This document shows positions 1-64,000 of a stretch of DNA of 64,000 bases, piece by piece. Each line of letters opens with the position of its first letter. Positions within the stretch are counted from its first letter, which is position 1. Both the position numbers and the translations under genes were made by a program. The stretch is taken from contig CP084166.1 in NCBI GenBank assembly GCA_021513695.1, forward strand, positions 128,001-192,000. Direction: 5' to 3'. The notes beneath the pieces are model-generated. The model was not told the origin of the DNA and did no database searches. It was given only the letters and a program-made list of their open reading frames with translations. Source of the DNA: Candidatus Heimdallarchaeum aukensis (GTDB lineage: Archaea; Asgardarchaeota; Heimdallarchaeia; Heimdallarchaeales; Heimdallarchaeaceae).

Positions 1-378
1 TATTGTATTTAATATATGAATGAAAGGATATAACACCATTACTGTATAGAAAATGATGTATGTTGCTAAAGTAGCATGTCCTGTCATCAAAGATATTATT
101 GAGATTGGTAAGTAAACCAATAAAAAAGCTCCTCCAACGCTAAAGGTAATGTATAAACTTTCAAAAATCACAGTTAAGAGTTTTACTTTACCTTTAGTTA
201 GATAGAACCCTACTGCTGTAAAAACTATAGAAACTACTAGAAAAATTCCACCTAACATAATAATTAAGTCAGAGAAACCTGTGTTACATTTTAACATATA
301 AATTGCGAGAGCTCCTATTAGAAAAATGTAGATTGAACTGTCCAAAAACTTTCTGTAAAAAGGTTTTGAACGTAACAT
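1..378 (-). CDS. Partial membrane protein (N-terminal 126 codons; gene runs off the left edge)
   Basis: Not in the supplied track because no stop falls inside the window. A reverse-strand ATG at 378-376 opens a stop-free frame to base 1: MLRSKPFYRKFLDSSIYIFLIGALAIYMLKCNTGFSDLIIMLGGIFLVVSIVFTAVGFYL... It contains several hydrophobic helix-length segments. Confidence 0.45.
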   Translation of the reverse strand, partial: MLRSKPFYRKFLDSSIYIFLIGALAIYMLKCNTGFSDLIIMLGGIFLVVSIVFTAVGFYLTKGKVKLLTVIFESLYITFSVGGAFLLVYLPISIISLMTGHATLATYIIFYTVMVLYPFIHILNTI

Positions 379-490
379 AAGACATATTATGCTTTTGGAC
401 ATTTATATATTTGACTAAAAAAGTAGCTGTTTTTGTGAAACTTGTTCAAAGACTTCTAAAAAAGGAAAATAGTGAAAAAAATAAAAATTT

Positions 491-1558
491 CTATGTTGGA
501 ACAGTAACTTTTTGTTCTTTGATTTTTCGTTTTGTTTTGAGTTGTTTGAATGTTTTATCTTTGTTGTAATAAGGAGATTTACTTAATAATACTGCTCTTG
601 CAATAGGTCTAAAGGGTATGATAAGCATCCGCATTAGCATTCTTTTTCTCTTGAACTCTTTTAGGAAATCTTCAAAGTTAAATCTCTGAAACTTTAAGAC
701 CCTTTGTGCTTCTTCTGTATCCATCCAATCGCAGTGGTAGTAATCGTCTTCAGTCTTAATAGGTTTAAAAGCTTCTTCAGGGAGCATGCCAATTCCCATA
801 GCGCCAAGCATTCCTCTGATATATTCGCTTTGTATCATCCTGTTTCCGTCTCCTCCTCCAATAAAGAATATCTTACTTATTGCTTCTTCATTTCCTACAG
901 CGTTGGCGCATGCTAAACCAACATCTCTAGTATCAACAACTTCAATTCTTTGTGTCAAAGGAATCTCAAACATTATTGGGGGGATCTTAAAAGAGATTTC
1001 AAAAGGTGTTACCACTCCAAAACGCAGGATAGTCCAATTTAACTTACTTTCAAGTAGGATGTTTTCAACTGTTATTTTGTGTGAAGCATAATTGTCATAG
1101 TTTAATGGTTCCAAAGGGTCTGTTACTTTTGTAGGCGGTGGATATTTCATCCTGTTTCCATGTACAGCAATAGAAGATGCATAAATAAATTGAATATTTT
1201 TATCATTCTTTTCTTGCTCTTTTTCTGCACACTCAATCAAACTCTTTGATCCTAATACATTTACAGAGAAGGCAAAATCTGGCTTTTCATAAGCTAGTGG
1301 TGGAATAATTGCAGCTAGATGAACTATAGTATCAACATCTTGAACTATTTTTTTTACTGTTTCTTTATCTCTAATATCTCCCCAGACTACTTCAAAACTT
1401 TTATTTTCTTTTTTTAACTGTCTATATAATTTTCTCTTAACTTCAACATTTCGTTGTGTTTTTACATCAAAAGCTCTAACTTCATACCCCTTTTTTATAA
1501 GTTCTAATAGAGCATTTTTTCCAACATTACCGAATGACCCTGTTAGTAATACTTTCAT
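491..1558 (-). CDS. NAD-dependent epimerase/dehydratase (extended SDR family)
   Basis: N-terminal Rossmann motif MKVLLTGSFGNVGKNALLELIKKGYEVRAFD, and the length is typical of the family. The track start at 1567 is TTG; the ATG at 1558 (MKVLLTG) is the more likely start. Confidence 0.8.
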   Translation of the reverse strand: MKVLLTGSFGNVGKNALLELIKKGYEVRAFDVKTQRNVEVKRKLYRQLKKENKSFEVVWGDIRDKETVKKIVQDVDTIVHLAAIIPPLAYEKPDFAFSVNVLGSKSLIECAEKEQEKNDKNIQFIYASSIAVHGNRMKYPPPTKVTDPLEPLNYDNYASHKITVENILLESKLNWTILRFGVVTPFEISFKIPPIMFEIPLTQRIEVVDTRDVGLACANAVGNEEAISKIFFIGGGDGNRMIQSEYIRGMLGAMGIGMLPEEAFKPIKTEDDYYHCDWMDTEEAQRVLKFQRFNFEDFLKEFKRKRMLMRMLIIPFRPIARAVLLSKSPYYNKDKTFKQLKTKRKIKEQKVTVPT

Positions 1559-1742
1559 TTTAACCAATTTACCATTGTTTTTAGTAGTAATAATCAGTTA
1601 GATTCAACCGTTTTTTTCAGAATATGAGAACTGTTTTTGGGAAAGATTTATATAATAGACTTAAAACAGCAGAATTTTAAAAACACTAAACTTAAGGCTT
1701 GTAACAGCCAAAATATTAAAAAAAAAGAAAATAGGTTAATTC

Positions 1743-2170
1743 TTATCTTCGTCTAAAGAGTTTTCTCCAAAATAAAATCTTAGTTTTAAGATTAATACTA
1801 CACATTGGCTCTTTTTCTATAATTTTTAATTCAAGGAGATCTTTATCAAAAGATTCGAAAATTCCAAGGTCAGAATATCCCCTTCCAATTTCTCCTTCGT
1901 ATTTTTTAATAAATTGTTCATGGAGCAGTAAAAACTATAATTATTCCTCTTTCTTCATCTGTTTTAAAGTATAATTTTAAATTAGTAAAAACTACTTTTT
2001 CTTTACTCTTGTTAACCAAAACTTTCTTTGGAATATGCATATAGAGCAGCTAAAAAGCTAGTTTGAAGGGTGTGATCGGGTCTCATCTTGCAAGTTTTTC
2101 CACCAAAACACTTGCTGTAATAAGGAATTCCACTTTTATCTAAAATAAAAATATCATCTGGTATAATTTT
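1743..2170 (-). pseudogene. Roadblock/longin-like gene disrupted by two frameshifts
   Basis: Three consecutive reverse-strand frames read as one roadblock-like domain: IFILDKSGIPYYSKCFGG...TLQTSFLAALYAYSKESFG* / (V)NKSKEKVVFTNLKLYFKTDEERGIIIVFTAP* / LLHEQFIKKYEGEIGRGYSDLGIFESFDKDLLELKIIEKE...*. Track ORF 2012-2233 covers only the first piece, and its 5' end overlaps the 2154-2702 gene. Confidence 0.4.
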
Positions 2171-2702
2171 CCATTTTCTCTTTTCGTGACTGCTTAGTAA
2201 CATTGCCTTTAGACAAAAGTTCACAAACATCAAGAGGACAATTTAAGCATACTTTAGCATTGTAATCAAATCTTTTTGAAGTAAATATTCTTTTTATGAT
2301 AAAAAAAGCGAATGTTACTGCAATTGGGATAACTATTCGATACCATAGTATCTTGTCAACGAAAGAATAAAAAATGCTTGAAAAAATAATATACATAGAA
2401 GAAGCAGAAGAAAAACCTAACAAAAAGCGTGCTATGTCTTTAATTATTCTTTTCATTTCAAAAAAAACTGTAAAAATTGTTGGAATAAAAGTTAAAATTA
2501 TAATTAATAGCAATGCAGGGACATCTAGAACTTTGTAAAAAGAGAAAGATAGGTAAAAAACTACCCCTATTGCTAATCCTGAATAAAAGTTTGTGCACCC
2601 TCTGCAGATTCTATATCCATTAATTATATATACATGATTAGCAAAAAATGAACAATTAGGGTGATGTGACCAAGTATCTTTATCTTTAGGAAGAAGTTTC
2701 AT
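2154..2702 (-). CDS. Polytopic membrane protein with N-terminal Cys motif (DUF2085-like)
   Basis: HHPNCSFFANHVYIINGYRICRGCTNFYSGLAIG matches the H..RSF...G...CxRCxGxY pattern of DUF2085 membrane proteins. It is followed by 4-5 hydrophobic helices and a C-terminal CLNCPLDVC. Confidence 0.6.
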   Translation of the reverse strand: MKLLPKDKDTWSHHPNCSFFANHVYIINGYRICRGCTNFYSGLAIGVVFYLSFSFYKVLDVPALLLIIILTFIPTIFTVFFEMKRIIKDIARFLLGFSSASSMYIIFSSIFYSFVDKILWYRIVIPIAVTFAFFIIKRIFTSKRFDYNAKVCLNCPLDVCELLSKGNVTKQSRKEKMENYTR

Positions 2703-2740
2703 CTACTATCTTATTTGATGGCAAAATTAAAATTGTTTGT

Positions 2741-3187
2741 TTGTTCGATATATTTTTATTGTTCACTATATTTTCCATTTTAATGAACTCCAACTCAAAG
2801 AAAAGTGATGAAAGCACAATAAAAAAAGAAAACAAACAAAGCAATGACGTTATAAACAAGGCCAAAAAAAGTGCTGGTAAGACTGCGGAGAAAAAATCAT
2901 ATGAAGAAAAAGAAGAACTACTAATTAGTGAACTTAAATCTGTTAACAGATCATGGATAAAAAACCCCTATTTGTTTTGGATTTGTTTAATCGCAGGTCC
3001 TGCGTGGTTTGTTGGAGCATTATTTGTACCACTAGAAAGCACATTGTTAAGTTGGATACAAGCTATTTTCTTTTTCTTAAGTGTTGGTTTCTCAATTCTG
3101 CCATTAAGTTACTTGTTTAATCTTCTATGGATAGAATTACTTAAAAAACAAGAAAAAAAAAGAATTAGTCAAAAATCAGAAGAATAA
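2741..3187 (+). CDS. Hypothetical membrane protein with a Lys/Glu-rich linker
   Basis: The ORF has a TTG start (alternative ATG at 2783). It has a hydrophobic N-terminus, a charged low-complexity middle and two C-terminal TM helices (LFWICLIAGPAWFVGALFV, AIFFFLSVGFSILPLSYLF). Confidence 0.5.
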   Translation: MFDIFLLFTIFSILMNSNSKKSDESTIKKENKQSNDVINKAKKSAGKTAEKKSYEEKEELLISELKSVNRSWIKNPYLFWICLIAGPAWFVGALFVPLESTLLSWIQAIFFFLSVGFSILPLSYLFNLLWIELLKKQEKKRISQKSEE

Positions 3188-3298
3188 ACATAAAAATCTT
3201 TATTCTTCAATGTCTTACTAATATTCTTAAATTCTTTTATTAAATAAATAATAAATAATTTGCATATATTTATTAATGTCTGTTTAAAATTCACCTTT

Positions 3299-6200
3299 AT
3301 GAGTATAAAAAGCAAAAAAATTTTTTTGTCTTTTATTATTATTATGTTTATTACTTTAACAATAAATAGTGTAAAAGCTGAAGAGCAAGCAGCTCCTATT
3401 TTATATACGAAGTATTCTTCTTACACCAATATAGTTGAGTCAGTTTTTGACGAGAATAATCAAATGCATATTTTTCTCGGTCGTTCAGATGAATTTAATT
3501 ATAAAATCTTACATATCTTTAATGGAGAAGCGATACTCATTGATGCTGGTGTAAATAACATAGAAAGATTTTTCAAAGCAAAAATCTTCCCTGGAGGAGT
3601 TGCATTATTCTATTTAGATCACGATATTACAAAAGGAGATACATTATACTATTATTATTATTTCATAAATAACGGTTCACATGGCCTCAAGGTAATAACA
3701 AAATCAGGATTAGCATCTAATTATAAAATCAATATATTTCAGGATAACTCCAGATTTACAATTATTACTTCGTATAGTATTTCCTATTATACAAGTGCAA
3801 TAAAAAGCTTTAACTGCAGTTTTAGCGGAGAAATTTTAGACTCTGAAAGTTATGATGTTGAAGTCTCAATTTACAAGATAAAAGGATTCGTCTTTCAGAA
3901 TGAAAAAATATTCTTTTATTTTTACAAAGATGTTTATAACGCTAGTGCTTACCTCTCTTTTCTCTATGTTCAAGGGATAAACGAAAATGGACATATTTTC
4001 AATTCGAGCGTAATTGAATATCCTAATAGTTATTCAGAAACAATTATAACGCAAGGAATCAAAAAAGATTTTTATATCCAAACTATACAAGATGGTCAAA
4101 TTTTTTATTATTCTTTTAATGAAAATGAGACTTTTAGTTTCAGTGACTATAATTCTGCAGATTTTTATATTTACTATTATAACGAATATTCTATCGAGTA
4201 CACAGGTAATTGGATAAACACGACTTTCATAGAGTATGAATACATGTATTATAGTGACTTCTCTTATTCTTCAACTATTAACATTTTAGCTATCGTTACT
4301 TCATATAATTCAGAACAAATGTTGTTTGCAAAATTTGAAAAAACTATAACTTTTCAAGAAAGCTTTTTCCAATACTCAGTAGACATTGCTCTCGATGGTC
4401 CTTATTATTATATGTTTATTGCCACTAAAAGTACTGAAAAAATCCACTTTAATGAAACTGAAGTTTTAGGATTATATGTTCTCACAGATGATCCTAATTT
4501 TGTTCCACCTAAAGAACCAATATACTATGAAATCAAGCATATCTCCAATTTTACCTATTTCATGAAAAATTATTGGTGGACCCTTTTAATCGGTTTCGGT
4601 TTCATTGGTGGAATGTACGGTATTTTCCACAAGAGGATTAATAAGTCAATTCGCAAAATGAAAAAATTCCTGTTAAGACCTGTTGTGGACAATGTTTCTA
4701 CTGCTAAACTAATTTTAATCAACATTTGGCTATTTTTCTTTAATACTTATAGTTTAGTTCTTTCTTTGTGGAGAGTTAATAAAAAAAGACTAATAATAAA
4801 CATTCTTGGTCTTTCAATTCTTGCGTTTGTTCTGATAAACACTTCAGTACTTTATAATTCAGAACAGGCAACTGTTCTTCAGAAATATTTTGACAACCAT
4901 GACTTTGGTTCTAATTATGATACTTCTGTAGATTTTACAAAGACATTTATTGAACAATCAAAAACCGCTGAAAATATTTCCTTAATTAATGAAAATTATA
5001 CTTTATTAGCTGCAGAAGATATAATGAAATCTTTGAAACAAAAAGCTCCTACTTTAGCTTCCTTAATAGTTGATTATCAACTAACCAGTTTAATTACTAT
5101 CACAGGTTCAAACGTTACTTACGGAAATGAAGATATTCAATATTATTCAATAAACTCAAGCTATAATTTTGTTTTACAATCACTACTAGTTAATGGTACT
5201 TTGCCTAATAAAAAAGGAGAAGTAATTGTTTCTAGTAGTGTTGCTGAATATTATGACTTTCAAGTGGGTGAAGTAATACAATTTCAAGCAGTAAGCTATA
5301 AAGGTGCTTTCCTAAATTATGATGTAGTCAACCTAACTGTTTCTGGAATTTTTTCTAGTATTGGTTACAATACTTTGCGACAACTATGCGCAGATAATGA
5401 TCTACCATTTGATCCTGTTAGATATCTTACCTCTAACATGTTTTCAGCTATCGCTTTTAACAAATACTTCTTAAAAAATCTAGAAAATATCTCTTTAGGA
5501 CAACTAACCTTGTACGGAGATTTAGAGTTTATTTATGACTTTTCTTCGCTTGATCTAGAATCCTTTGAAAAACTAGTTGAAGAATATGAGTATTTAACTG
5601 AAAATCCTACTCAATACTTTAAATTTGATCCCAATGGTACCTGGTCATTAAGTTACGAGTTACGATATGTTATAATATATTTCCAATATGACCTAATAAT
5701 CATGCGGTTTTTAATCTATTTACTAACAATACCTATAGTCTTCTTAGCTTTATTTTTATTAAGTGAAGTTAACTCTATCTTTGCTTCAAGTTTTAAACAA
5801 GAGATAGAAATATTACAATCCCAAGGATTATCTGTTGGAAGAATAACTTTCATTTATTCTTCAATGAAATTCGGAGAGTCAGTTGTTGGAACAGTATTTG
5901 GACTTCTTGGAACATTTATATTTACACCAATTCTTTTAAAAGTTGATAAATTTCTACAATTTACGAACCCAATTTATCATTTTACTTTAAAGGGTAGCTT
6001 ATCTACAATTTTCATAACCTTTTTTGCTTTAATCATAGCTTCTCTCCCTCGAATTATTAGATTGGCAAAACAATCTGAAAAGAAACAAAAAGAACCAAGA
6101 AGATTTGTAACTCTAATAAAACGATTAAGAATACATTACTTTTTAGTCGTTATTTTTGGCGGAATTATTGCTTTCGGGGGATATTATTTAGCTGCTATTT

Positions 6201-7579
6201 TCACTTGGGTTTTTGAAGATTCATTTACTTCTCTCCTTGCTGTTTTTGTCAGCTTAATGGGAATAGGAGCTATGATTTCTATTTTCGGTATCGGATTAAT
6301 AATCAGAGAATTACATAATCTTCTCCTCATAATAGTCAGTAAATTGTCTTGGAAAGTTAAGAAATCTATAGGTTCCTTTTCATTAATTGAAGTTCGTTCT
6401 GATGCTAAGTTATTTACAAATACCTTTTTCTCATTTCTACTAATAATAGCTTTTGTAGTCCCTTCAATTATTGTTCCTTTGGCAATACAGGACCATTTCG
6501 TAAATATATCTTATTTCTCTTCTGGATCAGATGTTTATATTTCTAGCTGGTCTCTGTATAATGCTTCTAAGTCAAATATTACTTCTTACGATGAAGTAGT
6601 AAGTGTTGCTAATATTAGTGTTATAGAAACTACATATGGAGAACTCAACTTCCGTTTTCTAGTAATAGATAATTTAACAGAGTTCCGTTCTACAATATAC
6701 GATGTTCCAAAATACATAATGCCTGATTTTGATGAACTTCTATCCAAATTAGAACAAAATGATACTATGCTAGTAAGTAAGTTGTTTAACAAAGTTTTTC
6801 TTTCTCCTGAAACTTTTACCTTCACATCAGCTAATGAATCACTCAATAAAGAAATTCGAGTTGGAGGAGAGTTTACATACTTCCCTATCTTTTTCTTTGG
6901 CGATCGGTGGTTAAACGATAATTTTGAAATTTATTATTACGATTACATATGGTTTACTTTTCATATTGTCTTGACAAATCAAACTTTTACAGAAATCAAA
7001 GAAACTTTGAAAACACCTACTGTAGTTGTTGATAGACTCTTAATCAAACTTAAACCTAATTCTAATCCCATTAAATTTACTGAAAAAATTAAAAGAGATC
7101 TAAATATTGATTCAAGAAGTACGAAAGAACTAGCTGACTCAACTCTGTTTCAAGCCTATCCTTTCTATAGTGTTTTAACTTCGATGTTTGTTTATACAAT
7201 ACTAATGAGTATATTTGCAGTTGCTTTTATCAGTCTGAGTAATCCTTTGAAACTCTTGATACAGAAATCATCAAAGAATGACATTTTAAGAAAACTGGGT
7301 GTAAGGGTGAATAGAATTATTAACATATCTGCTTTTGAAATCTTTGTTTCAAGTTTTATACCTGGGATGATTCTTGGAGGACTTAGTGCCTACGGATTGT
7401 ATGTATTTTTCAAATACATTTTTATTGACTTTGGTTGGCGCGGTCTACCATACAAGAGTTACATGTTCTTCCCTGTTACTGGCGTTGTTATAGGCATATT
7501 TGGAGCATTATATTATGTCATCTTCTACTTCTCTATGAAGATGAATTTCTATAAATATAGACCTAGAAATTTGGAGTGA
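3299..7579 (+). CDS. Giant MacB/FtsX-type ABC permease (two FtsX modules plus ~430-aa N-terminal ectodomain), locus 1
   Basis: Signal/anchor MSIKSKKIFLSFIIIMFITLTINSVKA. The ectodomain is rich in Tyr/Phe/Asn with many N-x-S/T sequons. There are two MacB-like units: TM RLIINILGLSILAFVLINTSVL, FtsX-like EIEILQSQGLSVGRITFIY... and, near the C-terminus, ILRKLGVRVNRIINISAFEIFVSSFIPGMILGG. The stop overlaps the ATPase start. The track start at 3260 is TTG; the ATG at 3299 is preferred. Confidence 0.8.
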   Translation: MSIKSKKIFLSFIIIMFITLTINSVKAEEQAAPILYTKYSSYTNIVESVFDENNQMHIFLGRSDEFNYKILHIFNGEAILIDAGVNNIERFFKAKIFPGGVALFYLDHDITKGDTLYYYYYFINNGSHGLKVITKSGLASNYKINIFQDNSRFTIITSYSISYYTSAIKSFNCSFSGEILDSESYDVEVSIYKIKGFVFQNEKIFFYFYKDVYNASAYLSFLYVQGINENGHIFNSSVIEYPNSYSETIITQGIKKDFYIQTIQDGQIFYYSFNENETFSFSDYNSADFYIYYYNEYSIEYTGNWINTTFIEYEYMYYSDFSYSSTINILAIVTSYNSEQMLFAKFEKTITFQESFFQYSVDIALDGPYYYMFIATKSTEKIHFNETEVLGLYVLTDDPNFVPPKEPIYYEIKHISNFTYFMKNYWWTLLIGFGFIGGMYGIFHKRINKSIRKMKKFLLRPVVDNVSTAKLILINIWLFFFNTYSLVLSLWRVNKKRLIINILGLSILAFVLINTSVLYNSEQATVLQKYFDNHDFGSNYDTSVDFTKTFIEQSKTAENISLINENYTLLAAEDIMKSLKQKAPTLASLIVDYQLTSLITITGSNVTYGNEDIQYYSINSSYNFVLQSLLVNGTLPNKKGEVIVSSSVAEYYDFQVGEVIQFQAVSYKGAFLNYDVVNLTVSGIFSSIGYNTLRQLCADNDLPFDPVRYLTSNMFSAIAFNKYFLKNLENISLGQLTLYGDLEFIYDFSSLDLESFEKLVEEYEYLTENPTQYFKFDPNGTWSLSYELRYVIIYFQYDLIIMRFLIYLLTIPIVFLALFLLSEVNSIFASSFKQEIEILQSQGLSVGRITFIYSSMKFGESVVGTVFGLLGTFIFTPILLKVDKFLQFTNPIYHFTLKGSLSTIFITFFALIIASLPRIIRLAKQSEKKQKEPRRFVTLIKRLRIHYFLVVIFGGIIAFGGYYLAAIFTWVFEDSFTSLLAVFVSLMGIGAMISIFGIGLIIRELHNLLLIIVSKLSWKVKKSIGSFSLIEVRSDAKLFTNTFFSFLLIIAFVVPSIIVPLAIQDHFVNISYFSSGSDVYISSWSLYNASKSNITSYDEVVSVANISVIETTYGELNFRFLVIDNLTEFRSTIYDVPKYIMPDFDELLSKLEQNDTMLVSKLFNKVFLSPETFTFTSANESLNKEIRVGGEFTYFPIFFFGDRWLNDNFEIYYYDYIWFTFHIVLTNQTFTEIKETLKTPTVVVDRLLIKLKPNSNPIKFTEKIKRDLNIDSRSTKELADSTLFQAYPFYSVLTSMFVYTILMSIFAVAFISLSNPLKLLIQKSSKNDILRKLGVRVNRIINISAFEIFVSSFIPGMILGGLSAYGLYVFFKYIFIDFGWRGLPYKSYMFFPVTGVVIGIFGALYYVIFYFSMKMNFYKYRPRNLE

Positions 7580-9333
7580 TAAAAGTGATACAAGCTGATG
7601 ATTTATTAAAAGTATATTATGACCCTATTACTGAATACAAAGTTGCTGCTTTAAGAGGGTTATCTCTTGATATTAAAGAAGGTCAGTTAGTTAGTATAAT
7701 AGGCCCTTCTGGTTCAGGTAAAACAACCTTAATTAACATTTTAGCCGGACTTGATGTTCCTACAGGTGGAAGAGTAATTGTTAAGGGTCAACAATTAGAT
7801 AAAATGACAGAAAGAGAAAGAAGAGAGTTTAGGTATTATAATATTGGTTTAATTAATCAGTTTATAAGCCAGAACTTGTTTCCAAGACTCACTGTAATAG
7901 AAAATCTGATGATACCTAAACGTATGTTTTGTCTTCCTCATGAAACAGCTAAAAAAGAAGTAGAAGAGTTACTCGAACTTTTGAGATTAAAGCATATAGC
8001 AAAGAATAATGTAGAAAAAATATCTGGAGGAGAAGCAATTCGGTTGTCTCTTGGAGTAGCCTTAGCAAAGAATCCTGATATTTTGTTGTGTGACGAACCT
8101 ACAGGTCAATTAGACAATATGCATACTAAAGAAGTAGTTGAAACTATTAAAGATGTAAATATTACCATGGGTAAAACAATACTTGTAGTTACCCACGATA
8201 TTCGCTTTAGGACTGTTTTTGAACGAAGTTTCATCATTCGTGATGGCCGTCTTGCTGGAATTAGTGTGGATATTAATAGGAATCAACTAGAATTTCTTAT
8301 GGAATCTTCTGAAATGAAGAGATCTTATGTAGACCCTTCTAATTTCGCTAGAATTCCAGATGAAATAAAACGCAGTTTAGGCATTAAAGACACTGTTGAA
8401 TATGATCTTCATCCTTCGAAAAAGATTGGTTTAATTTGGAATCCTGATTTGATAACTAGAGAAGATATTTTCCACATATTAAACAACCCAGAAGAAGAGT
8501 ATGAAGAGACAGTAGATCAAATAAGCTATGAAGATGTAGAACCTATTCTCTCTCGAAGTTTTGTACCTCCTGAAAAAGAAGAACCTATTATTAAAATAAG
8601 TAATTTGAAGAAAGGATATCCTTCTCCAGCTGGATATAATCTTGTACTAAAGGGTATTAACTTATCAATTAATAAAGGAGATTTTGTTTTTATTTCTGGT
8701 CCCAGTGGAGTAGGTAAGACTACGCTCTTTAATTGTATTTCAGGATTAGATAAGATTGATGATGGACATGTAGAAATAATGGGTTTTGATATCAAAAACC
8801 AACCAGAACCTCTTATTTCTGATTTTAGATTAAAGCACATATCTTATATCACTCAGCACAATAACCTTTTTGAACCGCTATTAGTTGAAGATAACCTTTT
8901 CTTACCTTATTTGTTTTTAGGAGAGAAGATAGATATAGATTATGCCAAAAAAATAATGAAAGAATGCTTTATTGATCATAAAATTAAGTCTTACCCTGAT
9001 GAACTTTCTGCAGGAGAAAAACAACGTGCAGCACTAGCTACTAGTTTGGCAAGGAAAACATCTATCCTTATTGCTGATGAACCCACTGCTAATCTTAATT
9101 CTGAACTTGCCCGTTCAATAATTAATCTTTTTATGGATATATCTAAGCTAGAGCAAAAAACAGTTATTATCTGTTCTCATGATTTGAGTTTATTACGTCC
9201 AGGATTTAGACATATTCGTCTATCAGATGGTCAGATAGCGGAAGATTATCGTGTAACAAAAGAGCAATTACAAGAGATTATTACAGAATACCTTAGCATT
9301 CAAAAGAACAAAAAAAATGAATCTATTACGTAA
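7576..9333 (+). CDS. ABC transporter ATPase with two fused NBDs, locus 1
   Basis: NBD1: Walker A GPSGSGKTT, signature ISGGEAIRLS, Walker B ILLCDEPT, H-loop VVTHD. NBD2: GPSGVGKTT, LSAGEKQRAA, ILIADEPT, ICSHD. A ~110-aa inter-NBD linker contains ARIPDEIKRSLGIKDTVEYDL (AbrB/SpoVT-like pattern). The GTG at 7576 overlaps the permease stop; an alternative GTG lies at 7585. Confidence 0.9.
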   Translation: MIKVIQADDLLKVYYDPITEYKVAALRGLSLDIKEGQLVSIIGPSGSGKTTLINILAGLDVPTGGRVIVKGQQLDKMTERERREFRYYNIGLINQFISQNLFPRLTVIENLMIPKRMFCLPHETAKKEVEELLELLRLKHIAKNNVEKISGGEAIRLSLGVALAKNPDILLCDEPTGQLDNMHTKEVVETIKDVNITMGKTILVVTHDIRFRTVFERSFIIRDGRLAGISVDINRNQLEFLMESSEMKRSYVDPSNFARIPDEIKRSLGIKDTVEYDLHPSKKIGLIWNPDLITREDIFHILNNPEEEYEETVDQISYEDVEPILSRSFVPPEKEEPIIKISNLKKGYPSPAGYNLVLKGINLSINKGDFVFISGPSGVGKTTLFNCISGLDKIDDGHVEIMGFDIKNQPEPLISDFRLKHISYITQHNNLFEPLLVEDNLFLPYLFLGEKIDIDYAKKIMKECFIDHKIKSYPDELSAGEKQRAALATSLARKTSILIADEPTANLNSELARSIINLFMDISKLEQKTVIICSHDLSLLRPGFRHIRLSDGQIAEDYRVTKEQLQEIITEYLSIQKNKKNESIT

Positions 9334-9335
9334 AA

Positions 9336-9359
9336 TTGTTTTTTTTTAGAAATTTTTTT
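9336..9359 (+). terminator. Oligo-T tracts after the ABC ATPase (candidate archaeal terminator)
   Basis: T9 (9339-9347) and T7 (9353-9359) runs lie immediately 3' of the stop at 9333. Archaeal RNA polymerase terminates at oligo-T. Confidence 0.3.
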
Positions 9360-9386
9360 ATCTTTCTTTATTATTCATAATATACT

Positions 9387-9770
9387 ATGAAAAAAAATGT
9401 AAGAACACAAGCTAGAGATACTTTAGATTTTCTAGGAAGAATGAGAGTTTATTTCTTAAGAGGGCATAATAGTTGGTTTTACCTAGTTTTTTATTTTGTA
9501 AATTTCACATTAATTTTCTACAACCTACTAATAGAAAAACTATATTTTATCCCAGACTGGGTTTCATTCTGGAAATTCGCCTTGCTTTTTATTATTCTTT
9601 ATCCTCCTATTGCAATAATTGTAGGTAGATTCGATTATAGAAAGGGGACATATAAAGGAGAACAAGAAGTTCAATTAGCAGTAAATCCTCTATGGAAAAA
9701 AAATTTCCAGCGTCTAGATGACTTAGAAAGAGAAATTAAAGAGTTAAAGAACTTATTACTTCAAAAATAG
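9387..9770 (+). CDS. Small two-TM membrane protein with C-terminal coiled-coil tail
   Basis: 127-aa ORF with TM segments WFYLVFYFVNFTLIFYNLLI and FALLFIILYPPIAIIVG and the tail LDDLEREIKELKNLLLQK. It sits between the ABC ATPase and the large surface protein on the same strand. Confidence 0.55.
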   Translation: MKKNVRTQARDTLDFLGRMRVYFLRGHNSWFYLVFYFVNFTLIFYNLLIEKLYFIPDWVSFWKFALLFIILYPPIAIIVGRFDYRKGTYKGEQEVQLAVNPLWKKNFQRLDDLEREIKELKNLLLQK

Positions 9771-9818
9771 TTTTTCCTCCCTCAAAAAATATATAATTAA
9801 TGTTCCTTAATATAGGTT

Positions 9819-12758
9819 ATGAAAAAGTCTACACTCTTTTTTCTTCTATCTTTTCTAATTTTAAATATATCAAGTTTAATGTATGGATCATCTAATTCTA
9901 ATGTGAATAAGTATGTTGTTTCTTTAAATAGTAAGAATTTAGATTCTACAGAAGACACAATTTCATACCAAATAGAATCAAGATCTTATTCTCGCTCAAT
10001 TAGGAAAGATACTACAAACTACTATAGTTGGATAGAAAGTAGAAGCCTTTCAAGTGCAAAAGATCTAGCATTCTTCATGCTAGAGCAATTCGATTTTAAC
10101 TCAATACAAGTTACAAATGTTCATGATCTGGCTTTAGTTCACTTTGCAATAGCTTATATTGACCTTTTCTTTGCCACTTACAATCCTGATTATCTTTATA
10201 CAGCTCACTGGATTGTTAATAATAGTCTATTTTTAGATATAAACAAAAATATGATTGCTCTAGATACAAAAACTACCGACTATAAGGTATTTGCCTATGA
10301 TAATCTTTACTTGGTTTTAATGTATGAAAGATTTGCCAAAGCTTATGAAGCAACCTTTGATTTTCTAGTTGCTGATACTTTTTGGACTCTAGCTGATAAT
10401 TTGATGAACAATATTACAACTATTTTTTATGATGAAACTAATCACATTATCAAAGAATATGCTTTTATTTCAAGTACTGATTGGTCTGTTATTAATTCAT
10501 CTAGTTACACAACAGCAGAAATAGCTGGATTATACTCCATGGCTTCTCATGGTCTTAAGGATCCTACAAGCTACCATTCTCAAAGTTATGATGTAATTAA
10601 ATACTATTTCAACAACTATATTCAATATGTGAATCTAGGCGAAGGGTTCGATCGTTGGGCACCACTTAAAGGAACAAATCCGGCGATTAATGATACTCTC
10701 GCATTTACTGGAAGTGTTTTCTTGTCTTCTGCATACTTCTATGAAAGTAAGTACTTAAAGAGTCAAGGAAATACAACTTATGAAGATTTATTCTTTGTAT
10801 ATGGACAATGGTTGTTAGAGGATGCTCTAGCTATATTTTATAATTCAGAATACAATTTGCCGGTGTCAACGTATAACATTACTTCTAGCACTAAAGGAAC
10901 TATTATTTCAGCGTTTGATAGTACATTAGCTGCATTAGCTCTTAGAGAGTTTAATAGATACCATCTAGAGAAATATGGTTTTTCTCCAGGTGAACTTGCT
11001 ATTTCCATAATTACTACAACACAGGGTGTTTTCAAGACAGCTAATTTTTACGATCCTGGATTATCTACAGATCAAGGAATTTTTTCCTATAAAATAGATG
11101 AATATAGGAAAAACCCCTTTGTTATCAATTCAATGGCAATTTCAATGGAATTAAAGAAATATGCGTTAGCAGCTGATTTATCTGTTCCTGAATTTATTTA
11201 TACTAATGAAACTGTTGACATTTTCTGGACTATTTTCTGGAGTGAGAGCACAAATATCTTTAGTTACTCTAATGCCTCTTTTGCTACAAGTTTTGATTTT
11301 ACAATAGACAGTGTTCTTAATTTCACAGCTAACGATACTATAATAATAAATACATTTTCCATTGACGCTGTCCAAGTTACAGAACCCACTAGTTTCTATG
11401 TAAACACTACAGTAAGTGAAGGAGGAGATTACTACCCGAGATTCACCATTTCTATAGGTGAAACAACTGTAATTGATCATGAAAGTAGCATTTACGTTTT
11501 AAGAGAATTAAGGGTATACACTGATCCATCTAGGATTCAAGCGACTCAAGGGGTTGATGAATATTTAGAATTCTCTATCTTATGTGAAGATGAAAAAGGT
11601 ATTTCAGTACCAAAAGTTTCTTTATCTCTAACTTGGCTCGGTAATACTACTAATGTAATTTCAAACAATGCTGGTTCATATGATTTTAAAATGTCAGTGA
11701 AAGATATTTTAGCTCTACCAGAATTTACAAACAATCCTGATGAAAATCCAAGATTTGATTTCGAAATATATGCAACTAAAGATGGGTTCGTTGAATTTTG
11801 GTTAATTAAAACCATAACAATAAGAAGAAATGCTCTTATTCTTGAACTCTCACAAGATTTAGCTGTGAAAAGAGGAAATGATTTGACACTAACTATAGGC
11901 GTACAACCTCAAATACAAACATTAGTTCTTAATCCTAAAGCTTCAATCTATCTGAACGGTGAAGATATTTCAAATGAAGTTTCTCAAAGTATGGACCCAA
12001 GATTTGCTCCGAAGTTAATGCCTATTCCTCTTCCAGCTCAAATAACTTTACCAACAAAAGATTTGAAAGAAAATGCTAATTTAGTTATTGAGATAACAAG
12101 TAATAACTTTCCAACAGAACGTTTTGAGTATGAGATCGAAATAATACCGTTAAACACTTTTGAAGCTATTTATCAATGGTTATCTGACGTGTTCTCATCA
12201 ACTCTAGGGAAAATACTAGGTTCTCTCAGTGTTATTTGGGCAGTTCTGTGGAAACAATTCTCTCTCTATGTTCTACACATTATTAAACGCTGTCCCTATT
12301 GTGGTGAAACAGTGAAAAGAAGATATTCAACTTGTAGATATTGTGGAAACATAATTGATAGGTCAAAGTATGTTCAAACAAAAATGAAATTTTTACCTGA
12401 AGATACAGAGCATGATCATAATCCAAAAAACAATTTTAATCTTGATAAAAATCCAAGTCCAAAAGAAAATCTTAAGTCAAAAGATTCAGGTTTAACTTCA
12501 ATTCCTTTCGATGAGAACACTTATACAGAGCCTAAGTCTCCTTCTGAAGATACTTATACAGAGCCTAAGTCTCCTTCTGAAGATACTTATACAGAGCCTA
12601 AGTCTCCTTCTGAAGATACTTATACAGAGCCTAAGTCTCCTTCTGAAGATACTTATACAGAACCTGAGCCTTCTTCTGAAGATGCTTATACAGAACCTGA
12701 GCCTTCTTCTGAAGATACTTATACAGATTCAGAAAAAGATGAAAGCAATTGGTTTTAG
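9819..12758 (+). CDS. Large secreted/surface protein with C-terminal TM anchor, cytosolic zinc ribbon and repeat tail
   Basis: Signal peptide MKKSTLFFLLSFLILNISSLMYG and a ~800-aa ectodomain with many N-x-S/T sequons. TM segment ILGSLSVIWAVLWKQFSLYVLHII is followed by CPYCGETVKRRYSTCRYCGN (CxxC-x10-CxxC) and then 11-aa repeats TYTEPKSPSED. Confidence 0.75.
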   Translation: MKKSTLFFLLSFLILNISSLMYGSSNSNVNKYVVSLNSKNLDSTEDTISYQIESRSYSRSIRKDTTNYYSWIESRSLSSAKDLAFFMLEQFDFNSIQVTNVHDLALVHFAIAYIDLFFATYNPDYLYTAHWIVNNSLFLDINKNMIALDTKTTDYKVFAYDNLYLVLMYERFAKAYEATFDFLVADTFWTLADNLMNNITTIFYDETNHIIKEYAFISSTDWSVINSSSYTTAEIAGLYSMASHGLKDPTSYHSQSYDVIKYYFNNYIQYVNLGEGFDRWAPLKGTNPAINDTLAFTGSVFLSSAYFYESKYLKSQGNTTYEDLFFVYGQWLLEDALAIFYNSEYNLPVSTYNITSSTKGTIISAFDSTLAALALREFNRYHLEKYGFSPGELAISIITTTQGVFKTANFYDPGLSTDQGIFSYKIDEYRKNPFVINSMAISMELKKYALAADLSVPEFIYTNETVDIFWTIFWSESTNIFSYSNASFATSFDFTIDSVLNFTANDTIIINTFSIDAVQVTEPTSFYVNTTVSEGGDYYPRFTISIGETTVIDHESSIYVLRELRVYTDPSRIQATQGVDEYLEFSILCEDEKGISVPKVSLSLTWLGNTTNVISNNAGSYDFKMSVKDILALPEFTNNPDENPRFDFEIYATKDGFVEFWLIKTITIRRNALILELSQDLAVKRGNDLTLTIGVQPQIQTLVLNPKASIYLNGEDISNEVSQSMDPRFAPKLMPIPLPAQITLPTKDLKENANLVIEITSNNFPTERFEYEIEIIPLNTFEAIYQWLSDVFSSTLGKILGSLSVIWAVLWKQFSLYVLHIIKRCPYCGETVKRRYSTCRYCGNIIDRSKYVQTKMKFLPEDTEHDHNPKNNFNLDKNPSPKENLKSKDSGLTSIPFDENTYTEPKSPSEDTYTEPKSPSEDTYTEPKSPSEDTYTEPKSPSEDTYTEPEPSSEDAYTEPEPSSEDTYTDSEKDESNWF
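12519..12727 (+). repeat. In-frame 33-nt tandem repeat (6 full units plus a partial unit)
   Basis: The unit acttatacagagcctaagtctccttctgaagat starts at 12519, 12552, 12585 and 12618 (four perfect copies). Variant units (gaacctgagccttct) start at 12651 and 12684, and a partial unit starts at 12717. It encodes TYTEPKSPSED / (T/A)YTEPEPSSED. Confidence 0.9.
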
Positions 12759-12772
12759 TTTAAGATTAAAAT

Positions 12773-14098
12773 TTACTCAAAACTTTCAATTATTCCTTTT
12801 TTTATTATTTCATTTTTACATTCTTCAGGACAGATAAGTAGGCTATTATGTTTTGGTTTAGATAGACTTTGAACCACTTCTGATACTTCTGAAAGCTGTT
12901 TAACTGTTCCATCTTTCATTTTAACTAAAATTGCATTTCTATTTTTTTCTTCATATGGAGTATAGTATCTTGAATAAAAACTATCAATTCCCCAAAATTC
13001 TTTAGGATAATTAAATTTTTCAATTATTCTATCTATCTCATCGCTGTTTTTAAGCAATTTATTTGCAGTTTCTTTAGTAATTGGTATACTCTTAAACAAT
13101 TTTCTTCTTAACAATCTTTTTGCAAGATCTTCTAGAACTTTATTTTCTTCCTCTTTCAGTGCTGATAACTGAATTTGCGTATAAATTGTATCATCGGTTA
13201 AAGGTAACATTGTTTTCCAATACGGATTTTTAATGAAATTTTCAAGAAAAGGTAGTAGTACAATCTCAATTCCTTCTTCTTCACTTCTTATTAGTTCATA
13301 AATAAATGTTTTAACCATGAATTCCCAACATCTAACAGTTTTATGAAAATAAACTCTCGCAAATTGCATGTATCTAGCAACAACAATTTGTTCAACAGAT
13401 TGTAATCCTTTCTCTTTAATAATAATATTTCCATCATTAGAGATATTTAGCATAGCAATAAGCCTATCAATGTTGTATAAACCATAAGAAACGCCTGTTT
13501 CTAATGAATCTCGCATCAGATAGTCAATACTATCTCCATCAAGTTGAGATGCAATTATCTGGTTTAGAAAAGGTTTCCCTTCTATTTCTTTTCCAATAAT
13601 CAAGTGGGCAATTTTTCGTTTATTAAATCCTTTTTCTTTTAATATCTTTCCAATCTCAGATTCGTCAGATAGAACTATCTGTTCTGTAATGTTTTCATGT
13701 TTTTGGAATGGTTTAAACTTTTTAACGTTTTTTTCATTTTTGCAGAATTTAGTAAATATATCTTCAAACATGTGACTAAAAGGACCATGACCTATATCAT
13801 GAATCAAGGAAGCTATTCTAACATAATCAACATCTTCCTCTGAAACTATATCAGAGTGTTTATGTTTTAGTGATGTGATCATCCTGTTAGCTATATGAAA
13901 AGCTCCTAAACTATGTGCAAATCTACTGTGAGTGGCAGAAGGATATGAAATTTGTACTCCACCTAGTTGTCCTAATCTTCTTAACCTCTGAAACTCTGAA
14001 GTGTCTATTAAGTTTAAATAAAATTTATCAGGAATAGAGATATATTTATGGACTGAATCAGCGATTTGAACGATTTTACTATTCGTGTTAAAACTCAT
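12773..14098 (-). CDS. HD-domain phosphohydrolase (SAMHD1/dGTPase-like, COG1078 type)
   Basis: RFAHSLGAFHIA ... ASLIHDIGHGPFSH gives the H...HD...D metal-binding signature. The 441-aa length is typical of archaeal HD phosphohydrolases. Confidence 0.85.
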   Translation of the reverse strand: MSFNTNSKIVQIADSVHKYISIPDKFYLNLIDTSEFQRLRRLGQLGGVQISYPSATHSRFAHSLGAFHIANRMITSLKHKHSDIVSEEDVDYVRIASLIHDIGHGPFSHMFEDIFTKFCKNEKNVKKFKPFQKHENITEQIVLSDESEIGKILKEKGFNKRKIAHLIIGKEIEGKPFLNQIIASQLDGDSIDYLMRDSLETGVSYGLYNIDRLIAMLNISNDGNIIIKEKGLQSVEQIVVARYMQFARVYFHKTVRCWEFMVKTFIYELIRSEEEGIEIVLLPFLENFIKNPYWKTMLPLTDDTIYTQIQLSALKEEENKVLEDLAKRLLRRKLFKSIPITKETANKLLKNSDEIDRIIEKFNYPKEFWGIDSFYSRYYTPYEEKNRNAILVKMKDGTVKQLSEVSEVVQSLSKPKHNSLLICPEECKNEIIKKGIIESFE

Positions 14099-14192
14099 TA
14101 TTTTACAATTTTTAAAGAACTAAAAAACATTTGTTTTTTTACTAATTTCATTTGAAAAATTTAATATATCTTTAGCCAATGTTCTCTTCAAG

Positions 14193-15518
14193 ATGAATAT
14201 TGCAGTAATAGGAACAGGTTATGTAGGACTGGTAACTGGAACTTGTTTTGCATCAAAGGGGCATAAAGTCACTTGTGTAGATGTTATTCCAGAGAAAGTG
14301 GAAAAAATCAATAAAGGGATACCACCTATTTATGAAAAAGATTTAGACAGAATGTTGAAAGAAGTTGTAGAAGAAGGTTACTTAAAAGCTACTCTAGATT
14401 TATCTGAAGCTGTAGCCAACTCTGAGATAATTTACATTTGTGTTGGAACACCTTCTCTTCCTGATGGTTCAATGGACTATACCTATGTGAGAGAAGCTGC
14501 AAAAGGTATAGCCCAAGAACTAAAAAAAAGTGAAGAATTCAAGGTAATTGTAGTTAAAAGTACTTGTGTTCCGGGAACTACTGATGAAATAGGTAAAACA
14601 ATAATTGAAAAAGAGAGTGGAAAAAAACTTAATATAGACTTCGGATTAGGAATGAATCCTGAATTTTTAAGAGAAGGAGTAGCTATAAATGATTTCCTTT
14701 ATCCTGATAGAATAGTTATTGGGGGATCAAATAGAGAAACACAAAATACAATCGCTAAATGTTATGAGGGATTTGATGCTCCTATTCTGTTTACAGATAA
14801 TACAGCAGCAGAAATGATAAAATATGCGTCAAACTCATTTTTAGCAATGAAAATCTCGTTTATTAACGAAATGGCCAATTTAGCAGAGAAATTTGGAGTA
14901 GATATTGTTGATGTAGCTAAAGGAGTTGGAATGGATCATAGAATATCAGACAAATTTTTGCGCGCAGGGGCAGGGTTCGGAGGAAGTTGTTTTCCAAAGG
15001 ATGTTAGTGCACTATATGTTAAATCAAAAGAACTAAAACAACCTTCGATGTTGTTAGAAGCAACTCTAGCGGTAAATAAAAAACAGCCACTTAGACTTGT
15101 AGATTTGCTTAAAAAAGGTCTAGAAACTGAAGAAATCAAAGGTAAAACAATAGGACTTTTAGGTTTAGCTTTTAAACCTGATACTGATGATATGAGAGAA
15201 GCTCCTTCTTTAATTCTAATAAATAAATTATTAGAAGAAGGTGCAACAATAAAAGCAACAGATCCTATAGCCCTAGAGAACGCCAAAAAAGAAATTACAC
15301 ATGAAAAATTAATTTACTGTGAAAATGTAGAGGATGCTGTTAAAGAGACAGATGCAGTTATTTTGATCACAGAATGGAAAGAATTCAGGGATCTGAATGC
15401 AGAATTCTTTATCGAAAATATGGAAAATCCAATAATTATTGATGGAAGAAGAGCATTTGACTATAGACAATTTAGAGAAAAAGGAATAAAGATCCTAGCC
15501 ATAGGTCTGGGTAAATAA
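14193..15518 (+). CDS. ugd: UDP-glucose 6-dehydrogenase (nucleotide-sugar dehydrogenase family)
   Basis: MNIAVIGTGYVGLVTGTCFA (NAD-binding), catalytic-Cys motif GFGGSCFPKD and C-terminal LGLAFKPDTDDMREAP. Confidence 0.9.
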   Translation: MNIAVIGTGYVGLVTGTCFASKGHKVTCVDVIPEKVEKINKGIPPIYEKDLDRMLKEVVEEGYLKATLDLSEAVANSEIIYICVGTPSLPDGSMDYTYVREAAKGIAQELKKSEEFKVIVVKSTCVPGTTDEIGKTIIEKESGKKLNIDFGLGMNPEFLREGVAINDFLYPDRIVIGGSNRETQNTIAKCYEGFDAPILFTDNTAAEMIKYASNSFLAMKISFINEMANLAEKFGVDIVDVAKGVGMDHRISDKFLRAGAGFGGSCFPKDVSALYVKSKELKQPSMLLEATLAVNKKQPLRLVDLLKKGLETEEIKGKTIGLLGLAFKPDTDDMREAPSLILINKLLEEGATIKATDPIALENAKKEITHEKLIYCENVEDAVKETDAVILITEWKEFRDLNAEFFIENMENPIIIDGRRAFDYRQFREKGIKILAIGLGK

Positions 15519-15519
15519 C

Positions 15520-15537
15520 TTTTATTTTTTTTAGTTT
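15520..15537 (+). terminator. T-rich spacer between convergent genes (candidate terminator)
   Basis: A T8 run at 15525-15532 lies directly after the ugd stop (15516-15518). Only 19 nt separate it from the convergent gene end at 15538. Confidence 0.3.
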
Positions 15538-16911
15538 TTATGTTTCATCTTCAGCGACTGTATCTTGAACAACTGTAGCATCTAAATCTTCTTCAAATGC
15601 GTGTAAATATTTCTCCTTTTCAAAGAAGAATTTATCTCCGTGTAAAGGTTCAAGTTGATCTATCCAAGTTGCTTTCTCATTGAACTTAGCAAAGAAAGGT
15701 TTGCCTACCCATTCAGGGTTCCGAGCTTGAATGAATCTTAAAACAAAAATATCTTTATCATTATCCAGTTTATTTACGCCCAAGACATGTATTTTACCGT
15801 ATAAAGAACTCATTACAGGTCCTCTAACTGTTCGTGATAGACCAGAAACTGAACTGTAAGCTTTTATGTAAATTTTCCATGCATCAGATAATGAAACTTC
15901 AAAGAAGTGTCTTGCACCTGTGTCTCTAGCTATAAACATATAATAAGGAATCATTCCTAAATTGACCTGTTTAAACCACATTTCAGACCATACTTCTGGA
16001 GAATCGTTGATATGTTTAAGAATTGGTGATTGAGTTCTTATTACAGCACCAGTCTTTAAAATTCTCTTTATTGCTTCTTTAACAGCTTCTGTTTTCAGTT
16101 CGTTTGGATGGTTGAAATGAGCCATAAAAGCTAAATGTTTTTTATTTTCAACTATCTCAGAAAATAGCTCCAGAATGTCTTCATGGTCTTTGTCACTTAA
16201 ATATCTATAAGGCCAGTAACTTAATGTTTTGGAACCTATTCTTATACGTTTAAGATGTTTAATATCAGCTTCTAGAATTGGGTCAATGTACCTACGTAAA
16301 ACACTTGCTTGCATTATCATAGGGTCTCCACCGGTAATAAGGAGATCTTGAACTTCTTGGTGCATTTGTAAATAATCCACAAGCTTATCAGGATTCCTTA
16401 AACTCATCTTCCACTCTTTTTCTTTAATAAATTGAGGCCATCGGAAGCAAAAAGTACAGTAAGCATGACATGTTTGACCTTGAATAGGAAAAACTAAAGC
16501 TGTTTCTCTGTATTTATGTTGAATACCTTCAACAATTTCTCCTTGAAATTTAGGAATATTGTATTCAAGCTGTCCTGCTGGATGAGGATTTAGTTGCAAA
16601 TGTATTTGATGTATATAGTGAAAAAGTTCTTTTTTGTCTCCTTTCTGATAAATTTCCTTTAGGTTATCAAACTCATTATGAGGTAGCATCTTTTTATGAG
16701 GGAAATTTAGCAAGAAAATAGGATCTGATTTATAATATTCCCAGTCGATCAGTTCTTCCATAACATAATTATTGGTTTTAAAAGGAAAAACTAATGAAAG
16801 AAGTTTAATCTCTTCTATAACTTCTTTAGGAAGATTATTCTCTTCTGCTATTTTTTCTATATCTTTTCTCAAATATGCTTTATACCTTTTTTGAAACTCC
16901 ATTAAATTCAC
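15538..16911 (-). CDS. KamA-family radical SAM protein (lysine 2,3-aminomutase-like)
   Basis: Radical SAM cluster CHAYCTFCFRWPQF (CxxxCxxC), GGDPMIM, and overall KamA-like length and order (YRETALVFPIQGQTC...). Confidence 0.8.
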   Translation of the reverse strand: MNLMEFQKRYKAYLRKDIEKIAEENNLPKEVIEEIKLLSLVFPFKTNNYVMEELIDWEYYKSDPIFLLNFPHKKMLPHNEFDNLKEIYQKGDKKELFHYIHQIHLQLNPHPAGQLEYNIPKFQGEIVEGIQHKYRETALVFPIQGQTCHAYCTFCFRWPQFIKEKEWKMSLRNPDKLVDYLQMHQEVQDLLITGGDPMIMQASVLRRYIDPILEADIKHLKRIRIGSKTLSYWPYRYLSDKDHEDILELFSEIVENKKHLAFMAHFNHPNELKTEAVKEAIKRILKTGAVIRTQSPILKHINDSPEVWSEMWFKQVNLGMIPYYMFIARDTGARHFFEVSLSDAWKIYIKAYSSVSGLSRTVRGPVMSSLYGKIHVLGVNKLDNDKDIFVLRFIQARNPEWVGKPFFAKFNEKATWIDQLEPLHGDKFFFEKEKYLHAFEEDLDATVVQDTVAEDET

Positions 16912-17112
16912 CTACAAACAACAATGTGAGGAATTAACAATTAGAAATTAAACTAAAAGCATTAAATGGCCCTCTCAAGATTGTTTACTTCTCATTACTT
17001 AAATAATTTATCATAGAAATCTTAATAAATAATTAAAGTCCTTTTTATAATTATAAATCCATAAAAAAAAACATTGTTGTCTATTGAAAAATTAGTGGGG
17101 TTAATGGATTAT

Positions 17113-19200
17113 TTAAACACTCATTGTGAGGGTTTCATTAAATTGAGGGACAACTAGATCTTTGTGTTTAATAGTAATATTCTCTGGAGTATGAACCATT
17201 ATTTTCTTCCCATTAAGTTCTGAAATAAACTTATCCAAATTTCTAGGAGTAGTGTGTCCACTTATTTGTAGATTGTAAATTTGCTGAGAGTATTGATTTA
17301 AAGCTACAGGATGATTTGTTTTTAATGAGTAGCCTAAAGTTTCAGGGGCTTGATAACCACAGATTATTACTCCAACATCATCATTATCTCTTGTTTCATC
17401 TAAGAGCAATCTAGAGGTTCCTCCTTGAAGCATTCCATTTCCTGCAATTACAATATCTCCATCTTCAAATTCGTCAGCGTTCATACTTTTTAGTAATGTA
17501 TGATCTCCTGAAATACCCATTAATTTTGTTATTTCACTAGCTAACCCAACAATTTTTACATTGTGTTCTTTTGTTAAACGTAGTTTTTCTAAAAGTGTAT
17601 ACATTTCCTGTGCTCTTCCAACAGAAAAAGCTGGGATAATTACCTTTTTATTCTGTTTAACGGCATTTAAAACAGTTGTTTCATTATCAACCTTTTTTAG
17701 ATTTCTATTATAGTATGTTCCATCAAAAATGGTTACATCGGCATCGGTAGGAAATTCAGCTCCTTTGAAAAGATAACTTTTTTCTACTTTAAAATCTCCA
17801 GTAAACAAAATTCTCTTTCCGAATATTTCAATTAAATATCCATAACTTCCAAATACATGAGAAGAAGGAATAGGAGTAATTAAGAACTCAGGAGAAATCT
17901 CTATAGATTTTTTAGGTTTAAGTGGATTAAATCTATTAAAGAAATGAATTAATGTTGATTCACTTTTTATTGCTTTTAGGTATGGTGATAATAACTTTTC
18001 ATCAGGTATTCCTTTTAACATTGTTGAAGTGTTGAAAAGTAACTTTTCTCCTATTACTTTTGTATTTACACTTCCATACCATCTTTTTTCTTCATCAATA
18101 TTTACTAAATAAGGTAGAGCTCCAATATGATCTAAATGAGCATGGGTCACAAGTATTGCTTTCACAGTTCTCAAAGAAGGATGCCATCGAGGAATAGAAT
18201 AGTTGCTAACACTCATCCCATAATCTAGTAAAATGGCATCGTTATTATGTTGAATAAGTATAGCCATATTTCCAATTCCTCCACCACCTAAAAATGTAAT
18301 TCGTACTTTTTGGGCTAGTTTATGGCAAGAATAAGCTTTTTTCGAAGCAAATTCTTTAATTAACTTTGGAGGAGTATTTGCTAATTCTTCTAATTTTACT
18401 ATTCTAGGTTCTACTTTTTCTCTTATTTTCTCAAAGAATGGTTTGTATGTAATGGGGACAATTGGGTATTTACTTTTATTTAAAAGATTTTCAATCTTTT
18501 TTTGAACTTCTGGAATTGATGTTTTTTTATCCAGAGAAAGTTCTGAAATAATAAATTCACTATATCTTAAATCTAGTTCAGATAGTAGCTTATAATCTAT
18601 AAAAAAATCTAGAAATTCTAGCACTTCTGTAGGAAAATTTGGAATAAATTCTTCTAAATAGTTAGATTTTTCTTGTAATAGCTTAACCATTTTTTCTAAT
18701 TTTTCTGCTAATTCCTGAGTTTTTTGGTTGATGGTAAATGGTACGTTTAGTTTTTCTAAAATAGCGATGAATTCTGAAAAAGATCTAGGTTTTATACCCA
18801 TATCTCTACAAAAGTTTAGATACTGAAAGTAATCAATCTCTCTTTTTTTTACTTTCTTGGTTGAATAAATTAGAAAGAACAATATTATATTTTCATGTTT
18901 CAGACTATCTGTAAGCTGTAAATGTTGAAAAACCTCCTTTACAAGTTTAATATCGATTAAATCCTTTGCATACAAAGTAAATAAAACAGCAAGAAATTGT
19001 TCTCTTTGTTCTATGTCAATAGGTGTATTCCATGAAAGATTGAAGATATCTCCTATTGTTTTTGGGATTTCTTCAATTTCTCCTTTTTCTAGTATTCTAC
19101 TAAAATGTTTAACTTGCGTAATTAACTCTTCTTCTATTTGGGGTTCCTTTTCACCATTTAACAAAAATTCAATAATATTTTTTCCTGCTTGAATACTCAT
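17113..19200 (-). CDS. Metallo-beta-lactamase / beta-CASP family nuclease with a ~290-aa uncharacterised N-terminal domain
   Basis: MBL motif VTHAHLDHIGALPYL (HxHxDH), FDGTYYNR (EsTy-like) and C-terminal ISGHTTPRNLDKFISEL (beta-CASP SGHA-like). I could not see KH GxxG motifs in the N-terminal region. Confidence 0.75.
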   Translation of the reverse strand: MSIQAGKNIIEFLLNGEKEPQIEEELITQVKHFSRILEKGEIEEIPKTIGDIFNLSWNTPIDIEQREQFLAVLFTLYAKDLIDIKLVKEVFQHLQLTDSLKHENIILFFLIYSTKKVKKREIDYFQYLNFCRDMGIKPRSFSEFIAILEKLNVPFTINQKTQELAEKLEKMVKLLQEKSNYLEEFIPNFPTEVLEFLDFFIDYKLLSELDLRYSEFIISELSLDKKTSIPEVQKKIENLLNKSKYPIVPITYKPFFEKIREKVEPRIVKLEELANTPPKLIKEFASKKAYSCHKLAQKVRITFLGGGGIGNMAILIQHNNDAILLDYGMSVSNYSIPRWHPSLRTVKAILVTHAHLDHIGALPYLVNIDEEKRWYGSVNTKVIGEKLLFNTSTMLKGIPDEKLLSPYLKAIKSESTLIHFFNRFNPLKPKKSIEISPEFLITPIPSSHVFGSYGYLIEIFGKRILFTGDFKVEKSYLFKGAEFPTDADVTIFDGTYYNRNLKKVDNETTVLNAVKQNKKVIIPAFSVGRAQEMYTLLEKLRLTKEHNVKIVGLASEITKLMGISGDHTLLKSMNADEFEDGDIVIAGNGMLQGGTSRLLLDETRDNDDVGVIICGYQAPETLGYSLKTNHPVALNQYSQQIYNLQISGHTTPRNLDKFISELNGKKIMVHTPENITIKHKDLVVPQFNETLTMSV

Positions 19201-19291
19201 TTTTCTATCACATAAGTTGGAAATTAATTAAAGTCAAAGATAATATAGACACATAGCTAATAATAAAAGGAAATGAAGAGTAAGAAAATAA

Positions 19292-20251
19292 TCATTTTTC
19301 TTCTTCATCATCATTTAACAAGCTACTGAAGGCTGCTCTTAATTCATTTTGAAGTGATTCTTTCATTTGCTTTGTAGATTTTTTAGGAGTAGCTGGTGTA
19401 GGCTCTGATACTGGGCTTACTTCATCTGATTCTTCCATTCGTTGAGATCTTCTTTGTTGAGCAGCTTTAACTTCTGAAAGTAAAGCTTGTTGTGGAGAAA
19501 GAGGTCTTGATGCTTGTGCAGCTTGTTCTCTCTCTTTTTTATGAGCATCAGGATCAACTTTCTTTAATTTTGCTTTTGCTTCCAGAATTGCTGAAGCTGT
19601 TGGTCCACCTAATGGTCCCACACCTCCCCCACCCATAGGTCCTGGGCCAGGAGCTGGTGATTGTTGCACTGGAGCTTTTTGTAATTTTGCTTTTGCTTCC
19701 AGAATTGCTGAAGCTGTTGGTCCACCTAATGGTCCCACACCTCCCCCACCCATAGGTCCTGGGCTAGGTGCTGGTGATTGTTGCACTGGAGCTTTTTGTA
19801 AAGATTTGGCAGCATTAGCTATCTCGCTAGCAAATCCTGGAGAACCTGGCCCTGCTCCTAGATTAGGAGCTGGTGCAGGAGCTCCACTTAAATTTGGTGT
19901 TGGAGCTGGTCCCCCTAGATTAGGCGCAGAAGTCGCTCCACCCCCTATATTTGGCGCTGGAGCTGGTCCAGAACTCAATTTAGGTGCAGAAGGTATCGAG
20001 GGACTTGGAGTACTTCCACCTATACTTGGAGCACTAGGCATTCCCATTCCTCCTCCAGGTGCTCCACCTAATTTATTCTCCAAAGCTGTTATTCGCGCAT
20101 CTAATTCGTTAATAGCATCTTCAATTCTTTCTGTAGATTTGATCATAATACTTCCAAAGTTTTCAAGAAGTCTAGTTAATTTTGCAATCGCAGTTTTCGT
20201 AGGGGAAGAACCTTCAGATAATAAATTGTCTAGGTACTCATCAATTGACAT
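19292..20251 (-). CDS. Coiled-coil plus Pro/Gly-rich low-complexity protein with repeated amphipathic LQKAP/LKKV segments
   Basis: N-terminal helix ...RIEDAINELDARITALENKLGG. Then AP.PNLGG-type repeats, followed by FASEIANAAKSLQKAP, SAILEAKAKLQKAP and SAILEAKAKLKKVD, and an acidic tail. The track start at 20254 is TTG; the ATG is at 20251. Confidence 0.7.
   Translation of the reverse strand: MSIDEYLDNLLSEGSSPTKTAIAKLTRLLENFGSIMIKSTERIEDAINELDARITALENKLGGAPGGGMGMPSAPSIGGSTPSPSIPSAPKLSSGPAPAPNIGGGATSAPNLGGPAPTPNLSGAPAPAPNLGAGPGSPGFASEIANAAKSLQKAPVQQSPAPSPGPMGGGGVGPLGGPTASAILEAKAKLQKAPVQQSPAPGPGPMGGGGVGPLGGPTASAILEAKAKLKKVDPDAHKKEREQAAQASRPLSPQQALLSEVKAAQQRRSQRMEESDEVSPVSEPTPATPKKSTKQMKESLQNELRAAFSSLLNDDEEEK
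19566..19799. repeat. Two tandem 117-nt near-identical repeats inside the Pro/Gly-rich gene
   Basis: aattttgcttttgcttccagaattgctgaagctgttggtccacctaatggtccc... starts at 19566 and again at 19683. The copies differ only around ccaggagct versus ctaggtgct. Each encodes a 39-aa unit QKAPVQQSPAP.PGPMGGGGVGPLGGPTASAILEAKAKL. Confidence 0.9.
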
Positions 20252-20335
20252 CAAATATCAAAATATACTAGACTGAAAACTATAAAAAGACTTTGTTAAT
20301 GCATAATGAAAAAGAAAAATTAATTGTTCTTGAAA

Positions 20336-21364
20336 TTAGAACGCCTCTGAAAGAACTTTAACTACTTTTTCAATATCTTCTCTGCTTATATTGAAGTGAG
20401 TTACAAAACGAATCAATTGCTCTCCCATTTGTGTTACTAAAACCCCTTGTTTTTCTAGTTTTTTGCTTAAGGTATTTGCATTATATTCTGAGTCTGAAAG
20501 ATCAATAATTACAATGTTTGTATCCACAGGTTTGACAATTATATTTTCCTTTTCTCGAAGAACTTTTTCAATCATTTTAGCGTGATCATGATCTTCTTTT
20601 AATCTATCAATCATATGGTTAAGGGCATATATTCCTGGTGCTGCTATAACTCCTGCCTGTCTCATTCCCCCTCCTACTCTTTTTCTGTTTTTTCTGGCTT
20701 TTTCAATAAACTCTTCTGTTCCCACGATTATAGAACCAATTGGACAAGCAAGTCCTTTACTTAAACAAATCTGTATTGAATCTGCATGTTCTACTAGTTT
20801 TGCTGGAGAAATATCTAACGCTACTGAAGCGTTAAATAATCTAGCTCCATCAATATGTACAGGAACTTCATAATCATGTGCTAGTTTTGCTATTTCGTCC
20901 ATATTCGATTTAGGAATAACTCTTCCTCCCCCTCTGTTGTGAGTATTTTCAATACATACTAATTTAGGATCTGCGTAATGAACATTATATGGTCTAGAAA
21001 GAATTGCTTCAATATCTTTAGGATCCATTAACCCATTGTCTCCTCTTATTAAATAAGGTAAAGCTCCAACTATTGATGCAATTCCACCAGCTTCATACAA
21101 ATATATATGGCTCTCTGCTTCTAAAATTATTCCTTCTCCTTTATTTAGATGAGTCATCTCTGAAACTAGATTTCCTTGTGTACCACTTGTAACTAGTAAG
21201 CCTGCTTCTTTACCTAGTATTTTTGCTGCTAAAACCTCTAATTCTTGTACTGTAGGGTCTTCTCTCCAAACATCATCGCCTAATTTAGCTGTTAAAATTG
21301 TTTCTAACATCTCTTTTGGAGGTAAAGTTAATGTATCAGAACGCAAATCAATTACTTTTTTCAT
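20336..21364 (-). CDS. ltaE: Low-specificity L-threonine aldolase (PLP-dependent)
   Basis: IDLRSDTLTLPPKEMLE...GDDVWREDPTVQELE is the hallmark N-terminus of threonine aldolases. The protein is 342 aa. Confidence 0.9.
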   Translation of the reverse strand: MKKVIDLRSDTLTLPPKEMLETILTAKLGDDVWREDPTVQELEVLAAKILGKEAGLLVTSGTQGNLVSEMTHLNKGEGIILEAESHIYLYEAGGIASIVGALPYLIRGDNGLMDPKDIEAILSRPYNVHYADPKLVCIENTHNRGGGRVIPKSNMDEIAKLAHDYEVPVHIDGARLFNASVALDISPAKLVEHADSIQICLSKGLACPIGSIIVGTEEFIEKARKNRKRVGGGMRQAGVIAAPGIYALNHMIDRLKEDHDHAKMIEKVLREKENIIVKPVDTNIVIIDLSDSEYNANTLSKKLEKQGVLVTQMGEQLIRFVTHFNISREDIEKVVKVLSEAF

Positions 21365-21425
21365 TTCAAATATTATTTGAACAAGCTATTTAAATTATTT
21401 TTGATAAAAAAAGAGAAAATAAAAA

Positions 21426-22961
21426 CTAAAGGAATTTAGGTGGTTCAGGGATATTATCTAAATATTTAAGGAAAGGTTCTGGCCATTCGTCAGTTTTTAA
21501 GCCTTTTTGAGAAACAAAGGCAGTAATAAATCGTTCAAAACTTCCTCCTCCACAGCCTGACCAAAGATCTTTTCCTCCTTCAGTTTTTACACTAAATCCT
21601 CTTGGATATTTGTCTCCTATAATAGAAATATTCTGGATTTCTAACCACTCACTTTCTTCTCTAGAACCTCTATAAGGCATATAAGTTTCGAAGTCAATTG
21701 TACCAACAAGCATGTCTTCTTCCTCTTCATCTTTTGCAGATTGTTCAAGCCACCAAGGCATAACTTTTGCTTCTCGGACTTCTAAATCAAAAATTCTGTC
21801 AAAAACTTCTCTTAATTTCTTTCTTGTTTCAGTTGCTACCTCTTTTACTTGTTTTGGAGTGCCAATAAACAATGTTTCAATTCTATGTAATTCATCTACT
21901 CTTTCAAAACCATAAGCAGAGCCAGATTCATATCTATATGTTGGTCCACTCCAATCATAAACTAGTATAGGTAAGCTCTCTTTAGCAATTGTTTTTCCTT
22001 GAAGCCAAGCCCAGAAAGGAGGACATTGAGCATAAGACAATCCTCCTATTGGAGGAGTGATTTTTTCATATAGTTTGTCTTCAGGAATTGTTTTTGTTAT
22101 TGTTATATAATCAGCTATTTCTTCAAAAAATTCAGGGTTTGCACTTTTAGGTTGAACAACAAAGTACGGTTCAAACCCTCCTTGAAACATTCCTTCTGCA
22201 TGACCAGAGCGTAGCCAAATTGACCAGTCCACAAGCTTTGGTATCATCATTTTCTGATAGTTTAGAGGAGTATATACATGTTCAACCATTATCTTCTTTA
22301 TTGCTTCAATAACTGCTGTAATGGAAGGAGTTAAAATCCATTGATTTCTATAATTTGTTCTTTTAATCCATCCTTCTTTTTCAAGAAGTTTTGTTGGATT
22401 TTTGGAAGTAAGAAGTTTCTTTTCACCTGAATACCAAGCAACTGTATGGTGTTCTTTTTTAGCTCCATGATAATCTTTAGATATTTTATCATTGATTCTT
22501 CTTAATATCCGTTCTATTGCTCCTTTTTCAACAAAATCTTCTTCTATTTCAGGGTCTATCTCAATTCTTGCCCAAGGTTCATCCTCTTTTTTGAAAAACT
22601 CAAGCTTTGATGTTAAAGGTAAAGTAAATTCTCTTTTAGGTTCAAGTTTAAGTTTTTTCTCTATCTCATATTTGATAAATTTAAAACCTCTTAGACCAAT
22701 TTTGTATTTTTTGCCAATTTCTTGTGCTAATTGTTTGCGCATGCGTAAAACTATAGTGTGAGGAGCATATGAGTCAACTGAATTAAGAGAAAGTACAATC
22801 TTCTTATCCTTTATTTCAGAAAGTTCAATAGTGAATTTTCCTTTTGGACGTTTAGAATTTAAATCTTGTTCATATTTTGAAATAAACTGTGTTAAATGTT
22901 CTATACTCTCTTTAGGTAATTCTCCGCTTGTGATAAAATATAGTTCTAAAGTTTGTTTCAT
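21426..22961 (-). CDS. serS: Seryl-tRNA synthetase, methanogen (atypical) type
   Basis: The full-length 511-aa protein matches my recollection of Methanosarcina-type SerRS block by block: RMRKQLAQEIGKKYKIGLRGF, GAKKEHH, KEGWIKRT, IPKLVDWSIWLRSGHAEG, IGGLSYAQCPPFW, TYRYESG, GFERVDELHRIE, WLEIQNISIIGDKYPRGFSVK, LWSGCGGGSFERF. The Zn-ligand Cys/Glu/Cys positions appear to be present. Confidence 0.8.
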   Translation of the reverse strand: MKQTLELYFITSGELPKESIEHLTQFISKYEQDLNSKRPKGKFTIELSEIKDKKIVLSLNSVDSYAPHTIVLRMRKQLAQEIGKKYKIGLRGFKFIKYEIEKKLKLEPKREFTLPLTSKLEFFKKEDEPWARIEIDPEIEEDFVEKGAIERILRRINDKISKDYHGAKKEHHTVAWYSGEKKLLTSKNPTKLLEKEGWIKRTNYRNQWILTPSITAVIEAIKKIMVEHVYTPLNYQKMMIPKLVDWSIWLRSGHAEGMFQGGFEPYFVVQPKSANPEFFEEIADYITITKTIPEDKLYEKITPPIGGLSYAQCPPFWAWLQGKTIAKESLPILVYDWSGPTYRYESGSAYGFERVDELHRIETLFIGTPKQVKEVATETRKKLREVFDRIFDLEVREAKVMPWWLEQSAKDEEEEDMLVGTIDFETYMPYRGSREESEWLEIQNISIIGDKYPRGFSVKTEGGKDLWSGCGGGSFERFITAFVSQKGLKTDEWPEPFLKYLDNIPEPPKFL

Positions 22962-23031
22962 TTCGTTCGATAGAAAGAATCAGTTATCTATTTTAAACTA
23001 TTTCTTCTATCGATAAAAAAGTAAAAAGAAG

Positions 23032-24774
23032 TTATTTGTCATTGATTTTTACTTGTAAGAAATACTCAATTATTTCTTTCAAATCTTTCTTTGTTATACG
23101 TTTATCTGACTGAATTCCACCTTTTTCTAAGACTATGTGTCTCATTCCTGGTCTTAACAAACTAAGATCATGCGAGCAAATAATTACTGTTGTTTGTAAT
23201 TTTTCTGCAACATCCATTAATACATCAATTATGGCTCTTGCCAAATCACTATCTAAATTAGCTGTTGGTTCATCTCCTATTAGAATAGGCGTTTTTCTTG
23301 TTAATGCAAGTGATAAGGAAGCTCGTTGTTTTTCTCCAGCAGAAAGTTCATCAGGATAAGCTTCTAACTTATGTTTTATTTGACATTCCTCAACCATATT
23401 TAGAGAGTACTCTTCATCATAGTCTAATTTAGAAAACAGATAAGGGACAAGAAGATTATCTTTAACTGTAACAGGTTCAAAGAGGTTATTATGCTGAGTG
23501 ATATAAGCAATGTTCTTTAATCTAAACATTGATGTTTCATATTCATCTTTATCATGAAGTGAAACATTATTGATAATTATTTCTCCTTTATCTGCTTTTA
23601 CAAGTCCTGTAATGCAATTAAAAAGGGTAGTTTTTCCTACTCCACTGGGCCCAGTAATCATTACGAAATCTCCTTTTTTAACTTCTAAGTTAATGTTTTT
23701 TATTACTTGATTATAACCTGCTGGAGAATGATATCCTTTGGAAACTCCTTTTAATTGCAAAATATTTTCTCTACTCTCTATGAAGTTGAATTTTCTGCTA
23801 ATAATTTTTTCAATTTCTTCATAAGAAATTTCTCGAGATTCTTTAATCGCTTCGTCAACTGGTTTATTCAAAATCTTGTATATTTCTTCTCTATTTACTA
23901 TATCAGGATTCCAAAATAAACCAAGAGATCCAGCAGGATGAGCGTCAAATTCTACTACATCATAAAGCTTTGTTTTCATCTTTATTTGATCAGGTATTCT
24001 AAGAAGGCTATTTTTATCTAAGTAAGCCCGATTATTTGTAGAAGAACTTGTCATAAATTCAAGTTTATCTTTTTCCATATCTTGACTTACTCCTACTAAT
24101 CTCCCATCTCTAATGATAAAGCTATGTTTGAATACATTTCTAAAGCGGATATCGTGAGTCACAACAACAATAGTTTTACCCGTGTTCTCGTTAATATCTT
24201 TTATAGTATTAATTACTTCTTTAGTATGCTCAGTATCTAATTGACCTGTAGGCTCGTCAAGAAGTAGAAATTTAGGATTTTTAGCTAAGGCTGCACCTAA
24301 AGATAAACGCATAGCCTCTCCACCAGAAATGCGAGAAACGAGATTATTTCGCACATGATATAAGTTTAACAGTTCTAAAATTTCCTTGACTTCTCTTCTG
24401 GCTTGCTCTCTTGGAATGTAAAATAATTTTTTGTGTATCATAAGATTCTTTTCAACAGAGAGATTTGAGAATAAGTTATCGCTAATATTTTGATTGATCA
24501 ACCCAATGTATCTGAATCTGAACTCTCTTAGTTGTTTTTGAGACATTTTTTCTAAATGATGGTTGTCAATAATGACTGATCCTCCAGTAATATCTTCTAA
24601 GCCAGATAAAATCTTGATTAATGTGGTTTTTCCTGCTCCAGAAGGACCAACTATACTTACAAGATCACCTTTTTCTACATATAAATCTAATCCTCTTAAA
24701 GCAGCAACTTTATAATCAGAATGAGGGTCGAAATAAATTTTAAATAAATCAATACATTGTATCATTTTTATCAC
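23032..24774 (-). CDS. ABC transporter ATPase with two fused NBDs, locus 2 (paralogue of 7576-9333)
   Basis: GPSGAGKTT / ISGGEAMRLS / LLLDEPT / VVTHD, then GPSGVGKTT / LSAGEKQRAS / ILIGDEPT / ICSHD. It is collinear with the locus-1 ATPase, including the linker LRIPDQIKMKTKLYDVVEFDAHP. The GTG at 24774 overlaps the permease stop; an ATG lies at 24765. Confidence 0.9.
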   Translation of the reverse strand: MIKMIQCIDLFKIYFDPHSDYKVAALRGLDLYVEKGDLVSIVGPSGAGKTTLIKILSGLEDITGGSVIIDNHHLEKMSQKQLREFRFRYIGLINQNISDNLFSNLSVEKNLMIHKKLFYIPREQARREVKEILELLNLYHVRNNLVSRISGGEAMRLSLGAALAKNPKFLLLDEPTGQLDTEHTKEVINTIKDINENTGKTIVVVTHDIRFRNVFKHSFIIRDGRLVGVSQDMEKDKLEFMTSSSTNNRAYLDKNSLLRIPDQIKMKTKLYDVVEFDAHPAGSLGLFWNPDIVNREEIYKILNKPVDEAIKESREISYEEIEKIISRKFNFIESRENILQLKGVSKGYHSPAGYNQVIKNINLEVKKGDFVMITGPSGVGKTTLFNCITGLVKADKGEIIINNVSLHDKDEYETSMFRLKNIAYITQHNNLFEPVTVKDNLLVPYLFSKLDYDEEYSLNMVEECQIKHKLEAYPDELSAGEKQRASLSLALTRKTPILIGDEPTANLDSDLARAIIDVLMDVAEKLQTTVIICSHDLSLLRPGMRHIVLEKGGIQSDKRITKKDLKEIIEYFLQVKINDK

Positions 24775-27700
24775 TCCAAATTCATAGGTTGATATCTAGC
24801 AAATTGCATTTTCATTGTCATGTAGAATATAGAGAAAAACATAACAGGAATAACTAGAAAAATTATCACCGCAATAACTGGTGGAAACTGAATAGGATTA
24901 GGCAATATCTCTTGCCTTAGGCTTCTTAACACTCTTCGTATAATTTCAGTTATTGTAAAACCTACTGCTGTACCACTGATTATTCCAGGAAGAATTCCAA
25001 TCATGAATAATTCAAAGGAACTCATTTGAATTATAAGTTTGTTAGGTATACCCATCTTCTTAAGAATGTCATGCTTACCCATTCTTCTTTGCAATATCTT
25101 AAGAGGATTACTCATACTTGTAAATACAATAGAGATTATGCAAATTAATAATGAAAAAACAAATATTGAAACTATCGAAGCATAAAAGGGAAGATTGGTA
25201 CGGTAAATTTCTTGTTCTTCTTCAACTATGTTAATGATTTCTAGATTGTATTTCTCTTCTAAACTTGAAGAAAATTGAACTATATCCGTTTTTTCTTCAA
25301 CATTTATTAATAATCTATAACCAAATACTCCAAAAACGGTTAAACTCTCTTCTATTTTCTCATAATTGCTCTCTGTTAGAACAATCATAGGAGTTCCTCC
25401 CGATTCTCGTGGACCATAAGGATAGATTATGGGGAAATAGTCAAACTCATCTATTATCTTCACTTCTACGTCATCGAATGAGTATTTCATTTCGCTAATA
25501 TCAAAGAAAAACTTGAAGTTGCTAGAAACAATTATCTCTTTATCGTTATCCAGTTGAGGAATAATATCATCCCAATTTTTGTAAAATCTTTCTGAAGGTT
25601 TATACGCTGTATTATAGAAATCCGAAGCTTTTTGAATCACTAAAAGATTTAACTGTCTTCCTCCAAACATTGCGTCAACTTGAGAAACGTTACATATGCC
25701 GATTACTTCGGGAAGAATTTTAATTTCATCACTGATACTGGAATTAACGTTATTGTAATTGCTTATATACATATCAGCTCCTGCCATAAAGTAAGAATCT
25801 TTTATTATCCCATTCTGCATTGTTAGAGGAGCAGCTATTGCAGGAACAGCAATTCCTACCAAAAGTAAATAGGTCAAGAAAATATCATTAAACAATGAAA
25901 GATCTGTTTTTACTTCAACTAATGAGAAAGTGAATATATTCTTCTTAATTTTCCACAAAGTTTTGCTTAAAACTGCCATAATAAAAGAGTGAAGATCTTT
26001 TAAAATTAGTCCTAAACCGAATAAAGATATCATTACTCCAATTCCAATAATATACACGAAAATGTTTATCAATTGGTTATCTGAAGAAGAAAGATTTTCG
26101 CTGAAAGTTAGATATAGTTTTAGTCCTCCGTAAATTATTCCTCCTCCAACAGCAATAATAATGAAGTTGCCGATTTTCACCTTTTTAAGAAAAGAAACAA
26201 ATTTGTTATAATCTCTTATTTGCTCCTTCTTTATTTTTGCCATTCTTATTGTTAAAGGTAAAGTAATAATTATTAAACCAAAGAACGAAATTGTGAAAAT
26301 TAAAGGAAGATTCTTTAACGAAGGCATTGTAGAACTTAGATTGAAAGAGACAAATCTATCTAATTTTAATAAAATGGGAATAATCAGTATTGCTTCTCCT
26401 AAACCTAAAAAGGTTGCAATAAGTGATTCTACAAATTTCATTACTGTGTTCAGATAAACTATTTTTCCAGTTGACAACCCTTTGGAACGGAGAATTTTAA
26501 TTTCTTCATCAAAACTTGTAGCAAATAAGGCATTTGTTTCAAAAATCAAGAATAGTGCAAGGTAAAGGACAGGTATTGATAATAAAACAATTAGAAATTG
26601 AGTAGAGGAATAGGAAGGAACTAAACTTTGCAATACTAGTTTTAATTCAGTTGAAATAACCCAAGAACCACCTAAATCAAATTTTACAGGATGATCGTAA
26701 CTTGGTTGTAAAATGTCAAAATCATTTATTAGTTTTCCAATATTTTTAGAATTAACTAAAGAAAAATCATAGAAAAATTGAACTATACCATCAAATTTCA
26801 GATGTTGAACTGGCATAGTTTTTAAACTTGACAGATAAAAATCATTGAAAGTTATTGCACCGATGTATTGTGAAATCATTTCTATGAGATCATATGATAA
26901 TCCATAATCTCTACTCATCTTAAATAATGAAGGTTCTGTTGGTTTTTCGTAAATCCCTACAATAGTCATGTTCACTCTTTCTTTTAAACCTCCAACAGAG
27001 ACATCTGCACCAACAAAGACAATAGTGTCGTTTATTGTTTTATTGAAAGCTGTCGCTGTAGTTTGATCGATTATAACTTCATTGATTTTATCAGGTAACC
27101 TACCTGAAACTAGAATTCTTCCCAAAATATCCTTATAATTAGTAGATAAGGAATAATATGATTCTACGCTCTGAACTGTACTCTCAGTATCCTTCTTAAA
27201 TAGAATTCGCATTTGCATTGAATAATCAGAATCAATAATTATATCCTTCAAAACTTCAGTTTTAAAAGCGATAGTTGAAAGAATCTCGTTCATAACAGCA
27301 GAAGAAAAATTCTCGTAAAAAGGTGAGTATTCATTTACTCTCCCCCATCTCGCGGAAAGAACATTATGCATTCTCGAAAACGTAGCTGAAGCTTTTTCAT
27401 CTTCTTCTAAATGAGCATCTTCTAAATATTGTTGTATCATCATGTTTTGTTTATATGAAAAGAGTGAAGAAGAAGAGAAAACAATCATTGCCAAAATTGA
27501 TAAGCCTAGTATTGTTATTATAGCTCTCTTTTTGTTTGATCTCCATAAATCGAAAGGAAGACTCAATGAACTTACAATAAAAACCCATAGATTGAGAAAT
27601 ACTAAAACAAATTTACTTTTTCCAGTTTTTATAGGTCTAAATAAAAACCTAAATAGTTTTTTTCCTTGATTTACTATTTTTTTGTAAAATATGGCTATAA

Positions 27701-29045
27701 ATAGTAAGAGAATTGAGATAGCTATTGTAAATTCAATCCAATGTATTCTAAAAACATATTGAAAGAAGTTTACTAAAGTTAGATCGTAAATAACAGGTCT
27801 TATAATACTGTTGAAAGATAAATTACTATTTGAATAAATTAAAACAGAAAAGACATTAGGTTCTACTATAACTTTGTTTTCTAGTTGAGTATCATGAAAT
27901 CTCTGTGTTCTACTAACTAAAAAAGTAGTAGGAGATTGAAAATTGATATGAGTCGAGTCGAAAACCGTAATGTTTGAAGTGAAAGGAATATCAATAAATT
28001 GTTGAGTAATATTTTTTCCATTATATCTTAAAATAGTAAATTCAGTAATTAAATCAGCCTTAGAATTACTTGAATTAAGAGGTAAGTGGGGATTAGGGTT
28101 GATTAAGAATGTTATTGACGAATCAAAAGAGTAGTGATACAAGTCATCATATGAATACATTCCCAATTGAAATTCACTAAAGTTTTCAAAAGAAAGACTT
28201 TCGTTCAATTTAAAATTATGAGTATAGAATGTTGATCCTTTAATTAGAGCCAAGTTTAGTGTAGTTTGATTAAATACCGATAAATAAACATCATAATCAG
28301 TATTGAAAAGAAGATAGTTACTTAAATAAGGGTCATCGTTTATGATATATATTCCAACTAGCCTTGTTGGGAAAAACATATACTTGTACAATGCAACTAA
28401 TTTTCCATCAACAAGTAGCAATGTTTGAATGCCATTATATTCTAAATCTGTAAACCAATTTTCAGTGCTTGAAGTTCCATTTAGAAAAACTGTTAATTTT
28501 TTAAATTTAGTCTTTGGGTGCTCATCCATTGCCGATTCAAACATTGGTTCTGCAAACAGCAAATAGAAAGAGTTTTCTATAAACTGAACATTATAGATAA
28601 AATAATTTCCAAAAAAACTTGAATGGTAAATCAAGAAATTACTTTTGTTTTGTTCTGATTCCCAAACATACATTTCAATATTGAATTGCCCAAAGTTTCC
28701 ATGATATGAATAGAACAATACTATTTTGTTATCAATTCTAAAGGTGTCAAAAATTGTTCCTGGACTTAAATCTGTTTTAATCTTTGATATATTTCCTTCA
28801 AACAAATGAAAGATAGTGAAGGATTGATTTTCTAATTCCATTTTTATGAATAAGTGTAATCTTTCTTGAGTGTCTAACACCGCTCTTGTTTCTAAATCTA
28901 CTATTGTTTCATAAGCTTGAAAATAACCTATAACCTCTTCTTTAACTTCTGGATTTTCAGTTATATCAGCACTTATTAGCAAAGAATTATAATTTAAACT
29001 TAATATAGACGCTATTAAAATAAACACGAAATATTTTTTTTCCAT
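24771..29045 (-). CDS. Giant MacB/FtsX-type ABC permease, locus 2 (paralogue of 3299-7579)
   Basis: Architecture matches locus 1: signal MEKKYFVFILIASILSLNYNSLLISA, an aromatic/Asn-rich ectodomain, and two FtsX-like modules (EIKILRSKGLSTGKIVYLN..., ILKKMGIPNKLIIQMSSFELFMIGILPGIISG). The track start at 29195 overlaps the divergent MFS gene, so the ATG at 29045 is preferred. Confidence 0.8.
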   Translation of the reverse strand: MEKKYFVFILIASILSLNYNSLLISADITENPEVKEEVIGYFQAYETIVDLETRAVLDTQERLHLFIKMELENQSFTIFHLFEGNISKIKTDLSPGTIFDTFRIDNKIVLFYSYHGNFGQFNIEMYVWESEQNKSNFLIYHSSFFGNYFIYNVQFIENSFYLLFAEPMFESAMDEHPKTKFKKLTVFLNGTSSTENWFTDLEYNGIQTLLLVDGKLVALYKYMFFPTRLVGIYIINDDPYLSNYLLFNTDYDVYLSVFNQTTLNLALIKGSTFYTHNFKLNESLSFENFSEFQLGMYSYDDLYHYSFDSSITFLINPNPHLPLNSSNSKADLITEFTILRYNGKNITQQFIDIPFTSNITVFDSTHINFQSPTTFLVSRTQRFHDTQLENKVIVEPNVFSVLIYSNSNLSFNSIIRPVIYDLTLVNFFQYVFRIHWIEFTIAISILLLFIAIFYKKIVNQGKKLFRFLFRPIKTGKSKFVLVFLNLWVFIVSSLSLPFDLWRSNKKRAIITILGLSILAMIVFSSSSLFSYKQNMMIQQYLEDAHLEEDEKASATFSRMHNVLSARWGRVNEYSPFYENFSSAVMNEILSTIAFKTEVLKDIIIDSDYSMQMRILFKKDTESTVQSVESYYSLSTNYKDILGRILVSGRLPDKINEVIIDQTTATAFNKTINDTIVFVGADVSVGGLKERVNMTIVGIYEKPTEPSLFKMSRDYGLSYDLIEMISQYIGAITFNDFYLSSLKTMPVQHLKFDGIVQFFYDFSLVNSKNIGKLINDFDILQPSYDHPVKFDLGGSWVISTELKLVLQSLVPSYSSTQFLIVLLSIPVLYLALFLIFETNALFATSFDEEIKILRSKGLSTGKIVYLNTVMKFVESLIATFLGLGEAILIIPILLKLDRFVSFNLSSTMPSLKNLPLIFTISFFGLIIITLPLTIRMAKIKKEQIRDYNKFVSFLKKVKIGNFIIIAVGGGIIYGGLKLYLTFSENLSSSDNQLINIFVYIIGIGVMISLFGLGLILKDLHSFIMAVLSKTLWKIKKNIFTFSLVEVKTDLSLFNDIFLTYLLLVGIAVPAIAAPLTMQNGIIKDSYFMAGADMYISNYNNVNSSISDEIKILPEVIGICNVSQVDAMFGGRQLNLLVIQKASDFYNTAYKPSERFYKNWDDIIPQLDNDKEIIVSSNFKFFFDISEMKYSFDDVEVKIIDEFDYFPIIYPYGPRESGGTPMIVLTESNYEKIEESLTVFGVFGYRLLINVEEKTDIVQFSSSLEEKYNLEIINIVEEEQEIYRTNLPFYASIVSIFVFSLLICIISIVFTSMSNPLKILQRRMGKHDILKKMGIPNKLIIQMSSFELFMIGILPGIISGTAVGFTITEIIRRVLRSLRQEILPNPIQFPPVIAVIIFLVIPVMFFSIFYMTMKMQFARYQPMNLE

Positions 29046-29169
29046 ACCAATCTCCCATCGGATATGCCTTTTTTTGAACACTTTAAAATTTTCCTCTGTA
29101 AAAATATTTTTTAAATGAATAAATACTTCAAGAAAAGAATTTATATATTGCAAGTTCTTGTTAAGCAAA

Positions 29170-30492
29170 ATGTCCTCAAAAACCTCTAAAGACACAGAAA
29201 AATTAAGAAGTAAACTGAAAGACTTGTTATCAATACCCAGTTCTCTGTTAATAGTTTTTCTGACAACATTGTTAATGAGAGCCAGTTTTTATTTGGCAAT
29301 TGCAATCTTGAATTATCCTCATTATTTAACTCATCTTTCTTCAGTTCAAAAAACATGGATTTTTATTGTTTATCCATTAAGTGAATTATTAACTGTATTA
29401 TTTTTTGGAGTGCTATCTGATAAGATTGGGCGAAAGATTATTTATTACATTGGTCTAGGCACAACTGCGATAGCGATTTTATTATTTTCCTTTGTTTCAG
29501 AATTTGCATTATTATTGGTTGTTTCTTCAATATTGGGAATTGGTGCAGCTGCTCAAGTCGCCTCTACCTTATCTATTGTAGCAGATGAAGCTCCTGAAGA
29601 CAAAAGAGGGCGATTTATGGGTTTTTACGATGCGATGACACTTATAGGTTTAGGTTTAGGATTTGGAGGAGGTTTCCTCATTATGGAAATCTTGTTTGGG
29701 AATGAAGATGTTACGACGATGACTAGTTCCCAGCAAACTGAGTTTTACAAAAGAGTTGCAACAACGAGCGAAGTTCTTTTTGTAATTGCAGCTGTGTTGC
29801 TTTTTATTTCATTAGTAGTAGCAGTGGTATTGTTAAAAGGAAAACAATTTGTAAAATTCGGTAAAGAACAAACAATAAAAGAGAAGGTCAGTTTTATAAT
29901 TAAAGATAAAAATTTACGTTACTTGATGCCTGTTTGGGTACCAATAATCTGTCTTTATGCAATTGTATTGACTAATGCTGAAGAATTAGCTCACACACTG
30001 AACCTACATGACGTCAAACTACTTATCGTTCTTGCAGTTATTTTCGGTTCTATACTGATAGGCTTTCCTCTTAATGGAATATTAAGTGACAAAATAGGAA
30101 GAAAACCTTTTCTGTATATAGGCATGTTCTCTTTTGCCGGATTTGTTACAGTTCTAATAATTGGTGCAGAACAAGCTAAAGTTAACAATCCAAATCTACT
30201 ATTGTATCTATCTCCATTGATGTTTGTTCTAGGTATCGGTTGTGGAGCTTTTCCTCCAGCAGCACTAGCATTGTTAACTGATCTATCTCCAAAAGAAAAT
30301 TATGGGTCAAGTATGGGTGCTTATTCTGTAGTTTATGGAACTGGAATGATTATTGGTCCTCTCTCTGCAGAATATTCACAATCAGTTGGAGGTTTATTTG
30401 GATTAATCATTTTGATTTGGATTCTTTGTGCAATTAGTGTTGTTGGAACATTATTAGTTCCAAAACATCTTTTGAGCAAAGGATCTCATTAG
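29170..30492 (+). CDS. MFS transporter
   Basis: About 12 predicted TM helices. MFS motif A occurs in both halves: GVLSDKIGRKIIYYIGL and GILSDKIGRKPFLYIGM. The track TTG start at 29158 is likely an over-extension; the ATG is at 29170. Confidence 0.85.
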   Translation: MSSKTSKDTEKLRSKLKDLLSIPSSLLIVFLTTLLMRASFYLAIAILNYPHYLTHLSSVQKTWIFIVYPLSELLTVLFFGVLSDKIGRKIIYYIGLGTTAIAILLFSFVSEFALLLVVSSILGIGAAAQVASTLSIVADEAPEDKRGRFMGFYDAMTLIGLGLGFGGGFLIMEILFGNEDVTTMTSSQQTEFYKRVATTSEVLFVIAAVLLFISLVVAVVLLKGKQFVKFGKEQTIKEKVSFIIKDKNLRYLMPVWVPIICLYAIVLTNAEELAHTLNLHDVKLLIVLAVIFGSILIGFPLNGILSDKIGRKPFLYIGMFSFAGFVTVLIIGAEQAKVNNPNLLLYLSPLMFVLGIGCGAFPPAALALLTDLSPKENYGSSMGAYSVVYGTGMIIGPLSAEYSQSVGGLFGLIILIWILCAISVVGTLLVPKHLLSKGSH

Positions 30493-30533
30493 TTTTTCTA
30501 TTTTTTTTCTAATTAATAATTAAGTAACCTTTA

Positions 30534-31379
30534 TTATTTACTAAAATAAGCCGATTCTTCATTATTTATTTCTAATAGAATCTTAGCCATTTTTGGGAAT
30601 TCTGTAGGAGCTATTAAGCTAGCATTCTGACACCCAGTATTTACTAATATATAGACAAACAAATCAGAATAGTGCGCAATAACCTCTATATTCCCATTGG
30701 TAAAAGCTATTTTGTTTAAGTTTTCTTTTATTAAGATGGAAAATTTGATTTCGTTTAAAATTTTTAAAAGGTAGGTATGATCTGAATAAAAAATATTTGA
30801 AGTTGTTTTATGAAATAATAACTCATTTGTATATCTATCTAAAATAAAAAGATTATAGGGAGTATTTTCTACATATTTATCTACTCTATTGAAAAAATCT
30901 AGTTTCTTTGCTGAGTCAATGTTTAGATTGTAAATTCTTTCTTCTTCTCTTATTTCATAATCTTTTAGCACATCAAGAATCTGCATGAAGGGTTCTTTAA
31001 AGAGTTTTAAAAAGAAAGTACCATCTCCAAATTCACGATTAATTATCTCTTCATTTTCATAATCACTAAAAGTACTTGAAACTAGAAATCTAAAATTTTC
31101 CACTTCTTTTAAAAACACTCTTTCTCCTTTTTCGAATTCAATTCTTGCTACAAGAAAGAAACGATTATTAAAAAAAGGAATGTAAATCAGTCTTTCATCT
31201 CCCGCAATATCTAGGTAATTAATGGTTTTTCCAGTTAACTCAACTGAGAAGGATTGTAAAGCACTCATTAGAGCACCTATTAAATCAGGGTCGATAGGAA
31301 CAGATTTTCTTATTATCGCGTGATTTATTAGAATACCATCATTTGAAACTAACCACATTTCTTTAATCATTTTTTTCAC
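30534..31379 (-). CDS. Tandem roadblock/LC7 (longin-like) domain protein
   Basis: Unit 1: MWLVSNDGILINHAIIRKS..DPDLIGALMSALQSFSVELTGKTINYLDIAGDERLIYIPFFNNRFFLVARIE (a beta-beta-alpha-beta-beta pattern typical of MglB/roadblock). Unit 2: YNLFILDRYTNELLFHKT...YLLKILNEIKFSI...IAFTNGNIEVIAHYSDLFVYILV. The ATG abuts the stop of the upstream GTPase gene. Confidence 0.65.
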   Translation of the reverse strand: MKKMIKEMWLVSNDGILINHAIIRKSVPIDPDLIGALMSALQSFSVELTGKTINYLDIAGDERLIYIPFFNNRFFLVARIEFEKGERVFLKEVENFRFLVSSTFSDYENEEIINREFGDGTFFLKLFKEPFMQILDVLKDYEIREEERIYNLNIDSAKKLDFFNRVDKYVENTPYNLFILDRYTNELLFHKTTSNIFYSDHTYLLKILNEIKFSILIKENLNKIAFTNGNIEVIAHYSDLFVYILVNTGCQNASLIAPTEFPKMAKILLEINNEESAYFSK

Positions 31380-32174
31380 TTATAGTTTTTTTATATATTC
31401 GATTATAGAATTAAAATTATTATTAGTTAGAGAAGAGTATACAATCAGATTTTTCTGTAAGAACGAAATTTCTTCCAGCTTTTTGCTTATTCTTTCAAAG
31501 TTTTTAGTTGTATTTTTAATATCACTTTTTGTTAAAATAAATGACATTCTAAGTTTATTCTCATCTTCAATTTTCTTCAGAATTGCAAAAATTCTTTCAT
31601 ACAAAGATTCTTTGTAGATAAAGCCATAGTCAAGAACAAAAAAGATCGCATCAAAGTTATTTTCGACTTTTTCATTTAGATAATATGAAATCAAATCCAT
31701 ATTTCCGCCAATTTCTGTAATTTTTAATTTTTTTCCAAGGAAATAAAATTGAGATGTGGAAATTCCGATATTATGAAGTTTAGTTCCCAAAAAAGCATTG
31801 TAATTTAATCTGTGAATAATACTCGATTTTCCACATTTACTAAAACCAATTAGTAGAATGTTGAGTTGTTTATTTTCCTTTCTTGAGATTGAATATTGTA
31901 CTTTGAATTGATTTTTTTGTCCAAAAGTAATTTTGGTAGAATATTGACCTAGAATTGAGCCTGTTGATTCAATTATTTTTCCAAAACCATCAAAAATGCT
32001 TATACCAAGAATAAATTCTTCAGGAATTTTTTCTAGGAGTTGAAGGAGAAGTGATTTGATAGATATTTGATTTTGTAAATAAAATGACAATTTGTTATGG
32101 AATTCATTATTTTGAACTATTTGTCTTAGCAACTGTGTGGCAATTGTATCTTCTTTCACGTTTATTAAGTTCAT
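31380..32174 (-). CDS. Divergent Arf/Ras-superfamily small GTPase with ~100-aa N-terminal extension
   Basis: G1 LLIGFSKCGKSS, G3 TEIGGN (compare Arf WDVGGQ), G4 LTKSD (NKxD variant), G5-like YSSL. The N-terminal extension contains LLLQLLEKIPEEFILGISIFDGFGKIIESTG. Confidence 0.7.
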   Translation of the reverse strand: MNLINVKEDTIATQLLRQIVQNNEFHNKLSFYLQNQISIKSLLLQLLEKIPEEFILGISIFDGFGKIIESTGSILGQYSTKITFGQKNQFKVQYSISRKENKQLNILLIGFSKCGKSSIIHRLNYNAFLGTKLHNIGISTSQFYFLGKKLKITEIGGNMDLISYYLNEKVENNFDAIFFVLDYGFIYKESLYERIFAILKKIEDENKLRMSFILTKSDIKNTTKNFERISKKLEEISFLQKNLIVYSSLTNNNFNSIIEYIKKL

Positions 32175-32193
32175 TTAACCTTAATTAACTTTT

Positions 32194-33183
32194 TTAATAA
32201 CCCATGTCCAAATTTACTTTATTAAGTGGTTCTTCTCCTCTCACGAACCTATTGATATTTTCAACTAGTTTAATTACACGATCGTGCCATTTTTTATCAG
32301 TTTGCCAAGCGCGATGAGCAGACATAATTATGTTATCTAATTCCTGAAATGGATACTTAGAAGGGTAACAAGGAACAGGTTCTTGTTTCTCTCCTCTCCT
32401 TTTTGGATAATTATACCAGACATCTATTGCTGCGCCTTTGATTTTTTTATTTTTAAGGCTGAGATATAGTTCTTCTTCATCTATTGTTTTTCCTCTTCCT
32501 ACATTTACAATAATAGCTTCTTTTTTCATAGCGTTAAACTCTTCTTTTCCTAAGAAGTTTCTTGTTTCTTCAGTAAGTGGAAGTGAATTAATGATAAAAT
32601 CAGCTTGTTTGATCGCTTCAATTCTCTTTTCTGGAGTATAAACTGTTACATTTTGCATTTCTGCGTTCTTTCTTCTTTTTATCGCGATAAATTTCATGTC
32701 AAACGGTTTACAATACTCCATTACTTTTTTGCCTATATGTCCAAAGCCTAAAAATAATATTGTTTTATTTGTTAAACTTACAGAAGGATATTGGGTGTAA
32801 TCCCATAGTCCTTTTTCTCTTAATAATTTGTCATTTGCTAACAACTCTTTAGAAGCTGCTAAAAGTAAAGAAAAAGCATATTCTGCAATTGTGTCTGAAT
32901 GTTCATGACTATTACAGAGAATAATATTTTTTTCTTTGTAAATTTTTAAGTTGTGTCTATCTACACCAGTTCCAAATGTTTGATGAAACTTCAATTTATT
33001 TGTACTTTCTAGCTCTTCTTTTGATAATCTTCCACCTAAAACAATATCTACTTCTTGTAAGATTTTTTTTCTTTCATCTTCTGTAAGTTCATCTCTAAAA
33101 AATACTTCTACTCTCTCGTCTATTCTTTCTCTAATTTCTTCTTTTTCTTGTTCATTAGCGTTAATTAAAAAGAGTGCTTTCAT
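32194..33183 (-). CDS. D-isomer-specific 2-hydroxyacid dehydrogenase family protein
   Basis: NAD-binding motif ILFLGFGHIGKKV, NVGRGKTIDEEEL, and the catalytic region MSAHRAW. The protein is 329 aa. Confidence 0.85.
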   Translation of the reverse strand: MKALFLINANEQEKEEIRERIDERVEVFFRDELTEDERKKILQEVDIVLGGRLSKEELESTNKLKFHQTFGTGVDRHNLKIYKEKNIILCNSHEHSDTIAEYAFSLLLAASKELLANDKLLREKGLWDYTQYPSVSLTNKTILFLGFGHIGKKVMEYCKPFDMKFIAIKRRKNAEMQNVTVYTPEKRIEAIKQADFIINSLPLTEETRNFLGKEEFNAMKKEAIIVNVGRGKTIDEEELYLSLKNKKIKGAAIDVWYNYPKRRGEKQEPVPCYPSKYPFQELDNIIMSAHRAWQTDKKWHDRVIKLVENINRFVRGEEPLNKVNLDMGY

Positions 33184-33292
33184 AAGTTAAAGTAGATTTT
33201 CTCGTTAAAAATATTTTCAAAATACAAATATCAATTTCTAAATTTTTCAATTAAGGTTAACTATAAATAGTTTTATTACACTTTAAAATTAG

Positions 33293-34951
33293 ATGACTGA
33301 AAATTCGTCCAAAGATGAGAAAACTGCACTGATAAAACAACTTCGCTTAAGTTCTCTCCCCGTACAAAGGGAAAAGGCTGCAATATTACTAGCTAACTTT
33401 CCTGATTCTGAAGTGCTAGATGCTCTTCTAAATGCACAAATTCGTGATCCCAACCCAAAAGTTCGTGATGCAGCAGCTGCTTCTTTAGCGAGACTAATTT
33501 CATATTCAGAGGACGATGATTCAGAAATTTTGCCTGAAGATAAAAAAAAGCGATATAATCAAATTTTCAATCTAACAAAAGAAATAGAAATAATAAGACA
33601 AGGTACAACACGATTCAGATTTAACAAAAAAGATACACTTGAGATCACGCAACTTTTTAATCAGATAAAATCTGATAGATACCTCCCCAAACAGACTAAC
33701 GTTAGAAGTTTGATTAATTCTATTTTATTACTTCCAATAGATAATATTGATTTGGGAAGAGATGTAGCAATAACATTAACTGAAATACTAAAACGTAGTT
33801 TCGACGAAGAAGAAAGGTTGATAGCAATAGGTAGTTTAAGTAATATTGTAACAACAATTGAATCGTATAATCCCCTATTTGGAATTGCAGAAGCGTTTTT
33901 AATGATTTATAAGACATCAGACGATTCAGAGATGAGAATGATATCTTTTAGATGTCTCGAATTATTAATCTCAAAAACAAAATCAATGAATAAACTCAAT
34001 TACCATGTAGATAATCTTGCAAAACTTCTAACCTTCTCTTATGATAAGCGAATTCGAGAAATAGCTATATCTGCATATCCAGAGTTAGTATTTCTTTACA
34101 ACGAAAAATCTACTTTTTTAGTTGATCACATAATCAAGATTGTAAGAGCAACTTATGAAGATAGACTAAGAGAATTAGGTCTTAAAGCTCTAGAAGCACT
34201 GATTTTAAGAAAAAGGGTAACAGAAGAGAATTTTGAAAGCATTATTAAGATGCTAAAATCTCATCATTCTAAAAATATTCGAATTAGAGCAATTGAGTTA
34301 TTTCTGTCTATAATTTTACAAGCTCACGAAGATATGATAGATGATGCTTTAGCAAGTTTGTTTATTATTATGCAGAAAACAAAAGATGAAGATATATGTT
34401 ATACTGCAATACAGAATATTGAGCATTATTCATTGATAGATGTTCCTAAAGAAAATGTTCAAAATGTTTTTAGATTAATTGAAATAATTGCCACAACCTC
34501 TCCTCATCCACTAATCGCTCTAAGAGCATACAATCTTGTTTCGAAGATCATTTCAAATAAACCTAATCTCATAACAACAGACTTCATAGTCGAAATAGCT
34601 CATAATATGTTGTCTAGTAAAGATCTAGGTGTAACTGAACAGATTCTAGTATCTTTCTGTGAGTTAATCTACAATAGAGAGCTAAATCCTCTAGATATTA
34701 CACAAAATATTAGTAACATATTATTTTTATCTGATGATTCAGATATTTTAGAGGGATTAGTAACCATATTTCAGGAATTACTTGTTTCTGATAAAAGTAT
34801 TAATCCTAAAGATGTACTTGATAAATTGATAGTTATTATTTCAGAATCTAATGGAAAGCATGATGTGTTTAGAAGATTAGCTAATTTAGATGTAGATATT
34901 TTCAAAAAAAGTTCTAATAAAGAAAAATCAGAGAAGAAAAAGACCGAATAG
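33293..34951 (+). CDS. HEAT/armadillo-repeat protein
   Basis: The N-terminus has PBS-lyase-type HEAT units (VQREKAAILLANFPDSEVLDALLNAQIRDPNPKVRDAAAASLARL). The remaining ~450 aa show helical-repeat periodicity. Confidence 0.65.
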   Translation: MTENSSKDEKTALIKQLRLSSLPVQREKAAILLANFPDSEVLDALLNAQIRDPNPKVRDAAAASLARLISYSEDDDSEILPEDKKKRYNQIFNLTKEIEIIRQGTTRFRFNKKDTLEITQLFNQIKSDRYLPKQTNVRSLINSILLLPIDNIDLGRDVAITLTEILKRSFDEEERLIAIGSLSNIVTTIESYNPLFGIAEAFLMIYKTSDDSEMRMISFRCLELLISKTKSMNKLNYHVDNLAKLLTFSYDKRIREIAISAYPELVFLYNEKSTFLVDHIIKIVRATYEDRLRELGLKALEALILRKRVTEENFESIIKMLKSHHSKNIRIRAIELFLSIILQAHEDMIDDALASLFIIMQKTKDEDICYTAIQNIEHYSLIDVPKENVQNVFRLIEIIATTSPHPLIALRAYNLVSKIISNKPNLITTDFIVEIAHNMLSSKDLGVTEQILVSFCELIYNRELNPLDITQNISNILFLSDDSDILEGLVTIFQELLVSDKSINPKDVLDKLIVIISESNGKHDVFRRLANLDVDIFKKSSNKEKSEKKKTE

Positions 34952-35719
34952 TAATTGAGAAAAAATAAACATTGATATTATTATAGCAAGTGTATAATTC
35001 TCAAATTTGAATTCTTTAATTACCTCTTTAAACATCAAGGGAGAAAAAATAGAAAAAAGCAAAAAGAATGTCCCAGGATAATATAGATAGATTAAGAAAT
35101 CATTGTAAGATAAGGGAATGAAGAAAGCTACAAAAATAAAAAATGTAGCAAATAATAAATCTATAACTATATATGCTATAAGGGGTTTTCTGAAATTCTT
35201 ACATTTGTCTTGTTGGAAAGAAATAATTGTTAAAGGAAGAATAAAGAAGAATATATCTGTCATAAAGTCTGTTGTTTGAAGTATTTTTAGGGATAGATCT
35301 GAAAGCTGAAGTTCTGTAACTAAAGGCCAACCAACAAAAGTTAAGCTAAAAGGCCAAAAAACAGCCACTTTTACTAAATAAAACATGTCTAAAATGACAT
35401 GTGTAATCATCCCCACTCCAATTCCAATACTTATACTCCTAAAATCTATTTTACTTATTTTTTTATCAGGAATATACTTTTTTGTAATAAATCCTAGAAG
35501 GTAAATGAGTAAAGAAAGTACAGTAATAAAAAACAAGCTATGAGTAAATGTTCTATGTAAAATTGTAGCTTTTTCTCCAATGAAAAGATAAGCTAAAGCT
35601 GCAATAAATATATCAATATCAGGGAATATAGCTCCAAAAGCAGCTGATACTTTGAAACCTTCTTTTTTTCCAAAACTTGCTAAAACTAAACCTGAAAGAA
35701 GATGAACTCCTCCTTGCAT
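34928..35719 (-). CDS. Membrane-bound metal-dependent hydrolase (YdjM/DUF457 family)
   Basis: MQGGVHLLSGLVLA..., FPDIDIFIA and LHRTFTHSL motifs plus a polytopic hydrophobic profile. Confidence 0.7.
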   Translation of the reverse strand: MQGGVHLLSGLVLASFGKKEGFKVSAAFGAIFPDIDIFIAALAYLFIGEKATILHRTFTHSLFFITVLSLLIYLLGFITKKYIPDKKISKIDFRSISIGIGVGMITHVILDMFYLVKVAVFWPFSLTFVGWPLVTELQLSDLSLKILQTTDFMTDIFFFILPLTIISFQQDKCKNFRKPLIAYIVIDLLFATFFIFVAFFIPLSYNDFLIYLYYPGTFFLLFSIFSPLMFKEVIKEFKFENYTLAIIISMFIFSQLLFGLFLL

Positions 35720-35764
35720 AAGAGTTGGAATAAATGTTCTATTATAAATTTTCTTAATTTCAAA

Positions 35765-36046
35765 TTAAAGAACTTTATTTATTAGAGAAGATATTTTTTC
35801 AACTACTTCTTGTGCTTCCTCTTCTTCTACTCTATAAATTAGGATCTTTCCAGATGGAAATAAAGAAACTTTTTTTCCTTTTTTTGTTTCTAAAATGTAA
35901 ACAACTTTTGTCTCTCTTAGTATCTTGAAATACTCATCTTCAACAAGAATAGATTTTATTTTTTCTAAATTTATTGTTGTTTGCTCATCTGGTAAAGCTT
36001 CAAATCCTGTTTGTTTTTTGCACTTTTGAATGACAGAGTACTTCAT
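35765..36046 (-). CDS. Hypothetical small alpha/beta protein
   Basis: A 93-aa ORF with no overlapping competitor. The segment KKVSLFPSGKILIYRVEEEEAQEVVEKISSLI resembles a beta-beta-alpha unit of the TBP-like fold, but I cannot assign a family. Confidence 0.5.
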   Translation of the reverse strand: MKYSVIQKCKKQTGFEALPDEQTTINLEKIKSILVEDEYFKILRETKVVYILETKKGKKVSLFPSGKILIYRVEEEEAQEVVEKISSLINKVL

Positions 36047-36156
36047 TTAGATGTCGTTTTTTACTATATTTTTATGCTTTTCTTTTTTATTTCTTATCTA
36101 CACTTTTGTTTTTGAAGTTTGGTAAAAGTTATTAATTTATAAAAATAAAGATTGTT

Positions 36157-37968
36157 ATGAAACAAGTTTTACTTCGAATTAATCTTTCTGATGGAACACA
36201 CAAAATTGAAACTATTCCCCAAGAGGTAAGTAGGCAGTTTCTCGGAGGAACAGGTTTTATTACTTACTTCCTTTATAAAGAAATCAAACCAAAGATAGAT
36301 CCTTTATCTGAAGAAAATAAGATAGTCATAGCTTCAGGACCTCTACAAGGAACAATTGTTCCTATTACTGGTAGATATAGCATTGGAACTAAATCTCCAC
36401 TAACAGGACTGTTTTTAGATACAAATGTGGGCGGTTTTGTAGGCCCTGAACTAAGGTTTGCAGGATATGATGTCATAATAATAGAAGGAATGGCAGAGAA
36501 ACCCATTTATATTTCAATAATTGATGATGTAATTTCAATTAAAGATGCATCATCATTGTGGGGTAAAACTACTCATCAAACAGAAGATAAACTTCGAGAA
36601 CTTGAAAATGAAGAAAGTATGCGAGTAATATCCATTGGCCCAGCAGGAGAAAATAAAGTTAAGATTGCTTGTGTTACTTCTGATAGGTTTAGAAACGCTG
36701 GAAGAGGAGGTTTAGGCGCAGTTTTTGGAAGTAAAAATTTGAAAGCCATAGGTATCAAAGGGAGTTCTAGACCCACAAATGGCAATAAAGAAGAATTAGA
36801 TAAAATAAGAAGAGGAATAATCAAAAGAGCTAAAACAGCAAAAGAGCATAAGCACCTACTTTATCAACATGGAACCAGCTGGTTAGTTGATATCGCCAAC
36901 CAATATTCTCAGTTTCCTACAAAGAATTTCCAGAGCGGGGTATTTGATAAACATGAGAAAATAAACCATAAAGCACTTGAAAAATATAAAAGAAAAAGAA
37001 GACCATGCTATAAATGTGTGATTTCTTGCTCTGAGGTTCTTGATGCTTCTTCTTTTGATTGGACAGATGAAGAATTTATTGCCAAACCCGAATATGAAAC
37101 TTTAGGATTAATTGGAGGAAATTGTGCAATTGATGATCCAGAAACAATAATCAAAGCAAATTATAGATGTAATGAATATGGTTTAGATACAATTTCAACA
37201 GGAAGCATAATTGCAATGATTATGGAGGGAGTAGAAAAAGGGAGAATTAAGGAAGAAGAATATCAAGATATTAGATTTGGAAATAAAGAAAAACTAATGG
37301 AACTAATTGACAACATTGCTTATCGCCAAGGTATTGGAGATTTTCTCGCTGAGGGACTGGTAGATGCTGCTAAAAAGTTTAATACTGAAGATTTAGCAGT
37401 ACATACAAAGAAGTTACCATATGCAGCTTGGGATCCAAGAGGAAAATTGGGTCTAGGTCTAAGTTATGCCACTGCAGCTGTCGGTGCAAGTCATTTAAGA
37501 GGTTGGCCATCAACAAGCGACATTCCTGACAAAAGTGCAGTATCAGTCATTGATTCGTTAATAGAGCAACAAGATTTGAAGACTTTAAAAGATAGCTTGA
37601 TCATATGCCATTTCACACATAGTATCAGCCCAGCATTAAATATTGATGATTGCCACAAAATGGTTGAAGCAGCGTTTGATGAAAAATTTGAGAGAGAAGA
37701 GATAATTAACATCGCAAAGAGAGTTTGGATACTTAAAAGAATGTTCAACATTAGAGAATTTAAACCAAACAAAGCTAAAGAATTTGATAAATTACCTCCA
37801 AGATTTTGGGAACCAATGCCTGAGGGAAGAGCAAAGGGAATGAAAGCTTTTATCTCTGAAGAAGATTTCAATAAATCTCTATTGGCACTATATGAAAAAC
37901 GAGGTTTAGATGAGTTGGGAGAACCTTTACCATCTACTATTTCCAAATTGGATCTTGATAAGATATAA
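36157..37968 (+). CDS. aor: Aldehyde:ferredoxin oxidoreductase (tungstopterin AOR family)
   Basis: N-terminus LLRINLSDGTHKIETIPQEVSRQFLGGTGFITYFLY, mid-region KPEYETLGLIGGNCAIDD and EYGLDTISTGSIIAM. The 603-aa length is typical of AOR. Confidence 0.9.
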   Translation: MKQVLLRINLSDGTHKIETIPQEVSRQFLGGTGFITYFLYKEIKPKIDPLSEENKIVIASGPLQGTIVPITGRYSIGTKSPLTGLFLDTNVGGFVGPELRFAGYDVIIIEGMAEKPIYISIIDDVISIKDASSLWGKTTHQTEDKLRELENEESMRVISIGPAGENKVKIACVTSDRFRNAGRGGLGAVFGSKNLKAIGIKGSSRPTNGNKEELDKIRRGIIKRAKTAKEHKHLLYQHGTSWLVDIANQYSQFPTKNFQSGVFDKHEKINHKALEKYKRKRRPCYKCVISCSEVLDASSFDWTDEEFIAKPEYETLGLIGGNCAIDDPETIIKANYRCNEYGLDTISTGSIIAMIMEGVEKGRIKEEEYQDIRFGNKEKLMELIDNIAYRQGIGDFLAEGLVDAAKKFNTEDLAVHTKKLPYAAWDPRGKLGLGLSYATAAVGASHLRGWPSTSDIPDKSAVSVIDSLIEQQDLKTLKDSLIICHFTHSISPALNIDDCHKMVEAAFDEKFEREEIINIAKRVWILKRMFNIREFKPNKAKEFDKLPPRFWEPMPEGRAKGMKAFISEEDFNKSLLALYEKRGLDELGEPLPSTISKLDLDKI

Positions 37969-37983
37969 TTTGAAGTGACAAAT

Positions 37984-39738
37984 ATGGAAAGGAAAATAAA
38001 AGAAGAAGTTGAAGAATTTCTGAATTTAGAACCGAAAGAACAAATAAGTATCGTTCAAAATCAATGCGAAGAAGTAATTTCACAAATAAAAGAAAAAAAT
38101 GTTGACTTGGAACATTTCATATACCAAGTAACAAAATTCAAAACTTTTTTTTCTCTTTTAAGTAAAGTAAGAAGGATTTATAGAAAAGAATACTTTGATC
38201 TTGTAGTTAATACATTAGCTAAACTTTGGTATGCTGTCGAAAAGTGCCAATCTCAAAAGTTGCTTTACCCTACTTTATCCGCTTTTACAGAAGTATTTTC
38301 CAAACTCAAAGGGTTAAATCCGTACTTTACTTTAGAAGCTTGTATAAATAAAACAATCTCATACAGTTTACTCCCCTCAATTGTAGAGTTAGAGATTCTT
38401 CTATCAAAAGAAAAGCAACATCTTCAATTTCTTCTTGACTATTTTCAGTTAGAATCAGTTTTAAAGCTAGTAGAAAAAGAAGAAGAAAAAATAACAATAA
38501 TACAATCAGCAACAAATTACATTCAAACACTAATTTTAACCTTATACAATTTCCTTTTTACTATTCCTAATCTGAAAAAAAAGGACTTTATTTCATGGTA
38601 TAAATTATTTGAAGAAGCGTTAAGCAAAGCTATCTCAACACATAAACTACTACTAAAACAAGAACTTTCAGAGATAAATAAATTTAGGACACTTCTATCT
38701 AAATCCTCACTCCATTCTATAAAAGCACAACTATTACTACTTTGGATAAAGTTTCTAAACGAAAAAAATGAAGAGAAGTTAAATCTAGCCTTAATGGAAA
38801 ACACACAGGCCATGCAAACAATCGAACACCTGCTCGATAATTCAATATATAAAGAAAATGTTAAACCCTATTATTTCCAGTATAAAACATTATTTTTGGA
38901 AACACGATTTTATCAGTTACTACATAATTTTGTAAAAAGCCAGTTTAGAAATGATTTACGTGTAGGAGATATAAAAGATGACAAAAAATCTTTATCTCTT
39001 AAAAATCTTAAATTCCAAGTAGATGAAATATTGAATGAAATATGGGAATACATAAGTGAAATACAAACAAAGGGAGACGACAGTATTATTGGAGTTTCCT
39101 CAAATATGATAAACACTTATGCAAAAGTATCTTATGGAGCTTACATTTACGAAATAAGAGAGAATATAGAGCAGATGGAACAAATAATAAAAACAAGAAG
39201 ATTGGATATTAGCGACCCTGAGCTATCTCTCATGTTAGGAAATTATTGGTTGATGAAATGGGGAGAAAATAACGAAAATAATCGAAAATATCTAGAATTA
39301 GCTGAATCTTATTTCACACGAGCAGCAGAAATTTATCAAATATTATTTAACAACAAAAAACTTCCAATATATGCATTTAGCATTTCAGGACTAATTTCGT
39401 TAAGACAAAATAATCCTCCGAAAGCAGAAGTCTTTTTCATGAAAGCAGATGATGTATTTAATGATGCTAAATATGCAGAAATATTAAATGAATCAGAGAT
39501 ACTATACTATACAAAATTTAGAGAGCAAATTGATAGAATATTGAACAATGAAAAAATAAAAAAACCATTAAGATTTAATAAACCTTTTAACCCACTAGAT
39601 TTCAACACATGGACAATAGAAAAAAAAGACTGGAGAAAAAAGTTTTCTTATATTGCAGAACCATTTCCATTTCATTTAACACAATTAAAAATACATGAGT
39701 TTGAATTTATGAGCCCAAGAAAGGAGAACGAAGAATGA
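37984..39738 (+). CDS. Hypothetical helical protein (TPR-like C-terminal part)
   Basis: A long ORF directly after aor. The track start at 37975 is GTG; the ATG is at 37984. The sequence is helix-rich, and YLELAESYFTRAAEIYQILFNN...KAEVFFMKADDVFNDAKY looks TPR-like. I recognised no catalytic motif. Confidence 0.6.
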   Translation: MERKIKEEVEEFLNLEPKEQISIVQNQCEEVISQIKEKNVDLEHFIYQVTKFKTFFSLLSKVRRIYRKEYFDLVVNTLAKLWYAVEKCQSQKLLYPTLSAFTEVFSKLKGLNPYFTLEACINKTISYSLLPSIVELEILLSKEKQHLQFLLDYFQLESVLKLVEKEEEKITIIQSATNYIQTLILTLYNFLFTIPNLKKKDFISWYKLFEEALSKAISTHKLLLKQELSEINKFRTLLSKSSLHSIKAQLLLLWIKFLNEKNEEKLNLALMENTQAMQTIEHLLDNSIYKENVKPYYFQYKTLFLETRFYQLLHNFVKSQFRNDLRVGDIKDDKKSLSLKNLKFQVDEILNEIWEYISEIQTKGDDSIIGVSSNMINTYAKVSYGAYIYEIRENIEQMEQIIKTRRLDISDPELSLMLGNYWLMKWGENNENNRKYLELAESYFTRAAEIYQILFNNKKLPIYAFSISGLISLRQNNPPKAEVFFMKADDVFNDAKYAEILNESEILYYTKFREQIDRILNNEKIKKPLRFNKPFNPLDFNTWTIEKKDWRKKFSYIAEPFPFHLTQLKIHEFEFMSPRKENEE

Positions 39739-39920
39739 ATAAGCAACAAAAGCAAAAAAAATCTATATGGCTAAAAGAAAATTTTTTGCTTTTACTTGTT
39801 TCTCTAATTACTATTTTTTTAGGAATATTTTTATGGTTTAAGTATGATGAAGTTTATTATCTTATCTTTACCTTTGTTACAGTTTCTCTATTTATCTATT
39901 TCTTATACAAAAACCAATAA
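39735..39920 (+). CDS. Small two-TM membrane protein
   Basis: A 61-aa ORF whose ATG overlaps the upstream stop (ATGA), suggesting coupling. It has two hydrophobic helices: FLLLLVSLITIFLGIFLWF and YLIFTFVTVSLFIYFLY. Confidence 0.45.
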   Translation: MNKQQKQKKSIWLKENFLLLLVSLITIFLGIFLWFKYDEVYYLIFTFVTVSLFIYFLYKNQ

Positions 39921-40216
39921 ATTTGACAACAATCATTTTGAGACTATTGAGTAATATATAAAATAAAAGAAGAAAATTGTTTATTCTTGTTTCATTCTTT
40001 TAATTCTTCCAAAGATAAGGAGTTCTAGTCTTGGAAAAAACAGCTTAACACTACCAACTTCAAATTATTCAACCATGAACATTTTTTGTTTTGCAAGAAT
40101 TAGCTCAATAGATCAGAATCTACTTGATTTTTTAGTTAACTCAATTTTTGTTCTAATGGTGGTACTTAAATTCAATTTTGTTCTCAAGAATATAGTGAAA
40201 AATAATAAGTAAATCT

Positions 40217-40732
40217 TTATTCTTTTGACTTTCTTACATTAAATGTCCATATTTCATTGAAAACATAATTGTTAATTACGGAAAGAATAAATGCGATACT
40301 TGTTGCGATAAAATCATTAATGCTTAAGACTGTTGCTAATAGATAGACAATACCTAAATTTACTACTGTTCCTGATGCTCCTACTATGCTAAATTTGATA
40401 AATTGTTTAAGTACATTTACTTCAATTCCTTCTTCTTTTTCTTTGAATGTCCATATTTTGTTTAGAATGAAATTATATATTGTAACAATTATTATTGCAA
40501 TAAATGTTGAAATAATTATTTTTTCTATTCTTATTTTTCCTATTGTGAATAATAGATCTTTTTCTATAATTTGATTAAGTATTTTGAGCATGACGAAAAT
40601 AATAAGTTCATTAATAGCTAAACCACCTATGCTGACTATAGCGAATCTTGTGAATCTTCTTTTAATTTGAGGGCTTAAGCTTTTTTTCTCCTTTTCAGGA
40701 TCGTTTTCCATTTCATTCATTTTGTTAATCAT
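40217..40732 (-). CDS. GtrA-family membrane protein
   Basis: RFTRFAIVSIGGLAINELIIFVML ... NKIWTFKEK ... FIKFSIVGASGTVVNLGIVYLL ... NYVFNEIWTF is the classic duplicated GtrA pattern. Confidence 0.8.
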   Translation of the reverse strand: MINKMNEMENDPEKEKKSLSPQIKRRFTRFAIVSIGGLAINELIIFVMLKILNQIIEKDLLFTIGKIRIEKIIISTFIAIIIVTIYNFILNKIWTFKEKEEGIEVNVLKQFIKFSIVGASGTVVNLGIVYLLATVLSINDFIATSIAFILSVINNYVFNEIWTFNVRKSKE

Positions 40733-40803
40733 GTTCTAAACAAATGCTTTTTAAATGCTTTTACGGAATTTTTTCTAAACAGTTATTGTTGAGAGGTTTA
40801 CAT

Positions 40804-41199
40804 ATGACTATTCACGTACAATATCTATCTCAAGTTATAGTTAGAATGAAGTTTGAAGGCGATTTTGATGACAAATTGATCGATGAATTAGATCGTTGTC
40901 TGGATGAACAGATAGGGAATACCCAAAAACAGTTATTCTACTTAATTGATCTATCAAGTTATGATAAAATTACTGCTAATAATGCTTCAACTGTTATTGC
41001 TGATAAACTAGCAGAGAGGGGAGATATTATAGCTAATGTTGCTTTTCTTGGTCAGAAAAAGATTAAGATCAAGAATAAAGACATTAAAGCTAAGTCTGAA
41101 GTTTTCACTAGTGATTTTAGTGCACAAAACTGGATCAGTGACAAGTCTCGTCATGGTTTCTTGGACCATATTTCTGTGAAATCACTTTTGGATAGGTAA
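40804..41199 (+). CDS. Hypothetical protein, possibly STAS/SpoIIAA-like
   Basis: The track start at 40744 would leave only 11 nt to the divergent gtrA-like start, so the ATG at 40804 (MTIHVQYLSQ) is preferred. The pattern VRMKFEGDFDD...LFYLIDLSS...ANVAFLG...FTSDFSAQNWI resembles STAS_2-type domains. This assignment is weak. Confidence 0.45.
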   Translation: MTIHVQYLSQVIVRMKFEGDFDDKLIDELDRCLDEQIGNTQKQLFYLIDLSSYDKITANNASTVIADKLAERGDIIANVAFLGQKKIKIKNKDIKAKSEVFTSDFSAQNWISDKSRHGFLDHISVKSLLDR

Positions 41200-41208
41200 A
41201 GTAATTAC

Positions 41209-42174
41209 CTATTCTCCCAAATTTTTTCTCCAGTTGTAATCTTCTTTTGCTATCAGTGTAACAGCAGAATCTTCTTTTGAATCGATGATTTTTAATTCTG
41301 TATTTTCTATAATCTTCTTTGAAAATTCTAGTATTTTTGGGTACCTTGGCATTATTTCATAAGGTAACCTTTTTCTTGCGTCTCCAACACTCATAAAACC
41401 TTTTACTTCTAGAAAATGAGCTTCTGATCTTAAAAATAATTCAGCAAAAGCTTCTGGTTCGACTAAATTGTAGTTTTCATCTACTAAAGTTAATCTTATA
41501 ACTTTTCTAGTGTTAAGCGAAGGAAGTAATTCAATTGTTTCCATCACTTTGTTCCATAGATTTGAAAAAGAAGGACGAGCAGTTTTTTTGAAACTTTCTT
41601 CAGTAGGGGCAATTAGAGTAACATAGAGTTGAGTAGGAAGAGGGTCAAGTTTCTTCAACATTTCAGGATTAGTGCCATTAGTTACTAGAAAAGTAGTCAT
41701 ATCACGATTGTGGAACTCTTGAATTAATTCTGGTAACAAAGGATAGAAAGTTGGTTCTCCACTTAAAGAAATTGCAGCATGTTTTGGATTGTAAGCTTCT
41801 TCATATAATCTTGGTTCTACTTTTGGATGATTTTTGAATCCTGCAATTAGTCTTCTTTGATGTTCTATCATTTGATCAATAATATATTCCGGTTTGTCAA
41901 CTTTTCCTCTCATTAATTCTTTGTTGTACCATGATGCACTTCTCCAGCAAAAAACACATTTTAGATTACACCATATTGTTGCAGGAGTACATTGAAGACA
42001 ACGGTGAGAAGCTATTCCGTAAAATTGTTGTTTATAGCAAAAACCTTCTCCTTTTAACGCGTGCTTTAACCAGGTGCAAATTTTTACTGCAGAGTGATTA
42101 CCAGCTATTCTGTACTGTTGTTTTTCTAGTTTGTCTTTCAATTTTGGAGGAATAATGTTTGTATTTAAACTCAT
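41209..42174 (-). CDS. taw1: tRNA 4-demethylwyosine synthase Taw1 (archaeal TYW1, radical SAM), intact copy
   Basis: GNHSAVKICTWLKHALKGEGFCYKQQFYGIASHRCLQCTP followed by the radical SAM cluster CNLKCVFCWR. The protein is 321 aa. Confidence 0.9.
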   Translation of the reverse strand: MSLNTNIIPPKLKDKLEKQQYRIAGNHSAVKICTWLKHALKGEGFCYKQQFYGIASHRCLQCTPATIWCNLKCVFCWRSASWYNKELMRGKVDKPEYIIDQMIEHQRRLIAGFKNHPKVEPRLYEEAYNPKHAAISLSGEPTFYPLLPELIQEFHNRDMTTFLVTNGTNPEMLKKLDPLPTQLYVTLIAPTEESFKKTARPSFSNLWNKVMETIELLPSLNTRKVIRLTLVDENYNLVEPEAFAELFLRSEAHFLEVKGFMSVGDARKRLPYEIMPRYPKILEFSKKIIENTELKIIDSKEDSAVTLIAKEDYNWRKNLGE

Positions 42175-42301
42175 TAGATTTACTTATTTTTCTTTATTTT
42201 TAGACTTTATCTTTATTGAAATTTTTTTTGATTAAATTTACTATAAAATTAACAAAGGAAAACAATAGATTAAAATATTTAAAAAATTAAAATATACTGA
42301 T

Positions 42302-43417
42302 ATGGTTAGTATTAAAAAAGTTCTCAAGCAACTAGAAGATTCTGATCCTATAGTTCGAAGAGATGCAATACTTACTCTTGGAGAACTAAAAGACGAAAAA
42401 GGGGTTGATCCTTTAATTAAGTGTGTTCAACAAGAAATAAAAGAAAATAGAATCACCGCTATTGTTGCACTTTCAGATATTGGAGATCATAGGGCTATTG
42501 AAATATTAATCTACTGTTTAATGGATGATGATGAAGAAATAAGACTTGCTGCTGCTCGAGCTTTAGGACGATTTACTTCTCCTCAAGCTATCACTACTTT
42601 ACTTGTTTCATTAAAAAAAGACCCAAGTGTGAGAGTTAAGAGTCGTGCAGCTCTATCTTTAGGGAGTATTGGTTCAGAACTGCCTGTTGAAGAATTACTT
42701 AAAGAATCTAAATTAGAACACCCAACCACTCTTCTTTATTCTATAAATTCTGCTTTGACAATGATAGCAAAGAAAAATGGTTATAGTTCAGTAGATGAAC
42801 TTGTTCAAAAAATAAGGGCTAAAAAGGCAGAAGTAGATGAGAAAACACCAGAGCATAAACAAATTCAGGAGAAAGAAGAGCTCGAATCTTTTCCTCGTTT
42901 ATATGACTACATTAGAAAATATGTAGCTCGAGAACTAGAAGGGGTACAAACAGTATTAAGTATTAACTCAGATGAAAAGACTGCATCAAAGAAAATAGCT
43001 GATATTTTAGCAGAAAAATTCTGGAAATTTGCTGAATGGATCGGAAAAAGAATGGGACATAAATTAACTGAATATCAATCTGATTTGCTCTGGCAGATGA
43101 TATGGGATACATCAAGGCCAATTAGAAATGAAATTTACCAAATGATAAGAGATCATCGCTCAGAATTAGAGGAATTAAATCGATTCCAGAAATGGCTCAA
43201 CAAAATAGAAGAACAAAAAGAAGAAGAAATCGTTAAAGATATTGAAAGAAGCAGACCTAAACCCATTATTCAAACTTCAAATAATGTGAAAAAAGACGAA
43301 GCAGAGACAATTAGAGCTGCAGATTTGGCAAGAAGTATTTCTTCAAATCTTGAAGAAATAATGGGCAAATATTCTAGTTGGAAAACAAGAGAGTTAAAAG
43401 ATGAAGAAGATTATTAA
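42302..43417 (+). CDS. HEAT-repeat (PBS-lyase type) protein with C-terminal charged coiled-coil region, copy A
   Basis: LEDSDPIVRRDAILTLGELKDEKGVDPLI, IGDHRAIEILIYCLMDDDEEIRLAAARALGRF, KKDPSVRVKSRAALSLGSIG. Confidence 0.7.
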   Translation: MVSIKKVLKQLEDSDPIVRRDAILTLGELKDEKGVDPLIKCVQQEIKENRITAIVALSDIGDHRAIEILIYCLMDDDEEIRLAAARALGRFTSPQAITTLLVSLKKDPSVRVKSRAALSLGSIGSELPVEELLKESKLEHPTTLLYSINSALTMIAKKNGYSSVDELVQKIRAKKAEVDEKTPEHKQIQEKEELESFPRLYDYIRKYVARELEGVQTVLSINSDEKTASKKIADILAEKFWKFAEWIGKRMGHKLTEYQSDLLWQMIWDTSRPIRNEIYQMIRDHRSELEELNRFQKWLNKIEEQKEEEIVKDIERSRPKPIIQTSNNVKKDEAETIRAADLARSISSNLEEIMGKYSSWKTRELKDEEDY

Positions 43418-43542
43418 GCTTCTTTAAAATTCTGAAAATTGCCAAAAAAATTTTTCTAAAACAATTTTTTATTATTTATTAATTTTCGTAATACCTTGCT
43501 AATACTAAATCCTTCACGACAAAAACATATTTATTTCTGTTT

Positions 43543-43565
43543 ACAATTGTGATATAGTAGATATC
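43543..43565. promoter_or_regulatory. Palindromic elements directly upstream of the RHH gene (candidate operator); duplicated at 46891-46913
   Basis: ACAATTGT (43543-43550, a perfect palindrome) is followed by GATAT-AGTAG-ATATC (43551-43565, 5-bp inverted arms). They end 4 nt before the ATG at 43570. RHH regulators typically bind repeats in their own promoters. Confidence 0.3.
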
Positions 43566-43569
43566 TAAG

Positions 43570-43779
43570 ATGGAATATGGGGTTAATATGAAAAAAAAGC
43601 TGATTACATTTAAAGTAACAGAAGCTATGATGAAATGGATAGCAGAAATGATGGAAAAGGGGAATTATAAAAATAGAACAGAATTAATTGTAGATGCTCT
43701 TAGAGAGTTTCTCATCCAAGAAAGAATGGTTGAAGATCAGGAAGAACTAGAAGCAATTTTTGAAAGAATTGATGAATAG
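43570..43779 (+). CDS. Ribbon-helix-helix (CopG/Arc-like) DNA-binding protein, copy A
   Basis: KKLITFKVTEAMMKWIAEMMEKGNYKNRTELIVDALREFLIQE follows the beta-alpha-alpha RHH pattern (compare ...ggysnRSElireAlreyL). The likely true start is the second ATG (MKKKL) at 43588. Confidence 0.7.
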   Translation: MEYGVNMKKKLITFKVTEAMMKWIAEMMEKGNYKNRTELIVDALREFLIQERMVEDQEELEAIFERIDE

Positions 43780-43821
43780 TTCTCTTATAACTCCTTCTGT
43801 ATTTCTGTTATTTTAGCCCTA

Positions 43822-44629
43822 TTATTCAAACCAATACATAGATGTTTTTTCGAAACATTCTTTTGTTAAATTTTGTGAAAGCTTAAAATAATTAGTAACT
43901 TTTTTATCTATCCTTTTTCTGAAAATCACTGCTTGATTAAAATCTCTATCTGATTTTATCCAGTTTTTTGTAATTTCTTTCATTGTTACCCAGATATCAG
44001 AGGAAGGAAAAGGGATTGGTATCTCTCTAAAAAGGTTTGAAGTTATGTCTCTTACAATAAAACTTTCTACTATAAATTGAACAAATGAGGAGGAAAGATA
44101 ACCAAACAACCCATAAAGGTCTATTTGTTCATCAGGAATTATGATGTCAAAAATGTCGTTTACGTAATAGCCTTCTAGGTCCAAACCAATAAAATACTTC
44201 TTTCCTCTATTTCTACGGACTATTTTTGGTTTTTCAAATATTTGATGATCTCCTGGTGCTCCTAATACTTTTCTGTCATAAATTATTTTTTCTTTTCCTG
44301 GAAAAACTTCAAAGTTTATGACACCTTCTTTGTAATTATTTGAAAAGATATTGTGTCTTACTATTTCTACAGATTTAATTTCATTTGAATATTTCTTTTT
44401 TTTAATATACTTCTCTTTGTATCTCTTTGTTATCGTTAATCCTCGTCTAATAAAAGAATGTTCTTTTAATTTAGGGTAATTATTCAGGATAGTGCTGATT
44501 TCCTTTTGACTTTCAGAACTAAAATTTGAAAAAAGAAAAAGAGGAGGGAAAATGAAGCTATAGTCTATTTTGTGTTCATGATTATCTTTTCTTTTATGAA
44601 ATTTAATGTAATTACTTTCGTTTTTTAAA
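43822..44629 (-). pseudogene. 3' fragment (~268 codons) of the N6-adenine DNA methyltransferase gene, truncated at the duplication junction
   Basis: Identical to 47170-47977. It lacks the start codon, the SAM-binding motif and NPPW. Track ORF 43822-44184 (identical to the last 120 residues of the 663-aa protein except Leu544 read as Met from the TTG start) is only its tail. Confidence 0.8.
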
Positions 44630-45524
44630 AATCGATGATTTTTAATTCTGTATTTTCTATAATCTTCTTTGAAAATTCTAGTATTTTTGGGTACCTTGGC
44701 ATTATTTCATAAGGTAACCTTTTTCTTGCGTCTCCAACACTCATAAAACCTTTTACTTCTAGAAAATGAGCTTCTGATCTTAAAAATAATTCAGCAAAAG
44801 CTTCTGGTTCGACTAAATTGTAGTTTTCATCTACTAAAGTTAATCTTATAACTTTTCTAGTGTTAAGCGAAGGAAGTAATTCAATTGTTTCCATCACTTT
44901 GTTCCATAGATTTGAAAAAGAAGGACGAGCAGTTTTTTTGAAACTTTCTTCAGTAGGGGCAATTAGAGTAACATAGAGTTGAGTAGGAAGAGGGTCAAGT
45001 TTCTTCAACATTTCAGGATTAGTGCCATTAGTTACTAGAAAAGTAGTCATATCACGATTGTGGAACTCTTGAATTAATTCTGGTAACAAAGGATAGAAAG
45101 TTGGTTCTCCACTTAAAGAAATTGCAGCATGTTTTGGATTGTAAGCTTCTTCATATAATCTTGGTTCTACTTTTGGATGATTTTTGAATCCTGCAATTAG
45201 TCTTCTTTGATGTTCTATCATTTGATCAATAATATATTCCGGTTTGTCAACTTTTCCTCTCATTAATTCTTTGTTGTACCATGATGCACTTCTCCAGCAA
45301 AAAACACATTTTAGATTACACCATATTGTTGCAGGAGTACATTGAAGACAACGGTGAGAAGCTATTCCGTAAAATTGTTGTTTATAGCAAAAACCTTCTC
45401 CTTTTAACGCGTGCTTTAACCAGGTGCAAATTTTTACTGCAGAGTGATTACCAGCTATTCTGTACTGTTGTTTTTCTAGTTTGTCTTTCAATTTTGGAGG
45501 AATAATGTTTGTATTTAAACTCAT
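44625..45524 (-). CDS. taw1: Taw1 duplicate, C-terminally truncated at the duplication junction (last 23 residues replaced by Phe-stop)
   Basis: The first 298 residues are identical to 41209-42174. The frame then crosses the junction at 44629|44630 and terminates. It is unknown whether the product is functional. Confidence 0.6.
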   Translation of the reverse strand: MSLNTNIIPPKLKDKLEKQQYRIAGNHSAVKICTWLKHALKGEGFCYKQQFYGIASHRCLQCTPATIWCNLKCVFCWRSASWYNKELMRGKVDKPEYIIDQMIEHQRRLIAGFKNHPKVEPRLYEEAYNPKHAAISLSGEPTFYPLLPELIQEFHNRDMTTFLVTNGTNPEMLKKLDPLPTQLYVTLIAPTEESFKKTARPSFSNLWNKVMETIELLPSLNTRKVIRLTLVDENYNLVEPEAFAELFLRSEAHFLEVKGFMSVGDARKRLPYEIMPRYPKILEFSKKIIENTELKIIDF

Positions 45525-45649
45525 TAGATTTACTTATTTTCTTTATTTTTAGACTTTATCTTTATTGAAATTTTTTTGATTAAATTTACTATAAAATTAA
45601 CAAAGGAAAACAATAGATTAAAATATTTAAAAAATTAAAATATACTGAT

Positions 45650-46765
45650 ATGGTTAGTATTAAAAAAGTTCTCAAGCAACTAGAAGATTCTGATCCTATA
45701 GTTCGAAGAGATGCAATACTTACTCTTGGAGAACTAAAAGACGAAAAAGGGGTTGATCCTTTAATTAAGTGTGTTCAACAAGAAATAAAAGAAAATAGAA
45801 TCACCGCTATTGTTGCACTTTCAGATATTGGAGATCATAGGGCTATTGAAATATTAATCTACTGTTTAATGGATGATGATGAAGAAATAAGACTTGCTGC
45901 TGCTCGAGCTTTAGGACGATTTACTTCTCCTCAAGCTATCACTACTTTACTTGTTTCATTAAAAAAAGACCCAAGTGTGAGAGTTAAGAGTCGTGCAGCT
46001 CTATCTTTAGGGAGTATTGGTTCAGAACTGCCTGTTGAAGAATTACTTAAAGAATCTAAATTAGAACACCCAACCACTCTTCTTTATTCTATAAATTCTG
46101 CTTTGACAATGATAGCAAAGAAAAATGGTTATAGTTCAGTAGATGAACTTGTTCAAAAAATAAGGGCTAAAAAGGCAGAAGTAGATGAGAAAACACCAGA
46201 GCATAAACAAATTCAGGAGAAAGAAGAGCTCGAATCTTTTCCTCGTTTATATGACTACATTAGAAAATATGTAGCTCGAGAACTAGAAGGGGTACAAACA
46301 GTATTAAGTATTAACTCAGATGAAAAGACTGCATCAAAGAAAATAGCTGATATTTTAGCAGAAAAATTCTGGAAATTTGCTGAATGGATCGGAAAAAGAA
46401 TGGGACATAAATTAACTGAATATCAATCTGATTTGCTCTGGCAGATGATATGGGATACATCAAGGCCAATTAGAAATGAAATTTACCAAATGATAAGAGA
46501 TCATCGCTCAGAATTAGAGGAATTAAATCGATTCCAGAAATGGCTCAACAAAATAGAAGAACAAAAAGAAGAAGAAATCGTTAAAGATATTGAAAGAAGC
46601 AGACCTAAACCCATTATTCAAACTTCAAATAATGTGAAAAAAGACGAAGCAGAGACAATTAGAGCTGCAGATTTGGCAAGAAGTATTTCTTCAAATCTTG
46701 AAGAAATAATGGGCAAATATTCTAGTTGGAAAACAAGAGAGTTAAAAGATGAAGAAGATTATTAA
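45650..46765 (+). CDS. HEAT-repeat protein, copy B (identical translation to 42302-43417)
   Basis: The 371-aa translation is identical to copy A. Confidence 0.7.
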   Translation: MVSIKKVLKQLEDSDPIVRRDAILTLGELKDEKGVDPLIKCVQQEIKENRITAIVALSDIGDHRAIEILIYCLMDDDEEIRLAAARALGRFTSPQAITTLLVSLKKDPSVRVKSRAALSLGSIGSELPVEELLKESKLEHPTTLLYSINSALTMIAKKNGYSSVDELVQKIRAKKAEVDEKTPEHKQIQEKEELESFPRLYDYIRKYVARELEGVQTVLSINSDEKTASKKIADILAEKFWKFAEWIGKRMGHKLTEYQSDLLWQMIWDTSRPIRNEIYQMIRDHRSELEELNRFQKWLNKIEEQKEEEIVKDIERSRPKPIIQTSNNVKKDEAETIRAADLARSISSNLEEIMGKYSSWKTRELKDEEDY

Positions 46766-46917
46766 GCTTCTTTAAAATTCTGAAAATTGCCAAAAAAATT
46801 TTTCTAAAACAATTTTTTATTATTTATTAATTTTCGTAATACCTTGCTAATACTAAATCCTTCACGACAAAAACATATTTATTTCTGTTTACAATTGTGA
46901 TATAGTAGATATCTAAG

Positions 46918-47127
46918 ATGGAATATGGGGTTAATATGAAAAAAAAGCTGATTACATTTAAAGTAACAGAAGCTATGATGAAATGGATAGCAGAAATGAT
47001 GGAAAAGGGGAATTATAAAAATAGAACAGAATTAATTGTAGATGCTCTTAGAGAGTTTCTCATCCAAGAAAGAATGGTTGAAGATCAGGAAGAACTAGAA
47101 GCAATTTTTGAAAGAATTGATGAATAG
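46918..47127 (+). CDS. Ribbon-helix-helix DNA-binding protein, copy B
   Basis: The 69-aa translation is identical to copy A. Confidence 0.7.
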   Translation: MEYGVNMKKKLITFKVTEAMMKWIAEMMEKGNYKNRTELIVDALREFLIQERMVEDQEELEAIFERIDE

Positions 47128-47169
47128 TTCTCTTATAACTCCTTCTGTATTTCTGTTATTTTAGCCCTA

Positions 47170-49161
47170 TTATTCAAACCAATACATAGATGTTTTTTCG
47201 AAACATTCTTTTGTTAAATTTTGTGAAAGCTTAAAATAATTAGTAACTTTTTTATCTATCCTTTTTCTGAAAATCACTGCTTGATTAAAATCTCTATCTG
47301 ATTTTATCCAGTTTTTTGTAATTTCTTTCATTGTTACCCAGATATCAGAGGAAGGAAAAGGGATTGGTATCTCTCTAAAAAGGTTTGAAGTTATGTCTCT
47401 TACAATAAAACTTTCTACTATAAATTGAACAAATGAGGAGGAAAGATAACCAAACAACCCATAAAGGTCTATTTGTTCATCAGGAATTATGATGTCAAAA
47501 ATGTCGTTTACGTAATAGCCTTCTAGGTCCAAACCAATAAAATACTTCTTTCCTCTATTTCTACGGACTATTTTTGGTTTTTCAAATATTTGATGATCTC
47601 CTGGTGCTCCTAATACTTTTCTGTCATAAATTATTTTTTCTTTTCCTGGAAAAACTTCAAAGTTTATGACACCTTCTTTGTAATTATTTGAAAAGATATT
47701 GTGTCTTACTATTTCTACAGATTTAATTTCATTTGAATATTTCTTTTTTTTAATATACTTCTCTTTGTATCTCTTTGTTATCGTTAATCCTCGTCTAATA
47801 AAAGAATGTTCTTTTAATTTAGGGTAATTATTCAGGATAGTGCTGATTTCCTTTTGACTTTCAGAACTAAAATTTGAAAAAAGAAAAAGAGGAGGGAAAA
47901 TGAAGCTATAGTCTATTTTGTGTTCATGATTATCTTTTCTTTTATGAAATTTAATGTAATTACTTTCGTTTTTTAAATCCATTGATAACAAAAAGAATTC
48001 ATTGGAAACGTCTTTAAAGGAATAATCTAAATCTGTGTAAATTTCTACATCATATCTATTATCTTTGAGGTGTTTTCTCCATTTCTTGCCATAAGTATCA
48101 GTTATGATACCTGAAGGTAATATTAATCCTACTTTCTCTTTGGATAAACTTTCTGCAATGATCAAAAAAGGTAGAGCAAAATTATATTTTCCAAAGATTC
48201 TATTTTTATAAGGTTCTCTCTTTAAGAATTCTTTATATCTATTATTTATTTTTTTATATTCTATCCACGGTGGATTTCCAATAACAAAATCAAAAAATTT
48301 TTTCTGAAGACTTAAACTTTCATCAAAAAATATTTCAGGCAAATCAACAAAAAAGCTAAATTTGGATAGAGAAGGATATTTCTTCGATATTTCATCTCTT
48401 TTTGTTAAACATTCTTTTATATCTTGAAAAGAAATTTCTTTTTTACCAAATATCACTTCTCTTCTTTTTTCACGAAGTATCGCTAAAAGTTTCAAAAAAG
48501 TTGTATTTTTTCTTTCTGACATTTGCTTTATTATTCTTTCATCATAACCAAGAATGCTATCTCCGTATTTTGAGATTAAAGGAAGTAATTTTCTTTTTCT
48601 ATTATCTTGTAACATGAAAAAGAGTTTGAAAACTTGAAATTCATAAATAAATGGATCAACTTCAACTGAATATGGCATAATCTCTTGTTTTTCAAAAGCT
48701 GGGTAGAGAAAATCTCCTATTCCTGAAGAAATATCGATAACTGTTTTAGTTTTTTTAGAATTGTTACTCAAAATATCTAATAAATCATATACCTTTTTAA
48801 CAAGAATCCTATTAGTAAAATATTGACCTGTTAATCTCGTTTTATCTTGAATAAGTGATAAAATATTAACTTCATTTATTGTCTTGATTATATTTTTGAT
48901 TTGTTCAAAAACCCAAACTGGTAACTTTTTTTCTAGAACTCTGAGTTTTTCTAACGATAGAAGTATTTGCTTATCATCTTGATTTAGATTAACCAGATTT
49001 ATTAACGAAGTTTTTTGTTGATTTTGTTCAGATGAAAAGGATGAAGAATTGTAAATAAAGTAAAACTTTACTATCATCGATTTTAATTCATTAACTGAAA
49101 CTTTGTACCTACTAGCCTTTTTCTGAATTCTACTATGTAGATTTTCCTCTTTTATTTCCAT
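47170..49161 (-). CDS. N6-adenine DNA methyltransferase (gamma-class, Eco57I/TaqI-like) with C-terminal target-recognition region
   Basis: Motif order X-I-IV: GQYFTNRILVKKVYDLL, VIDISSGIGDFLY (SAM-binding), FDFVIGNPPWIEYKK (NPPW catalytic). I could not see a PD-(D/E)xK nuclease motif. Confidence 0.85.
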   Translation of the reverse strand: MEIKEENLHSRIQKKASRYKVSVNELKSMIVKFYFIYNSSSFSSEQNQQKTSLINLVNLNQDDKQILLSLEKLRVLEKKLPVWVFEQIKNIIKTINEVNILSLIQDKTRLTGQYFTNRILVKKVYDLLDILSNNSKKTKTVIDISSGIGDFLYPAFEKQEIMPYSVEVDPFIYEFQVFKLFFMLQDNRKRKLLPLISKYGDSILGYDERIIKQMSERKNTTFLKLLAILREKRREVIFGKKEISFQDIKECLTKRDEISKKYPSLSKFSFFVDLPEIFFDESLSLQKKFFDFVIGNPPWIEYKKINNRYKEFLKREPYKNRIFGKYNFALPFLIIAESLSKEKVGLILPSGIITDTYGKKWRKHLKDNRYDVEIYTDLDYSFKDVSNEFFLLSMDLKNESNYIKFHKRKDNHEHKIDYSFIFPPLFLFSNFSSESQKEISTILNNYPKLKEHSFIRRGLTITKRYKEKYIKKKKYSNEIKSVEIVRHNIFSNNYKEGVINFEVFPGKEKIIYDRKVLGAPGDHQIFEKPKIVRRNRGKKYFIGLDLEGYYVNDIFDIIIPDEQIDLYGLFGYLSSSFVQFIVESFIVRDITSNLFREIPIPFPSSDIWVTMKEITKNWIKSDRDFNQAVIFRKRIDKKVTNYFKLSQNLTKECFEKTSMYWFE

Positions 49162-49243
49162 TATTTCCCATTTTAATTTATAAGATAAAAAAATTCTCTT
49201 AAATACTTAAAGCTACAGATATCTTTTTATTTTTTAGCTACGT

Positions 49244-51307
49244 ATGTCTCATATATTGAAGCAAAATGTAAAGATACCCAAAGAAATACTCCCATTCTAT
49301 AAATTATTTAATGATTATGAGAAAGAACAATTTCAAAAATTGTCATCTTTAAACCAAATGTCTAATTTAAATGAAATAGGTACATTATTGTTAGATATCT
49401 TTAATAAAGAAATTGAACACACTTCATATTTTATGCTTGCTCTTGGCAGAATATTATATCATACTTCAGATATGTTAAATCTTGAAAATATCTATAAAGA
49501 AACCGATTCTGCTGAAATAGGGTTATGGTACGCTTTCTTGAGAATTATTAGTTCAGACGATGTACGAAAGGAAGAAATTCTATTAGATCAACTGAAAGAA
49601 AAACTAAATTATTCCTTATTGCACCTTCTTTGGACTATTGTTGAGCTTAATTTTTATGTATATTCAGGAAATCAATTTAATTTTAGAGAAACTAAAGATA
49701 TTATAATTAATCGTTTTTTAGTTGAAGATATCGAAAATAGAGAAAAACATAAAGTGATTTTCAAGCTTTTTTATTCATATATTTTAATTATAGAAATAAA
49801 TTTGAATTTTCTACAGAATCACATTTCATATGCTAAAGACCTACTTATCCATGCTTCTGATATTATAGTTACTTTAGAAGATAGGATTTTAGAGTCGATG
49901 CAACTTAGATTATCTGCATTAATTGAGTTAAGAAAAAACAACTTTTCAACAGCTCAACATCTATTTTTACGTTCTCTTGCTCTCGCAGATATGTTAAAAG
50001 AAATAAGATTTGCAATACAAGTTAATTCAGAAATTGGAGACCTATATCTACAGATGGGCCATGTTAAAGATGCAAAATTGTTTTACGATAAATCACTAGA
50101 GCTTTTAAAAAAGCATGTACCTTATGATTCTTCATTGCAAGGCATTCTACTTTCTAAGATTGCTGATTACTATTTTGTGAATGAAAAGTTTCAAAAGTCT
50201 CTAGATTTGCTTGATGAAGCTCTTTCATTCTTTAAAGTAGATAATAATTTTTCATTTCAGATCAAACTCAAATACATTGAATATCTTTTAAATTTGAAAA
50301 AAGTTAATAAAGCAGAATCTTTGTTGGTTTCAAGTTTTCAAAAGAAAGACAATTATCTTTATTTGCAGAATCAGAGTTTTTGCCTGTATTTAAGAGGATT
50401 TATTGAATTTCTTAAGAAGAATTTTGGTAAAGCCCAGTCTTTCCTCTATGAGGCAATAGGGATTGCAGATAGAACAGGAGATGAATGGACCAGTTCAAAA
50501 TCTTTAGTTCTTCTTTTAATTTTGCTTCTTCTAAAGTATAACTTAGCTTCAAAAGTAGACGATATAGTAGAAGCAGACAAGTGTGTAGATGATATAATTA
50601 CATTTTTAGAAGAAAAAGCGAAGTTTAAAGAACTTGCTCAGATATATCTAATTCGAGCTAAGATAAGAAAAATACTTCTCGACTTTGAGACTTCACTTTT
50701 TTTACTGAAAACAGGAGAAAATATAGCTAGACAGTATTATCCTGAACTTATTACTAAATATGAAGAAAATATTGATGAGATTTCTAGACTCTTAAATTTT
50801 GAAAACATTGCAGAGACAGAAACACCCTCCATAGATTTCAAGGAAGATATTGACACAATTTTTCAAATTCTTATCAGACAGACTAAAAAACTTGGTTCTC
50901 CAATAGAAAGTATTACAATAGCCGTACTTATTTTTCATTCAAGCGGTATACCAGTTCGGACTTATCGTTCTGAAGAGCTCTATATTAGTGATGATATGAT
51001 CTTTGGTGGTTTTGTGTCAGCAATAAGACATCTGCTTGATGAATTGTTCTATTCCCAAGAATCAAAGTCTTTAAGTGTTGATCATGGACAGTACAAGCTT
51101 CTAATTGAGTTTTACAAGAATTTATTTTCTATTGTTATTCTTACTGTTCGAGATAGCTTCTTGTTACGCAGAAAGATGCATCAATTAGTTAGTTTTGTAG
51201 CTTCAAAGGATCTGTTCAAAGAGAAATATTTTGGTAAAATTGATGAACTTGCTTTGAGAGACATTGATTCATTTGTTGAGAAGTTGTTTAAAGTCAAAAA
51301 GAATTAG
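49244..51307 (+). CDS. TPR-repeat protein with C-terminal roadblock/longin-like domain (paralogue 1)
   Basis: TPR-like units, for example IGDLYLQMGHVKDAKLFYDKSLELL. The C-terminal ~130 aa are IAVLIFHSSGIPVRTYRSEE..DDMIFGGFVSAIRHLLDELF...GQYKLLIEFYKNLFSIVILTVRDSFLLRRKMHQLVSFV. Confidence 0.7.
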   Translation: MSHILKQNVKIPKEILPFYKLFNDYEKEQFQKLSSLNQMSNLNEIGTLLLDIFNKEIEHTSYFMLALGRILYHTSDMLNLENIYKETDSAEIGLWYAFLRIISSDDVRKEEILLDQLKEKLNYSLLHLLWTIVELNFYVYSGNQFNFRETKDIIINRFLVEDIENREKHKVIFKLFYSYILIIEINLNFLQNHISYAKDLLIHASDIIVTLEDRILESMQLRLSALIELRKNNFSTAQHLFLRSLALADMLKEIRFAIQVNSEIGDLYLQMGHVKDAKLFYDKSLELLKKHVPYDSSLQGILLSKIADYYFVNEKFQKSLDLLDEALSFFKVDNNFSFQIKLKYIEYLLNLKKVNKAESLLVSSFQKKDNYLYLQNQSFCLYLRGFIEFLKKNFGKAQSFLYEAIGIADRTGDEWTSSKSLVLLLILLLLKYNLASKVDDIVEADKCVDDIITFLEEKAKFKELAQIYLIRAKIRKILLDFETSLFLLKTGENIARQYYPELITKYEENIDEISRLLNFENIAETETPSIDFKEDIDTIFQILIRQTKKLGSPIESITIAVLIFHSSGIPVRTYRSEELYISDDMIFGGFVSAIRHLLDELFYSQESKSLSVDHGQYKLLIEFYKNLFSIVILTVRDSFLLRRKMHQLVSFVASKDLFKEKYFGKIDELALRDIDSFVEKLFKVKKN

Positions 51308-51389
51308 TTATTTATGCTCATAAAAAGTTTTTTCTTTTAGACGTAACAAGATAATATTTTTAAGAATAGTAAATATAATGTAAATAAGA

Positions 51390-53474
51390 ATGTCAGTAGT
51401 ATACAGTTTCCCTAGGGAATATAGTCATTATATCCCTCTTTTCACTAGAGAAGAACAAGATTTGATTAACAACTTTTCATCAAAAGTTAATAAAGATACT
51501 TCAATGGGAATCTTGAAAGATATCCTTTTAGATATTTTAGATAATCTTTCTTCCCCTTCTCTCTATTTCTTATACTCACTAGGTAAAGTTTTATTCATTT
51601 CTAGTAATTATAATCTACTTGAAGAACTCAATAAGAAATATAAAAGTGAGAGTTTAGAGCTGTGGTGGGGAAATGCTCTAATAAGGCGAACTGAGAATGA
51701 TAAAGTAATTAATCTCGCTTTGAAAATACTCAACAAGAATCCTGAAGAAAAAATAATTAGATTACATTGTTATGCCCTTTTAGCTAATGCATATGCAAAT
51801 ATGGAAAGTGAAAATCAATATAGACATTATATGCAAGAACTCTATCATGAGTCAATTATCTTTCATAGAGATTTAGATAAAGAAAAAATTGTAATAAATG
51901 ATATCCTTCTTTTTGCACATGCTATTGACATTTGGAAAGAGAGAATATCTGCACCTCTTTTAAAACTTGAAAACAAAATTGATGTAGCTTTTCAAATTGC
52001 AAAAGAACTAGGAGATCGTTATCACCTTGGAAGGTTGTACAACATAAGAGGAGTAATTTACAGATATGTAGGAAGAATCTCTGATTCATTTGAATTTATA
52101 AATAAGGCTATAAATTATTATAAAGCAGTTGGAGCTAGGAGAGGAGTAGCAGCAGCAAAAGCAAATCTTGCAACAATTTATACAATTAAAAATGAACTAG
52201 ATAAAGCCGAGAAATTACTAAAAGAGTCTCTCTCAATTTTTTTGGAAGTAGGTGATTACAAAAATCAATCCTTAATTCACTCTTCTTTAGGTGAAATTGC
52301 TATTGCTAAAGGAGATTATCACTCTGCTTTAGAATTGTATGAAGAATCTGTAAGTATATTGGAGCAAATAAACGCACACGAACTACAAGTTTATTGCTCT
52401 TTAGGCGAATTATATTATTTCTTAGGAAATAAAGAAAAAATGAAAATAATAATGAAATTCCTGCAAGAGACAGACAAAAAGAAAGAAGGATTCGTCTATG
52501 GATATTATAATTTGTTTAAAGCTCTTTTAGAAATTGATAACATGAATTATGGTAAAGCAAATGAATACTTGGAAAAAGCTTTGTCTATAAGTGATACAAG
52601 AGGAACAGGATTTTTCTCTGCAAAAATACTTCTTCAACTGTCATTGATCAACATAAAGCAATATGATTCTTTTCAAGAAAAGGAGTATTTAGAAAAAGCA
52701 AAACAGTACATAAATGATTTAGAACCATTTTATGAAGAGTTGAATAAAACAATTGAACATGTAATAATTCTATTGGTTCTTTCAAAAATATATGCAGTAA
52801 TGGAAGAATATACGAAGTCTTTTAACATTTTACAAAAAGCAAAAGATCGTCTTAATTTGTCAAAGAAAGAAAGAAAAAAGGATAAATATTACCACTTAAT
52901 AGAAAATAGAATTAAAGAACTTGAAGAAATCTTTTCAAAAGCCAAAACCGAAACATCATTCCAAAATGAAACTTTTCAATATGAAATTAAAGAAATGGAA
53001 AGTATAAGCATTAGACAAATATCAGAATATGAAAAAGAATTAAGAACTTCAATATTGGCACTTTTAATAGTACATCCTTCAGGAATACCTTTAATGAATT
53101 ATACGCTCAAGAGGTCTAGTCAATTTAGAGATGAACTAATGTTTGGAGGTTTTATTGTAGCTGTAAAAGACATGATAGAAGAGTTATTCTCTAATCCAAT
53201 GCAGAGTAAAGTAATGGTCATTAGCTATGGTAATAATAAGATAATAATGGAGCACAGTCCAAAGAGAAATTTTAGTGTAATTATTTTATCATCAAAGGAT
53301 AGTTTTATTCTACGAAGAAAAATTCATCGATTAACTCAAAATCTACAAGATATAGAGCTCCCGCAACAGTATATTGGAGAATTGACCCCTAAAACAGCTT
53401 CAAGAATAAATGAAGAAGTAAAAAATGTTTTTGGAGAAAACTTAATGCTATATGAAGGTGCTGTTCATATTTAG
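51390..53474 (+). CDS. TPR-repeat protein with C-terminal roadblock/longin-like domain (paralogue 2)
   Basis: Clear TPRs: LGRLYNIRGVIYRYVGRISDSFEFINKAINYYKAVG, AAAKANLATIYTIKNELDKAEKLLKESLSIF, SSLGEIAIAKGDYHSALELYEESVSI. C-terminus: ILALLIVHPSGIPLMNYTL...DELMFGGFIVAVKDMIEELF...NKIIMEHSPKRNFSVIILSSKDSFILRRKIHRL. It is collinear with 49244-51307. Confidence 0.7.
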   Translation: MSVVYSFPREYSHYIPLFTREEQDLINNFSSKVNKDTSMGILKDILLDILDNLSSPSLYFLYSLGKVLFISSNYNLLEELNKKYKSESLELWWGNALIRRTENDKVINLALKILNKNPEEKIIRLHCYALLANAYANMESENQYRHYMQELYHESIIFHRDLDKEKIVINDILLFAHAIDIWKERISAPLLKLENKIDVAFQIAKELGDRYHLGRLYNIRGVIYRYVGRISDSFEFINKAINYYKAVGARRGVAAAKANLATIYTIKNELDKAEKLLKESLSIFLEVGDYKNQSLIHSSLGEIAIAKGDYHSALELYEESVSILEQINAHELQVYCSLGELYYFLGNKEKMKIIMKFLQETDKKKEGFVYGYYNLFKALLEIDNMNYGKANEYLEKALSISDTRGTGFFSAKILLQLSLINIKQYDSFQEKEYLEKAKQYINDLEPFYEELNKTIEHVIILLVLSKIYAVMEEYTKSFNILQKAKDRLNLSKKERKKDKYYHLIENRIKELEEIFSKAKTETSFQNETFQYEIKEMESISIRQISEYEKELRTSILALLIVHPSGIPLMNYTLKRSSQFRDELMFGGFIVAVKDMIEELFSNPMQSKVMVISYGNNKIIMEHSPKRNFSVIILSSKDSFILRRKIHRLTQNLQDIELPQQYIGELTPKTASRINEEVKNVFGENLMLYEGAVHI

Positions 53475-53613
53475 AAATCAAATTACAATGAATAAATCTT
53501 AATAGTGAAGTTTCTAACAGGGTAAAGAAAATACTTTTTTTGATAAAGTAAATTGAAGTGAAATTTATTTTTTCCTAGAAAAATTAAAAAACAAGCAAAA
53601 ATCAAAGCATTAT

Positions 53614-54720
53614 ATGAGTAAATTATTTACTCCCTTTAAAATAGGAAAAATTGAACTAAAAAATAGATTGATAAGATCAGCAACTACCTCATATTGGTCA
53701 ACGAATGATGGATTACTTACAGAACCTATCTTTGATTATTACGAGAAACTTGCTAAAGGGGGAGTAGGTCTTATTATAAAAGGTCATTCGTATATAAATG
53801 ATAAAGCAAGAGCACATCAAAGACAATCAGGATTATGCAACAAAGAACATGTAAAAAAAATGAAAGAATTAACGGAAATTGTTCATAAATATGAAACTCC
53901 TATTATTGCTCAATTAAACCATGGGGGATATTATTGTAGAGATGACAGAATTAGTGCTTCCAAGTACCGTTCTAAAAAATGGCAATCTAGACAAGCATCT
54001 ATTGAAGAAATAAAAAAAATAATTAATGATTTTGCTAATTCAGCTGAACTTGCTATAGAAGCAGGGTTTGATGGAGTACAGATTCATGCAGCACATGGTT
54101 ATCTTATAAGTCAATTTTTATCTGATATTGTTAATAAGAGAAAAGATGAATATGGAGGGTCTTTAGAAAATAGAGCTCGTCTGCTTTTAGATGTTTATTC
54201 TGCAATCAGAGACAGAATCGGAAAAAGAGAAGTAGTAGGAGTAAAAATCAACTGTGATGATTTCGCTAATGAAGGTGGATTTACAATAGAGCAATCTATA
54301 CAAGTAATGAAATGGTTATCAAAAAATTCCATTGACTTTATTGAAATATCTGGAGGAGGTCCTGAACAAAATAGAGAAATTAGAAAAAAGAGAGCTAGAT
54401 ACATAGATTCAAGTAATGGAAAGTCTCCTTTAGAACAACCAACATTTGGTGGATATGCAATTAAAATAAAAAAAGAGATTAAAAACACTCCTCTCTCTTT
54501 AGTTGATGGAATACGAACAAAAGAAACAATGGATGCTTTGCTCGATAATAATATTGTTGACTTGGTTTCGATGAGTAAGCCATTTATTATTGAACCTGAT
54601 TTTCCAGCAAAAATGAAAAACGGACAAAGTCGTTCAGCTTGTATTGACTGTTTAAGATGCTTACAGCCTAACAATTTTGGTAAAAAAATGTTAAGATGTT
54701 TCTATCTAAACGAGATCTAA
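53614..54720 (+). CDS. NADH:flavin oxidoreductase (Old Yellow Enzyme family)
   Basis: LFTPFKIGKIELKNRLIRSATT..., GFDGVQIHAAHGYLISQFLS..NKRKDEYGGSLENRARLLLDV. Confidence 0.9.
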   Translation: MSKLFTPFKIGKIELKNRLIRSATTSYWSTNDGLLTEPIFDYYEKLAKGGVGLIIKGHSYINDKARAHQRQSGLCNKEHVKKMKELTEIVHKYETPIIAQLNHGGYYCRDDRISASKYRSKKWQSRQASIEEIKKIINDFANSAELAIEAGFDGVQIHAAHGYLISQFLSDIVNKRKDEYGGSLENRARLLLDVYSAIRDRIGKREVVGVKINCDDFANEGGFTIEQSIQVMKWLSKNSIDFIEISGGGPEQNREIRKKRARYIDSSNGKSPLEQPTFGGYAIKIKKEIKNTPLSLVDGIRTKETMDALLDNNIVDLVSMSKPFIIEPDFPAKMKNGQSRSACIDCLRCLQPNNFGKKMLRCFYLNEI

Positions 54721-54797
54721 AAAGAAAATTTTCTTTTTTATCTCTAATCACTAAACTAAAAGATTTAATATTTATTTTTATGTTATTGTTCTGAACA

Positions 54798-55625
54798 ATG
54801 ACATCTAATTTTGAGTATTTTAAAATATTAAAGCCTGTCTTAGTCACTGGAGGAATGATATTAAACCTCATGAGAGGAAAAGTAACTAATCAACCAAAAG
54901 AAAGTGATCTCCCTCCAGAATTGGTTAAAGAAAGCTCTACTGCTCACACAGAAATTGACGACTTTGTACAAGATATAGCCCTCGAAATTCTCCATTCTTC
55001 TTTACCAGATATTGGAATAAATGCAGAAGAAGTTACAGATAGAGTAAAATGGTTTAAACAAGACAAAACAGGACTCTGTTTTCATCTAGATCCCTTAGAT
55101 GGGACGCTGGCATATACAAAAAATAGAGAAGATTTTGCTATTGGTGCAGCTTTATCTGACAAATTAAAATTTATAGCCAGTGGGATATACTTTCCTGCAG
55201 TTGATAGACTTTTTTACGCAGAAAAAGGAAAAGGTGTTCTAGTTATTAATAGTTTAGGAGAAAAGATTTCATTCACTAGACCTTCCTCACCAGAAAAAAA
55301 ATATGCGCAAAAAAGATGTGATGAGTATGTTCCCATTCTAGAAAAATTAGCTTTTACAAAGCTAGATTCAATGAGTGCTCATCATAGTATGATTTCTATC
55401 CTAGAAGGAAAAGCTGCAATTCAGATGTATCATATGGCAAGCCCTCATGATTTTGGAATTCCTCAACTAATTCTTGAAGAAGCAGGAGGAATATGTACTG
55501 ATCTTGAAGGGAAACCAATAAAATATGACCCAGACTTTAATAGAGTGCCCTACTTCCTCGCTTTCTTTGATACTAAAATCAAGGACTTATTTTTCAAAGA
55601 AATAGAGAGAAGTAAAACATTGTAG
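54798..55625 (+). CDS. Inositol monophosphatase / CysQ superfamily phosphatase
   Basis: Metal-binding motif FHLDPLDGTLAY (the DPxDGT motif), and the C-terminal motif region SPHDFGIPQLILEEAGG (corresponding to WD.AAG..I..EAGG). Confidence 0.7.
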   Translation: MTSNFEYFKILKPVLVTGGMILNLMRGKVTNQPKESDLPPELVKESSTAHTEIDDFVQDIALEILHSSLPDIGINAEEVTDRVKWFKQDKTGLCFHLDPLDGTLAYTKNREDFAIGAALSDKLKFIASGIYFPAVDRLFYAEKGKGVLVINSLGEKISFTRPSSPEKKYAQKRCDEYVPILEKLAFTKLDSMSAHHSMISILEGKAAIQMYHMASPHDFGIPQLILEEAGGICTDLEGKPIKYDPDFNRVPYFLAFFDTKIKDLFFKEIERSKTL

Positions 55626-55652
55626 ATGACTTATTTTTTTACGTAAGTTTGT
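55626..55652. repeat. Left inverted repeat / junction of the TnpB element (contains TTACGTAA at 55639-55646)
   Basis: See the mobile_element entry. The 16-nt core ttttttacgtaagttt is a perfect reverse complement of 57466-57481. Confidence 0.75.
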
Positions 55653-55809
55653 AAAAATTGAGGGAGAATTGAATGTAAAAAAAGAAAAAGGAAAGGAGGA
55701 AGGGAGTGGAAAGGAAAATGATGGCTTTTTATAGGGAAAAAAAGTATAAGTAAGTAAGAAGAGAAGAAGAAAACCAAAGAAAGAGAAAATAGAAGGAGAA
55801 AAGAAAGAG

Positions 55810-57255
55810 ATGGAGGCCGTCGTCAAAACCTTGAAAGTGAGAATAAAGAATGAGGTATTGACGACAAGGAAGAAGGAAAGGTTAAGGAGAATAACAGGAA
55901 GAGATACGAGAATAATAGAAAAGTATGTGAGAATAATACACCAAAATAGAAAAAAAATATGTATAAGAACTAAAAAAGGGAAAATAAGAGTACATAGAGG
56001 AAAATTAGACGATTTAACATTAACTACTTCAAGAGTAAAAGAAGAAGAGAGGAGAAAGACTTTTCCTCACGACCTTAAGAAAATGTTCCCCTATTGTTCT
56101 CACAATGAGTTTCAAGAGTGTAGAGATATAGCTGTACAACTATATAAACAATGGTATAGACCTAACACCACTCGTCCTCCAATAAAGAGAGCGAGAAGAC
56201 AACTAATTAATGGAAAGAGGTTCATCCTCATCCATCTACCAAAAGAAAAGAATAACACTCTCACTCGTTGGTGGGTAGGAATAAGAGACTCGTTAGACAC
56301 TTGGAAAAGAAATACCCCCTATCATCAGAAGTTGTGGTTACCTTTAGAGATGAGCGATTTCCACCAGAAAGAGTTAAAAAAAGGACAGATAAAAGGTCTA
56401 GAACTGCGATACAAACGTTCTACAAGTGAGTGGTGGGTATATTTTCAACTAAAAGTTCTTCCTCCTTCTTCTTTTCTAAGCGATAATTCCTCTTCTTCTC
56501 TTCCTCCAGCTGTGCTGGGAATAGATCTGGGGATAAACATTCCTGCTGCAGGAGTGTTACTAACCCCTAAAAAGAAGTTAACTATTAAACAGATAAAATT
56601 CTAGTATACCAAACAGTGGAATATAATCAATCATAGATATAAACTCAAACTTTCCCGTCTTCAGAGGAAAGCGGCTTTAAACGACCAGTCGGGTAAAAAA
56701 CACCAAGTTTATCGTTTTCTTGGTCTTCTTCGTCGGAGATATAGAAACGTTAAACTGGCGTATATCCACCAATTTGTAAACGATGTTGTGCGGACAATAG
56801 AGACTTATGCACAAGTGTATGACCTTTTCGTCGTCGTAGGTTATCCTAAACATATCCGTGAAGAGAAAGGAAAAGGGAAAGTTTCTCGTCAATTTCGCAG
56901 AAAACTTCATCAGTGGAACTATGCTCTTGTTCTTGGTCTTCTCCGTCGGGCATTAATATTAAGAGGTTTCGAATCTCACCGTATTCTCACTTTAGACGAA
57001 AGAGGAACATCCTCTCACTGTTCTCGTTGTGGAACGAAAGTCTCTCGCCCTGTCAGAGGGTTAATCTCTTGTTCTTCTTGTAATTACACTTTCCACTCTG
57101 ACCTCACAGGAGCAATGAATATCGCTCGAAGGTTCCTTGGTCATCTTTTCCGTCCTCGTGCAACAACTATTACTGACCACCTTACTGGCTATAAATTCAG
57201 TCTCACCCATTTCACTGTTTGCCAAGGGCTCAGCCATTGGTTGCAGTCCCAGTAG
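55810..57255 (+). pseudogene. tnpB: TnpB-like (IS605 OrfB / RNA-guided nuclease family) gene interrupted by one in-frame TAG
   Basis: Track ORFs 55810-56604 and 56788-57255 are in the same frame. Codons 56605-56787 are also open and read YTKQWNIINHRYKLKLSRLQRKAALNDQSGKKHQVYRFLGLLRRRYRNVKLAYIHQFVND... RuvC-I is GIDLGINIPAAG. The zinc finger is CSRCGTKVSRPVRGLISCSSCNY. RuvC-III is FHSDLTGAMNIARRF. The single stop is TAG at 56602-56604. Confidence 0.8.
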
Positions 57256-57463
57256 ACAAAAAAAGAAACTAATTACTCTTATCTTTGAGGATAGTTATCT
57301 TTTTTTGTCTCTCGTGGAGCGAAGAAAAAGTTCCTTTCTTCTTTATGATTCCCACGATTCGTGTATGATGTCTGTCTCAACCCCTTCTTTCATTGTATGC
57401 TCTGGTTGAGTTCGCAAGAGATCAAACTCTCTTCTAGTTTTTTCTCTTGAAAGACTGAGTGCG

Positions 57464-57490
57464 AAAAACTTACGTAAAAAAGTAAATCAT
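57464..57490. repeat. Right inverted repeat / junction of the TnpB element (contains TTACGTAA at 57470-57477)
   Basis: Reverse complement of 55626-55652 at 24 of 27 positions. Confidence 0.75.
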
Positions 57491-57527
57491 GAAAAAGAGT
57501 TAAAATCTTCTTTGTTTTTTTTTTGAT

Positions 57528-58550
57528 ATGAAATGGATTTATAAATTTCTAATTAGATTTCTTATTTTTACTCTTCTTTTCGGAATATTTATTGCGATTT
57601 CTGTAAAATTTGCATATGTTGAGCCATCAGAATACATATATTCAGATAATGATTGGGATAATTTCTCTTATACTCCAGAATATAATCATTCTCAGTGGAA
57701 TGTTTTGCTTGATGCTCATTCTCACACTTATTATTCGGATGGTTATCTTTCTCCTAGACAGAATATCCTTTGGCATATCGCTATGGGCTTTAATGCTATG
57801 GTTCTTACTGATCATAATACGTTTGATGGTGTTGAAGAGATATTAAAATTAGCAAGAGAAGAGTTTAATGACTCCATTAAAGTTTTTAGAGGTATGGAAT
57901 GGACTACTGATAGAAGTCATCTAAATATTATTCTTCCTCCTGATGTTACTCCTGAAGATTATGAAAAACTGAAAACACATAAGAGTTATTCTTACACTCC
58001 TACAGATGAAGAATTTAAGAGTATAATTGAAGAAACACATTCTATTGGAGGGTTGGTGATTGTTAACCATATTCCTTGGTCAGAAGAGTTTTGTCACGAT
58101 CAGCCAACAAGAGAGCAATTTCTTGAGTGGGGTGTAGATTATATAGAAATAATTAATGAAGAAACTTATGACAAAGTTTCTGAAGATTTTTGCATAGAAA
58201 ATAATCTGGGAATAATTACAGGAACAGATATGCACAAACCAGAACCAGTTTATGCATGGACAACACTAAATGTTTCTGAATTTTCAGAGGAAACAATCTT
58301 TAATGAACTAAAAGCAAAAAGAACAGGATACATTTTTACTGGAGCAGCTTCTCCTTATCCTATTGAACACAGACATAACCCTGCTTATTCTATTTTTTAT
58401 CCTTTTATCAAAATGGGCGAAGTATTCAGAGATGTTTATTCAAGTCCATATTTTGCAGAATACTTGACTCCCATATTTCTCTATCCTTACTTAATCTTCT
58501 TTTCTGTAGAACTAACCAAATTTGTGATTTATAAAAAGAGAAAGAAATAA
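57528..58550 (+). CDS. Membrane-anchored PHP-domain metal-dependent phosphoesterase
   Basis: An N-terminal TM helix is followed by LLDAHSHTYYSDGYLSP...MVLTDHNTFDG...VIVNHIPW...TGTDMH, the PHP His/Asp motif series. There is a C-terminal TM helix. Confidence 0.75.
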   Translation: MKWIYKFLIRFLIFTLLFGIFIAISVKFAYVEPSEYIYSDNDWDNFSYTPEYNHSQWNVLLDAHSHTYYSDGYLSPRQNILWHIAMGFNAMVLTDHNTFDGVEEILKLAREEFNDSIKVFRGMEWTTDRSHLNIILPPDVTPEDYEKLKTHKSYSYTPTDEEFKSIIEETHSIGGLVIVNHIPWSEEFCHDQPTREQFLEWGVDYIEIINEETYDKVSEDFCIENNLGIITGTDMHKPEPVYAWTTLNVSEFSEETIFNELKAKRTGYIFTGAASPYPIEHRHNPAYSIFYPFIKMGEVFRDVYSSPYFAEYLTPIFLYPYLIFFSVELTKFVIYKKRKK

Positions 58551-58583
58551 TTCTCTTTTTTCTTTTTTACAACTTAATAGCTG

Positions 58584-59663
58584 TTAGATTGGTCTGTTAT
58601 ATTTCCATCTTTCGATTGTTTCTTTCCAGTTTTCATAGATTTCTTTTTCAACTTCTGGTTCAATTTTGTAATTATCTGGTTTATATTCACGGAGAGTATC
58701 TAAATATGATTGAATATCGGGTTTAACCTTATTAAAATCTCCTAATTGGAGCTGAGAGTAGATTTTTTCTAGATTTTCTATAGGATTTTGACAAAATTCT
58801 TCATATTTAATTTCAATAATGTTTTCTTTGGGAATGGATTCAAGGTCATTGTAGAATTTCTTATACATCTCTTTATACATCTCGAAAATAAACTCTTTAA
58901 TTTCAAAATTAGGTTTTTGCAAATAGAATAGCTTTGTGTTTGTATTGTATAATTTTACTGTTGAAAAGAATACTTTGTAAGGGTCTCTATAAATGTGAAT
59001 GAATTTTGCGTTAGGATACAAATCAAGAATAAGTTTTACTCTAAACGTATCCAAAGGATTTTTGAGCAATAGTTGTTTTCCCTTTCCTCTAATTGTGAGT
59101 TTGTTAATTAAGTATCTGAAAGATTCTTTCCACTTTCTTAATTCTTTTTCAGTTGCATCATCAAAGGAGCAATATTTCAAATATTTTTCTTTATTTCTAG
59201 GGAAGAAAAGAGCTGTAAGGGGAGAAAGTAAGCAATAATTAGTTAACGCAAACTCGTGCTCTTGAGGAGTTTTTGCATTCATTTTCATATTATCCATTGG
59301 ACGTTTCTTTGGAATAAGAGGTGACATTATTGTTTTTGTAAACCAATAACTTGTAAGAAATTGATGAGGGAAGGTTGCTTCAACCATGTTAAGATAATAA
59401 TATCTCTTATCATGTAACATTAGTTCTTGTAGGTAAGTTGTTCCTCCTCTCCAATGTCCAATAATAAATATAGGGTCTTTCTCTAACTTAAGTTTCTTTA
59501 TTCTTTTATTCCATATTAATTGTTCAAATATTACAAAAGGAGAAAAAAGAATTGTTACCAATGTTATTGCAAATACCTTTGGCCAATATTTGATGTGAAT
59601 CCTGAATTTGTTTTCCCATAGTAGTTTTATCCATTTAATAAAACTTGCACCCATAAGAAACAT
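58584..59663 (-). CDS. Sulfotransferase family protein
   Basis: 5'-PSB-like loop PIFIIGHWRGGTTYLQELM and 3'-PB-like FIHIYRDPYKVFFS. There is an N-terminal TM/anchor helix. Confidence 0.8.
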   Translation of the reverse strand: MFLMGASFIKWIKLLWENKFRIHIKYWPKVFAITLVTILFSPFVIFEQLIWNKRIKKLKLEKDPIFIIGHWRGGTTYLQELMLHDKRYYYLNMVEATFPHQFLTSYWFTKTIMSPLIPKKRPMDNMKMNAKTPQEHEFALTNYCLLSPLTALFFPRNKEKYLKYCSFDDATEKELRKWKESFRYLINKLTIRGKGKQLLLKNPLDTFRVKLILDLYPNAKFIHIYRDPYKVFFSTVKLYNTNTKLFYLQKPNFEIKEFIFEMYKEMYKKFYNDLESIPKENIIEIKYEEFCQNPIENLEKIYSQLQLGDFNKVKPDIQSYLDTLREYKPDNYKIEPEVEKEIYENWKETIERWKYNRPI

Positions 59664-59780
59664 TGGTACATCAACAGATTGAACAGAAAGAATAGTAGTT
59701 ATAAAAATTTGCTTGAAACGAGAGAAATATTACAGTACATTTAAAAAAAAACTTCTTTATCTTGAAATAATTTGAAAAAT

Positions 59781-60707
59781 ATGCTACATTATCTGAAAGT
59801 TGGAACAATAGTCTTTGGTTGGGCTCTTGCTCCTGTTATTGGAGAGTTTATAATTGATCAAACTAAACAATTTTCTCCTTTTCAACTCTCTTTCCTAAGA
59901 TATTCTTTAGCTGCTATCACTTTAATGATAATTTTTCTCTTTCAAAATCGGGAAAAAAGGCCCTCAAAACAAGAGATGGTAAAAACATTGAAAGATAAAT
60001 GGTTTTTTCTTCTTGTTACTAGTATTTTTGTCTCACTTATGCCAATTTGTCTTTTTTTTGCTGTTAAAAAAACAACTGCTTCTTCTGCATCATTCTTGTT
60101 GAACATAAATGTAGCTTTTATCCCTCTAATTGCATTTTTTCTAGTTAAGGAGAAAATAAAAAAGTTTCAAGCAATAGGTGTTTCTGTTACAATAATAGGC
60201 AGTTTTCTAGTTATTTTTGACAAAAAGATAAAATCACTAGATTTTTCTCTTTCTTCTTTTACTTCTTCTACTGTTGTTGGAAATTTACTCGCACTAGCTT
60301 CAGGTTTAAGCTGGGCGATATATACAGTTTTGCTTAAAAAATTCTATACTGAAGAGGATCCACTATTTATTACTTTTCTAAACTTGTTATTAAGCAGTAT
60401 CTTCTTGTTTCCCATTGCATTCTTTATCTTTCCTTTTTCGATTTCTGTTACCTATTTAGGGATAGTTTTAGTAATATCTCTTGCAATAGTATCAACAGCT
60501 TTAGCTTACACTTTTTGGTTAGATATACTTGCTTATATGAGTACAACAGAAGTAGGAGTTATTCAAGTATTAATTCCTGTGATTTCTGCATTGTTAGCAG
60601 TGTTCTTCCTTGGAGAAACAATTACATTTGTTTTTGCTATTGGTGCTTTTTTAATAATAGTTGGTTTGTTTCTAGTTGAAAAAGAGACTGAGCTAGTTGA
60701 AGAATGA
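59781..60707 (+). CDS. EamA/DMT-superfamily transporter
   Basis: Ten hydrophobic helices in a 5+5 arrangement, with typical EamA segments (ALASGLSWAIYTVLLKKF, FFLGETITFVFAIGAFLIIVGLFLV). The track start at 59772 is TTG; the ATG is at 59781. Confidence 0.8.
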   Translation: MLHYLKVGTIVFGWALAPVIGEFIIDQTKQFSPFQLSFLRYSLAAITLMIIFLFQNREKRPSKQEMVKTLKDKWFFLLVTSIFVSLMPICLFFAVKKTTASSASFLLNINVAFIPLIAFFLVKEKIKKFQAIGVSVTIIGSFLVIFDKKIKSLDFSLSSFTSSTVVGNLLALASGLSWAIYTVLLKKFYTEEDPLFITFLNLLLSSIFLFPIAFFIFPFSISVTYLGIVLVISLAIVSTALAYTFWLDILAYMSTTEVGVIQVLIPVISALLAVFFLGETITFVFAIGAFLIIVGLFLVEKETELVEE

Positions 60708-60763
60708 ATAAATAAATTAGGAAATCAGAAAAATTTATCTGTTCAAAGAAAAACTATTATGTA

Positions 60764-61552
60764 GTGATAAAGTTGAAAATGATAAATGAAGATATTTGTA
60801 TAAGCAAAGATGAGTTTTTGATTGTTCAGGAAAAAGACATCGAATTTAAGAACCCCATAGTTTTCCTTACATATCCTACTTCAGGGGTTATAGGACCTAT
60901 TATTTCAAATCAGATGATCTCTTCTTTAAAATTAAAAGAAATAGGTTTTTTCAAATCTAAGTTCCTCTCTCCAGTTGTTATCTTTACTGACAACGTACTT
61001 AAACATCCTTACCTAATTTATTCAAATCATGATGGGTCAATTGTGTTAATTTCGATTAATTATCCAGTTCCTCAGAGTTCTTACCTTGCTGTTGCCGAAG
61101 GATTGATTAATTGGGTTGATAGAGAACTAAATGCTAAATATATTGTATGTTTAGATGCTATTCCTGTTCAAGTACGACCCGAGAAAAAAATAGTTATTAC
61201 GGCTGCAGAAAAAGAAATTGCAGATGAAATGAAGAAATATGCAGTCGAATTATATGAAGATGGGGTTGTTTTGGGCTTATCAGGAGCAGTGATGAGTGAA
61301 GCATTACTAAGACAAATTGTAGGAATAGCTTTGCTAACTCCAGCTACAGTTAACTTTCCTGACCCAGAAGCAGCTCTACATTTAGTTGAGGTGATAAATG
61401 ACTTTTTTAAGCTAGGTATAGACATCCAACCTTTAATACAAGAATCTGAAAATATTAAGAAACAACTATCCTTAATGTCTCAAAAACAACAACAAATTGA
61501 AAAAGAAAAAATTCTTCCTCCCAGATCTTCTTTGAGAGAAAGCTTCGTCTAA
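60764..61552 (+). CDS. PAC2-family proteasome assembly chaperone homologue
   Basis: NPIVFLTYPTSGVIGPIISNQMISSLKLKEIGFFKS.FLSPVVIF resembles the PAC2 N-terminal signature (glpGvG.vg..a...Li..l....ig.i.s...pp). The length is ~260 aa. The track start is GTG; an ATG lies at 60779. Confidence 0.6.
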   Translation: MIKLKMINEDICISKDEFLIVQEKDIEFKNPIVFLTYPTSGVIGPIISNQMISSLKLKEIGFFKSKFLSPVVIFTDNVLKHPYLIYSNHDGSIVLISINYPVPQSSYLAVAEGLINWVDRELNAKYIVCLDAIPVQVRPEKKIVITAAEKEIADEMKKYAVELYEDGVVLGLSGAVMSEALLRQIVGIALLTPATVNFPDPEAALHLVEVINDFFKLGIDIQPLIQESENIKKQLSLMSQKQQQIEKEKILPPRSSLRESFV

Positions 61553-61592
61553 ACACTACTTTTTTATTATTTTTCATTTTTTCTAATCTGAA

Positions 61593-62561
61593 ATGAAAAT
61601 TTTTGTTACTCGTAAAATACCAAGAGAAGGAATAGAACTATTGATAAAAAATGGTTTTGAAGTTGAGGTTTTTGAAAAAAAAGAACCCATTTCGAGAGAA
61701 GAACTTCTAAATGGAGCAAAAGGAGCAGATGGATTAATCTGTTTGTTAACTGATAAAATTGATAAAGAGATCATGGAAAAAACTGGAATTAAAGCTATAG
61801 CAAACTATGCTGTAGGATATGATAATATAGATATTCAAGCAGCTACTGAACTAAAAATTCCTGTAACAAACACTCCTGGAGTTCTTACTGATGCAACAGC
61901 AGATTTGACATGGGCTTTAATTCTTGCAGTAAGCAGAAGAATTGTAGAAGCTGATAAGTTTGTAAGAGAACAAAGATTCAAAGGGTGGGAACCAATGCTT
62001 TTTCTTGGTGGAGATTTCAAAAATAAGACTATTGGTATCATAGGAATGGGAAGAATAGGAGAAGCTGTGGCAAGAAGAGCAGTAGGTTTTGGAATGAATA
62101 TCATTTACTTTAATAGAACAAGAAAAAAGAACTTAGAGGAAGAATTAAATGCTAAATTTGTTCCACTAGACACTTTGTTAAAAGAAAGTGACTACATAAG
62201 CATTCATTGCCCCTATACACCAGAGACGCACCATTTAATTGATTGGGAAGAGTTTGAGTTAATGAAACATTCATGTTACTTGATAAATACAGCTAGGGGA
62301 AAAGTAGTTAATGAAAAAGCATTGATAAAAGTTTTACAAGAAAAAAGAATAATGGGCGCAGGATTAGATGTGTTTTACAATGAACCAGAAGTTCCAAAAG
62401 AATTTTATTCACTTCCTAATGTGGTTCTTCTCCCACACATTGGTTCAGCAAGTATAGAAACAAGAAACAAGATGGCTGTAATGGCTGCAGAGAATATTAT
62501 CGAATGCCTAAAAGGAAATATACCTCCAAATATTATAAATAAAGAGATATATGAAAAATAA
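61593..62561 (+). CDS. gyaR: Glyoxylate/hydroxypyruvate reductase (D-2-hydroxyacid dehydrogenase)
   Basis: MKIFVTRKIPREGIELLIKNGFEVEVFE...EELL..AKGADGLICLLTDKIDKEIME closely parallels archaeal GyaR N-termini. It also has NAD-binding GIIGMGRIGEAVARR and the catalytic region LPHIGSAS. Confidence 0.9.
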   Translation: MKIFVTRKIPREGIELLIKNGFEVEVFEKKEPISREELLNGAKGADGLICLLTDKIDKEIMEKTGIKAIANYAVGYDNIDIQAATELKIPVTNTPGVLTDATADLTWALILAVSRRIVEADKFVREQRFKGWEPMLFLGGDFKNKTIGIIGMGRIGEAVARRAVGFGMNIIYFNRTRKKNLEEELNAKFVPLDTLLKESDYISIHCPYTPETHHLIDWEEFELMKHSCYLINTARGKVVNEKALIKVLQEKRIMGAGLDVFYNEPEVPKEFYSLPNVVLLPHIGSASIETRNKMAVMAAENIIECLKGNIPPNIINKEIYEK

Positions 62562-62566
62562 AAAAA

Positions 62567-63874
62567 TTAAGGATAAACTCGATTTCGAGTTCTAGGGAAG
62601 GGTAAAGTTTCTTGAATAGAGTCTAAACCACATAACCACCAAGTAATTCTTTCTGCACCAAGACCAAATCCCGAATGTGGAACAGAACCATATTTTCTCA
62701 AATCGATGTACCATTTATAATCCTCTGTACTCCACCCTTCTTCCTTGATTCGTCTGATAAGAGTTTTTAGATCATCTTCTCTTTGTCCACCAGTGATGAT
62801 CTCTCCAAAACCTTCAGGCGCTATTAAATCTGCAGAATAACACCATTTAGGGTCATCTTGATAAATCTTAACGTAAAATGGTTTGTGGTGGGCAGGATAC
62901 ATTGTAATAAAGAATGGTTCTCCAATGATCTTAGATAAAGTTCTTTCTTCTTCAGTTTTTATATCGTCATCCCATTTTAGGTTAAATCCGTTATCATTCA
63001 AAATATCTATTGCTTCTTTGTAAGTTATTCTTTTGAATGGAGTTTTGATTTTTTCTAGTTCTGTTGTATCTCTGTTAAGGGCTTTCAACTCTTTTTTATT
63101 GTTTTCAAGAATATAATGAACTATATATGTTACAAGTTCCTCTTGTATTTTCATATTTCCTTCGAAGTCTACAAAAGCTTCTTCTCCTTCTATATGCCAG
63201 AACTCGTTTACATGTCTTTTTGTTCGCATTTTTTCTGCTCTAAAGCTTGGGGTAACAGAATAAACTTTTTCTAAACCGTATATTAGCGCTTCTAAATATA
63301 ATTGAGCACTTTGACTTAGATAAGCGGTTTTATCAAAGTATTTAAGGCTGAAAAGTGTTGCTCCCCCTTCACAAGCAGAACCAGTTAGTATGGGAGGAGT
63401 CGTTTCATAAAAGCCATTGTTGTAAAACCATTCTCTTGCTGCTCTAAGAACAGAAGCTTTTACTTTCATCACATTAACTGATTTTTGGCTTCTTAAGAAT
63501 AAATGAGCATTATCACGGATGAATTCTTGACTTTGATCCTTCGAGATAGGAAAGACTTCACCTTTATGAATGAATTTAAAGTCAGTTATATGAACCTCAA
63601 CATTATTTATTGCCCGATTATCTTCTACAGGTTTACCTTCTATGATTATTGAATTCTCTATTGCTGCATTTTCTAAATTCTTCCATACTTCTTCTGGTAA
63701 TTCTTCTCTATTTGCAACACATTGAATAAGTCCAGAAGCATCTCTTAAAACAATGAAAATTTTCTTTTTCATTATTCTTATTCTATAAATCCAACCTCTT
63801 AACCTAACAATTGAATCTGTAGGTTCAACTTCATCTGCAAATTTGTAATTTTCGGGCATGATATGGTCTAACAA
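62567..63874 (-). CDS. asnS: Asparaginyl-tRNA synthetase (class IIb)
   Basis: Motif 2 FRAEKMRTKRHVNEFWHIEGE. The C-terminus YKWYIDLRKYGSVPHSGFGLGAERITWWLCGL..IQETLPFPRTRNRVYP matches the AsnRS-specific WY.DLR.YG.VPHSGFGLG block rather than AspRS (G.PPH.G). Confidence 0.85.
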   Translation of the reverse strand: MLDHIMPENYKFADEVEPTDSIVRLRGWIYRIRIMKKKIFIVLRDASGLIQCVANREELPEEVWKNLENAAIENSIIIEGKPVEDNRAINNVEVHITDFKFIHKGEVFPISKDQSQEFIRDNAHLFLRSQKSVNVMKVKASVLRAAREWFYNNGFYETTPPILTGSACEGGATLFSLKYFDKTAYLSQSAQLYLEALIYGLEKVYSVTPSFRAEKMRTKRHVNEFWHIEGEEAFVDFEGNMKIQEELVTYIVHYILENNKKELKALNRDTTELEKIKTPFKRITYKEAIDILNDNGFNLKWDDDIKTEEERTLSKIIGEPFFITMYPAHHKPFYVKIYQDDPKWCYSADLIAPEGFGEIITGGQREDDLKTLIRRIKEEGWSTEDYKWYIDLRKYGSVPHSGFGLGAERITWWLCGLDSIQETLPFPRTRNRVYP

Positions 63875-64000
63875 TAGACCAATAAAAAATTTTGGGAAGA
63901 ATAGTATTTAAATAAAAAAACATTTTTGGTTTGTTTAGAAAAAGTGGAGAAAAAGTTTTTGCTACTCTTCTTCATTTAACTCAAAAAGATGAGATTTAGG

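Follow-up and report, generated by a model that had tools for sequence, protein, structure and literature searches.

TPR proteins with a C-terminal longin domain encoded in tandem in Heimdallarchaeota: a possible small-GTPase platform

Two adjacent genes of Candidatus Heimdallarchaeum aukensis, here termed A and B, encode paralogous proteins in which a TPR solenoid precedes a C-terminal domain that is predicted to adopt the longin fold and shows affinity to longins of the Mon1/Fuzzy type. The genes lie in a window of 64,000 nucleotides, the whole stretch of DNA that was analysed (Table 1). In Heimdallarchaeota they form part of a tandem array whose conservation is evident from sequence comparison. 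We tentatively suggest that A and B may well be subunits of one hetero-oligomeric, TPR-armed longin platform which probably regulates or scaffolds a small GTPase. Longin and roadblock platforms together with small GTPases are central to membrane traffic in eukaryotes, and the Asgard relatives of these platforms bear on the origin of the eukaryotic traffic machinery.

Table 1. Positions of the features discussed, counted from the first nucleotide of the window
Feature	Position	Strand	Basis
Gene A, TPR-longin protein, 687 aa	49244..51307	+	ORF
A TPR solenoid, ~aa 201-530	49844..50833	+	Pfam TPR_12/TPR_2/TPR_MalT, aa 218-411
A C-terminal domain, predicted longin, aa 558-682	50915..51289	+	
A-B spacer, 82 nt, AT-rich, with oligo-T run	51308..51389	+	sequence reading
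Gene B, TPR-longin protein, 694 aa, paralogue of A	51390..53474	+	ORF
B TPR solenoid, ~aa 194-530	51969..52979	+	TPR_12 (65 bits), TPR_2, TPR_10, TPR_8, TPR_MalT, aa 215-355
B C-terminal domain, predicted longin, aa 552-686	53043..53447	+	broad family profile E=6.2e-37
Eco57I-type N6-adenine methyltransferase, 663 aa, TaqI_C specificity domain	47170..49161	-	Eco57I 3.3e-14, TaqI_C 1.6e-8
281-aa protein; N-terminal domain (aa 3-81, nt 31137-31373) of the A/B domain family	30534..31379	-	profile E=2.3e-9
264-aa Arf-like small GTPase, N-terminally extended	31380..32174	-	Pfam Arf 8.9e-7, 29 bits, cut-off 22.3
Decayed stand-alone longin copy (pseudogene), same family	1886..2176	-	iE 6.8e-10, profile positions 2-93

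Genes A and B and their TPR arms

Both open reading frames were recovered exactly where the initial annotation had placed them as plus-strand neighbours, and its description of the products as collinear paralogues is borne out. The paralogy of A and B is far above chance (BLASTP E=1e-32, 26% identity across 422 aa, an alignment that takes in the TPR solenoid region of A), and a four-sequence alignment of the two proteins and their orthologues is collinear from the N- to the C-terminus. The spacer between the genes contains a TATA-like TAAATATAAT about 15-25 nt 5' of the ATG of B. A is identical (100%) to P0117 of a Heimdallarchaeaceae archaeon and has further orthologues at 88% (P0118), 52% (P0119) and 46% (P0120) identity. 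B is identical (100%) to P0001 of Ca. Heimdallarchaeum aukensis; searches with full-length B returned mostly generic TPR proteins and a single true orthologue, P0002 (55% identity), and a word-indexed search with the C-terminal domain of B alone gave zero matches, missing B itself.

The TPRs proposed for both proteins are genuine, as Pfam TPR_12 scores 34.0 bits in A and 65.1 bits in B (cut-off 30.1) and TPR_2 scores 31 and 35.5 bits, respectively (cut-off 27). Residues 1-200 of A have no Pfam match, and conservation of the N-terminal 200 residues is weak between A-type and B-type proteins, the A segment matching B-type proteins at 1e-6.

Fold of the C-terminal domain

The conserved C-terminal domain of A and B comprises about 135 residues, and each of the three motifs previously noted in it is found in both proteins: VLIFHSSGIP in A and LLIVHPSGIP in B, MIFGGFVSAI and LMFGGFIVAV, and SIVILTVRDSFLLRRKMHQL and SVIILSSKDSFILRRKIHRL, respectively. 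Over their full extent the C-terminal regions of A and B are 31% identical, with 37 positions invariant in five sequences. Conservation is highest in the longin domain, where A shares 81% of residues with its orthologue P0119 as compared to 52% overall, and the positions conserved within A and within B but differing between the two groups lie mainly in helix a1, strands b3-b4 and helix a2.

An AF2 model computed from a five-sequence alignment was unusable (pLDDT 49.8) and was replaced by one from a 70-sequence alignment of exhaustive-search matches, which is confident (pLDDT 90.5) and places strands at model positions 11-18, 23-28, 60-67, 70-77 and 81-87 and helices at 37-54, 92-107 and 121-135. 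In A these elements correspond to b1 558-565, b2 570-575, a1 584-601 and b3 607-614 in the first half of the domain and to b4 617-624, b5 628-634, a2 639-654 and a3 668-682 in the second. The ten residues that precede b1 are coil in this model, and the region farther upstream is covered only by low-confidence modelling. The b-b-a-b-b-a pattern initially read from the sequence thus came close, but the modelled pattern is b-b-a-b-b-b-a-a. Longin domains are defined by a sheet in the order b1-b2-a1-b3-b4-b5-a2-a3, with a pair of helices at the C-terminal end and no N-terminal helix (PMC10933270), and the model of the A/B domain has a five-stranded antiparallel sheet in precisely this order. Hence, of the initial assignment as roadblock- or longin-like, the longin part stands and the roadblock part does not: since the model contains two C-terminal helices and lacks an N-terminal one, the domain is predicted to be a longin rather than a roadblock.

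Structure comparison agrees with this assignment. In the Foldseek search proposed at the outset as a check, the top query TM-scores went to TRAPPC1/Bet5 and Fuzzy; the domain resembles solved longin domains, and roadblocks cover 88-101 residues in the structure alignments as against 110-122. A profile search of PDB sequences retrieved Bet5 (9e-4) and the dynein roadblock (2e-3), and a search of the same PDB sequences with the narrow profile gave no match. Neither C-terminal domain matches any Pfam or NCBIfam model, Roadblock/LC7 (PF03259) being without a match in A or B, and Fuz_longin_1 (PF19036), which represents the first longin domain of FUZ, MON1 and HPS1, gives no match for either protein at E<=1, and the A domain taken alone stays unmatched at E<=0.01. 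It does, however, detect relatives: among 70 domains of the family Pfam assigns nine to Fuz_longin_1 (best 6.6e-7), two to Sybindin and one each to Intu_longin_1 and Robl_LC7, and Fuz_longin_1 matches 9 of 43 short and 4 of 52 long proteins.

Distribution of the family and of the gene array

An exhaustive HMM search found at least 150 cluster representatives with a C-terminal domain of the A/B type, 53 of which are proteins of 600-780 aa that carry it at the C-terminus. TPRs are present in 41 of the 52 long proteins scanned, and all long members with a named source are Asgard. Judged from these matches, the TPR-longin architecture is widespread among Asgard archaea and not rare. As had been supposed, the fusion does not belong to a characterised family: source names are just 'tetratricopeptide repeat protein' or 'hypothetical protein', and the searchable literature, a body that excludes the asCOG tables, holds no description of the ~690-aa TPR-longin architecture or of the A-B(-C) array. 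We conclude that this family of proteins with a Mon1/Fuzzy-like C-terminal longin is overlooked by current annotation. The giant proteins P0135 and P0208, in which two or three copies of the longin are spaced by about 505 aa, were considered as 'Rosetta stone' TPR-longin fusions and rejected, as they combine CARDB with DUF5915 and their only sign of TPRs is a TPR_2 match below threshold in P0135; moreover, at least one of them comes from Methanomassiliicoccales.

The A-B tandem recurs throughout Heimdallarchaeota, with both genes on the same strand, in every sufficiently long locus but one genome, and wherever else both genes were seen they are separated by 54-125 nt. In one genome A (L020) and B-C (L029) are found on different contigs. 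Most Heimdallarchaeota carry a third paralogue, C, 3' of B: the array is A-B-C in 12 loci, A-B in 6 places and, in 2, B-C with no A on that contig. No decayed C was detected 3' of B by tblastn of the window and the other A-B-only loci, which returned A and B only. Since C is present in most arrays, the strict obligate A-B heterodimer that was envisaged at first is too narrow a model.

Related domains are found elsewhere in the window. The broad family profile matches A (E=1.9e-37) and B, the N-terminal domain of the 281-aa protein and a decayed copy whose match runs through several in-frame stop codons (Table 1). This corroborates the proposed homology of the C-terminal domains with the other roadblock-type protein of the window and accounts for four of the five roadblock-like units that had been counted; the fifth was not recovered, as the profile found nothing significant in the region by which the 264-aa GTPase is N-terminally extended or in the C-terminal half of the 281-aa protein. 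The 281-aa protein, which scores below the cut-off with Pfam Robl_LC7 (E=0.0036), is linked to the A/B domain by the broadened profile only, and hhalign gave no significant alignment of the narrow profile with either this protein or the 264-aa one. The GTPase gene, in whose translation the P-loop GFSKCGKS and TKSD are visible, abuts the 281-aa gene directly upstream.

Proposed function and alternative readings

In eukaryotes the longin fold is a docking platform for small GTPases. Well-studied longin/roadblock platforms pair through helix a1 and an edge strand, and the best-studied eukaryotic ones join two paralogues (Mon1-Ccz1, Fuz-Intu, Bet5-Trs23, LAMTOR2/3). By analogy, A and B, each with an entirely helical TPR solenoid (~530 aa) and a single terminal longin domain, would be subunits of one complex in which the two longins pair via helix a1 and the edge strand, a pairing that C may join in relatives where it is present. 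Evidence for such a heterodimer is indirect and comes from the conserved tandem of the two paralogues. The paired longins would then form a two-lobed platform that binds a small GTPase, as in Mon1-Ccz1, Fuzzy-Inturned, TRAPP Bet5-Trs23 and Ragulator, and the two TPR arms could recruit additional partners. We infer A-B pairing, small-GTPase binding and the type of activity, and of the conceivable activities a GEF-like or scaffolding role seems more likely than that of a GAP. The arginine finger of longin GAPs sits at the b3-b4 hairpin. In A and B this hairpin has a conserved G-x-x-K in place of an arginine, while the loop between b4 and b5, although basic, varies in sequence, and within the alignments of A-type and B-type sequences no arginine finger of the longin-GAP type is seen to be conserved. 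Longin GAPs of the FLCN, NPRL2 and SMCR8 type combine a GP motif immediately ahead of b2 with a conserved catalytic arginine finger (PMC12290439); the b1-b2 turn of A and B has, within the A/B sequences, an invariant S-G-I-P, which reads as G-x-P and not GP, and the wider family does not conserve its proline.

How does such a platform compare with known systems? Mon1-Ccz1, Fuzzy-Inturned (CPLANE) and HPS1-HPS4 (BLOC-3) are tri-longin Rab GEF heterodimers, whereas A and B contain one longin each by the family profile; three consecutive longins are absent, the remainder of both proteins being TPR or helical. They also differ from these GEFs in that the longin is C-terminal and follows a ~530-aa TPR solenoid, in their archaeal host and in missing the Pfam model. 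The TRAPP core longins Bet5/TRAPPC1 and Trs23/TRAPPC4 are small and stand-alone, with Bet3-family flanks and without TPR fusion, and there is no Bet3/TRAPPC3-like gene adjacent to A-B. From the roadblock/LC7 platforms (MglB, LAMTOR2/3 and the Asgard structures 7f8m, 7yh1 and 9jue) A and B are set apart by the two C-terminal helices of the longin type. Asgard longin/roadblock proteins in general, including the Lokiarchaeota Roadblock-Longin protein (PDB 8yqg), belong to the same superfamily and to the same phylum-level hosts; about 130 asCOGs of them have been described, and they are already known for frequent lineage-specific fusions (Liu et al., 10.1101/2020.10.19.343400). A and B offer a small, expressible target pair on which to ask whether Asgard longin platforms are heteromeric, which GTPases are their partners and which activity they have, that of a GEF, a GAP or a scaffold; should they do none of this, longin domains would have other roles in archaea.

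But could A and B simply be independent paralogues, homodimeric or solitary and with different partners, whose tandem arrangement merely reflects duplication history? The variable size of the array, the single-copy TPR-longin genes of other Asgard lineages (L005, L031, L032, L033) and the solved Asgard roadblock/longin domains, which are homodimeric according to their PDB titles (9jue, 9jq8, 8yqg), would all be in keeping with this. The intergenic gaps are short, however, and A and B orthologues stay side by side even in lineages whose A proteins are just 46-57% identical. Given also that the best-studied eukaryotic platforms are made of two paralogues, we regard independent function as rather unlikely.

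It is unlikely, too, that the longin serves here as a general sensor or adaptor of prokaryotic signalling, or as a membrane-associated adaptor, that has no small-GTPase role and whose TPR arms bind a ligand or protein in a MalT-like manner. Elsewhere in the domain family the longin is joined to a response-regulator receiver (P0246, Response_reg 1.4e-9) or to PAS-HisKA, and short members have N-terminal hydrophobic stretches that resemble membrane anchors; these fusions suggest that the family may have general signalling roles. TPR_MalT matches occur in 40 of the 52 long proteins, numerous fusions of Asgard longins with two-component domains have been described (Liu et al., 10.1101/2020.10.19.343400), and Pfam detects no GTPase gene within ~7-8 kb of the array in the loci checked (L001, L003, L005, L010, L016). 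Yet the closest relatives in sequence and structure are the GTPase-platform longins Mon1, Fuzzy and TRAPP, and in the window the same domain family adjoins a GTPase gene.

The 663-aa methyltransferase, which has the motifs DISSGIG and NPPW and is transcribed divergently from A, raises the question of a functional module with the TPR-longin genes, for instance an epigenetic or defence-like one. Of the 19 Heimdallarchaeota loci with 2.5 kb or more of sequence upstream of A, 18 have an orthologue as its immediate, head-to-head neighbour, a pattern that inherited synteny could account for within this group. Other methyltransferases occur next to or near the single TPR-longin genes of L033 (MmeI/Eco57I type), L005 (Eco57I type, 3.4 kb) and L031 (Methyltransf_10, a weak Eco57I match), but the L031 and L033 enzymes have no detectable relation to the Heimdallarchaeota one, L003 and L032 have none, and nuclease or other effector domains are absent. 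We therefore consider such a module very unlikely, and a defence system in particular was rejected, as PADLOC gave no specific match, only a weak generic 'TPR' match for A, B and C (2e-4 to 4.5e-4), and classed the methylase as an ordinary type II MTase.

To return to the hetero-oligomeric platform, a more far-reaching version of it, which we think has little chance of being correct, is that A-B(-C) is a prokaryotic solenoid-plus-longin hetero-oligomer that pre-figures eukaryotic design, either as a single-longin GEF precursor or as a fused 'half-adaptor'. A 'half-adaptor' of this kind has been proposed as the ancestor of the AP/COPI-F/TSET heterotetramers, whose cores combine a large alpha-solenoid subunit with a longin-like sigma/mu or zeta/delta subunit. 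Adaptin trunks are HEAT/ARM-like and are polypeptides separate from the longins, whereas in A and B the TPR arm is fused to the longin; the likeness is a design resemblance only, with a weak Clat_adaptor_s match in one family member (0.062) as the sole sequence link. The precursor option refers to the Mon1-Ccz1, CPLANE and BLOC-3 Rab GEFs, and the 'half-adaptor' option to two paralogues that each unite a solenoid arm with a longin subunit.

The C-terminal domain of the A and B proteins

The adjacent same-strand genes A and B encode paralogous TPR proteins, as the initial annotation had proposed: BLASTP aligns them with E=1e-32 at 26% identity over 422 aa spanning the TPR half and the C-terminus, and in a four-way alignment the two proteins and their orthologues are collinear over their entire length. 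The TPRs are genuine in both, TPR_12 scoring 34 bits in A and 65 bits in B against a Pfam cut-off of 30.1, and the three C-terminal motifs quoted in that annotation occur in A and in B. The last ~135 residues of either protein have no match in Pfam or NCBIfam. They form the best-conserved region of the protein (81% there against 52% overall for A and its orthologue P0119).

An AF2 model of this domain computed from 70 diverse domain sequences reached a pLDDT of 90.5 and a pTM of 0.85, whereas a five-sequence input had reached only pLDDT 49.8. Its strands (b) and helices (a) follow in the order b1-b2-a1-b3-b4-b5-a2-a3. Roadblock domains carry an N-terminal helix, whereas longin domains lack that helix and have an extra C-terminal one (PMC10933270); by this definition the modelled order is the longin arrangement. 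The earlier description of the domain as roadblock/longin-like thus holds for the superfold, but the predicted arrangement is that of a longin and not of a roadblock, since the model lacks the N-terminal helix. Structural alignments extend over 110-122 residues with longins and 88-101 with roadblocks, and the top query TM-scores in Foldseek are those of TRAPPC1/Bet5 (0.62-0.64) and Fuzzy (0.59). Neither A nor B matched any Pfam longin or roadblock model by sequence; among the 70 family domains, nine matched Fuz_longin_1 (best 6.6e-7), two Sybindin, and one each Intu_longin_1 and Robl_LC7, while a broad profile searched against PDB sequences found Bet5 (9e-4) and the dynein roadblock (2e-3). 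Taken together, model, fold and sequence comparisons make it very probable that the A/B domain belongs to the roadblock/longin superfold as a divergent longin and that its closest kin are longins of the Mon1/Fuzzy type.

Features of the window discussed here
Feature	Position	Strand	Remarks
Gene A	49244-51307	+	687-aa ORF
Gene B	51390-53474	+	694-aa ORF; 82 nt after A
Eco57I-type N6-adenine methyltransferase gene	47170-49161	-	663 aa; TaqI_C domain; divergent from A, 82 nt apart
Gene for 281-aa protein	30534-31379	-	N-terminal domain matches the A/B family profile, E=2.3e-9
Arf-like GTPase gene	31380-32174	-	264 aa; N-terminal extension of ~95 aa; abuts the 281-aa gene
Pseudogene, predicted stand-alone longin domain of the A/B family	~1886-2176	-	profile iE 6.8e-10, read through several in-frame stops
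Paralogous cassette 1	3260-9333	+	very large membrane protein (1439 or 1474 aa), then double ABC ATPase (585 or 580 aa); translations
Paralogous cassette 2	23032-29195	-	very large membrane protein (1439 or 1474 aa), then double ABC ATPase (585 or 580 aa); translations
Low-complexity protein gene	19292-20254	-	320 aa; proline/glycine/alanine-rich; repeated segment …LQKAPVQQSPAP…GPMGGGGVGPLGGPTASAILEAKAKL…
Duplicated block, ~3.4 kb	41209-43417 vs 44625-46765; 43822-44184 vs 47170-47532		
TnpB/IS200-IS605-like ORF	55810-57255	+	two pieces (264 aa, 155 aa); by eye from sequence

The family and the A-B(-C) array

When 1.84 billion cluster representatives were searched exhaustively by HMMER with a five-sequence domain profile, at least 150 of them scored E<=1e-3 or better, and 17 reached E<=1e-10. 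Among 153 proteins surveyed for architecture the domain is C-terminal in 53 of 600-780 aa and in 42 of other lengths, N-terminal in five and internal in ten, including giants with two or three copies; the remaining 43 are short (<=260 aa). TPR_12 was found in 41 and TPR_MalT in 40 of the 52 proteins of the 600-780-aa class that were scanned, which indicates, at the level of sequence, that TPRs plus a C-terminal longin constitute a separate family. Its named sources are Heimdallarchaeota, 'Asgard group archaeon', Candidatus Harpocratesius, Promethearchaeota and Hermodarchaeota, and its members are named just 'tetratricopeptide repeat protein' or 'hypothetical protein' in the databases. Outside this architecture the domain also occurs in Thorarchaeota and, within giant CARDB-containing proteins, in Methanomassiliicoccales. 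Four archaeal giants of 1320-2171 aa encoded outside the window (P0135, P0137, P0146, P0208; at least one from Methanomassiliicoccales) contain two or three longin copies at a spacing of ~505 aa; in the two scanned, P0135 and P0208, CARDB directly precedes a longin copy, and P0135 also contains DUF5915.

The kind of Asgard protein to which A and B belong is already known. The claim that this fusion is not a characterised family agrees with the lack of a Pfam or NCBIfam model for the C-terminal domain, and no description of the TPR-longin architecture or of the array was found in the searchable literature, asCOG tables aside. B is 100% identical to a protein recorded under Candidatus Heimdallarchaeum aukensis on a contig of 3.08 Mb, which places the window in an Asgard archaeon of the Heimdall group. 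The paper presenting the H. aukensis and H. endolithica genomes does not discuss the A and B genes (PMC8813620).

Orthologues of A and B stand in tandem on L001 and L003, both metagenomic contigs. When each GTDB species was scanned through a single genome, 25 loci emerged, all from Heimdall-group Asgard MAGs, even if two of them bear just the label 'uncultured archaeon' and a third 'Promethearchaeati archaeon'; one is on the chromosome of Ca. Heimdallarchaeum endolithica. ORFs were then typed by the family profile and by A and B as references. In 12 loci the order is A-B-C, where C, of 672-690 aa, is a third TPR-longin paralogue that has diverged further; two contigs start with B-C. The window, L001, L003, L006, L008 and L023 have A-B without C, and no remnant of C was found in such loci. 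A is separated from B by 54-125 nt, and B from C by 17-72 nt. Since the single TPR-longin genes of more distant Asgard lineages have the C-like form, A and B look like Heimdall-specific duplicates.

A few kb from a single TPR-longin gene lie further longin/roadblock genes, in L031 (Harpocratesius; 2894-3349, 4771-5871) and in another Heimdall locus, L032 (1311-2378), whose products are one Robl_LC7 protein and two proteins, 366 and 355 aa long, that are hit by the family profile; genes of this sort thus seem to cluster.

Proposed pairing, possible clients and alternative readings

How, then, might A and B act? The best-supported proposal is that both would belong to a single hetero-oligomer, which C would join wherever it is encoded. 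Paired longin domains would make up a platform, with the TPR solenoids serving as recruiting arms. As a combined explanation this is tentative, its chances falling just short of even. For the pairing of A with B itself we see the chances as evenly balanced, by analogy and from sequence. Well-studied longin/roadblock platforms are dimers, mostly of paralogues. A Lokiarchaeota longin domain (8yqg) was solved as a dimer, going by its PDB title. A and B are both kept as a tandem pair even where the A proteins of different lineages share just 46-57% identity. Positions conserved within A and within B yet differing between them concentrate in a1, b3-b4 and a2, and the canonical dimer edge consists of a1 and b3-b4. 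A and B may instead be independent homodimers, a reading supported by how much the array varies in size and by the Asgard structures in the PDB that are homodimeric.

The paired platform might be tied to a small GTPase. We rate this as somewhat less likely than not, by analogy, because the nearest relatives are the Mon1, Fuzzy and TRAPP longins and because a family member adjoins the Arf-like GTPase gene in the window. In the five loci with genes checked against Pfam, the ~7-8 kb around the array contained no GTPase gene. A and B share an invariant S-G-I-P turn preceding b2, reminiscent of the GP motif of longin GAPs (PMC12290439). A GAP role appears less likely, however, since the motif is G-x-P, its proline is not kept family-wide and no conserved arginine finger was seen. 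The longin domain may also be a general signalling adaptor, a reading supported by family members in which it is fused to a receiver or to PAS-HisKA, and by others with membrane-anchor-like hydrophobic stretches at the N-terminus.

Finally, A, B and C may form one module with the divergent methyltransferase gene. Among the 19 Heimdallarchaeota loci with 2.5 kb or more of sequence upstream of A, 18 (L001, L006-L011, L013, L015, L016, L018, L020, L022-L027) carry its orthologue head-to-head with A. Other methyltransferases occur near single TPR-longin genes in the distant loci L005, L031 and L033, those of L031 and L033 showing no detectable kinship to the Heimdall one. A defence-system form of this module finds no support in PADLOC.

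Other features of the window

The Arf-like GTPase gene and the 281-aa gene form a two-gene unit in this order (30534-32174, minus strand); the second half of the 281-aa protein resembles another longin/roadblock domain by eye, the match not being significant. The ~3.4-kb block, comprising a Tyw1/Taw1-like radical SAM gene and a 371-aa HEAT-repeat gene, encodes identical protein sequences wherever both copies exist; the second radical SAM copy is shortened (299 aa vs 321 aa), and the stretch separating the two blocks includes a copy of the methyltransferase C-terminus. In the related Ca. H. endolithica (L006) the block is single-copy, and its doubling stems either from recent duplication or from misassembly. 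The genes flanking the TnpB-like ORF are adjacent in L006, which makes it an insertion specific to the H. aukensis genome. The N-terminus of the 320-aa low-complexity protein weakly matches CCDC53, a WASH complex subunit (E=5e-4, below cut-off).

Follow-up and report, generated by a model that had tools for sequence, protein, structure and literature searches.

The 1,865-bp block at positions 55626-57490 of the window (the whole 64,000-nt stretch of DNA that was analysed) is very probably a non-autonomous transposon that combines a tnpB gene with a 3' RNA, is bounded by 25-bp inverted ends, inserts at an AT dinucleotide and is mobilised in trans, the copy studied here being inactivated. It is one decayed copy of a multi-copy family that occurs in Ca. 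Heimdallarchaeum and related Heimdallarchaeaceae. The repeats enclose a promoter-like box, tnpB and a structured 3' RNA, which spans the right repeat and would continue into the flank; the element sits at the AT of a C-AT-G target, with AT at both junctions, and movement would presumably be effected by an in-trans enzyme that recognises the repeats. In intact copies, the right-end RNA, with its last 16-20 nt derived from the flank, may guide cutting of the vacated site, which would favour retention of the element.

This architecture is uncommon among prokaryotic TnpB carriers, but it has been reported before: inverted terminal repeats have been described for both TnpB and Fanzor elements, as have solo TnpB copies that are mobilised in trans (PMC10691335, PMC10711439). 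The original prediction had described the ends as unusual for a TnpB carrier, which holds against IS200/IS605 and IS607, neither of which the ends fit, but not against these published inverted-repeat TnpB and Fanzor elements, which they resemble. Prokaryotic TnpB carriers beyond IS200/IS605 and IS607 can resemble Fanzor elements in their inverted repeats, alternative Glu, and a repeat inside the putative guide RNA. For this TnpB family, which is abundant in the two closed Heimdallarchaeum genomes, the analysis supplies exact ends, the C-AT-G target, and a model of the RNA scaffold.

Table 1. Features of the element and its immediate flanks, in window positions.
Feature	Position	Strand	Basis or remark
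Inositol_P (IMPase-like) gene, stop codon TAG, before the element	55623-55625		
Left terminal inverted repeat	55626..55650	+	ATGACTTATTTTTTTACGTAAGTTT; junction dinucleotide AT = 55626-55627
Purine-rich leader, variable length	55651..55724	+	begins GGAGGAAGGGAG...
Conserved TTTTTATAGGGAAA box	55725..55738	+	~75-85 nt upstream of ATG
tnpB pseudogene, 481 codons	55810..57255	+	Pfam Cas12f1-like_TNB 2.9e-9
Catalytic Asp239	56524-56526	+	family alignment
In-frame TAG (Trp265, TGG to TAG)	56602..56604	+	ORF scan and orthologue comparison
Gly344 at canonical RuvC-II Glu position	56839-56841	+	family and PDB profile alignment
Alternative Glu397	56998-57000	+	family alignment
Asp431, after CxxC...CxxC zinc finger	57100-57102	+	family alignment
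3' non-coding region (235 nt), putative omega/reRNA scaffold	57256..57490	+	11-copy alignment, covariation
Right terminal inverted repeat	57466..57490	+	AAACTTACGTAAAAAAGTAAATCAT; junction dinucleotide AT = 57489-57490
Putative guide segment	57491..57510	+	right flank GAAAAAGAGTTAAAATCTTC, in PHP gene upstream region
PHP-domain gene, start, after the element	57528		

Termini, copies and target site

As originally predicted, the block lies between the stop codon of the IMPase-like gene and the PHP gene and has imperfect inverted ends. The 25-nt repeat arms match at 23 positions (92% complementary); when the 2.3-kb region was dinucleotide-shuffled 100 times, no shuffle attained this value and the best 25-nt inverted match was 21. 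Arms lengthened to 27 nt and read by hand match at 24 positions with a perfect 16-nt core, TTTTTTACGTAAGTTT. The boundaries first proposed are correct, because at least ten further copies from Ca. Heimdallarchaeum genomes and metagenomes terminate at the same bases, and homology with all other copies stops exactly there. Across independent sites, 8 left and 14 right ends have these termini in common, and the homology of the 14 right ends breaks off exactly after ...AAGTAAATCAT. In these further copies, which the original prediction had proposed to look for, the ends coincide with the inverted repeats. The same repeat stands at the left boundary of every other copy that has a left end, with its outer 9 nt varying among copies, and the last 14 nt of the right repeat are invariant across all copies. 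The variable outer 9 nt were considered as target-derived sequence, and this was rejected since they do not match the right flank when read by hand. A relative with 43% identity has 19-nt inverted repeats of its own at the same positions.

Clusters with 18 and 31 member sequences lie on the chromosomes of H. aukensis and H. endolithica, and no second copy was found within the window. When metagenomes were scanned with the repeat pattern, at least seven real loci (L043, L073, L075, L080, L094, L131, and L137) were present among the matches listed, most of the others being chance AT-rich matches, and no real match was found in the viral contigs scanned. The multiple copies, their shared ends, and the lack of a transposase gene in or near them bear out the prediction of a mobile TnpB-only element.

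The palindromic octamer TTACGTAA was found at both ends as predicted (55639-55646 and 57470-57477), 13 nt inward of each end. It occurs five times in the window versus 0.59 expected, and two of the three remaining sites fall within an unrelated tandem duplication. Among the roles that had been offered for it, that of a part of the terminal inverted repeats stands, as it lies within the repeat and is replaced in some copies: the loci L001 and L002 have TTTTGCGAA/TTCGCAAAA in its place, and L139 has TTACTTAA at its left end. Given its position inside each end and these replacements, an 8-bp target duplication is rejected. A strict pairing of repeat variants between the two ends was also considered and is contradicted by L006, in which the left end is of the TTACGTAA type and the right end of the TTCGCAA type.

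The element is richer in G+C (37.6%; 39.1% in the ORF) than the remainder of the window (30.2%), with a sliding-window maximum of 44.7% at 56950-57249. The "much more" G+C-rich of the original prediction overstates this difference of 7-9 points. The offset is common to all other copies (36-39% vs 29-32% in their flanks). The region around the leader (55600-56049) has a GC skew of up to +0.70 and an AT skew of +0.46 to +0.56; the leader differs among copies in length and sequence, and is mostly missing from two of them (L002 and L080). The TTTTTATAGGGAAA box, which may be an archaeal TATA/BRE-type promoter of tnpB, was found in the window, in L004, L006, L001, L139, and L162, and in the 43%-identical relative (L015).

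An AT dinucleotide is present on both sides of the element, and in two reconstructed empty sites the target contains a single AT through which the outer flanks join. This contradicts the empty site that had been predicted (...tttttttacgtaaaaaag...) as well as a TTAC-type IS200/IS605 site. The L001 element lies within an NMT-like GNAT gene; to join the two flanks in frame, 2 nt (AT) must be retained, and the rejoined gene then regains EPEQ-H-GID, a stretch conserved among all eight homologues that extend across the junction. In L139, the start codon of an enolase gene consists of the flank C and the element's AT. The AT is preceded by C in seven of eight left flanks and followed by G in nine of 14 right flanks, giving the target consensus C-AT-G. 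At the window's own locus, no true empty site was recovered: the IMPase homologues reach no more than 74% identity and show no synteny with the locus, and the sole contig that encodes the exact protein ends inside the left repeat. The empty allele predicted for this locus would have a single AT, ...AAAACATTGTAGATGAAAAAGAGTTAAAATC....

The H. aukensis site that is orthologous to the L001 insertion contains no element and shows a precise inversion of ~190 bp without gain or loss of bases, its breakpoints lying within an inverted repeat of 7 nt (ATGTTGT) ending on the AT in question. If the AT were part of a protospacer-adjacent motif, the right junction (TCAT + flank) would closely resemble the empty site (xCAT + flank), so that self-cleavage would have to be avoided, a point that counts against the preferred reading.

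The tnpB gene and its 3' RNA

The tnpB reading frame has 100 homologues and contains the zinc-finger TNB domain (PF07282). It is divided by the in-frame TAG into ORFs of 264 and 155 aa, the former matching K9W45_00690 (Ca. H. aukensis) with 100% identity, so that in annotation this ORF and its neighbour represent a single nonsense-mutated tnpB. The orthologue at the same locus of another strain (P0001, L005), which is 99% identical, has Trp instead of the stop; the two differ by eight changes in eight codons, of which seven, including TGG to TAG, are non-synonymous. At least two strains have the copy fixed at this position between the IMPase-like and PHP genes, and that of the window strain has been inactivated by the TGG-to-TAG change. 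TAG is an ordinary stop here, because it terminates 9 of the 39 large ORFs in the window; recoding, e.g., as pyrrolysine, was ruled out by this usage and by the TGG of the orthologue. Neither the in-frame TAG nor the structured 3' guide-RNA scaffold had been mentioned in the original prediction.

Judged by sequence, the D-E-D triad of the protein is complete, with its Glu supplied by E397 instead of the canonical position, and a C4 zinc finger typical of TnpB is located between RuvC-II and RuvC-III. D239 and D431 are invariant in the family alignment, as are the zinc-finger cysteines C404, C407, C421, and C424, and in the PDB profile alignment Gly344 is placed beneath the catalytic Glu of AsCas12f. 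The RuvC-I motif reads G-I-D-L-G, and the regular expression for the alternative-Glu pattern taken from PMC10711439, E-x6-CxxC-x13-CxxC-x6-D, is matched. The AlphaFold2 model (pLDDT 80) had AsCas12f as its best Foldseek match (4e-14), followed by TnpB 8h1j and Fanzor2 9b0l. By analogy, this Gly/alternative-Glu TnpB would presumably act as an RNA-guided nuclease, and intact members such as P0001 are candidate compact archaeal enzymes of that kind.

The region 3' of tnpB is predicted to fold into five helices, covariation-supported or invariant, with an unpaired tail of ~36 nt that contains the right repeat. RNAalifold assigned 48 pairs to the 11-copy alignment, nine of them with compensatory changes; 98.2% of the cells were paired, versus 42-58% when partners were slid, and the covariation score was reached by none of 500 shuffles. 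The single-sequence fold has a z of -2.8. An Rfam search returned no family, the one sub-threshold miRNA match being due to chance. The alignment supports a conserved structured RNA that is encoded at the 3' end and reaches the right transposon end, as in TnpB/OMEGA systems. TnpB and Fanzor reRNAs read through the right end (PMC10711439), and by analogy the first 20 nt of the right flank may form the guide portion. The right flanks of different copies are mutually unrelated.

Mobilisation and likeness to known systems

No transposase gene was found inside or adjoining any copy or distant relative examined, and mobilisation must therefore be in trans; the mobility itself we infer from copy number and shared ends. 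It is quite possible, though short of probable, that the enzyme is an IS607-like serine-type recombinase acting conservatively and site-specifically, with its crossover at the AT. The circle junction would then be dyad-symmetric, ...AAGTAAATC-AT-GAyTTAyTT..., with the two repeats as half-sites, and integration into x-AT-y would put AT on both sides of the element without true duplication. This agrees with the AT that is invariant at both junctions and single in the reconstructed empty sites, since IS607 crossover uses matching dinucleotides of ends and target (PMC10711439). Furthermore, IS607 TnpAs occur together with the closest Fanzor relatives among alternative-Glu TnpBs, and the ~190-bp inversion described above took place at the AT of an insertion site, but microhomology-mediated repair could equally explain it. 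A palindromic core would provide no orientation control, although a transposon needs none. Elements such as ISXfa1 share with the present one the same dinucleotide at both ends and once in the empty site (PMC10711439, PMC6188088), and an reRNA through the right end (PMC10711439), here putative. They differ in their GG dinucleotide, where the present element has AT, in their serine-recombinase tnpA, which was absent from all loci examined, no serine recombinase gene being seen near any copy, and in having no terminal inverted repeats, an absence by which the family is defined in PMC6188088 (see also PMC10711439). Should the partner enzyme be a recombinase that acts at AT, the family would connect the IS607-type and inverted-repeat-type TnpB transposons.

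Also possible, if more tentatively, is cut-and-paste movement by a DDE transposase provided in trans, which would bind to the 25-bp repeats and cut the AT with a 2-bp stagger, giving a fixed AT duplication. Terminal inverted repeats are the hallmark of DDE elements, and the step from one AT in the empty site to two when it is occupied amounts formally to a 2-bp duplication, but there is no DDE gene near any copy, and the TA that is the fixed target-site duplication of IS630/Tc1-mariner is not what is found; we know of no prokaryotic family with an obligate AT duplication. A published census (Altae-Tran et al. 2023, PMC10691335) gives inverted terminal repeats for each of the six DDE-associated TnpB groups, e.g., the IS630-linked "DDE-6" branch; the repeats are symmetric as here, and the 3' end of tnpB lies within 250 bp of the element end (235 bp here). 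Solo TnpBs in that census have ends in common with transposase-bearing elements, are transposase-less like the present element, and are presumed to be mobilised in trans (PMC10691335). However, autonomous DDE-linked members encode a DDE transposase (and an HTH protein), neither of which was present in the Heimdallarchaeum copies or relatives examined, and IS630 is associated with TA, whereas the element studied here has an AT junction and an Asgard archaeal host.

Rather unlikely is an undescribed type of transposon, in which an alternative-Glu TnpB would travel in an inverted-repeat unit by conservative recombination at an AT core, with the repeats forming the palindromic crossover site of a circular intermediate. 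It would combine IS607-like chemistry with Fanzor-style, eukaryote-like ends in the archaeal lineage closest to eukaryotes, and C-AT-G pseudo-sites would be expected to show precise inversions as well as end-truncated mini-copies produced by the same enzyme.

A classical IS200/IS605 element (IS1341-type), moved as single-stranded DNA by a Y1 HUH TnpA into TTAC, the target of IS608, with the octamer as hairpin, is highly improbable and for practical purposes refuted: a lone tnpB with a putative 3' guide RNA and no long target duplication is shared with the IS1341 group, and insertion directly 3' of ...CAT without duplication is formally compatible with the data, but TTAC is located 13 nt inward of the conserved left end and is missing from the left ends of L001, L002, and L080, the reconstructed empty sites join at the outer AT and not at TTAC|GTAA, the ends are true, mutually inverted terminal repeats instead of subterminal hairpins beside a TTAC-type flank, hairpin potential is not conserved across subfamilies (e.g., not in that of L001 and L002), and no Y1 HUH tnpA was found in or beside the copies and relatives examined.

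The preferred reading, a non-autonomous element mobilised in trans, brings it close to the Fanzor transposons of eukaryotes and viruses (Bao & Jurka 2013, PMC3627910; Yoon et al. 2023, PMC10711439), which are likewise non-autonomous and bounded by inverted repeats; in them, too, the 3' region of the reRNA contains the repeat, and the alternative Glu precedes the zinc finger by six residues. They are set apart by D-P-G at RuvC-I (D-L-G here) and by the archaeal host of the present element, the best solved-structure matches of which are Cas12f and TnpB instead of Fanzor1. The RuvC-II-rearranged TnpB clades ("RIIr", PMC10691335) also have Gly at the canonical position and an invariant alternative Glu just past the next beta strand; their NADxN-type RuvC-III is found in most family members, whereas the Heimdallarchaeum subfamily has HSDLT, not NADLN.

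Boundaries of the element and its copies

The original prediction placed a tnpB carrier at 55626-57490, between an IMPase-like stop codon and a PHP gene, and flanked by inverted repeats. Both the placement and the repeats were confirmed: 23 of the 25 nt of the repeats match, against a maximum of 21 in 100 dinucleotide-preserving shuffles of 55400-57700. The block had also been described as much more G+C-rich than its surroundings; it is indeed richer (37.6% vs. 30.2% GC, with a peak of 44.7%), but the offset is moderate rather than dramatic.

Features of the element and its borders (window coordinates)
Feature	Position	Description	Basis
Terminal inverted repeat (TIR) arms	55626-55650 and 57466-57490	25 nt, 92% complementary	Best inverted pair of the region (repeat search)
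Inositol_P-family gene	54798-55625	TAG stop; borders the element on the left	
tnpB frame	55810-57255	481 codons, single in-frame TAG at 56602-56604	Read-through translation
PHP-domain gene	57528-58550	Borders the element on the right	

Further copies were collected from H. endolithica (L001, L002, L003, L004, L006, and L162), from JGI contigs (L139 and L140), and, among the matches listed in a metagenome repeat-pattern scan, from L043, L073, L075, L080, L094, L131, and L137. Homology with the window ends exactly past ...AAGTAAATCAT in 14 of 14 right ends, with unrelated flanks farther out, and the left ends (8/8) start with ATG (ATA in L002), followed by a T-run and an (A/G)CG motif. Since these copies share the same termini, the element truly ends at 55626 and 57490 and includes both repeat arms; the predicted boundaries coincide with the homology stop and were thus correct. 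The outer 9 nt are variable in left ends and invariant in right ends, as is expected if an RNA constraint also acts on the right end.

Judging from the other copies, the palindromic octamer TTACGTAA, which starts at 55639 and 57470, is just one of several repeat variants. In L001 and L002 its place is taken by TTTTGCGAA (left) and TTCGCAAAA (right), in L139 by TTACTTAA (left end), and L006 is a hybrid with a TTACGTAA-type left end and a TTCGCAA-type right end. The 43%-identical relative L015 has 19-nt inverted repeats of unrelated sequence at equivalent positions, indicating that inverted repeats are a family trait. The octamer occurs five times in the window, two of these due to a tandem segmental duplication at ~41200-47900 (period ~3,349 bp; 100% identity over the stretches checked). 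The duplicated unit includes genes for a Tyw1-like radical-SAM protein and a HEAT-repeat protein, and the duplication lies directly next to the gene for an Eco57I-type methylase.

Target site and mobilisation

Direct repeats shared by all copies do not exceed 2 bp; the constant feature is an AT at both extremities. The L001 copy interrupts an NMT-like GNAT gene, whose 154-aa and 221-aa halves are in frame only if 2 nt (AT) are kept, giving the join ...FEPEQ-H-GIDTAL..., in which the reconstructed His codon CAT consists of C from the flank plus AT; EPEQHG(I/L)D is present in 8/8 aligned homologues spanning this junction. In L139, a C from the flank and the first AT of the element together make up the start codon of a typical enolase (MSKIERII...). 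Together, these reconstructions indicate a target with one AT and an occupied site with two. The empty site ...tttttttacgtaaaaaag... proposed earlier was therefore not borne out, and that of the window is predicted to read ...CATTGTAG-AT-GAAAAAGAG.... The target context is biased to C-AT-G, with C before AT in 7 of 8 left flanks and G after AT in 9 of 14 right flanks.

No transposase gene was found within or adjoining the element at any locus examined, implying that the family is moved in trans; the metagenome repeat-pattern scan for a partner gave, among the matches listed, mostly chance AT-rich ones. We lean slightly towards a conservative recombinase supplied in trans, with crossover at AT, on suggestive evidence: the abutted element ends would form a perfect dyad around AT, the element's AT behaves like the GG of IS607, and H. 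aukensis carries, at the L001-equivalent site without an element, a base-perfect ~190-bp inversion. This inversion, in the GNAT orthologue (L160 1729-1928; also L161), breaks the gene up into two ORFs of 117 and 216 aa and has its breakpoints in the 7-nt inverted repeat ATGTTGT...ACAACAT, which ends on the AT used for insertion in H. endolithica. Re-inverting the segment puts ...EPEQHGID... back in frame, and the inversion could have been left by a recombinase or nuclease acting at that AT. L160 is a Logan contig assembled from run SRR15988954 and carries P0166, i.e., H. aukensis K9W45_04160. A DDE enzyme supplied in trans, making a fixed 2-bp AT duplication, ranks slightly below the recombinase. 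IS607 elements are defined as having no terminal inverted repeats (PMC6188088), and the present element, which carries them, falls outside that definition. Membership of IS200/IS605 is excluded by the element's ends.

Published precedents exist for TnpB carriers with inverted terminal repeats, for trans-mobilised solo TnpBs, and for a RuvC-II rearrangement (PMC10691335), as well as for repeat-containing reRNAs (PMC10711439). In the literature searched, neither the present Heimdallarchaeal tnpB family nor its 25-bp repeats nor its C-AT-G target is described; it is this family, rather than the kind of element, that is new here.

The tnpB gene and its product

The ORF for the N-terminal part of TnpB (264 aa) matches K9W45_00690 of Ca. 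Heimdallarchaeum aukensis at 100% identity. P0001, an intact orthologue (99% identical) from another strain (L005), likewise lies between IMPase and PHP genes and has Trp at the codon equivalent to the in-frame TAG. TAG is an ordinary stop within the window; the window's tnpB is a pseudogene and this copy dead. The window aligns collinearly with L005 over 9.4 kb (99.0% identity); tnpB has 8 differences, each in a separate codon and 7 non-synonymous (including the TGG-to-TAG nonsense change), and the element ends have none. Over window 51810-61255, element divergence (0.43%) is below that of the flanking IMPase (2.4%) and PHP (1.8%) genes, a pattern that could result from conversion between element copies or from a recent sweep of the segment. 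The tnpB of L080 (reverse strand) is dead too, with TAG as its third codon (ATGGAGTAG), and those of L139 and L140 are broken into three ORFs (72, 128, and 352 aa), so decayed copies are common in the family.

Full-length relatives with 82-87% identity form clusters of 18 and 31 member sequences from H. aukensis and H. endolithica chromosomes, and those with 30-50% identity come exclusively from Heimdall- and Thorarchaeota. Wu et al. 2022 (PMC8813620), who published the source genomes, reported 11 transposase/integrase families with up to 27 copies; the ends of the tnpB element are not described there.

The sole Pfam match is a Cas12f1-like TNB zinc-finger domain. In a 23-member family alignment, D239 (GIDLG), E397, four Cys, and D431 are invariant, and the canonical RuvC-II glutamate position is occupied by Gly (VVVGYP). 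In a PDB-sequence profile search, this Gly aligns with the catalytic Glu of AsCas12f, and E397 aligns three residues before the conserved TS. In the AlphaFold2 model (pLDDT 80; Foldseek matches Cas12f, TnpB 8h1j, and Fanzor2 9b0l), Gly344 lies within a strand, and the next strand ends at E397. The arrangement exactly matches the 'alternative E' definition of Yoon et al. (PMC10711439), D-{P}-G ... E-x6-CxxC-x13-CxxC-x6-D, and likewise the Gly plus relocated Glu of the RuvC-II rearrangement of Altae-Tran et al. (PMC10691335). The RuvC-I motif is DLG, whereas that of Fanzor is DPG. Thorarchaeota relatives (P0051-P0096; columns 600-693 of protein alignment A2) carry a conserved acidic C-terminal extension of ~90 aa (...GESAAVH.QTSLL.F.D...DPAV..TVE.L...QE.E.RSVGG), which the Heimdall proteins lack.

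The 3' RNA, promoter-like box, and partial copies

Among the non-coding parts of the element, conservation is highest in the 235 nt from the stop codon to the right end. The consensus fold of an 11-copy alignment has 48 pairs, 9 with compensatory changes, which come from two or three subfamilies and thus represent few independent events. In this fold, 98.2% of cells are paired (42-58% with slid partners), its covariation score was matched by 0 of 500 shuffles, and the window's 3' RNA gave z = -2.8 in a single-sequence fold. No matching family was found in Rfam. The last ~36 nt, right repeat included, are unpaired in the consensus; this 3' tail parallels the Fanzor reRNA, in which the terminal repeat lies within the scaffold and the guide beyond (PMC10711439).

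A TTTTTATAGGGAAA box, a putative archaeal promoter, lies ~80 nt upstream of the tnpB ATG and is retained even in L015, the 43%-identical relative. Between the left repeat and this box, a purine-rich tract of variable length (GGAGGAAGGGAG...) is found at 55651-55724 and at the equivalent position in other copies; L002 and L080 have lost it along with the box.

Copies of the last 145-180 nt alone, i.e., RNA scaffold plus right repeat, occur in L094 (reverse strand, ~232-377) and L075 (2091-2273). Each begins at or near C-AT-G, and in L094 the opening ATGATTCCC is similar to the element's left terminus, ATGATTTAC. Use of an internal pseudo-left end may have produced them as mini-elements; alternatively, they could be products of adjacent deletions. 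L075 has a second, more diverged right end at 2866-2952 (minus orientation, ~75% identity), tail to tail with the first across a 595-bp AT-rich spacer, indicating two oppositely oriented elements on one short contig.

Follow-up and report, generated by a model that had tools for sequence, protein, structure and literature searches.

Rearranged catalytic glutamates are widespread among TnpB proteins, archaeal ones included (PMC10691335, PMC10530073). Altae-Tran et al. (2023) described RIIr clades, in which the RuvC-II glutamate is replaced by a glycine and a compensating glutamate resides on β5 instead of β4 (PMC10691335), and Yoon et al. (2023) gave the name Ealt to a glutamate located six residues before the first CxxC (PMC10711439). 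Jiang et al. (2023) found (i) that TvTnpB, an archaeal 'TnpB2' protein from Thermoplasma volcanium (Glu323), cuts DNA without collateral activity, and (ii) that the mimivirus Fanzor requires its Glu467, with an E467A mutation in ApmFNuc abolishing cleavage (PMC10530073). In the cryo-EM structure of ApmFz2, Glu467 forms part of the metal-binding triad and lies about 50 residues past the canonical position (PMC11832414). According to Wu et al. (2022), the two Heimdallarchaeum genomes contain 11 transposase/integrase families, some of them with up to 27 copies (PMC8813620), and the element analyzed here belongs to one such repeated family of Heimdallarchaeum. In the literature, we found no paper dealing specifically with an Asgard branch of Ealt TnpBs. 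Here, we examined a tnpB locus within a 64-kb window (the whole stretch of DNA that was analyzed) from Candidatus Heimdallarchaeum aukensis, which has a closed genome of 3.08 Mb. It is very likely that this locus is an inactivated copy of a non-autonomous Ealt-TnpB element, the intact members of which are predicted to be active, and that its premature stop is a recent nonsense mutation of Trp265.

Translation of positions 55810-57255 (+ strand) yields a single TnpB frame of 481 codons plus a terminal TAG, in which a TAG at codon 265 (56602-56604) is the sole internal stop. The two open reading frames of this stretch, 55810-56604 and 56788-57255, lie in a common frame and are separated by 61 codons that contain no stop, exactly as a preliminary description of the locus had read them. 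GenBank lists codons 1-264 (55810-56601, + strand), which cover the WED/REC region and the RuvC-I strands, under the name hypothetical protein K9W45_00690, and this N-terminal frame shares 100% identity with UJG40991.1 (K9W45_00690) of Ca. Heimdallarchaeum aukensis; codons 266-481 and the stop codon (56605-57255, + strand) are no longer translated with the N-terminal part. The three motifs that the preliminary description had recognized were all recovered by translation, namely GIDLG with the RuvC-I catalytic Asp239 (56524-56526, + strand), which sits at the end of model strand 233-239; the C4 zinc finger CSRC...CSSC formed by Cys404, Cys407, Cys421, and Cys424 (57019-57081, + strand); and HSDLTGAMNIA with the RuvC-III catalytic Asp431 (57100-57102, + strand), for which the consensus across the family is NADLNGAxNIA. 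The window protein scores 37.4 bits against Pfam PF07282 (cutoff 26.3; residues 392-438) and 82.4 bits against NCBIfam guided_TnpB, under the cutoff of 100 for that model, and its profile matches to Cas12f/TnpB chains of known structure reach E values down to 8.5e-19. Moreover, a Foldseek search with the model of an intact orthologue returned AsCas12f, OsCas12f, ISDra2 TnpB, and ApmFz2 (Fanzor2) as the top matches. By family models and by fold, the window protein is a TnpB relative.

At the canonical RuvC-II Glu position, at the end of β4, the window protein contains a glycine, Gly344 (GGT, 56839-56841, + strand), in the context ...LFVVVGYPKHIR.... Our profile alignment to solved Cas12f/TnpB chains lays the strand with IQMEDL of AsCas12f over Gly344 to within one residue; the HMMER register is off by one at this point, and a one-residue shift gives I/I and R/R matches. 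The glycine noticed in the preliminary description is thus borne out by alignment to TnpB/Cas12f profiles, which finds no canonical Glu in RuvC-II and Gly344 in its place. To this we added a family alignment of 58 full-length relatives from Heimdall- and Thorarchaeota, with identities down to 31%, in which position 344 is a Gly in 57 sequences and a Ser in one; the canonical β4 motif (hhhhE[DN]L) is present neither in the window copy nor in the family. Gly344 is a conserved family trait and not a product of decay. In the same alignment, Asp239, Asp431, and each of the four zinc-finger cysteines are invariant (58/58), and so is Glu397 (56998-57000, + strand; context ...LDERGTSSHCSRCG...), which lies 53 residues downstream of Gly344 and six residues ahead of the first CxxC, at the position of the alternative glutamate (Ealt). 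The acidic residues of the REEKG stretch, 7-8 positions after Gly344, were rejected as the compensating glutamate because their columns vary among the 58 sequences. A rearranged RuvC-II glutamate, one of the options raised in the preliminary description, is therefore supported, but the compensating residue is Glu397 and not the nearby acidics.

Several further comparisons bear on this assignment. The Ealt pattern of Yoon et al., D{P}Gx(120,160)Ex6CxxCx(12,18)CxxCx(4,8)D, is found in the window protein (residues 239-431) and in 53 of the 58 family members; in an enlarged set of 122 full-length members, 116 fit a slightly loosened form of the pattern, and the β4 motif contains a Gly in 113. We also ran a profile search of 1.84 billion protein representatives and scored the best 150 that had a recognizable zinc finger. 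Among these best 150, 72 combine the Gly motif with a Glu at −7, eight carry a canonical hhhE[DN]L, with −7 occupied by a Pro, Ala, or Thr, and the two glutamates never occur together. Within this sample, the Gly/Glu-at-minus-7 and the canonical Glu arrangements are strict alternatives, and such mutual exclusion is expected if one carboxylate replaces the other. The AlphaFold model of the intact orthologue (mean pLDDT 82.7, pTM 0.65) shows the RNase-H strand order, with (i) Gly344 ending strand 338-345 (β4), (ii) Glu397, by secondary structure, immediately after strand 392-396 (β5), and (iii) Asp431 opening helix 430-447, a topology that agrees with the one given by Altae-Tran et al. for the Gly-substituted RIIr clades. 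Furthermore, profile position 399 corresponds to chain residue ∼467 of ApmFz2 by arithmetic that assumes no net indel, which would bring Glu397 to about the position of Glu467. The missing canonical Glu is most probably a family-wide relocation of the catalytic residue to Glu397, of a kind that is already known in TnpBs, and the finding is therefore real but ordinary.

The family resembles the Ealt/TnpB2/RIIr TnpBs in each of the sequence features tested, namely the β4 Gly together with an invariant Glu six residues before the first CxxC, the Asp of RuvC-I, an NADxN-type RuvC-III, and the C4 zinc finger, and on this sequence evidence it belongs to that class, its closest known relatives. It likewise shares with them the published sequence pattern and elements that are mobile, multi-copy, and mostly tnpB-only. 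Compared with other Ealt TnpBs, the window branch is set apart by its length of about 480-560 amino acids, by ends that consist of 19-31 nt inverted repeats rather than the asymmetric IS605-type ends, and by its hosts; it is apparently restricted to Asgard archaea, since every named match in our searches comes from this group (Heimdall-, Thor-, and Promethearchaeota).

Resemblance to Fanzors is more limited. Fanzor2 (ApmFz2, PDB 9B0L) has its catalytic Glu relocated in the same manner (Glu467) and a TnpB-like fold that is detected both by Foldseek (E = 5e-11) and by a profile match to 9b0l (E = 7e-10), but the sequence and fold matches of the window family are stronger to Cas12f, and Fanzor1 gives a weak fold match and no sequence match. 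Moreover, unlike in Fanzors and cyanobacterial pro-Fanzors, RuvC-I in the window family reads DLG, with DPG occurring in 0/58 and 0/122 sequences; no IS607 serine recombinase lies by the inspected copies; and the hosts are Asgard archaea, not eukaryotes or viruses. Fanzor ancestry was rejected on the DLG in place of DPG, on best matches of the Cas12f type, and on the bare detectability of Fanzor1. The preliminary description had considered that a rearranged glutamate would be notable in an Asgard-like host. The host does belong to the Asgard archaea, but the rearrangement has already been described in TnpBs, including archaeal ones, and the family has no DPG, so the Asgard setting adds little.

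The tnpB frame lies in a tnpB-only insertion element of 1.87 kb (55625-57491, + strand), the edges of which are marked by a sharp loss of similarity between copies and by an empty site in a related genome. When 11-12 copies, the window copy and those of H. endolithica, are aligned, similarity breaks off on the left at (C/G)ATG 55625 and on the right after ...GTAAATCATG at 57491; the left edge falls at 55625 if the (C/G)ATG is counted as part of the element and at 55629 if it is not. A left terminal inverted repeat, GATGACTTATTTTTTTACGTAAGTTT (55625-55650, + strand), matches the opposite strand of the right end at 23 of 26 positions, where no such match is expected by chance, and pairs with a right terminal inverted repeat (57466-57491, − strand) that ends in ...GTAAATCATG in all copies. 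A copy in H. endolithica has a 31-nt repeat that runs from CATG to CATG, and a member about 44-45% identical (L137) has a 19-nt flanking inverted repeat. In a metagenome-assembled genome (MAG) of a related member of the Heimdallarchaeaceae (locus L013), Inositol_P and PHP are separated by just 24 bp, and the element is absent. This empty site reads ...CGTTGATT followed directly by AAAAAGAGTT..., and the occupied site in the window reads ...GTAGATG, then the element (ACTTATT...AAATCATG), then the same AAAAAGAGTT...; the insertion is therefore real and lineage-specific. When the flanks of the H. endolithica copies were compared with the window for more empty sites, no synteny was found. In ten of ten H. 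endolithica copies, (C)CATG adjoins the element on its left and TCATG forms the element end. With a single empty site to go by, the (C)ATG at the junctions could be a target/TAM motif or a short duplication of 3-4 bp.

The gene and its 3′ region carry further conserved signals. An archaeal TATA-box-like motif, TTTTTATA (55726-55733, + strand), located ∼80 nt upstream of the start codon, is nearly invariant across the aligned copies, and the same CTTTTTATAGGGAAA motif also occurs in L137; its conservation across copies, including this 45%-identity subfamily, indicates that TTTTTATA is likely an archaeal promoter. At the other end of the gene, a candidate omega-RNA (guide RNA scaffold; 57217-57491, + strand) overlaps the tnpB 3′ end and reaches the right end of the element. 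The 236-nt stretch past the tnpB stop codon is strongly conserved among copies, the consensus fold of the 3′ region contains 79 pairs, six of them with compensatory changes, and the single-sequence fold has a z score of −3.79; no Rfam family matches this RNA. Conservation and predicted folding thus make the 3′ region a fitting omega-RNA candidate, which would take its guide from the flank after 57491.

In its 3′ region, the element is similar to IS200/IS605 TnpB (ISDra2 TnpB, PDB 8EXA/8H1J), which likewise has a conserved structured RNA at the 3′ end of the gene, up to the right end of the element, and which, together with miniature Cas12f, agrees with the window family in fold and domain order as well as in the zinc finger and RuvC-I/III. 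It differs from IS200/IS605 TnpB in being without a canonical RuvC-II Glu. The elements themselves also differ, because IS200/IS605 elements have a Y1 TnpA and asymmetric ends with subterminal hairpins, whereas the window element contains no tnpA (Y1), and the ends of its family are 26-31 nt terminal inverted repeats with (C)ATG at both junctions. Such inverted-repeat ends are unusual for tnpB-only elements. No transposase gene was found beside any of the copies inspected, and the element would therefore have to be moved in trans. We sought an autonomous partner by a metagenome scan with the end-repeat pattern CATGNTTTACTTTTTNCG; the matches listed were chance matches, and the sole true family member among them was a contig-end fragment (L131).

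We then compared the premature stop with the orthologous locus in L012, a JGI/NCBI metagenome contig with the same gene order as the window (TPR, Oxidored_FMN, Inositol_P, tnpB, PHP, and sulfotransferase) and 98.99% identity to it across 9,446 bp with zero indels. The tnpB gene of L012 (product P0001) is intact, and its codon 265 is TGG (Trp), such that the TAG of the window copy (56602-56604, + strand) differs from it by a G-to-A change at 56603. A second intact allele of the orthologous gene, P0084, is present in three further MAGs; sister populations thus carry this insertion in intact form, and the stop is confined to the window copy. Residue 265, which ends strand 262-265 in the AlphaFold model, is a Trp in 9/9 close homologues and a Phe, Ile, Leu, or Val in distant ones. 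With TGG in the orthologues and hydrophobic residues in the homologues, the TAG is therefore not conserved, and it is a nonsense mutation private to the window genome. Further, tnpB of the window and of L012 differ at eight positions, seven of them non-synonymous and one synonymous, whereas the corresponding counts for the six flanking genes are 28 and 43, a non-synonymous excess in tnpB (Fisher p = 0.019) that rests on just these eight differences. When polarized by P0084 and the family, D68, F85, K113, Q261, stop265, and T409 are derived in the window copy, among which F85 replaces a Val that is invariant in the 58 sequences. Besides the stop, the window copy thus carries five derived amino acid changes and is drifting; it is a young pseudogene undergoing plain decay. 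Decay, as proposed in the preliminary description, consequently accounts for the TAG, given the TGG in the orthologue and the extra derived missense changes, but not for the Gly, which is conserved in the family. Full-length TnpB cannot be made from this copy, and the N-terminal 264 residues retain RuvC-I and are without Glu397, the zinc finger, and RuvC-III. Elsewhere, the 11 element copies of H. endolithica comprise five intact ones, one with a late stop, four with frameshifts, and one fragment, and H. aukensis has at least four intact paralogues of tnpB. With such a mixture of intact and broken copies, the family behaves like any insertion-sequence family.

A TAG need not end translation, and a full-length, perhaps regulated TnpB would still be made if this codon were decoded, either as pyrrolysine or through programmed read-through. 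TAG recoding occurs in some Asgard lineages and in methanogens, and the single interruption, with a fully open frame downstream of it, would suit such decoding. However, the Trp codon in the orthologous copies and the hydrophobic residues at this position in homologues speak against it, as do the extra derived missense changes, which fit a loss of constraint, and a tRNA search that found no tRNA genes within the 64-kb window. Moreover, TAG terminates 11 of the 47 long open reading frames in the window, including both genes immediately upstream, and recoding is therefore not a sensible reading. We rejected pyrrolysine or other stop-codon recoding, which we regard as exceedingly improbable, on the TGG in orthologues and on the common use of TAG as a stop in the window; in Ca. 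Heimdallarchaeum aukensis, TAG is an ordinary stop codon. Somewhat less improbable, though still unlikely, is that the TAG stems from an error in the assembly or consensus, or represents a minor allele, and that the gene in the population is truly intact. The stop is a one-base difference from intact orthologues, and the H. aukensis genome is a metagenome-derived assembly (PMC8813620), but this genome has been circularized and curated (PMC8813620), and the deposited record annotates the truncated 264-amino-acid frame. Furthermore, the five other derived amino acid changes lie on the same haplotype, as judged against two intact alleles, so this is a distinct, diverging copy and not a lone miscalled base.

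The Gly, on the other hand, could mark a TnpB that is nuclease-dead and has been co-opted for RNA-guided DNA binding or regulation (TldR-like), a possibility that the preliminary description had also raised. The canonical RuvC-II Glu is indeed absent from the whole family, and exapted, inactivated TnpBs are known (PMC10691335). This notion is not supported, however, in view of the invariant alternative Glu at the published Ealt position, alongside an intact RuvC-I, RuvC-III, and zinc finger in 58/58 sequences, and of the strict exclusivity, among relatives, of the Gly/Ealt and the canonical-Glu/no-Ealt states. The genomic distribution speaks against it as well, since intact and decayed copies occur in multiple numbers at unrelated sites, with sharp ends and an empty site, as in a mobile element and not in a fixed host gene; a conserved neighboring gene was sought, and none was found. 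A TldR-like exapted TnpB, which we consider highly improbable, was rejected on the invariant Asp-Glu(alt)-Asp triad and zinc finger, on the multi-copy state at unrelated sites, and on the empty site. The window copy is not recoded, not read through, and not exapted.

What the analysis shows, instead, is a mobile, multi-copy, tnpB-only element, with a window copy that carries a nonsense mutation and is drifting, and with a triad set and zinc finger that are conserved. In the picture we propose, the RuvC triad would comprise Asp239 (β1), Glu397 (end of β5), and Asp431 (RuvC-III), with a Gly left at the old β4 Glu position. Because the Asp-Glu(alt)-Asp arrangement is conserved, intact family members are predicted to be active, and they would make an RNA-guided DNA endonuclease, as suggested by this conservation and by what has been published on ApmFanzor2 and TvTnpB. 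The guide for the intact TnpB would be an omega-RNA, produced by transcription of the element's 3′ end, and cutting would take place at sites that match the right flank beside a CATG-like motif. The window copy was knocked out recently by the Trp265 TGG-to-TAG change and is drifting, with one change at an invariant position.

The inverted-repeat ends with (C)ATG junctions raise a small question, namely how tnpB-only elements move in Asgard archaea. It is conceivable, although quite improbable, that the Asgard inverted-repeat Ealt TnpB family constitutes a separate, so far undescribed transposon type, on which a double-strand DNA transposase, for instance a DDE enzyme or an Asgard Cas1, acts in trans. 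If this were true, a Fanzor-style active site and symmetric transposon ends would already be found together in the archaeal lineage nearest to eukaryotes, and a separate Asgard transposon type would bear on the origin of Fanzors.

For annotation, K9W45_00690 and the unannotated downstream open reading frame should be joined as one tnpB pseudogene; beyond this, the finding in the window matters little. The intact P0001 and its paralogues in the two closed Heimdallarchaeum genomes could prove useful as compact nucleases of the non-collateral Ealt type. For the family as a whole, the missing canonical Glu should not be read as inactivation, and the β4 Gly and β5 Glu offer a comparative illustration of a strict alternative to the canonical Glu arrangement.

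The tnpB-only elements are bounded by terminal inverted repeats of 19-31 nt, located at 55625-55650 and 57466-57491 for the element in the window, at 2848-2878 and 4658-4688 for the Heimdallarchaeum endolithica copy (L008), and at 3932-3950 and 5668-5686 for a more distant copy (L137). In the Heimdallarchaeum subfamilies, (C)ATG is present at both junctions; in these two respects, the tnpB-only elements differ from classical IS200/IS605 elements. No transposase that would mobilise the tnpB-only elements was found beside the copies inspected. The corresponding element-free site is found in a related Heimdallarchaeaceae MAG (L013, 3976-4001; GCA_054387635.1, contig JBQSKD010000140.1), in which the gap between the Inositol_P and PHP genes is 24 bp, and from which the pre-insertion sequence was read as ...GTTGATT/AAAAAGAG....

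The window and the sister-population locus that shares the insertion (L012) are identical throughout the 421 nt of non-coding element DNA (55625-55809 and 57256-57491), whereas tnpB carries eight differences and the flanking genes are ∼1% divergent, a contrast that is too small a sample for calling selection on the element RNA and ends. Upstream of tnpB, the motif CTTTTTATAGGGAAA (55726-55733 in the window; ∼3963-3977 in L137) is kept across subfamilies with only 45% protein identity, and it is likely an archaeal TATA/BRE promoter of the element.

Elsewhere in the window, a 2,573-bp direct repeat (41280-43852 and 44630-47200; 99.92% identity), with starts ∼3.35 kb apart, has the appearance of a segmental duplication that took place very recently. 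Both copies contain part of a minus-strand ORF, as well as an identical 371-aa ORF (42302-43417 and 45650-46765) whose resemblance to HEAT-repeat proteins is a visual impression.

Among the matches to the TnpB-family profile (from a search of 1.84 billion representatives), several long relatives of 550-670 aa, including P0276-P0283, aligned to the profile in two stretches. A pattern search for the CxxC...CxxC zinc finger returned no match in these proteins; they may represent zinc-finger-less or otherwise rearranged relatives.

Follow-up and report, generated by a model that had tools for sequence, protein, structure and literature searches.

A predicted omega-RNA scaffold at the right end of an unusual inverted-repeat tnpB element from a Heimdallarchaeum genome

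Introduction

TnpB omega-RNAs are the ancestors of the guide RNAs of Cas12 and are mined as miniature genome editors. Heimdallarchaeia are among the archaea closest to eukaryotes, and a stretch of 64,000 nucleotides from one of them, Candidatus Heimdallarchaeum aukensis (called here the window), contains a tnpB gene followed by about 210 nt of non-coding sequence. The locus raises the question of whether this end of the gene and the sequence that follows it encode the scaffold of an omega-RNA (also called reRNA) and, if so, where the scaffold ends and its guide begins. In what follows, other genomic loci are distinguished, where necessary, by L numbers, and proteins of the family by P numbers.

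Results

The tnpB Gene and Its Product

The gene and the features of its product are as follows.

55725..55735, + strand: conserved TATA-like box CTTTTTATAGG, ~75 nt before the start codon (ATG) of tnpB
55810..57255, + strand: tnpB pseudogene of 481 codons, with the stop TAG at 57253-57255
Active-site residues of the product: RuvC-I D239 (D-L-G), alternative glutamate E397 (ExxxxxxCxxC), RuvC-III D431
Zinc finger of the product: C404/C407/C421/C424

The reading frame is interrupted by an in-frame TAG at 56602-56604 (codon 265), a change from TGG; all homologues have Trp here, and the orthologous copy L021 retains TGG. Each of D239, E397 (the alternative glutamate) and D431 is unchanged across 15 homologues (the window's own copy being truncated at codon 265), and the signature D-(L/I/M)-G ... 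ExxxxxxCxxC ... CxxC ... D is found in most full-length homologues. The position of the canonical RuvC-II glutamate is occupied by Gly (VVVGYP).

The protein has the fold of TnpB and Cas12 proteins, including the RuvC domain and the zinc finger. It matches PF07282, the TnpB superfamily (E = 2.9e-9), and the NCBIfam model guided_TnpB (E = 1.9e-23, but at 83 bits against a cut-off of 100), and a profile of the family matches solved TnpB and Cas12f chains with E-values down to 2.7e-13. When an AlphaFold model of moderate confidence (pLDDT 71) was submitted to Foldseek, the best 50 matches listed were all Cas12, TnpB, Fanzor or related RNA-guided nuclease complexes, with E-values down to about 2e-4.

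Most close copies retain the TATA-like box, as does the 44% group; the left ends of L002 and L011 lack it. The box is probably the archaeal promoter of both tnpB and the omega-RNA precursor. A scan for bacterial promoters and terminators was uninformative, the host being an archaeon.

The family is restricted to Asgard archaea and present in multiple copies, 18 to 31 per Heimdallarchaeum genome (18 in Ca. H. aukensis and 31 in Ca. H. endolithica). A contig search for family copies returned four, all from Ca. H. endolithica. Within the window, neither further copies nor miniature derivatives were found by blastn, tblastn or a search for the inverted-repeat pattern, and the element had no blastn match amongst phage records. 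Rfam yielded nothing relevant, either at the gathering threshold on the whole window or at a relaxed threshold on 55500-57700.

Extent and Ends of the Element

Some 25 related elements, together with a single empty orthologous site (L029), allow the element to be redrawn as 55626-57490, with these ends:

55626..55650, + strand: left terminal inverted repeat, ATGACTTATTTTTTTACGTAAGTTT, 92% complementary to 57466-57490
55626-55627, + strand: left copy of the duplicated AT, as judged from the empty site L029
57466..57490, + strand: right terminal inverted repeat, pairing with 55626..55650 and common to related right ends
57489-57490, + strand: right copy of the duplicated AT, as judged from the empty site L029

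The terminal inverted repeats are 25 nt long in the window and in other copies, and left ends matching that of the window occur in 17 other copies. (The inverted-repeat sequence at the element ends reads ATGATTTACTTTTTTACGTAAG.) On the right, conservation among copies runs through ...AAAAAGTAAATCAT (window position 57490) and ends exactly after ...AAATCAT, with divergence beyond. Nothing of 55628-57488 is present at the empty site, where the dinucleotide AT appears once rather than twice: it reads ...GTTG-AT-TAAAAAGAGTTAAAATC, as compared to ...GTAG-AT-(element)-AT-GAAAAAGAGTTAAAATC in the window. The right tip of the element is invariant and the left tip degenerate at positions 4-8; the consensus of the left tip, ATGATT, is identical to a hexamer within the element that is considered below. 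Two other target-site duplications were rejected: a 4-bp CATG duplication, whose two copies disagree in most elements, and, from the left ends and flanks of the copies, a duplication of TA in place of AT.

An earlier note on the window, following the paradigm of characterised TnpB systems, had placed the right junction near 57473. The element in fact ends 17 bases further to the right, in the inverted repeat. The sequence TTACGTAA does occur near both ends (55639-55646 and 57470-57477), 13 nt inside each inverted repeat, and in L001/L002 it is replaced by TTGCG(T)AA at the left end and TTCGCAA at the right.

Elements of the IS200/IS605 family, mobilized by a Y1 TnpA, have no terminal inverted repeats and make no duplication; they have subterminal hairpins and insert on the 3' side of a set sequence of four or five nucleotides, TTAC for instance. 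The present element departs from this description in its 25-nt inverted repeats, in an AT that is single at the empty site and doubled at the occupied one, and in left flanks that lack TTAC. IS607 elements have a serine TnpA, no inverted repeats, and a crossover at a dinucleotide common to both ends and the target. The AT common to both junctions fits this second description, but the clear inverted repeats and the lack of a nearby serine recombinase do not. Among the genes called at 12 family loci there is no Y1 tnpA, and no serine recombinase was found adjoining these elements. Neither a DDE gene nor aCas1 adjoins the copies examined, and no Cas1 was seen in any locus. The element is of an unusual type: a solo tnpB with inverted repeats, a 2-bp duplication, and an alternative-glutamate (Ealt) active site.

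A Constrained, Structured Module at the 3' End of tnpB

The conservation of third codon positions and of the non-coding sequence defines one further feature:

57212..57490, + strand: predicted omega-RNA (reRNA) scaffold of ~280 nt (about 279)

Third-codon identity rises from 0.70 upstream to 0.94 from 57212 onwards, that is, over the last 41 nt of the ORF. The non-coding blocks that follow are 0.93 identical among copies (0.90-0.94 by block), as compared to 0.37 in the flank, and the boundary between scaffold and presumed guide is sharp, with identity at 0.90 up to 57490 and 0.37 beyond. The apical loops of the hairpins described below carry indels, and since their lengths are not multiples of three, a coding reading is ruled out. 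The stretch after the stop is indeed relatively GC-rich, as the earlier note remarked (37% GC, versus 30% for the window). That note had also predicted a scaffold overlapping the 3' end of tnpB and running to the right end of the element, a prediction supported by the non-coding conservation, the compensatory changes in the helices and the sharp boundary. Its proposed start at 57100 is too early, as the constrained module begins only at about 57212.

The helices of the conserved, structured non-coding RNA thus predicted are these:

57226..57249, + strand: hairpin H0, GGGCUCAGCC AUU GGUUGCAGUCC, inside the end of the ORF, its loop over the S-H/Q-W-L codons; found by RNAalifold
57255..57309, + strand: hairpin H1, GACAAAAAAAGA ... 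UCUUUUUUUGUC, its apex variable in length and sequence
57312..57357, + strand: helix H2, outer UCGUGG/CCACGA (57312-17 / 57352-57), inner GAAGAAA/UUUCUUC (57321-27 / 57335-41)
57376..57410, + strand: helix H3, CUCAACC/GGUUGAG; found by RNAalifold
57415..57449, + strand: helix H4, CAAGAGA/UCUCUUG around a small inner stem; found by RNAalifold

RNAalifold recovered H0, H3 and H4 unaided. Covariation was assessed in a close set of nine related sequences, falling into roughly three sub-lineages, and it rests on these few. Within the set, 92.8% of helix cells are paired, as compared to 49-56% when the partners are slid, and nine pairs change on both sides, as compared to one to six in the slid controls, a count reached by one of 500 shuffles. 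Compensatory variants occur in H2 (inner helix GAAGGAA/UUCCUUC in L023 and GAAGAG/CUCUUC in L010), in H3 (CUUAAUCC/GGAUUAAG and UUCAAC/GUUGAA) and in H4 (CAAGAAA/UUUCUUG in three copies). H0 is found in every group with differing stems, for example CUUAAGCC AGU GGCUUAAG in L027, and at the position of H1 other groups carry a different hairpin. Both H0 and the outer helix of H2 keep the same register with different base pairs in the groups at 51%, 41-45% and 37-38% protein identity, the third outer pair of H2 being U-A, C-G or A-U across three groups. Taken together, helices are kept through compensatory changes in relatives at 37-100% protein identity. A covariance model of the 5' module in the close group (R1) finds all close copies. 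It does not reach the groups at 37-45% identity, so the homology of helices across groups rests on an anchored manual comparison.

The folding energy is better than that of shuffled sequences (z = -3.7), but equally good on both strands, and G-U cells show a modest strand bias: the + strand has 27 of them, and 11 cells would be G-U if the RNA were read from the - strand.

Two pairs of complementary segments had been pointed out in the earlier note. Both exist, each one base away from where they had been placed: TCGTGG is at 57312-57317, CCACGA at 57352-57357, GAGTT at 57408-57412 and AACTC at 57425-57429. The first pair is the conserved, covarying outer helix of H2, holding down to 37% protein identity. 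The second is not a conserved stem: it pairs at 5/5 positions in the window copy only, at 3-4/5 in four close copies, at 2/5 in three others and at 0/5 (gaps) in L010, and it overlaps a better-supported helix. RNAalifold also proposed a long-range pairing of GUGGAGU with the inverted repeat (columns 131-137 / 316-322 of alignment A4). I rejected it, since it has no counterpart in the 41-45% group and the local H2 helix does.

A Proposed Terminal Pseudoknot

The most conserved motif of the module lies within H2 and contains a hexamer complementary to the terminus of the element:

57343..57353, + strand: most conserved motif, UUAUGAUUCCC, invariant
57345-57350, + strand: 5' arm of the proposed pseudoknot, AUGAUU, within UUAUGAUUCCC
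57485-57490, + strand: 3' arm of the proposed pseudoknot, AAUCAU, the last six bases of the element

The hexamer is complementary to the terminus in all 15 of the complete right ends, and the two co-vary between only two states, AUGAUU/AAUCAU and, in distant groups, AUGAGU/ACUCAU. P0190 (L032) is of the AUGAGU type. This pattern suggests that AUGAUU and the terminal AAUCAU form a pseudoknot that includes the duplicated AT. L010 (AUGCGU) possibly represents a third state; its contig ends about 6 nt before the terminus, and no other members of its group were found in the P0017 search. A different pseudoknot, between GUGUAUGAUG and CAUUGUAUGC, had been entertained earlier and was rejected, because a U to C change in three copies breaks the pairing and is uncompensated.

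The Guide and the Target-Adjacent Motif

Next to the scaffold lies the putative guide:

57491..57510, + strand: predicted guide segment, GAAAAAGAGTTAAAATCTTC, host DNA upstream of a PHP-domain gene

Its role and its length I infer from the TnpB paradigm. At the empty site, the same sequence follows the single AT, except for the first base (T for G). The earlier note would have begun the guide at about 57473 and assigned a TTAC-like target-adjacent motif (TAM). With the element ending 17 bases to the right, neither can be correct: 57474-57490 is invariant element sequence and so cannot be guide, and TTAC occurs in none of the left flanks compared. Of 18 copies, 17 have a C just before the AT in that flank; the copy in the window has G there. 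Given these flanks and an element end at 57490, the guide is predicted to start at 57491 and the TAM to end in C-A-T, the latter prediction being drawn solely from the left flanks (C at -1).

Discussion

The best explanation of 57212-57490 (+ strand) is a known kind of system on an unusual element: the segment is probably the omega-RNA (reRNA) scaffold of a Heimdallarchaeia solo-tnpB transposable element. The RNA itself, its ends and its processing I infer from sequence comparisons. It would be co-transcribed with tnpB from the TATA-like box at the left end, then trimmed to its 3' part, which would fold into hairpins H0 to H4, with AUGAUU of UUAUGAUUCCC pairing with the last six bases, AAUCAU (duplicated AU included), to make the pseudoknot. 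About 20 nt of host sequence from 57491 would act as guide, and an intact TnpB of the family (D239/E397/D431) would bind the RNA and cut guide-matching DNA beside a motif ending in C-A-T. The DNA cut would be the emptied donor site or a target site, favouring retention or homing of the element. Because the window's tnpB is broken by the change of TGG to TAG, its own RNA could act only with TnpB supplied by other copies in the genome.

The right end might instead function as DNA only, a set of subterminal sites for a transposase that recognizes the inverted repeats. The internal ATGATT would then be one more repeat tip, and a guide RNA would play no part. I consider this unlikely, though it accords with the true terminal inverted repeats and 2-bp duplication, as in cut-and-paste elements, and with z-scores of folding energy that are alike on both strands. 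Moreover, since the hexamer equals the left-tip consensus, a concerted change of binding sites could mimic covariation. A left end devoid of any matching subterminal module fits it poorly, however, as does the contrast between a degenerate left tip and the invariance of both the right tip and the internal hexamer. The compensatory substitutions in H0, H2, H3 and H4, with their apical indels, are RNA-like, the constraint extends to synonymous sites of the ORF, and ~280 nt greatly exceeds the footprint typical of transposases.

A structured 3' UTR or cis-regulatory RNA of tnpB, controlling mRNA stability or translation, would equally place a conserved, structured, coding-strand RNA immediately past the stop, and the guide function is here a prediction. 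Yet structured RNA at this position is the guide scaffold in all characterised TnpB, IscB and Fanzor systems (PMC10691335, PMC10711439, PMC10530073), and a UTR would have no need of a structure that reaches the last base of the element and pairs with it, so I regard a regulatory role as quite improbable. The original conception, an IS200/IS605-type element ending at about 57473 with a guide from the TTAC/GTAA junction and TTAC as TAM, draws on TTACGTAA at both ends and on TTAC, the target of IS608. It is scarcely tenable in view of 57474-57490, which does not differ between close copies and is missing at the empty site, of the internal position of TTACGTAA and its alteration in L001/L002, and of left flanks without TTAC and loci with listed genes without an adjoining Y1 tnpA.

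The omega-RNA scaffold favoured here shares with the ISDra2 paradigm (IS200/IS605 TnpB) a structured RNA on the tnpB strand that covers the last codons and continues to the right end and into the flank as would-be guide, and a protein of the TnpB/Cas12f fold. It differs in having 25-nt inverted repeats and a duplicated AT in place of asymmetric hairpin ends 3' of a TTAC-like tetranucleotide, no Y1 TnpA in the listed loci, a longer scaffold (~280 nt), and a catalytic glutamate in the alternative position.

Parallels exist also in IS607 TnpB and Fanzor systems, where Yoon et al. (2023; PMC10711439) found a right-flank nucleotide or target-site duplication to be part of the reRNA scaffold and its pseudoknot. 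As in the reRNA systems of the IS607 TnpB of ISXfa1 and of Fanzors, the alternative RuvC-II glutamate lies six residues before the zinc finger, a dinucleotide is common to both junctions (so that the TAM would be the left flank plus that dinucleotide), and the pseudoknot, as proposed, links the final bases of the scaffold, duplicated or flank nucleotides included, with a site ~140 nt upstream (PMC10711439). Fanzors and pro-Fanzors are defined by DPG in RuvC-I together with Ealt (ExxxxxxCxxC) (PMC10711439); the present family has Ealt, but its RuvC-I is D-L/I/M-G in nearly all homologues (D-L-G here). IS607 elements also differ in lacking terminal inverted repeats and in using a GG dinucleotide, as against inverted repeats, AT, no adjoining serine recombinase and an Asgard archaeon as host.

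Altae-Tran et al. (2023; PMC10691335) described DDE-transposon-associated and solo TnpBs with inverted terminal repeats, RuvC-II-rearranged (RIIr) clades, and aCas1-linked Asgard TnpBs. The element resembles these in that its ends are symmetric and enclose tnpB as the sole gene, which finishes within 250 bp of the transposon end, in the Gly that stands for the canonical RuvC-II glutamate, and in belonging to a family that is multi-copy and confined to Asgard archaea (PMC10691335). It differs from the DDE and aCas1 groups in that neither gene lies beside the copies examined. The aCas1-associated Asgard TnpBs (Cas1H-Asgard) have an aCas1 neighbour and a downstream hypervariable stretch followed by GTTCACTCA (PMC10691335), a sequence absent from the right end in the window and present in the Thor-group relatives L030 and L031 (~31-34% identity).

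For an archaeal TnpB lineage that is uncharacterised and has a rearranged active site, these results delimit a predicted scaffold, the likely first base of the guide and a candidate TAM, and so give a basis for reconstitution. Applying the IS605 paradigm by analogy, with TTAC as target and the end at the first repeat, would have put the guide wrong by 17 nt. The inverted repeats, the AT duplication and the lack of a transposase in the listed loci are unusual for prokaryotic TnpBs and raise the question of what mobilises 18-31 copies per genome. If the pseudoknot takes in the duplicated AT as proposed, it would add to IS607/Fanzor a second, independent case of a scaffold "absorbing" junction nucleotides.

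A broader proposition, which I offer as a speculation, concerns the multi-copy lineage of TnpBs with the alternative glutamate in Heimdallarchaeia. Their elements, which resemble cut-and-paste transposons in having terminal inverted repeats and duplicating 2 bp (AT), would produce an omega-RNA that runs through the inverted repeat and holds the duplicated dinucleotide in a terminal pseudoknot. Descriptions of an omega-RNA that spans an inverted repeat and includes a duplicated dinucleotide have so far come from the Fanzor transposons of eukaryotes and, partly, from IS607. If the proposition is true, the elements would be mobilised by a transposase yet to be identified, or possibly without a dedicated one, and a "Fanzor-style" coupling of an RNA-guided nuclease to a double-strand DNA transposon would exist in Asgard archaea.

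The tnpB Gene and Its Protein

The element (55626–57490, + strand), in a window of 30% GC from the Asgard archaeon Candidatus Heimdallarchaeum aukensis, carries an open reading frame of 481 codons (55810–57255) whose translation is TnpB-like and broken by a single in-frame TAG at 56602–56604. Its N-terminal fragment is 100% identical to K9W45_00690 of Ca. H. aukensis. In alignment, the TAG falls on a tryptophan that is invariant in 15 full-length homologues, and a closely related strain (locus L021, 98.8% identical to the window over 4.4 kb) has the same insertion, with TGG at that codon and an intact protein (P0001). Since the tryptophan is invariant and L021 has TGG, the window copy is a recent pseudogene. 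In this genome TAG works as an ordinary stop codon, ending both tnpB and the upstream inositol-monophosphatase gene; the element's own TnpB protein cannot come from the window copy. Across 54310–58755, the element differs between the two strains sharing the insertion at 8 of 1865 nt (none in the last 455) and its flanks at 47 of 2581 nt, a lower divergence in the element than in the DNA around it.

Pfam finds only a Cas12f1-like TNB domain in the protein (E = 2.9e-9). The NCBIfam model guided_TnpB gives E = 1.9e-23, yet its 83 bits fall below the cut-off of 100, and the protein is for this reason publicly named "zinc ribbon domain-containing protein". The family profile matches solved TnpB and Cas12f chains (E down to 2.7e-13), and an AlphaFold model of moderate confidence (pLDDT 71) retrieves, among the best 50 matches listed, only structures of Cas12f, TnpB, Fanzor and other Cas12 proteins. 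RuvC-I reads D-L-G, the canonical glutamate of RuvC-II is replaced by glycine (VVVGYP), and an invariant glutamate stands six residues ahead of the first CxxC of the zinc finger (E397-RGTSSH-C404). Yoon et al. 2023 (PMC10711439) describe this layout as "Ealt"; in the terms of Altae-Tran et al. 2023 (PMC10691335), it is of the RuvC-II-rearranged type. Unlike Fanzors, the family has no DPG fingerprint. Its members come only from MAGs of Heimdall- and Thorarchaeota type, and it occurs in many copies: for Ca. H. aukensis the clusters at 90% identity contain 18 members, for Ca. H. endolithica 31.

Ends of the Element and Its Insertion Site

The right end was aligned across nine distinct copies, that of the window included. 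Identity runs beyond TTACGTAA to ...AAAAAGTAAATCAT, which ends at 57490, and the sequences are unrelated thereafter: mean pairwise identity is 0.90 over 57450–57490 as compared to 0.37 over 57491–57520. The earlier note had placed the right junction at TTAC(GTAA) near 57473, with the guide beginning at or after it; conservation beyond 57473, as far as 57490, rules out a junction or guide start there. The ends form a 25-nt inverted repeat (55626–55650 and 57466–57490, 92% complementary), the left ends carrying the inverse sequence, and a pattern search of the window found it nowhere else. Both repeats contain TTACGTAA, which in the copies L001 and L002 is replaced at both ends (TTGCG(T)AA left, TTCGCAA right). 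More distant groups, with 37–45% protein identity, have other inverted repeats; their right ends finish ...AACTCAT, and those left ends that were located start with ATGA or ATGG (ATAC in L025).

Another Heimdallarchaeaceae MAG (L029) retains the orthologous empty site, with the inositol-phosphatase and PHP genes adjacent. It reads ...ACATCGTTG-AT-TAAAAAGAGTTAAAATC, and the occupied site reads ...ACATTGTAG-AT-[GACTTA...AAATC]-AT-GAAAAAGAGTTAAAATC; AT is therefore present once when empty and twice when occupied. Either a 2-bp target duplication or a serine recombinase with a shared crossover dinucleotide would account equally well for the doubled AT. No transposase gene adjoins any copy among the loci with called genes listed. 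The flanks were tallied at 18 left and 16 right junctions. The base before the left AT is C in 17 of 18 (the exception, G, is the window copy) and the base before that is never T; after the right AT come G (7), A (6), T (3) and C (0). TTAC occurs in none of the 18 left flanks, so the TTAC-like TAM once proposed gives way to a strong bias for C before AT.

The TAG of the inositol-monophosphatase gene directly abuts the insertion (55617–55627). In the empty site (L029, 2455–2480), this reading frame is five codons longer (280 vs 275 aa), and the 3' end of the host gene thus differs at the insertion point.

Several other repeats were seen in the window. TTACGTAA is over-represented (5 observed, 0.6 expected), with two instances inside a perfect 3.35-kb tandem duplication (41209–47600, unit offset 3348–3350 nt). 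Both units contain genes for radical-SAM/wyosine formation and for HEAT repeats, along with the 5' part of an Eco57I/TaqI-like methylase gene whose full length is present only in the second unit (47170–49161). At 9310–9340, ATGAATCTATTACGTAAAATTG is loosely similar to the core of the repeat (ATGA...TTACGTAA), though not within 3 mismatches. Tandem repeats of 33 nt, about 8 in number and encoding in frame a TYTEPKSPSED-like motif, and a twice-repeated unit of 117 nt occur at 12479–12742 and 19558–19791. The latter two are probably the intragenic tandem repeats reported in Heimdallarchaeum genomes (PMC8813620).

A Constrained and Structured Right End

Constraint was measured among eight distinct close copies, taking 0.70 as a proxy for weakly constrained sites. 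Identity at third codon positions is 0.94 over 57212–57252 as compared to 0.70 over 57096–57211, and the non-coding blocks 57298–57327 and 57335–57375 reach 0.93–0.94, well above the proxy. Together these identities delimit a constrained module of about 57212–57490; the scaffold region first proposed, 57100–57490, keeps its end and loses its beginning. A coding reading of the module was rejected, being excluded by indels of many lengths in the apical regions.

The single-sequence fold has z = -3.7, and the complement folds equally well. The helices considered, three predicted independently by RNAalifold on nine sequences and two added by hand, are these.

57226–57249, + strand: H0, hairpin in the end of the reading frame (RNAalifold)
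57255–57309, + strand: H1 (by hand)
H2, outer helix UCGUGG/CCACGA and inner helix GAAGAAA/UUUCUUC (by hand)
57376–57410, + strand: H3, CUCAACC/GGUUGAG (RNAalifold)
57415–57449, + strand: H4, CAAGAGA/UCUCUUG (RNAalifold)

Pairing is possible in 92.8% of cells, as compared to 49–56% with the 3' partners slid by 1–3 columns, and nine pairs are changed on both sides (1–6 in the slid controls), a number equalled by 1 of 500 column shuffles. Compensatory variants occur in inner H2 (GAAGGAA/UUCCUUC in L023, GAAGAG/CUCUUC in L010), in H3 (CUUAAUCC/GGAUUAAG in L001, UUCAAC/GUUGAA in L022) and in H4 (CAAGAAA/UUUCUUG in three copies). G-U cells number 27 on the + strand vs 11 if read on the - strand, a modest lean toward RNA from the tnpB strand. 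In the metagenomic copy L009 (about 2700–2720), unrelated sequence interrupts H2 just after CTCGTGGAGTG; a nested insertion or a break in the assembly could explain this.

A covariance model of the close copies (R1) finds every one of them (E = 1e-37 to 5e-44) and L010 (1e-17). Its search did not detect the 37–45% groups, which were therefore compared through sequence anchors. Every group shows H0, with a loop on the codons S-(H/Q)-W-L and outer stems that differ yet remain complementary (GGGCUCAGCC/GGUUGCAGUCC, GUGUUCAGCC/GGCUUAACAC, CUUAAGCC/GGCUUAAG), and in all groups another hairpin separates H0 from H2. Within the whole right end, conservation is highest in the motif (U/A)(U/A)AUGA(U/G)U(C)CC, immediately 3' of which the outer helix of H2 closes in the same register across groups. 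The first two pairs of this helix are invariant G-C, and the third varies by group: U-A in the close group and at 51%, C-G at 41–45% and A-U at 37–38%. Thus the first of two stems suggested earlier, tcgtgg/ccacga, lies in a real conserved helix. The second, GAGTT/AACTC, does not hold: it is full only in the window copy, retains 3–4 of its 5 pairs in four further close copies and 2 of 5 in three, and is gapped in L010. The bases of its 5' arm also form the 3' strand of H3, which covaries.

A Candidate Terminal Pseudoknot

Within the most conserved motif, the hexamer AUGAUU (57345–57350) exactly complements the final six bases of the element, AAUCAU (57485–57490), duplicated AU included. The complementarity is found in 15 of 15 complete right ends, with a joint switch to AUGAGU/ACUCAU in all 41–45% and 37–38% elements; the covariation comprises two states only. 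Each right end has a single hexamer, save for one extra copy in L027. L010 has AUGCGU, which predicts a terminus ACGCAU, and its contig stops about 6 nt short; a search found no other members of its group. I offer as a hypothesis from these sequences that hexamer and terminus pair as a terminal pseudoknot. The right tip is invariant within groups and the left tip, its mirror at the DNA level, is degenerate at positions 4–8, which argues for constraint on the right tip beyond recognition by a transposase. Counted from the guide start, the pairing would join about -146 to -141 with -6 to -1, a geometry resembling the experimental U-130/A-3 pseudoknot of ISXfa1. Right-flank nucleotides of IS607 and target-site duplications of eukaryotic elements are built into the reRNA scaffold (PMC10711439), and a pseudoknot that includes the duplicated AU would fit that absorption of junction nucleotides.

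Proposed Mechanism and Relation to Known Systems

A covarying structured region on the tnpB strand runs from the last 44 nt of the reading frame to the last base of the element. It meets variable host DNA at a sharp boundary, in an element with terminal inverted repeats, an AT duplication and, just ahead of the left AT, a strong preference for C. By the TnpB/Fanzor paradigm, the region would be an omega-RNA scaffold. Upstream, CTTTTTATAGG (55725–55735, about 75 nt before the tnpB ATG) lies in the left end, is kept in most close copies and the 44% group, and resembles an archaeal TATA box from which tnpB would be transcribed. On the same paradigm, transcription would run from this conserved box through tnpB into the flank, the guide would be about 57491–57510 (GAAAAAGAGTTAAAATCTTC), the TAM would comprise the left flank and the junction dinucleotide (...V-C-A-T), and an emptied site would be cut by intact TnpB acting in trans.

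The aCas1-linked Asgard TnpBs have a GTTCACTCA motif that the window family lacks. Two Thor-group loci (L030 and L031, both 3255–3290, about 31–34% identity) have GTTCACTCA after a variable stretch downstream of tnpB, matching the feature reported for aCas1-associated Asgard TnpBs (PMC10691335); L030 has an extra, inverted copy upstream of tnpB.

The functional class, TnpB omega-RNA, is already known, and solo TnpBs between symmetric ends, RuvC-II-rearranged TnpBs and Asgard-specific TnpB groups have been described (PMC10691335). What is new is the anatomy of the elements in this lineage of Heimdallarchaeia: ends that are inverted repeats with AT duplicated (2 bp), no visible transposase, and a putative scaffold of about 280 nt that extends through the right repeat, with a candidate pseudoknot that would use the duplicated dinucleotide.
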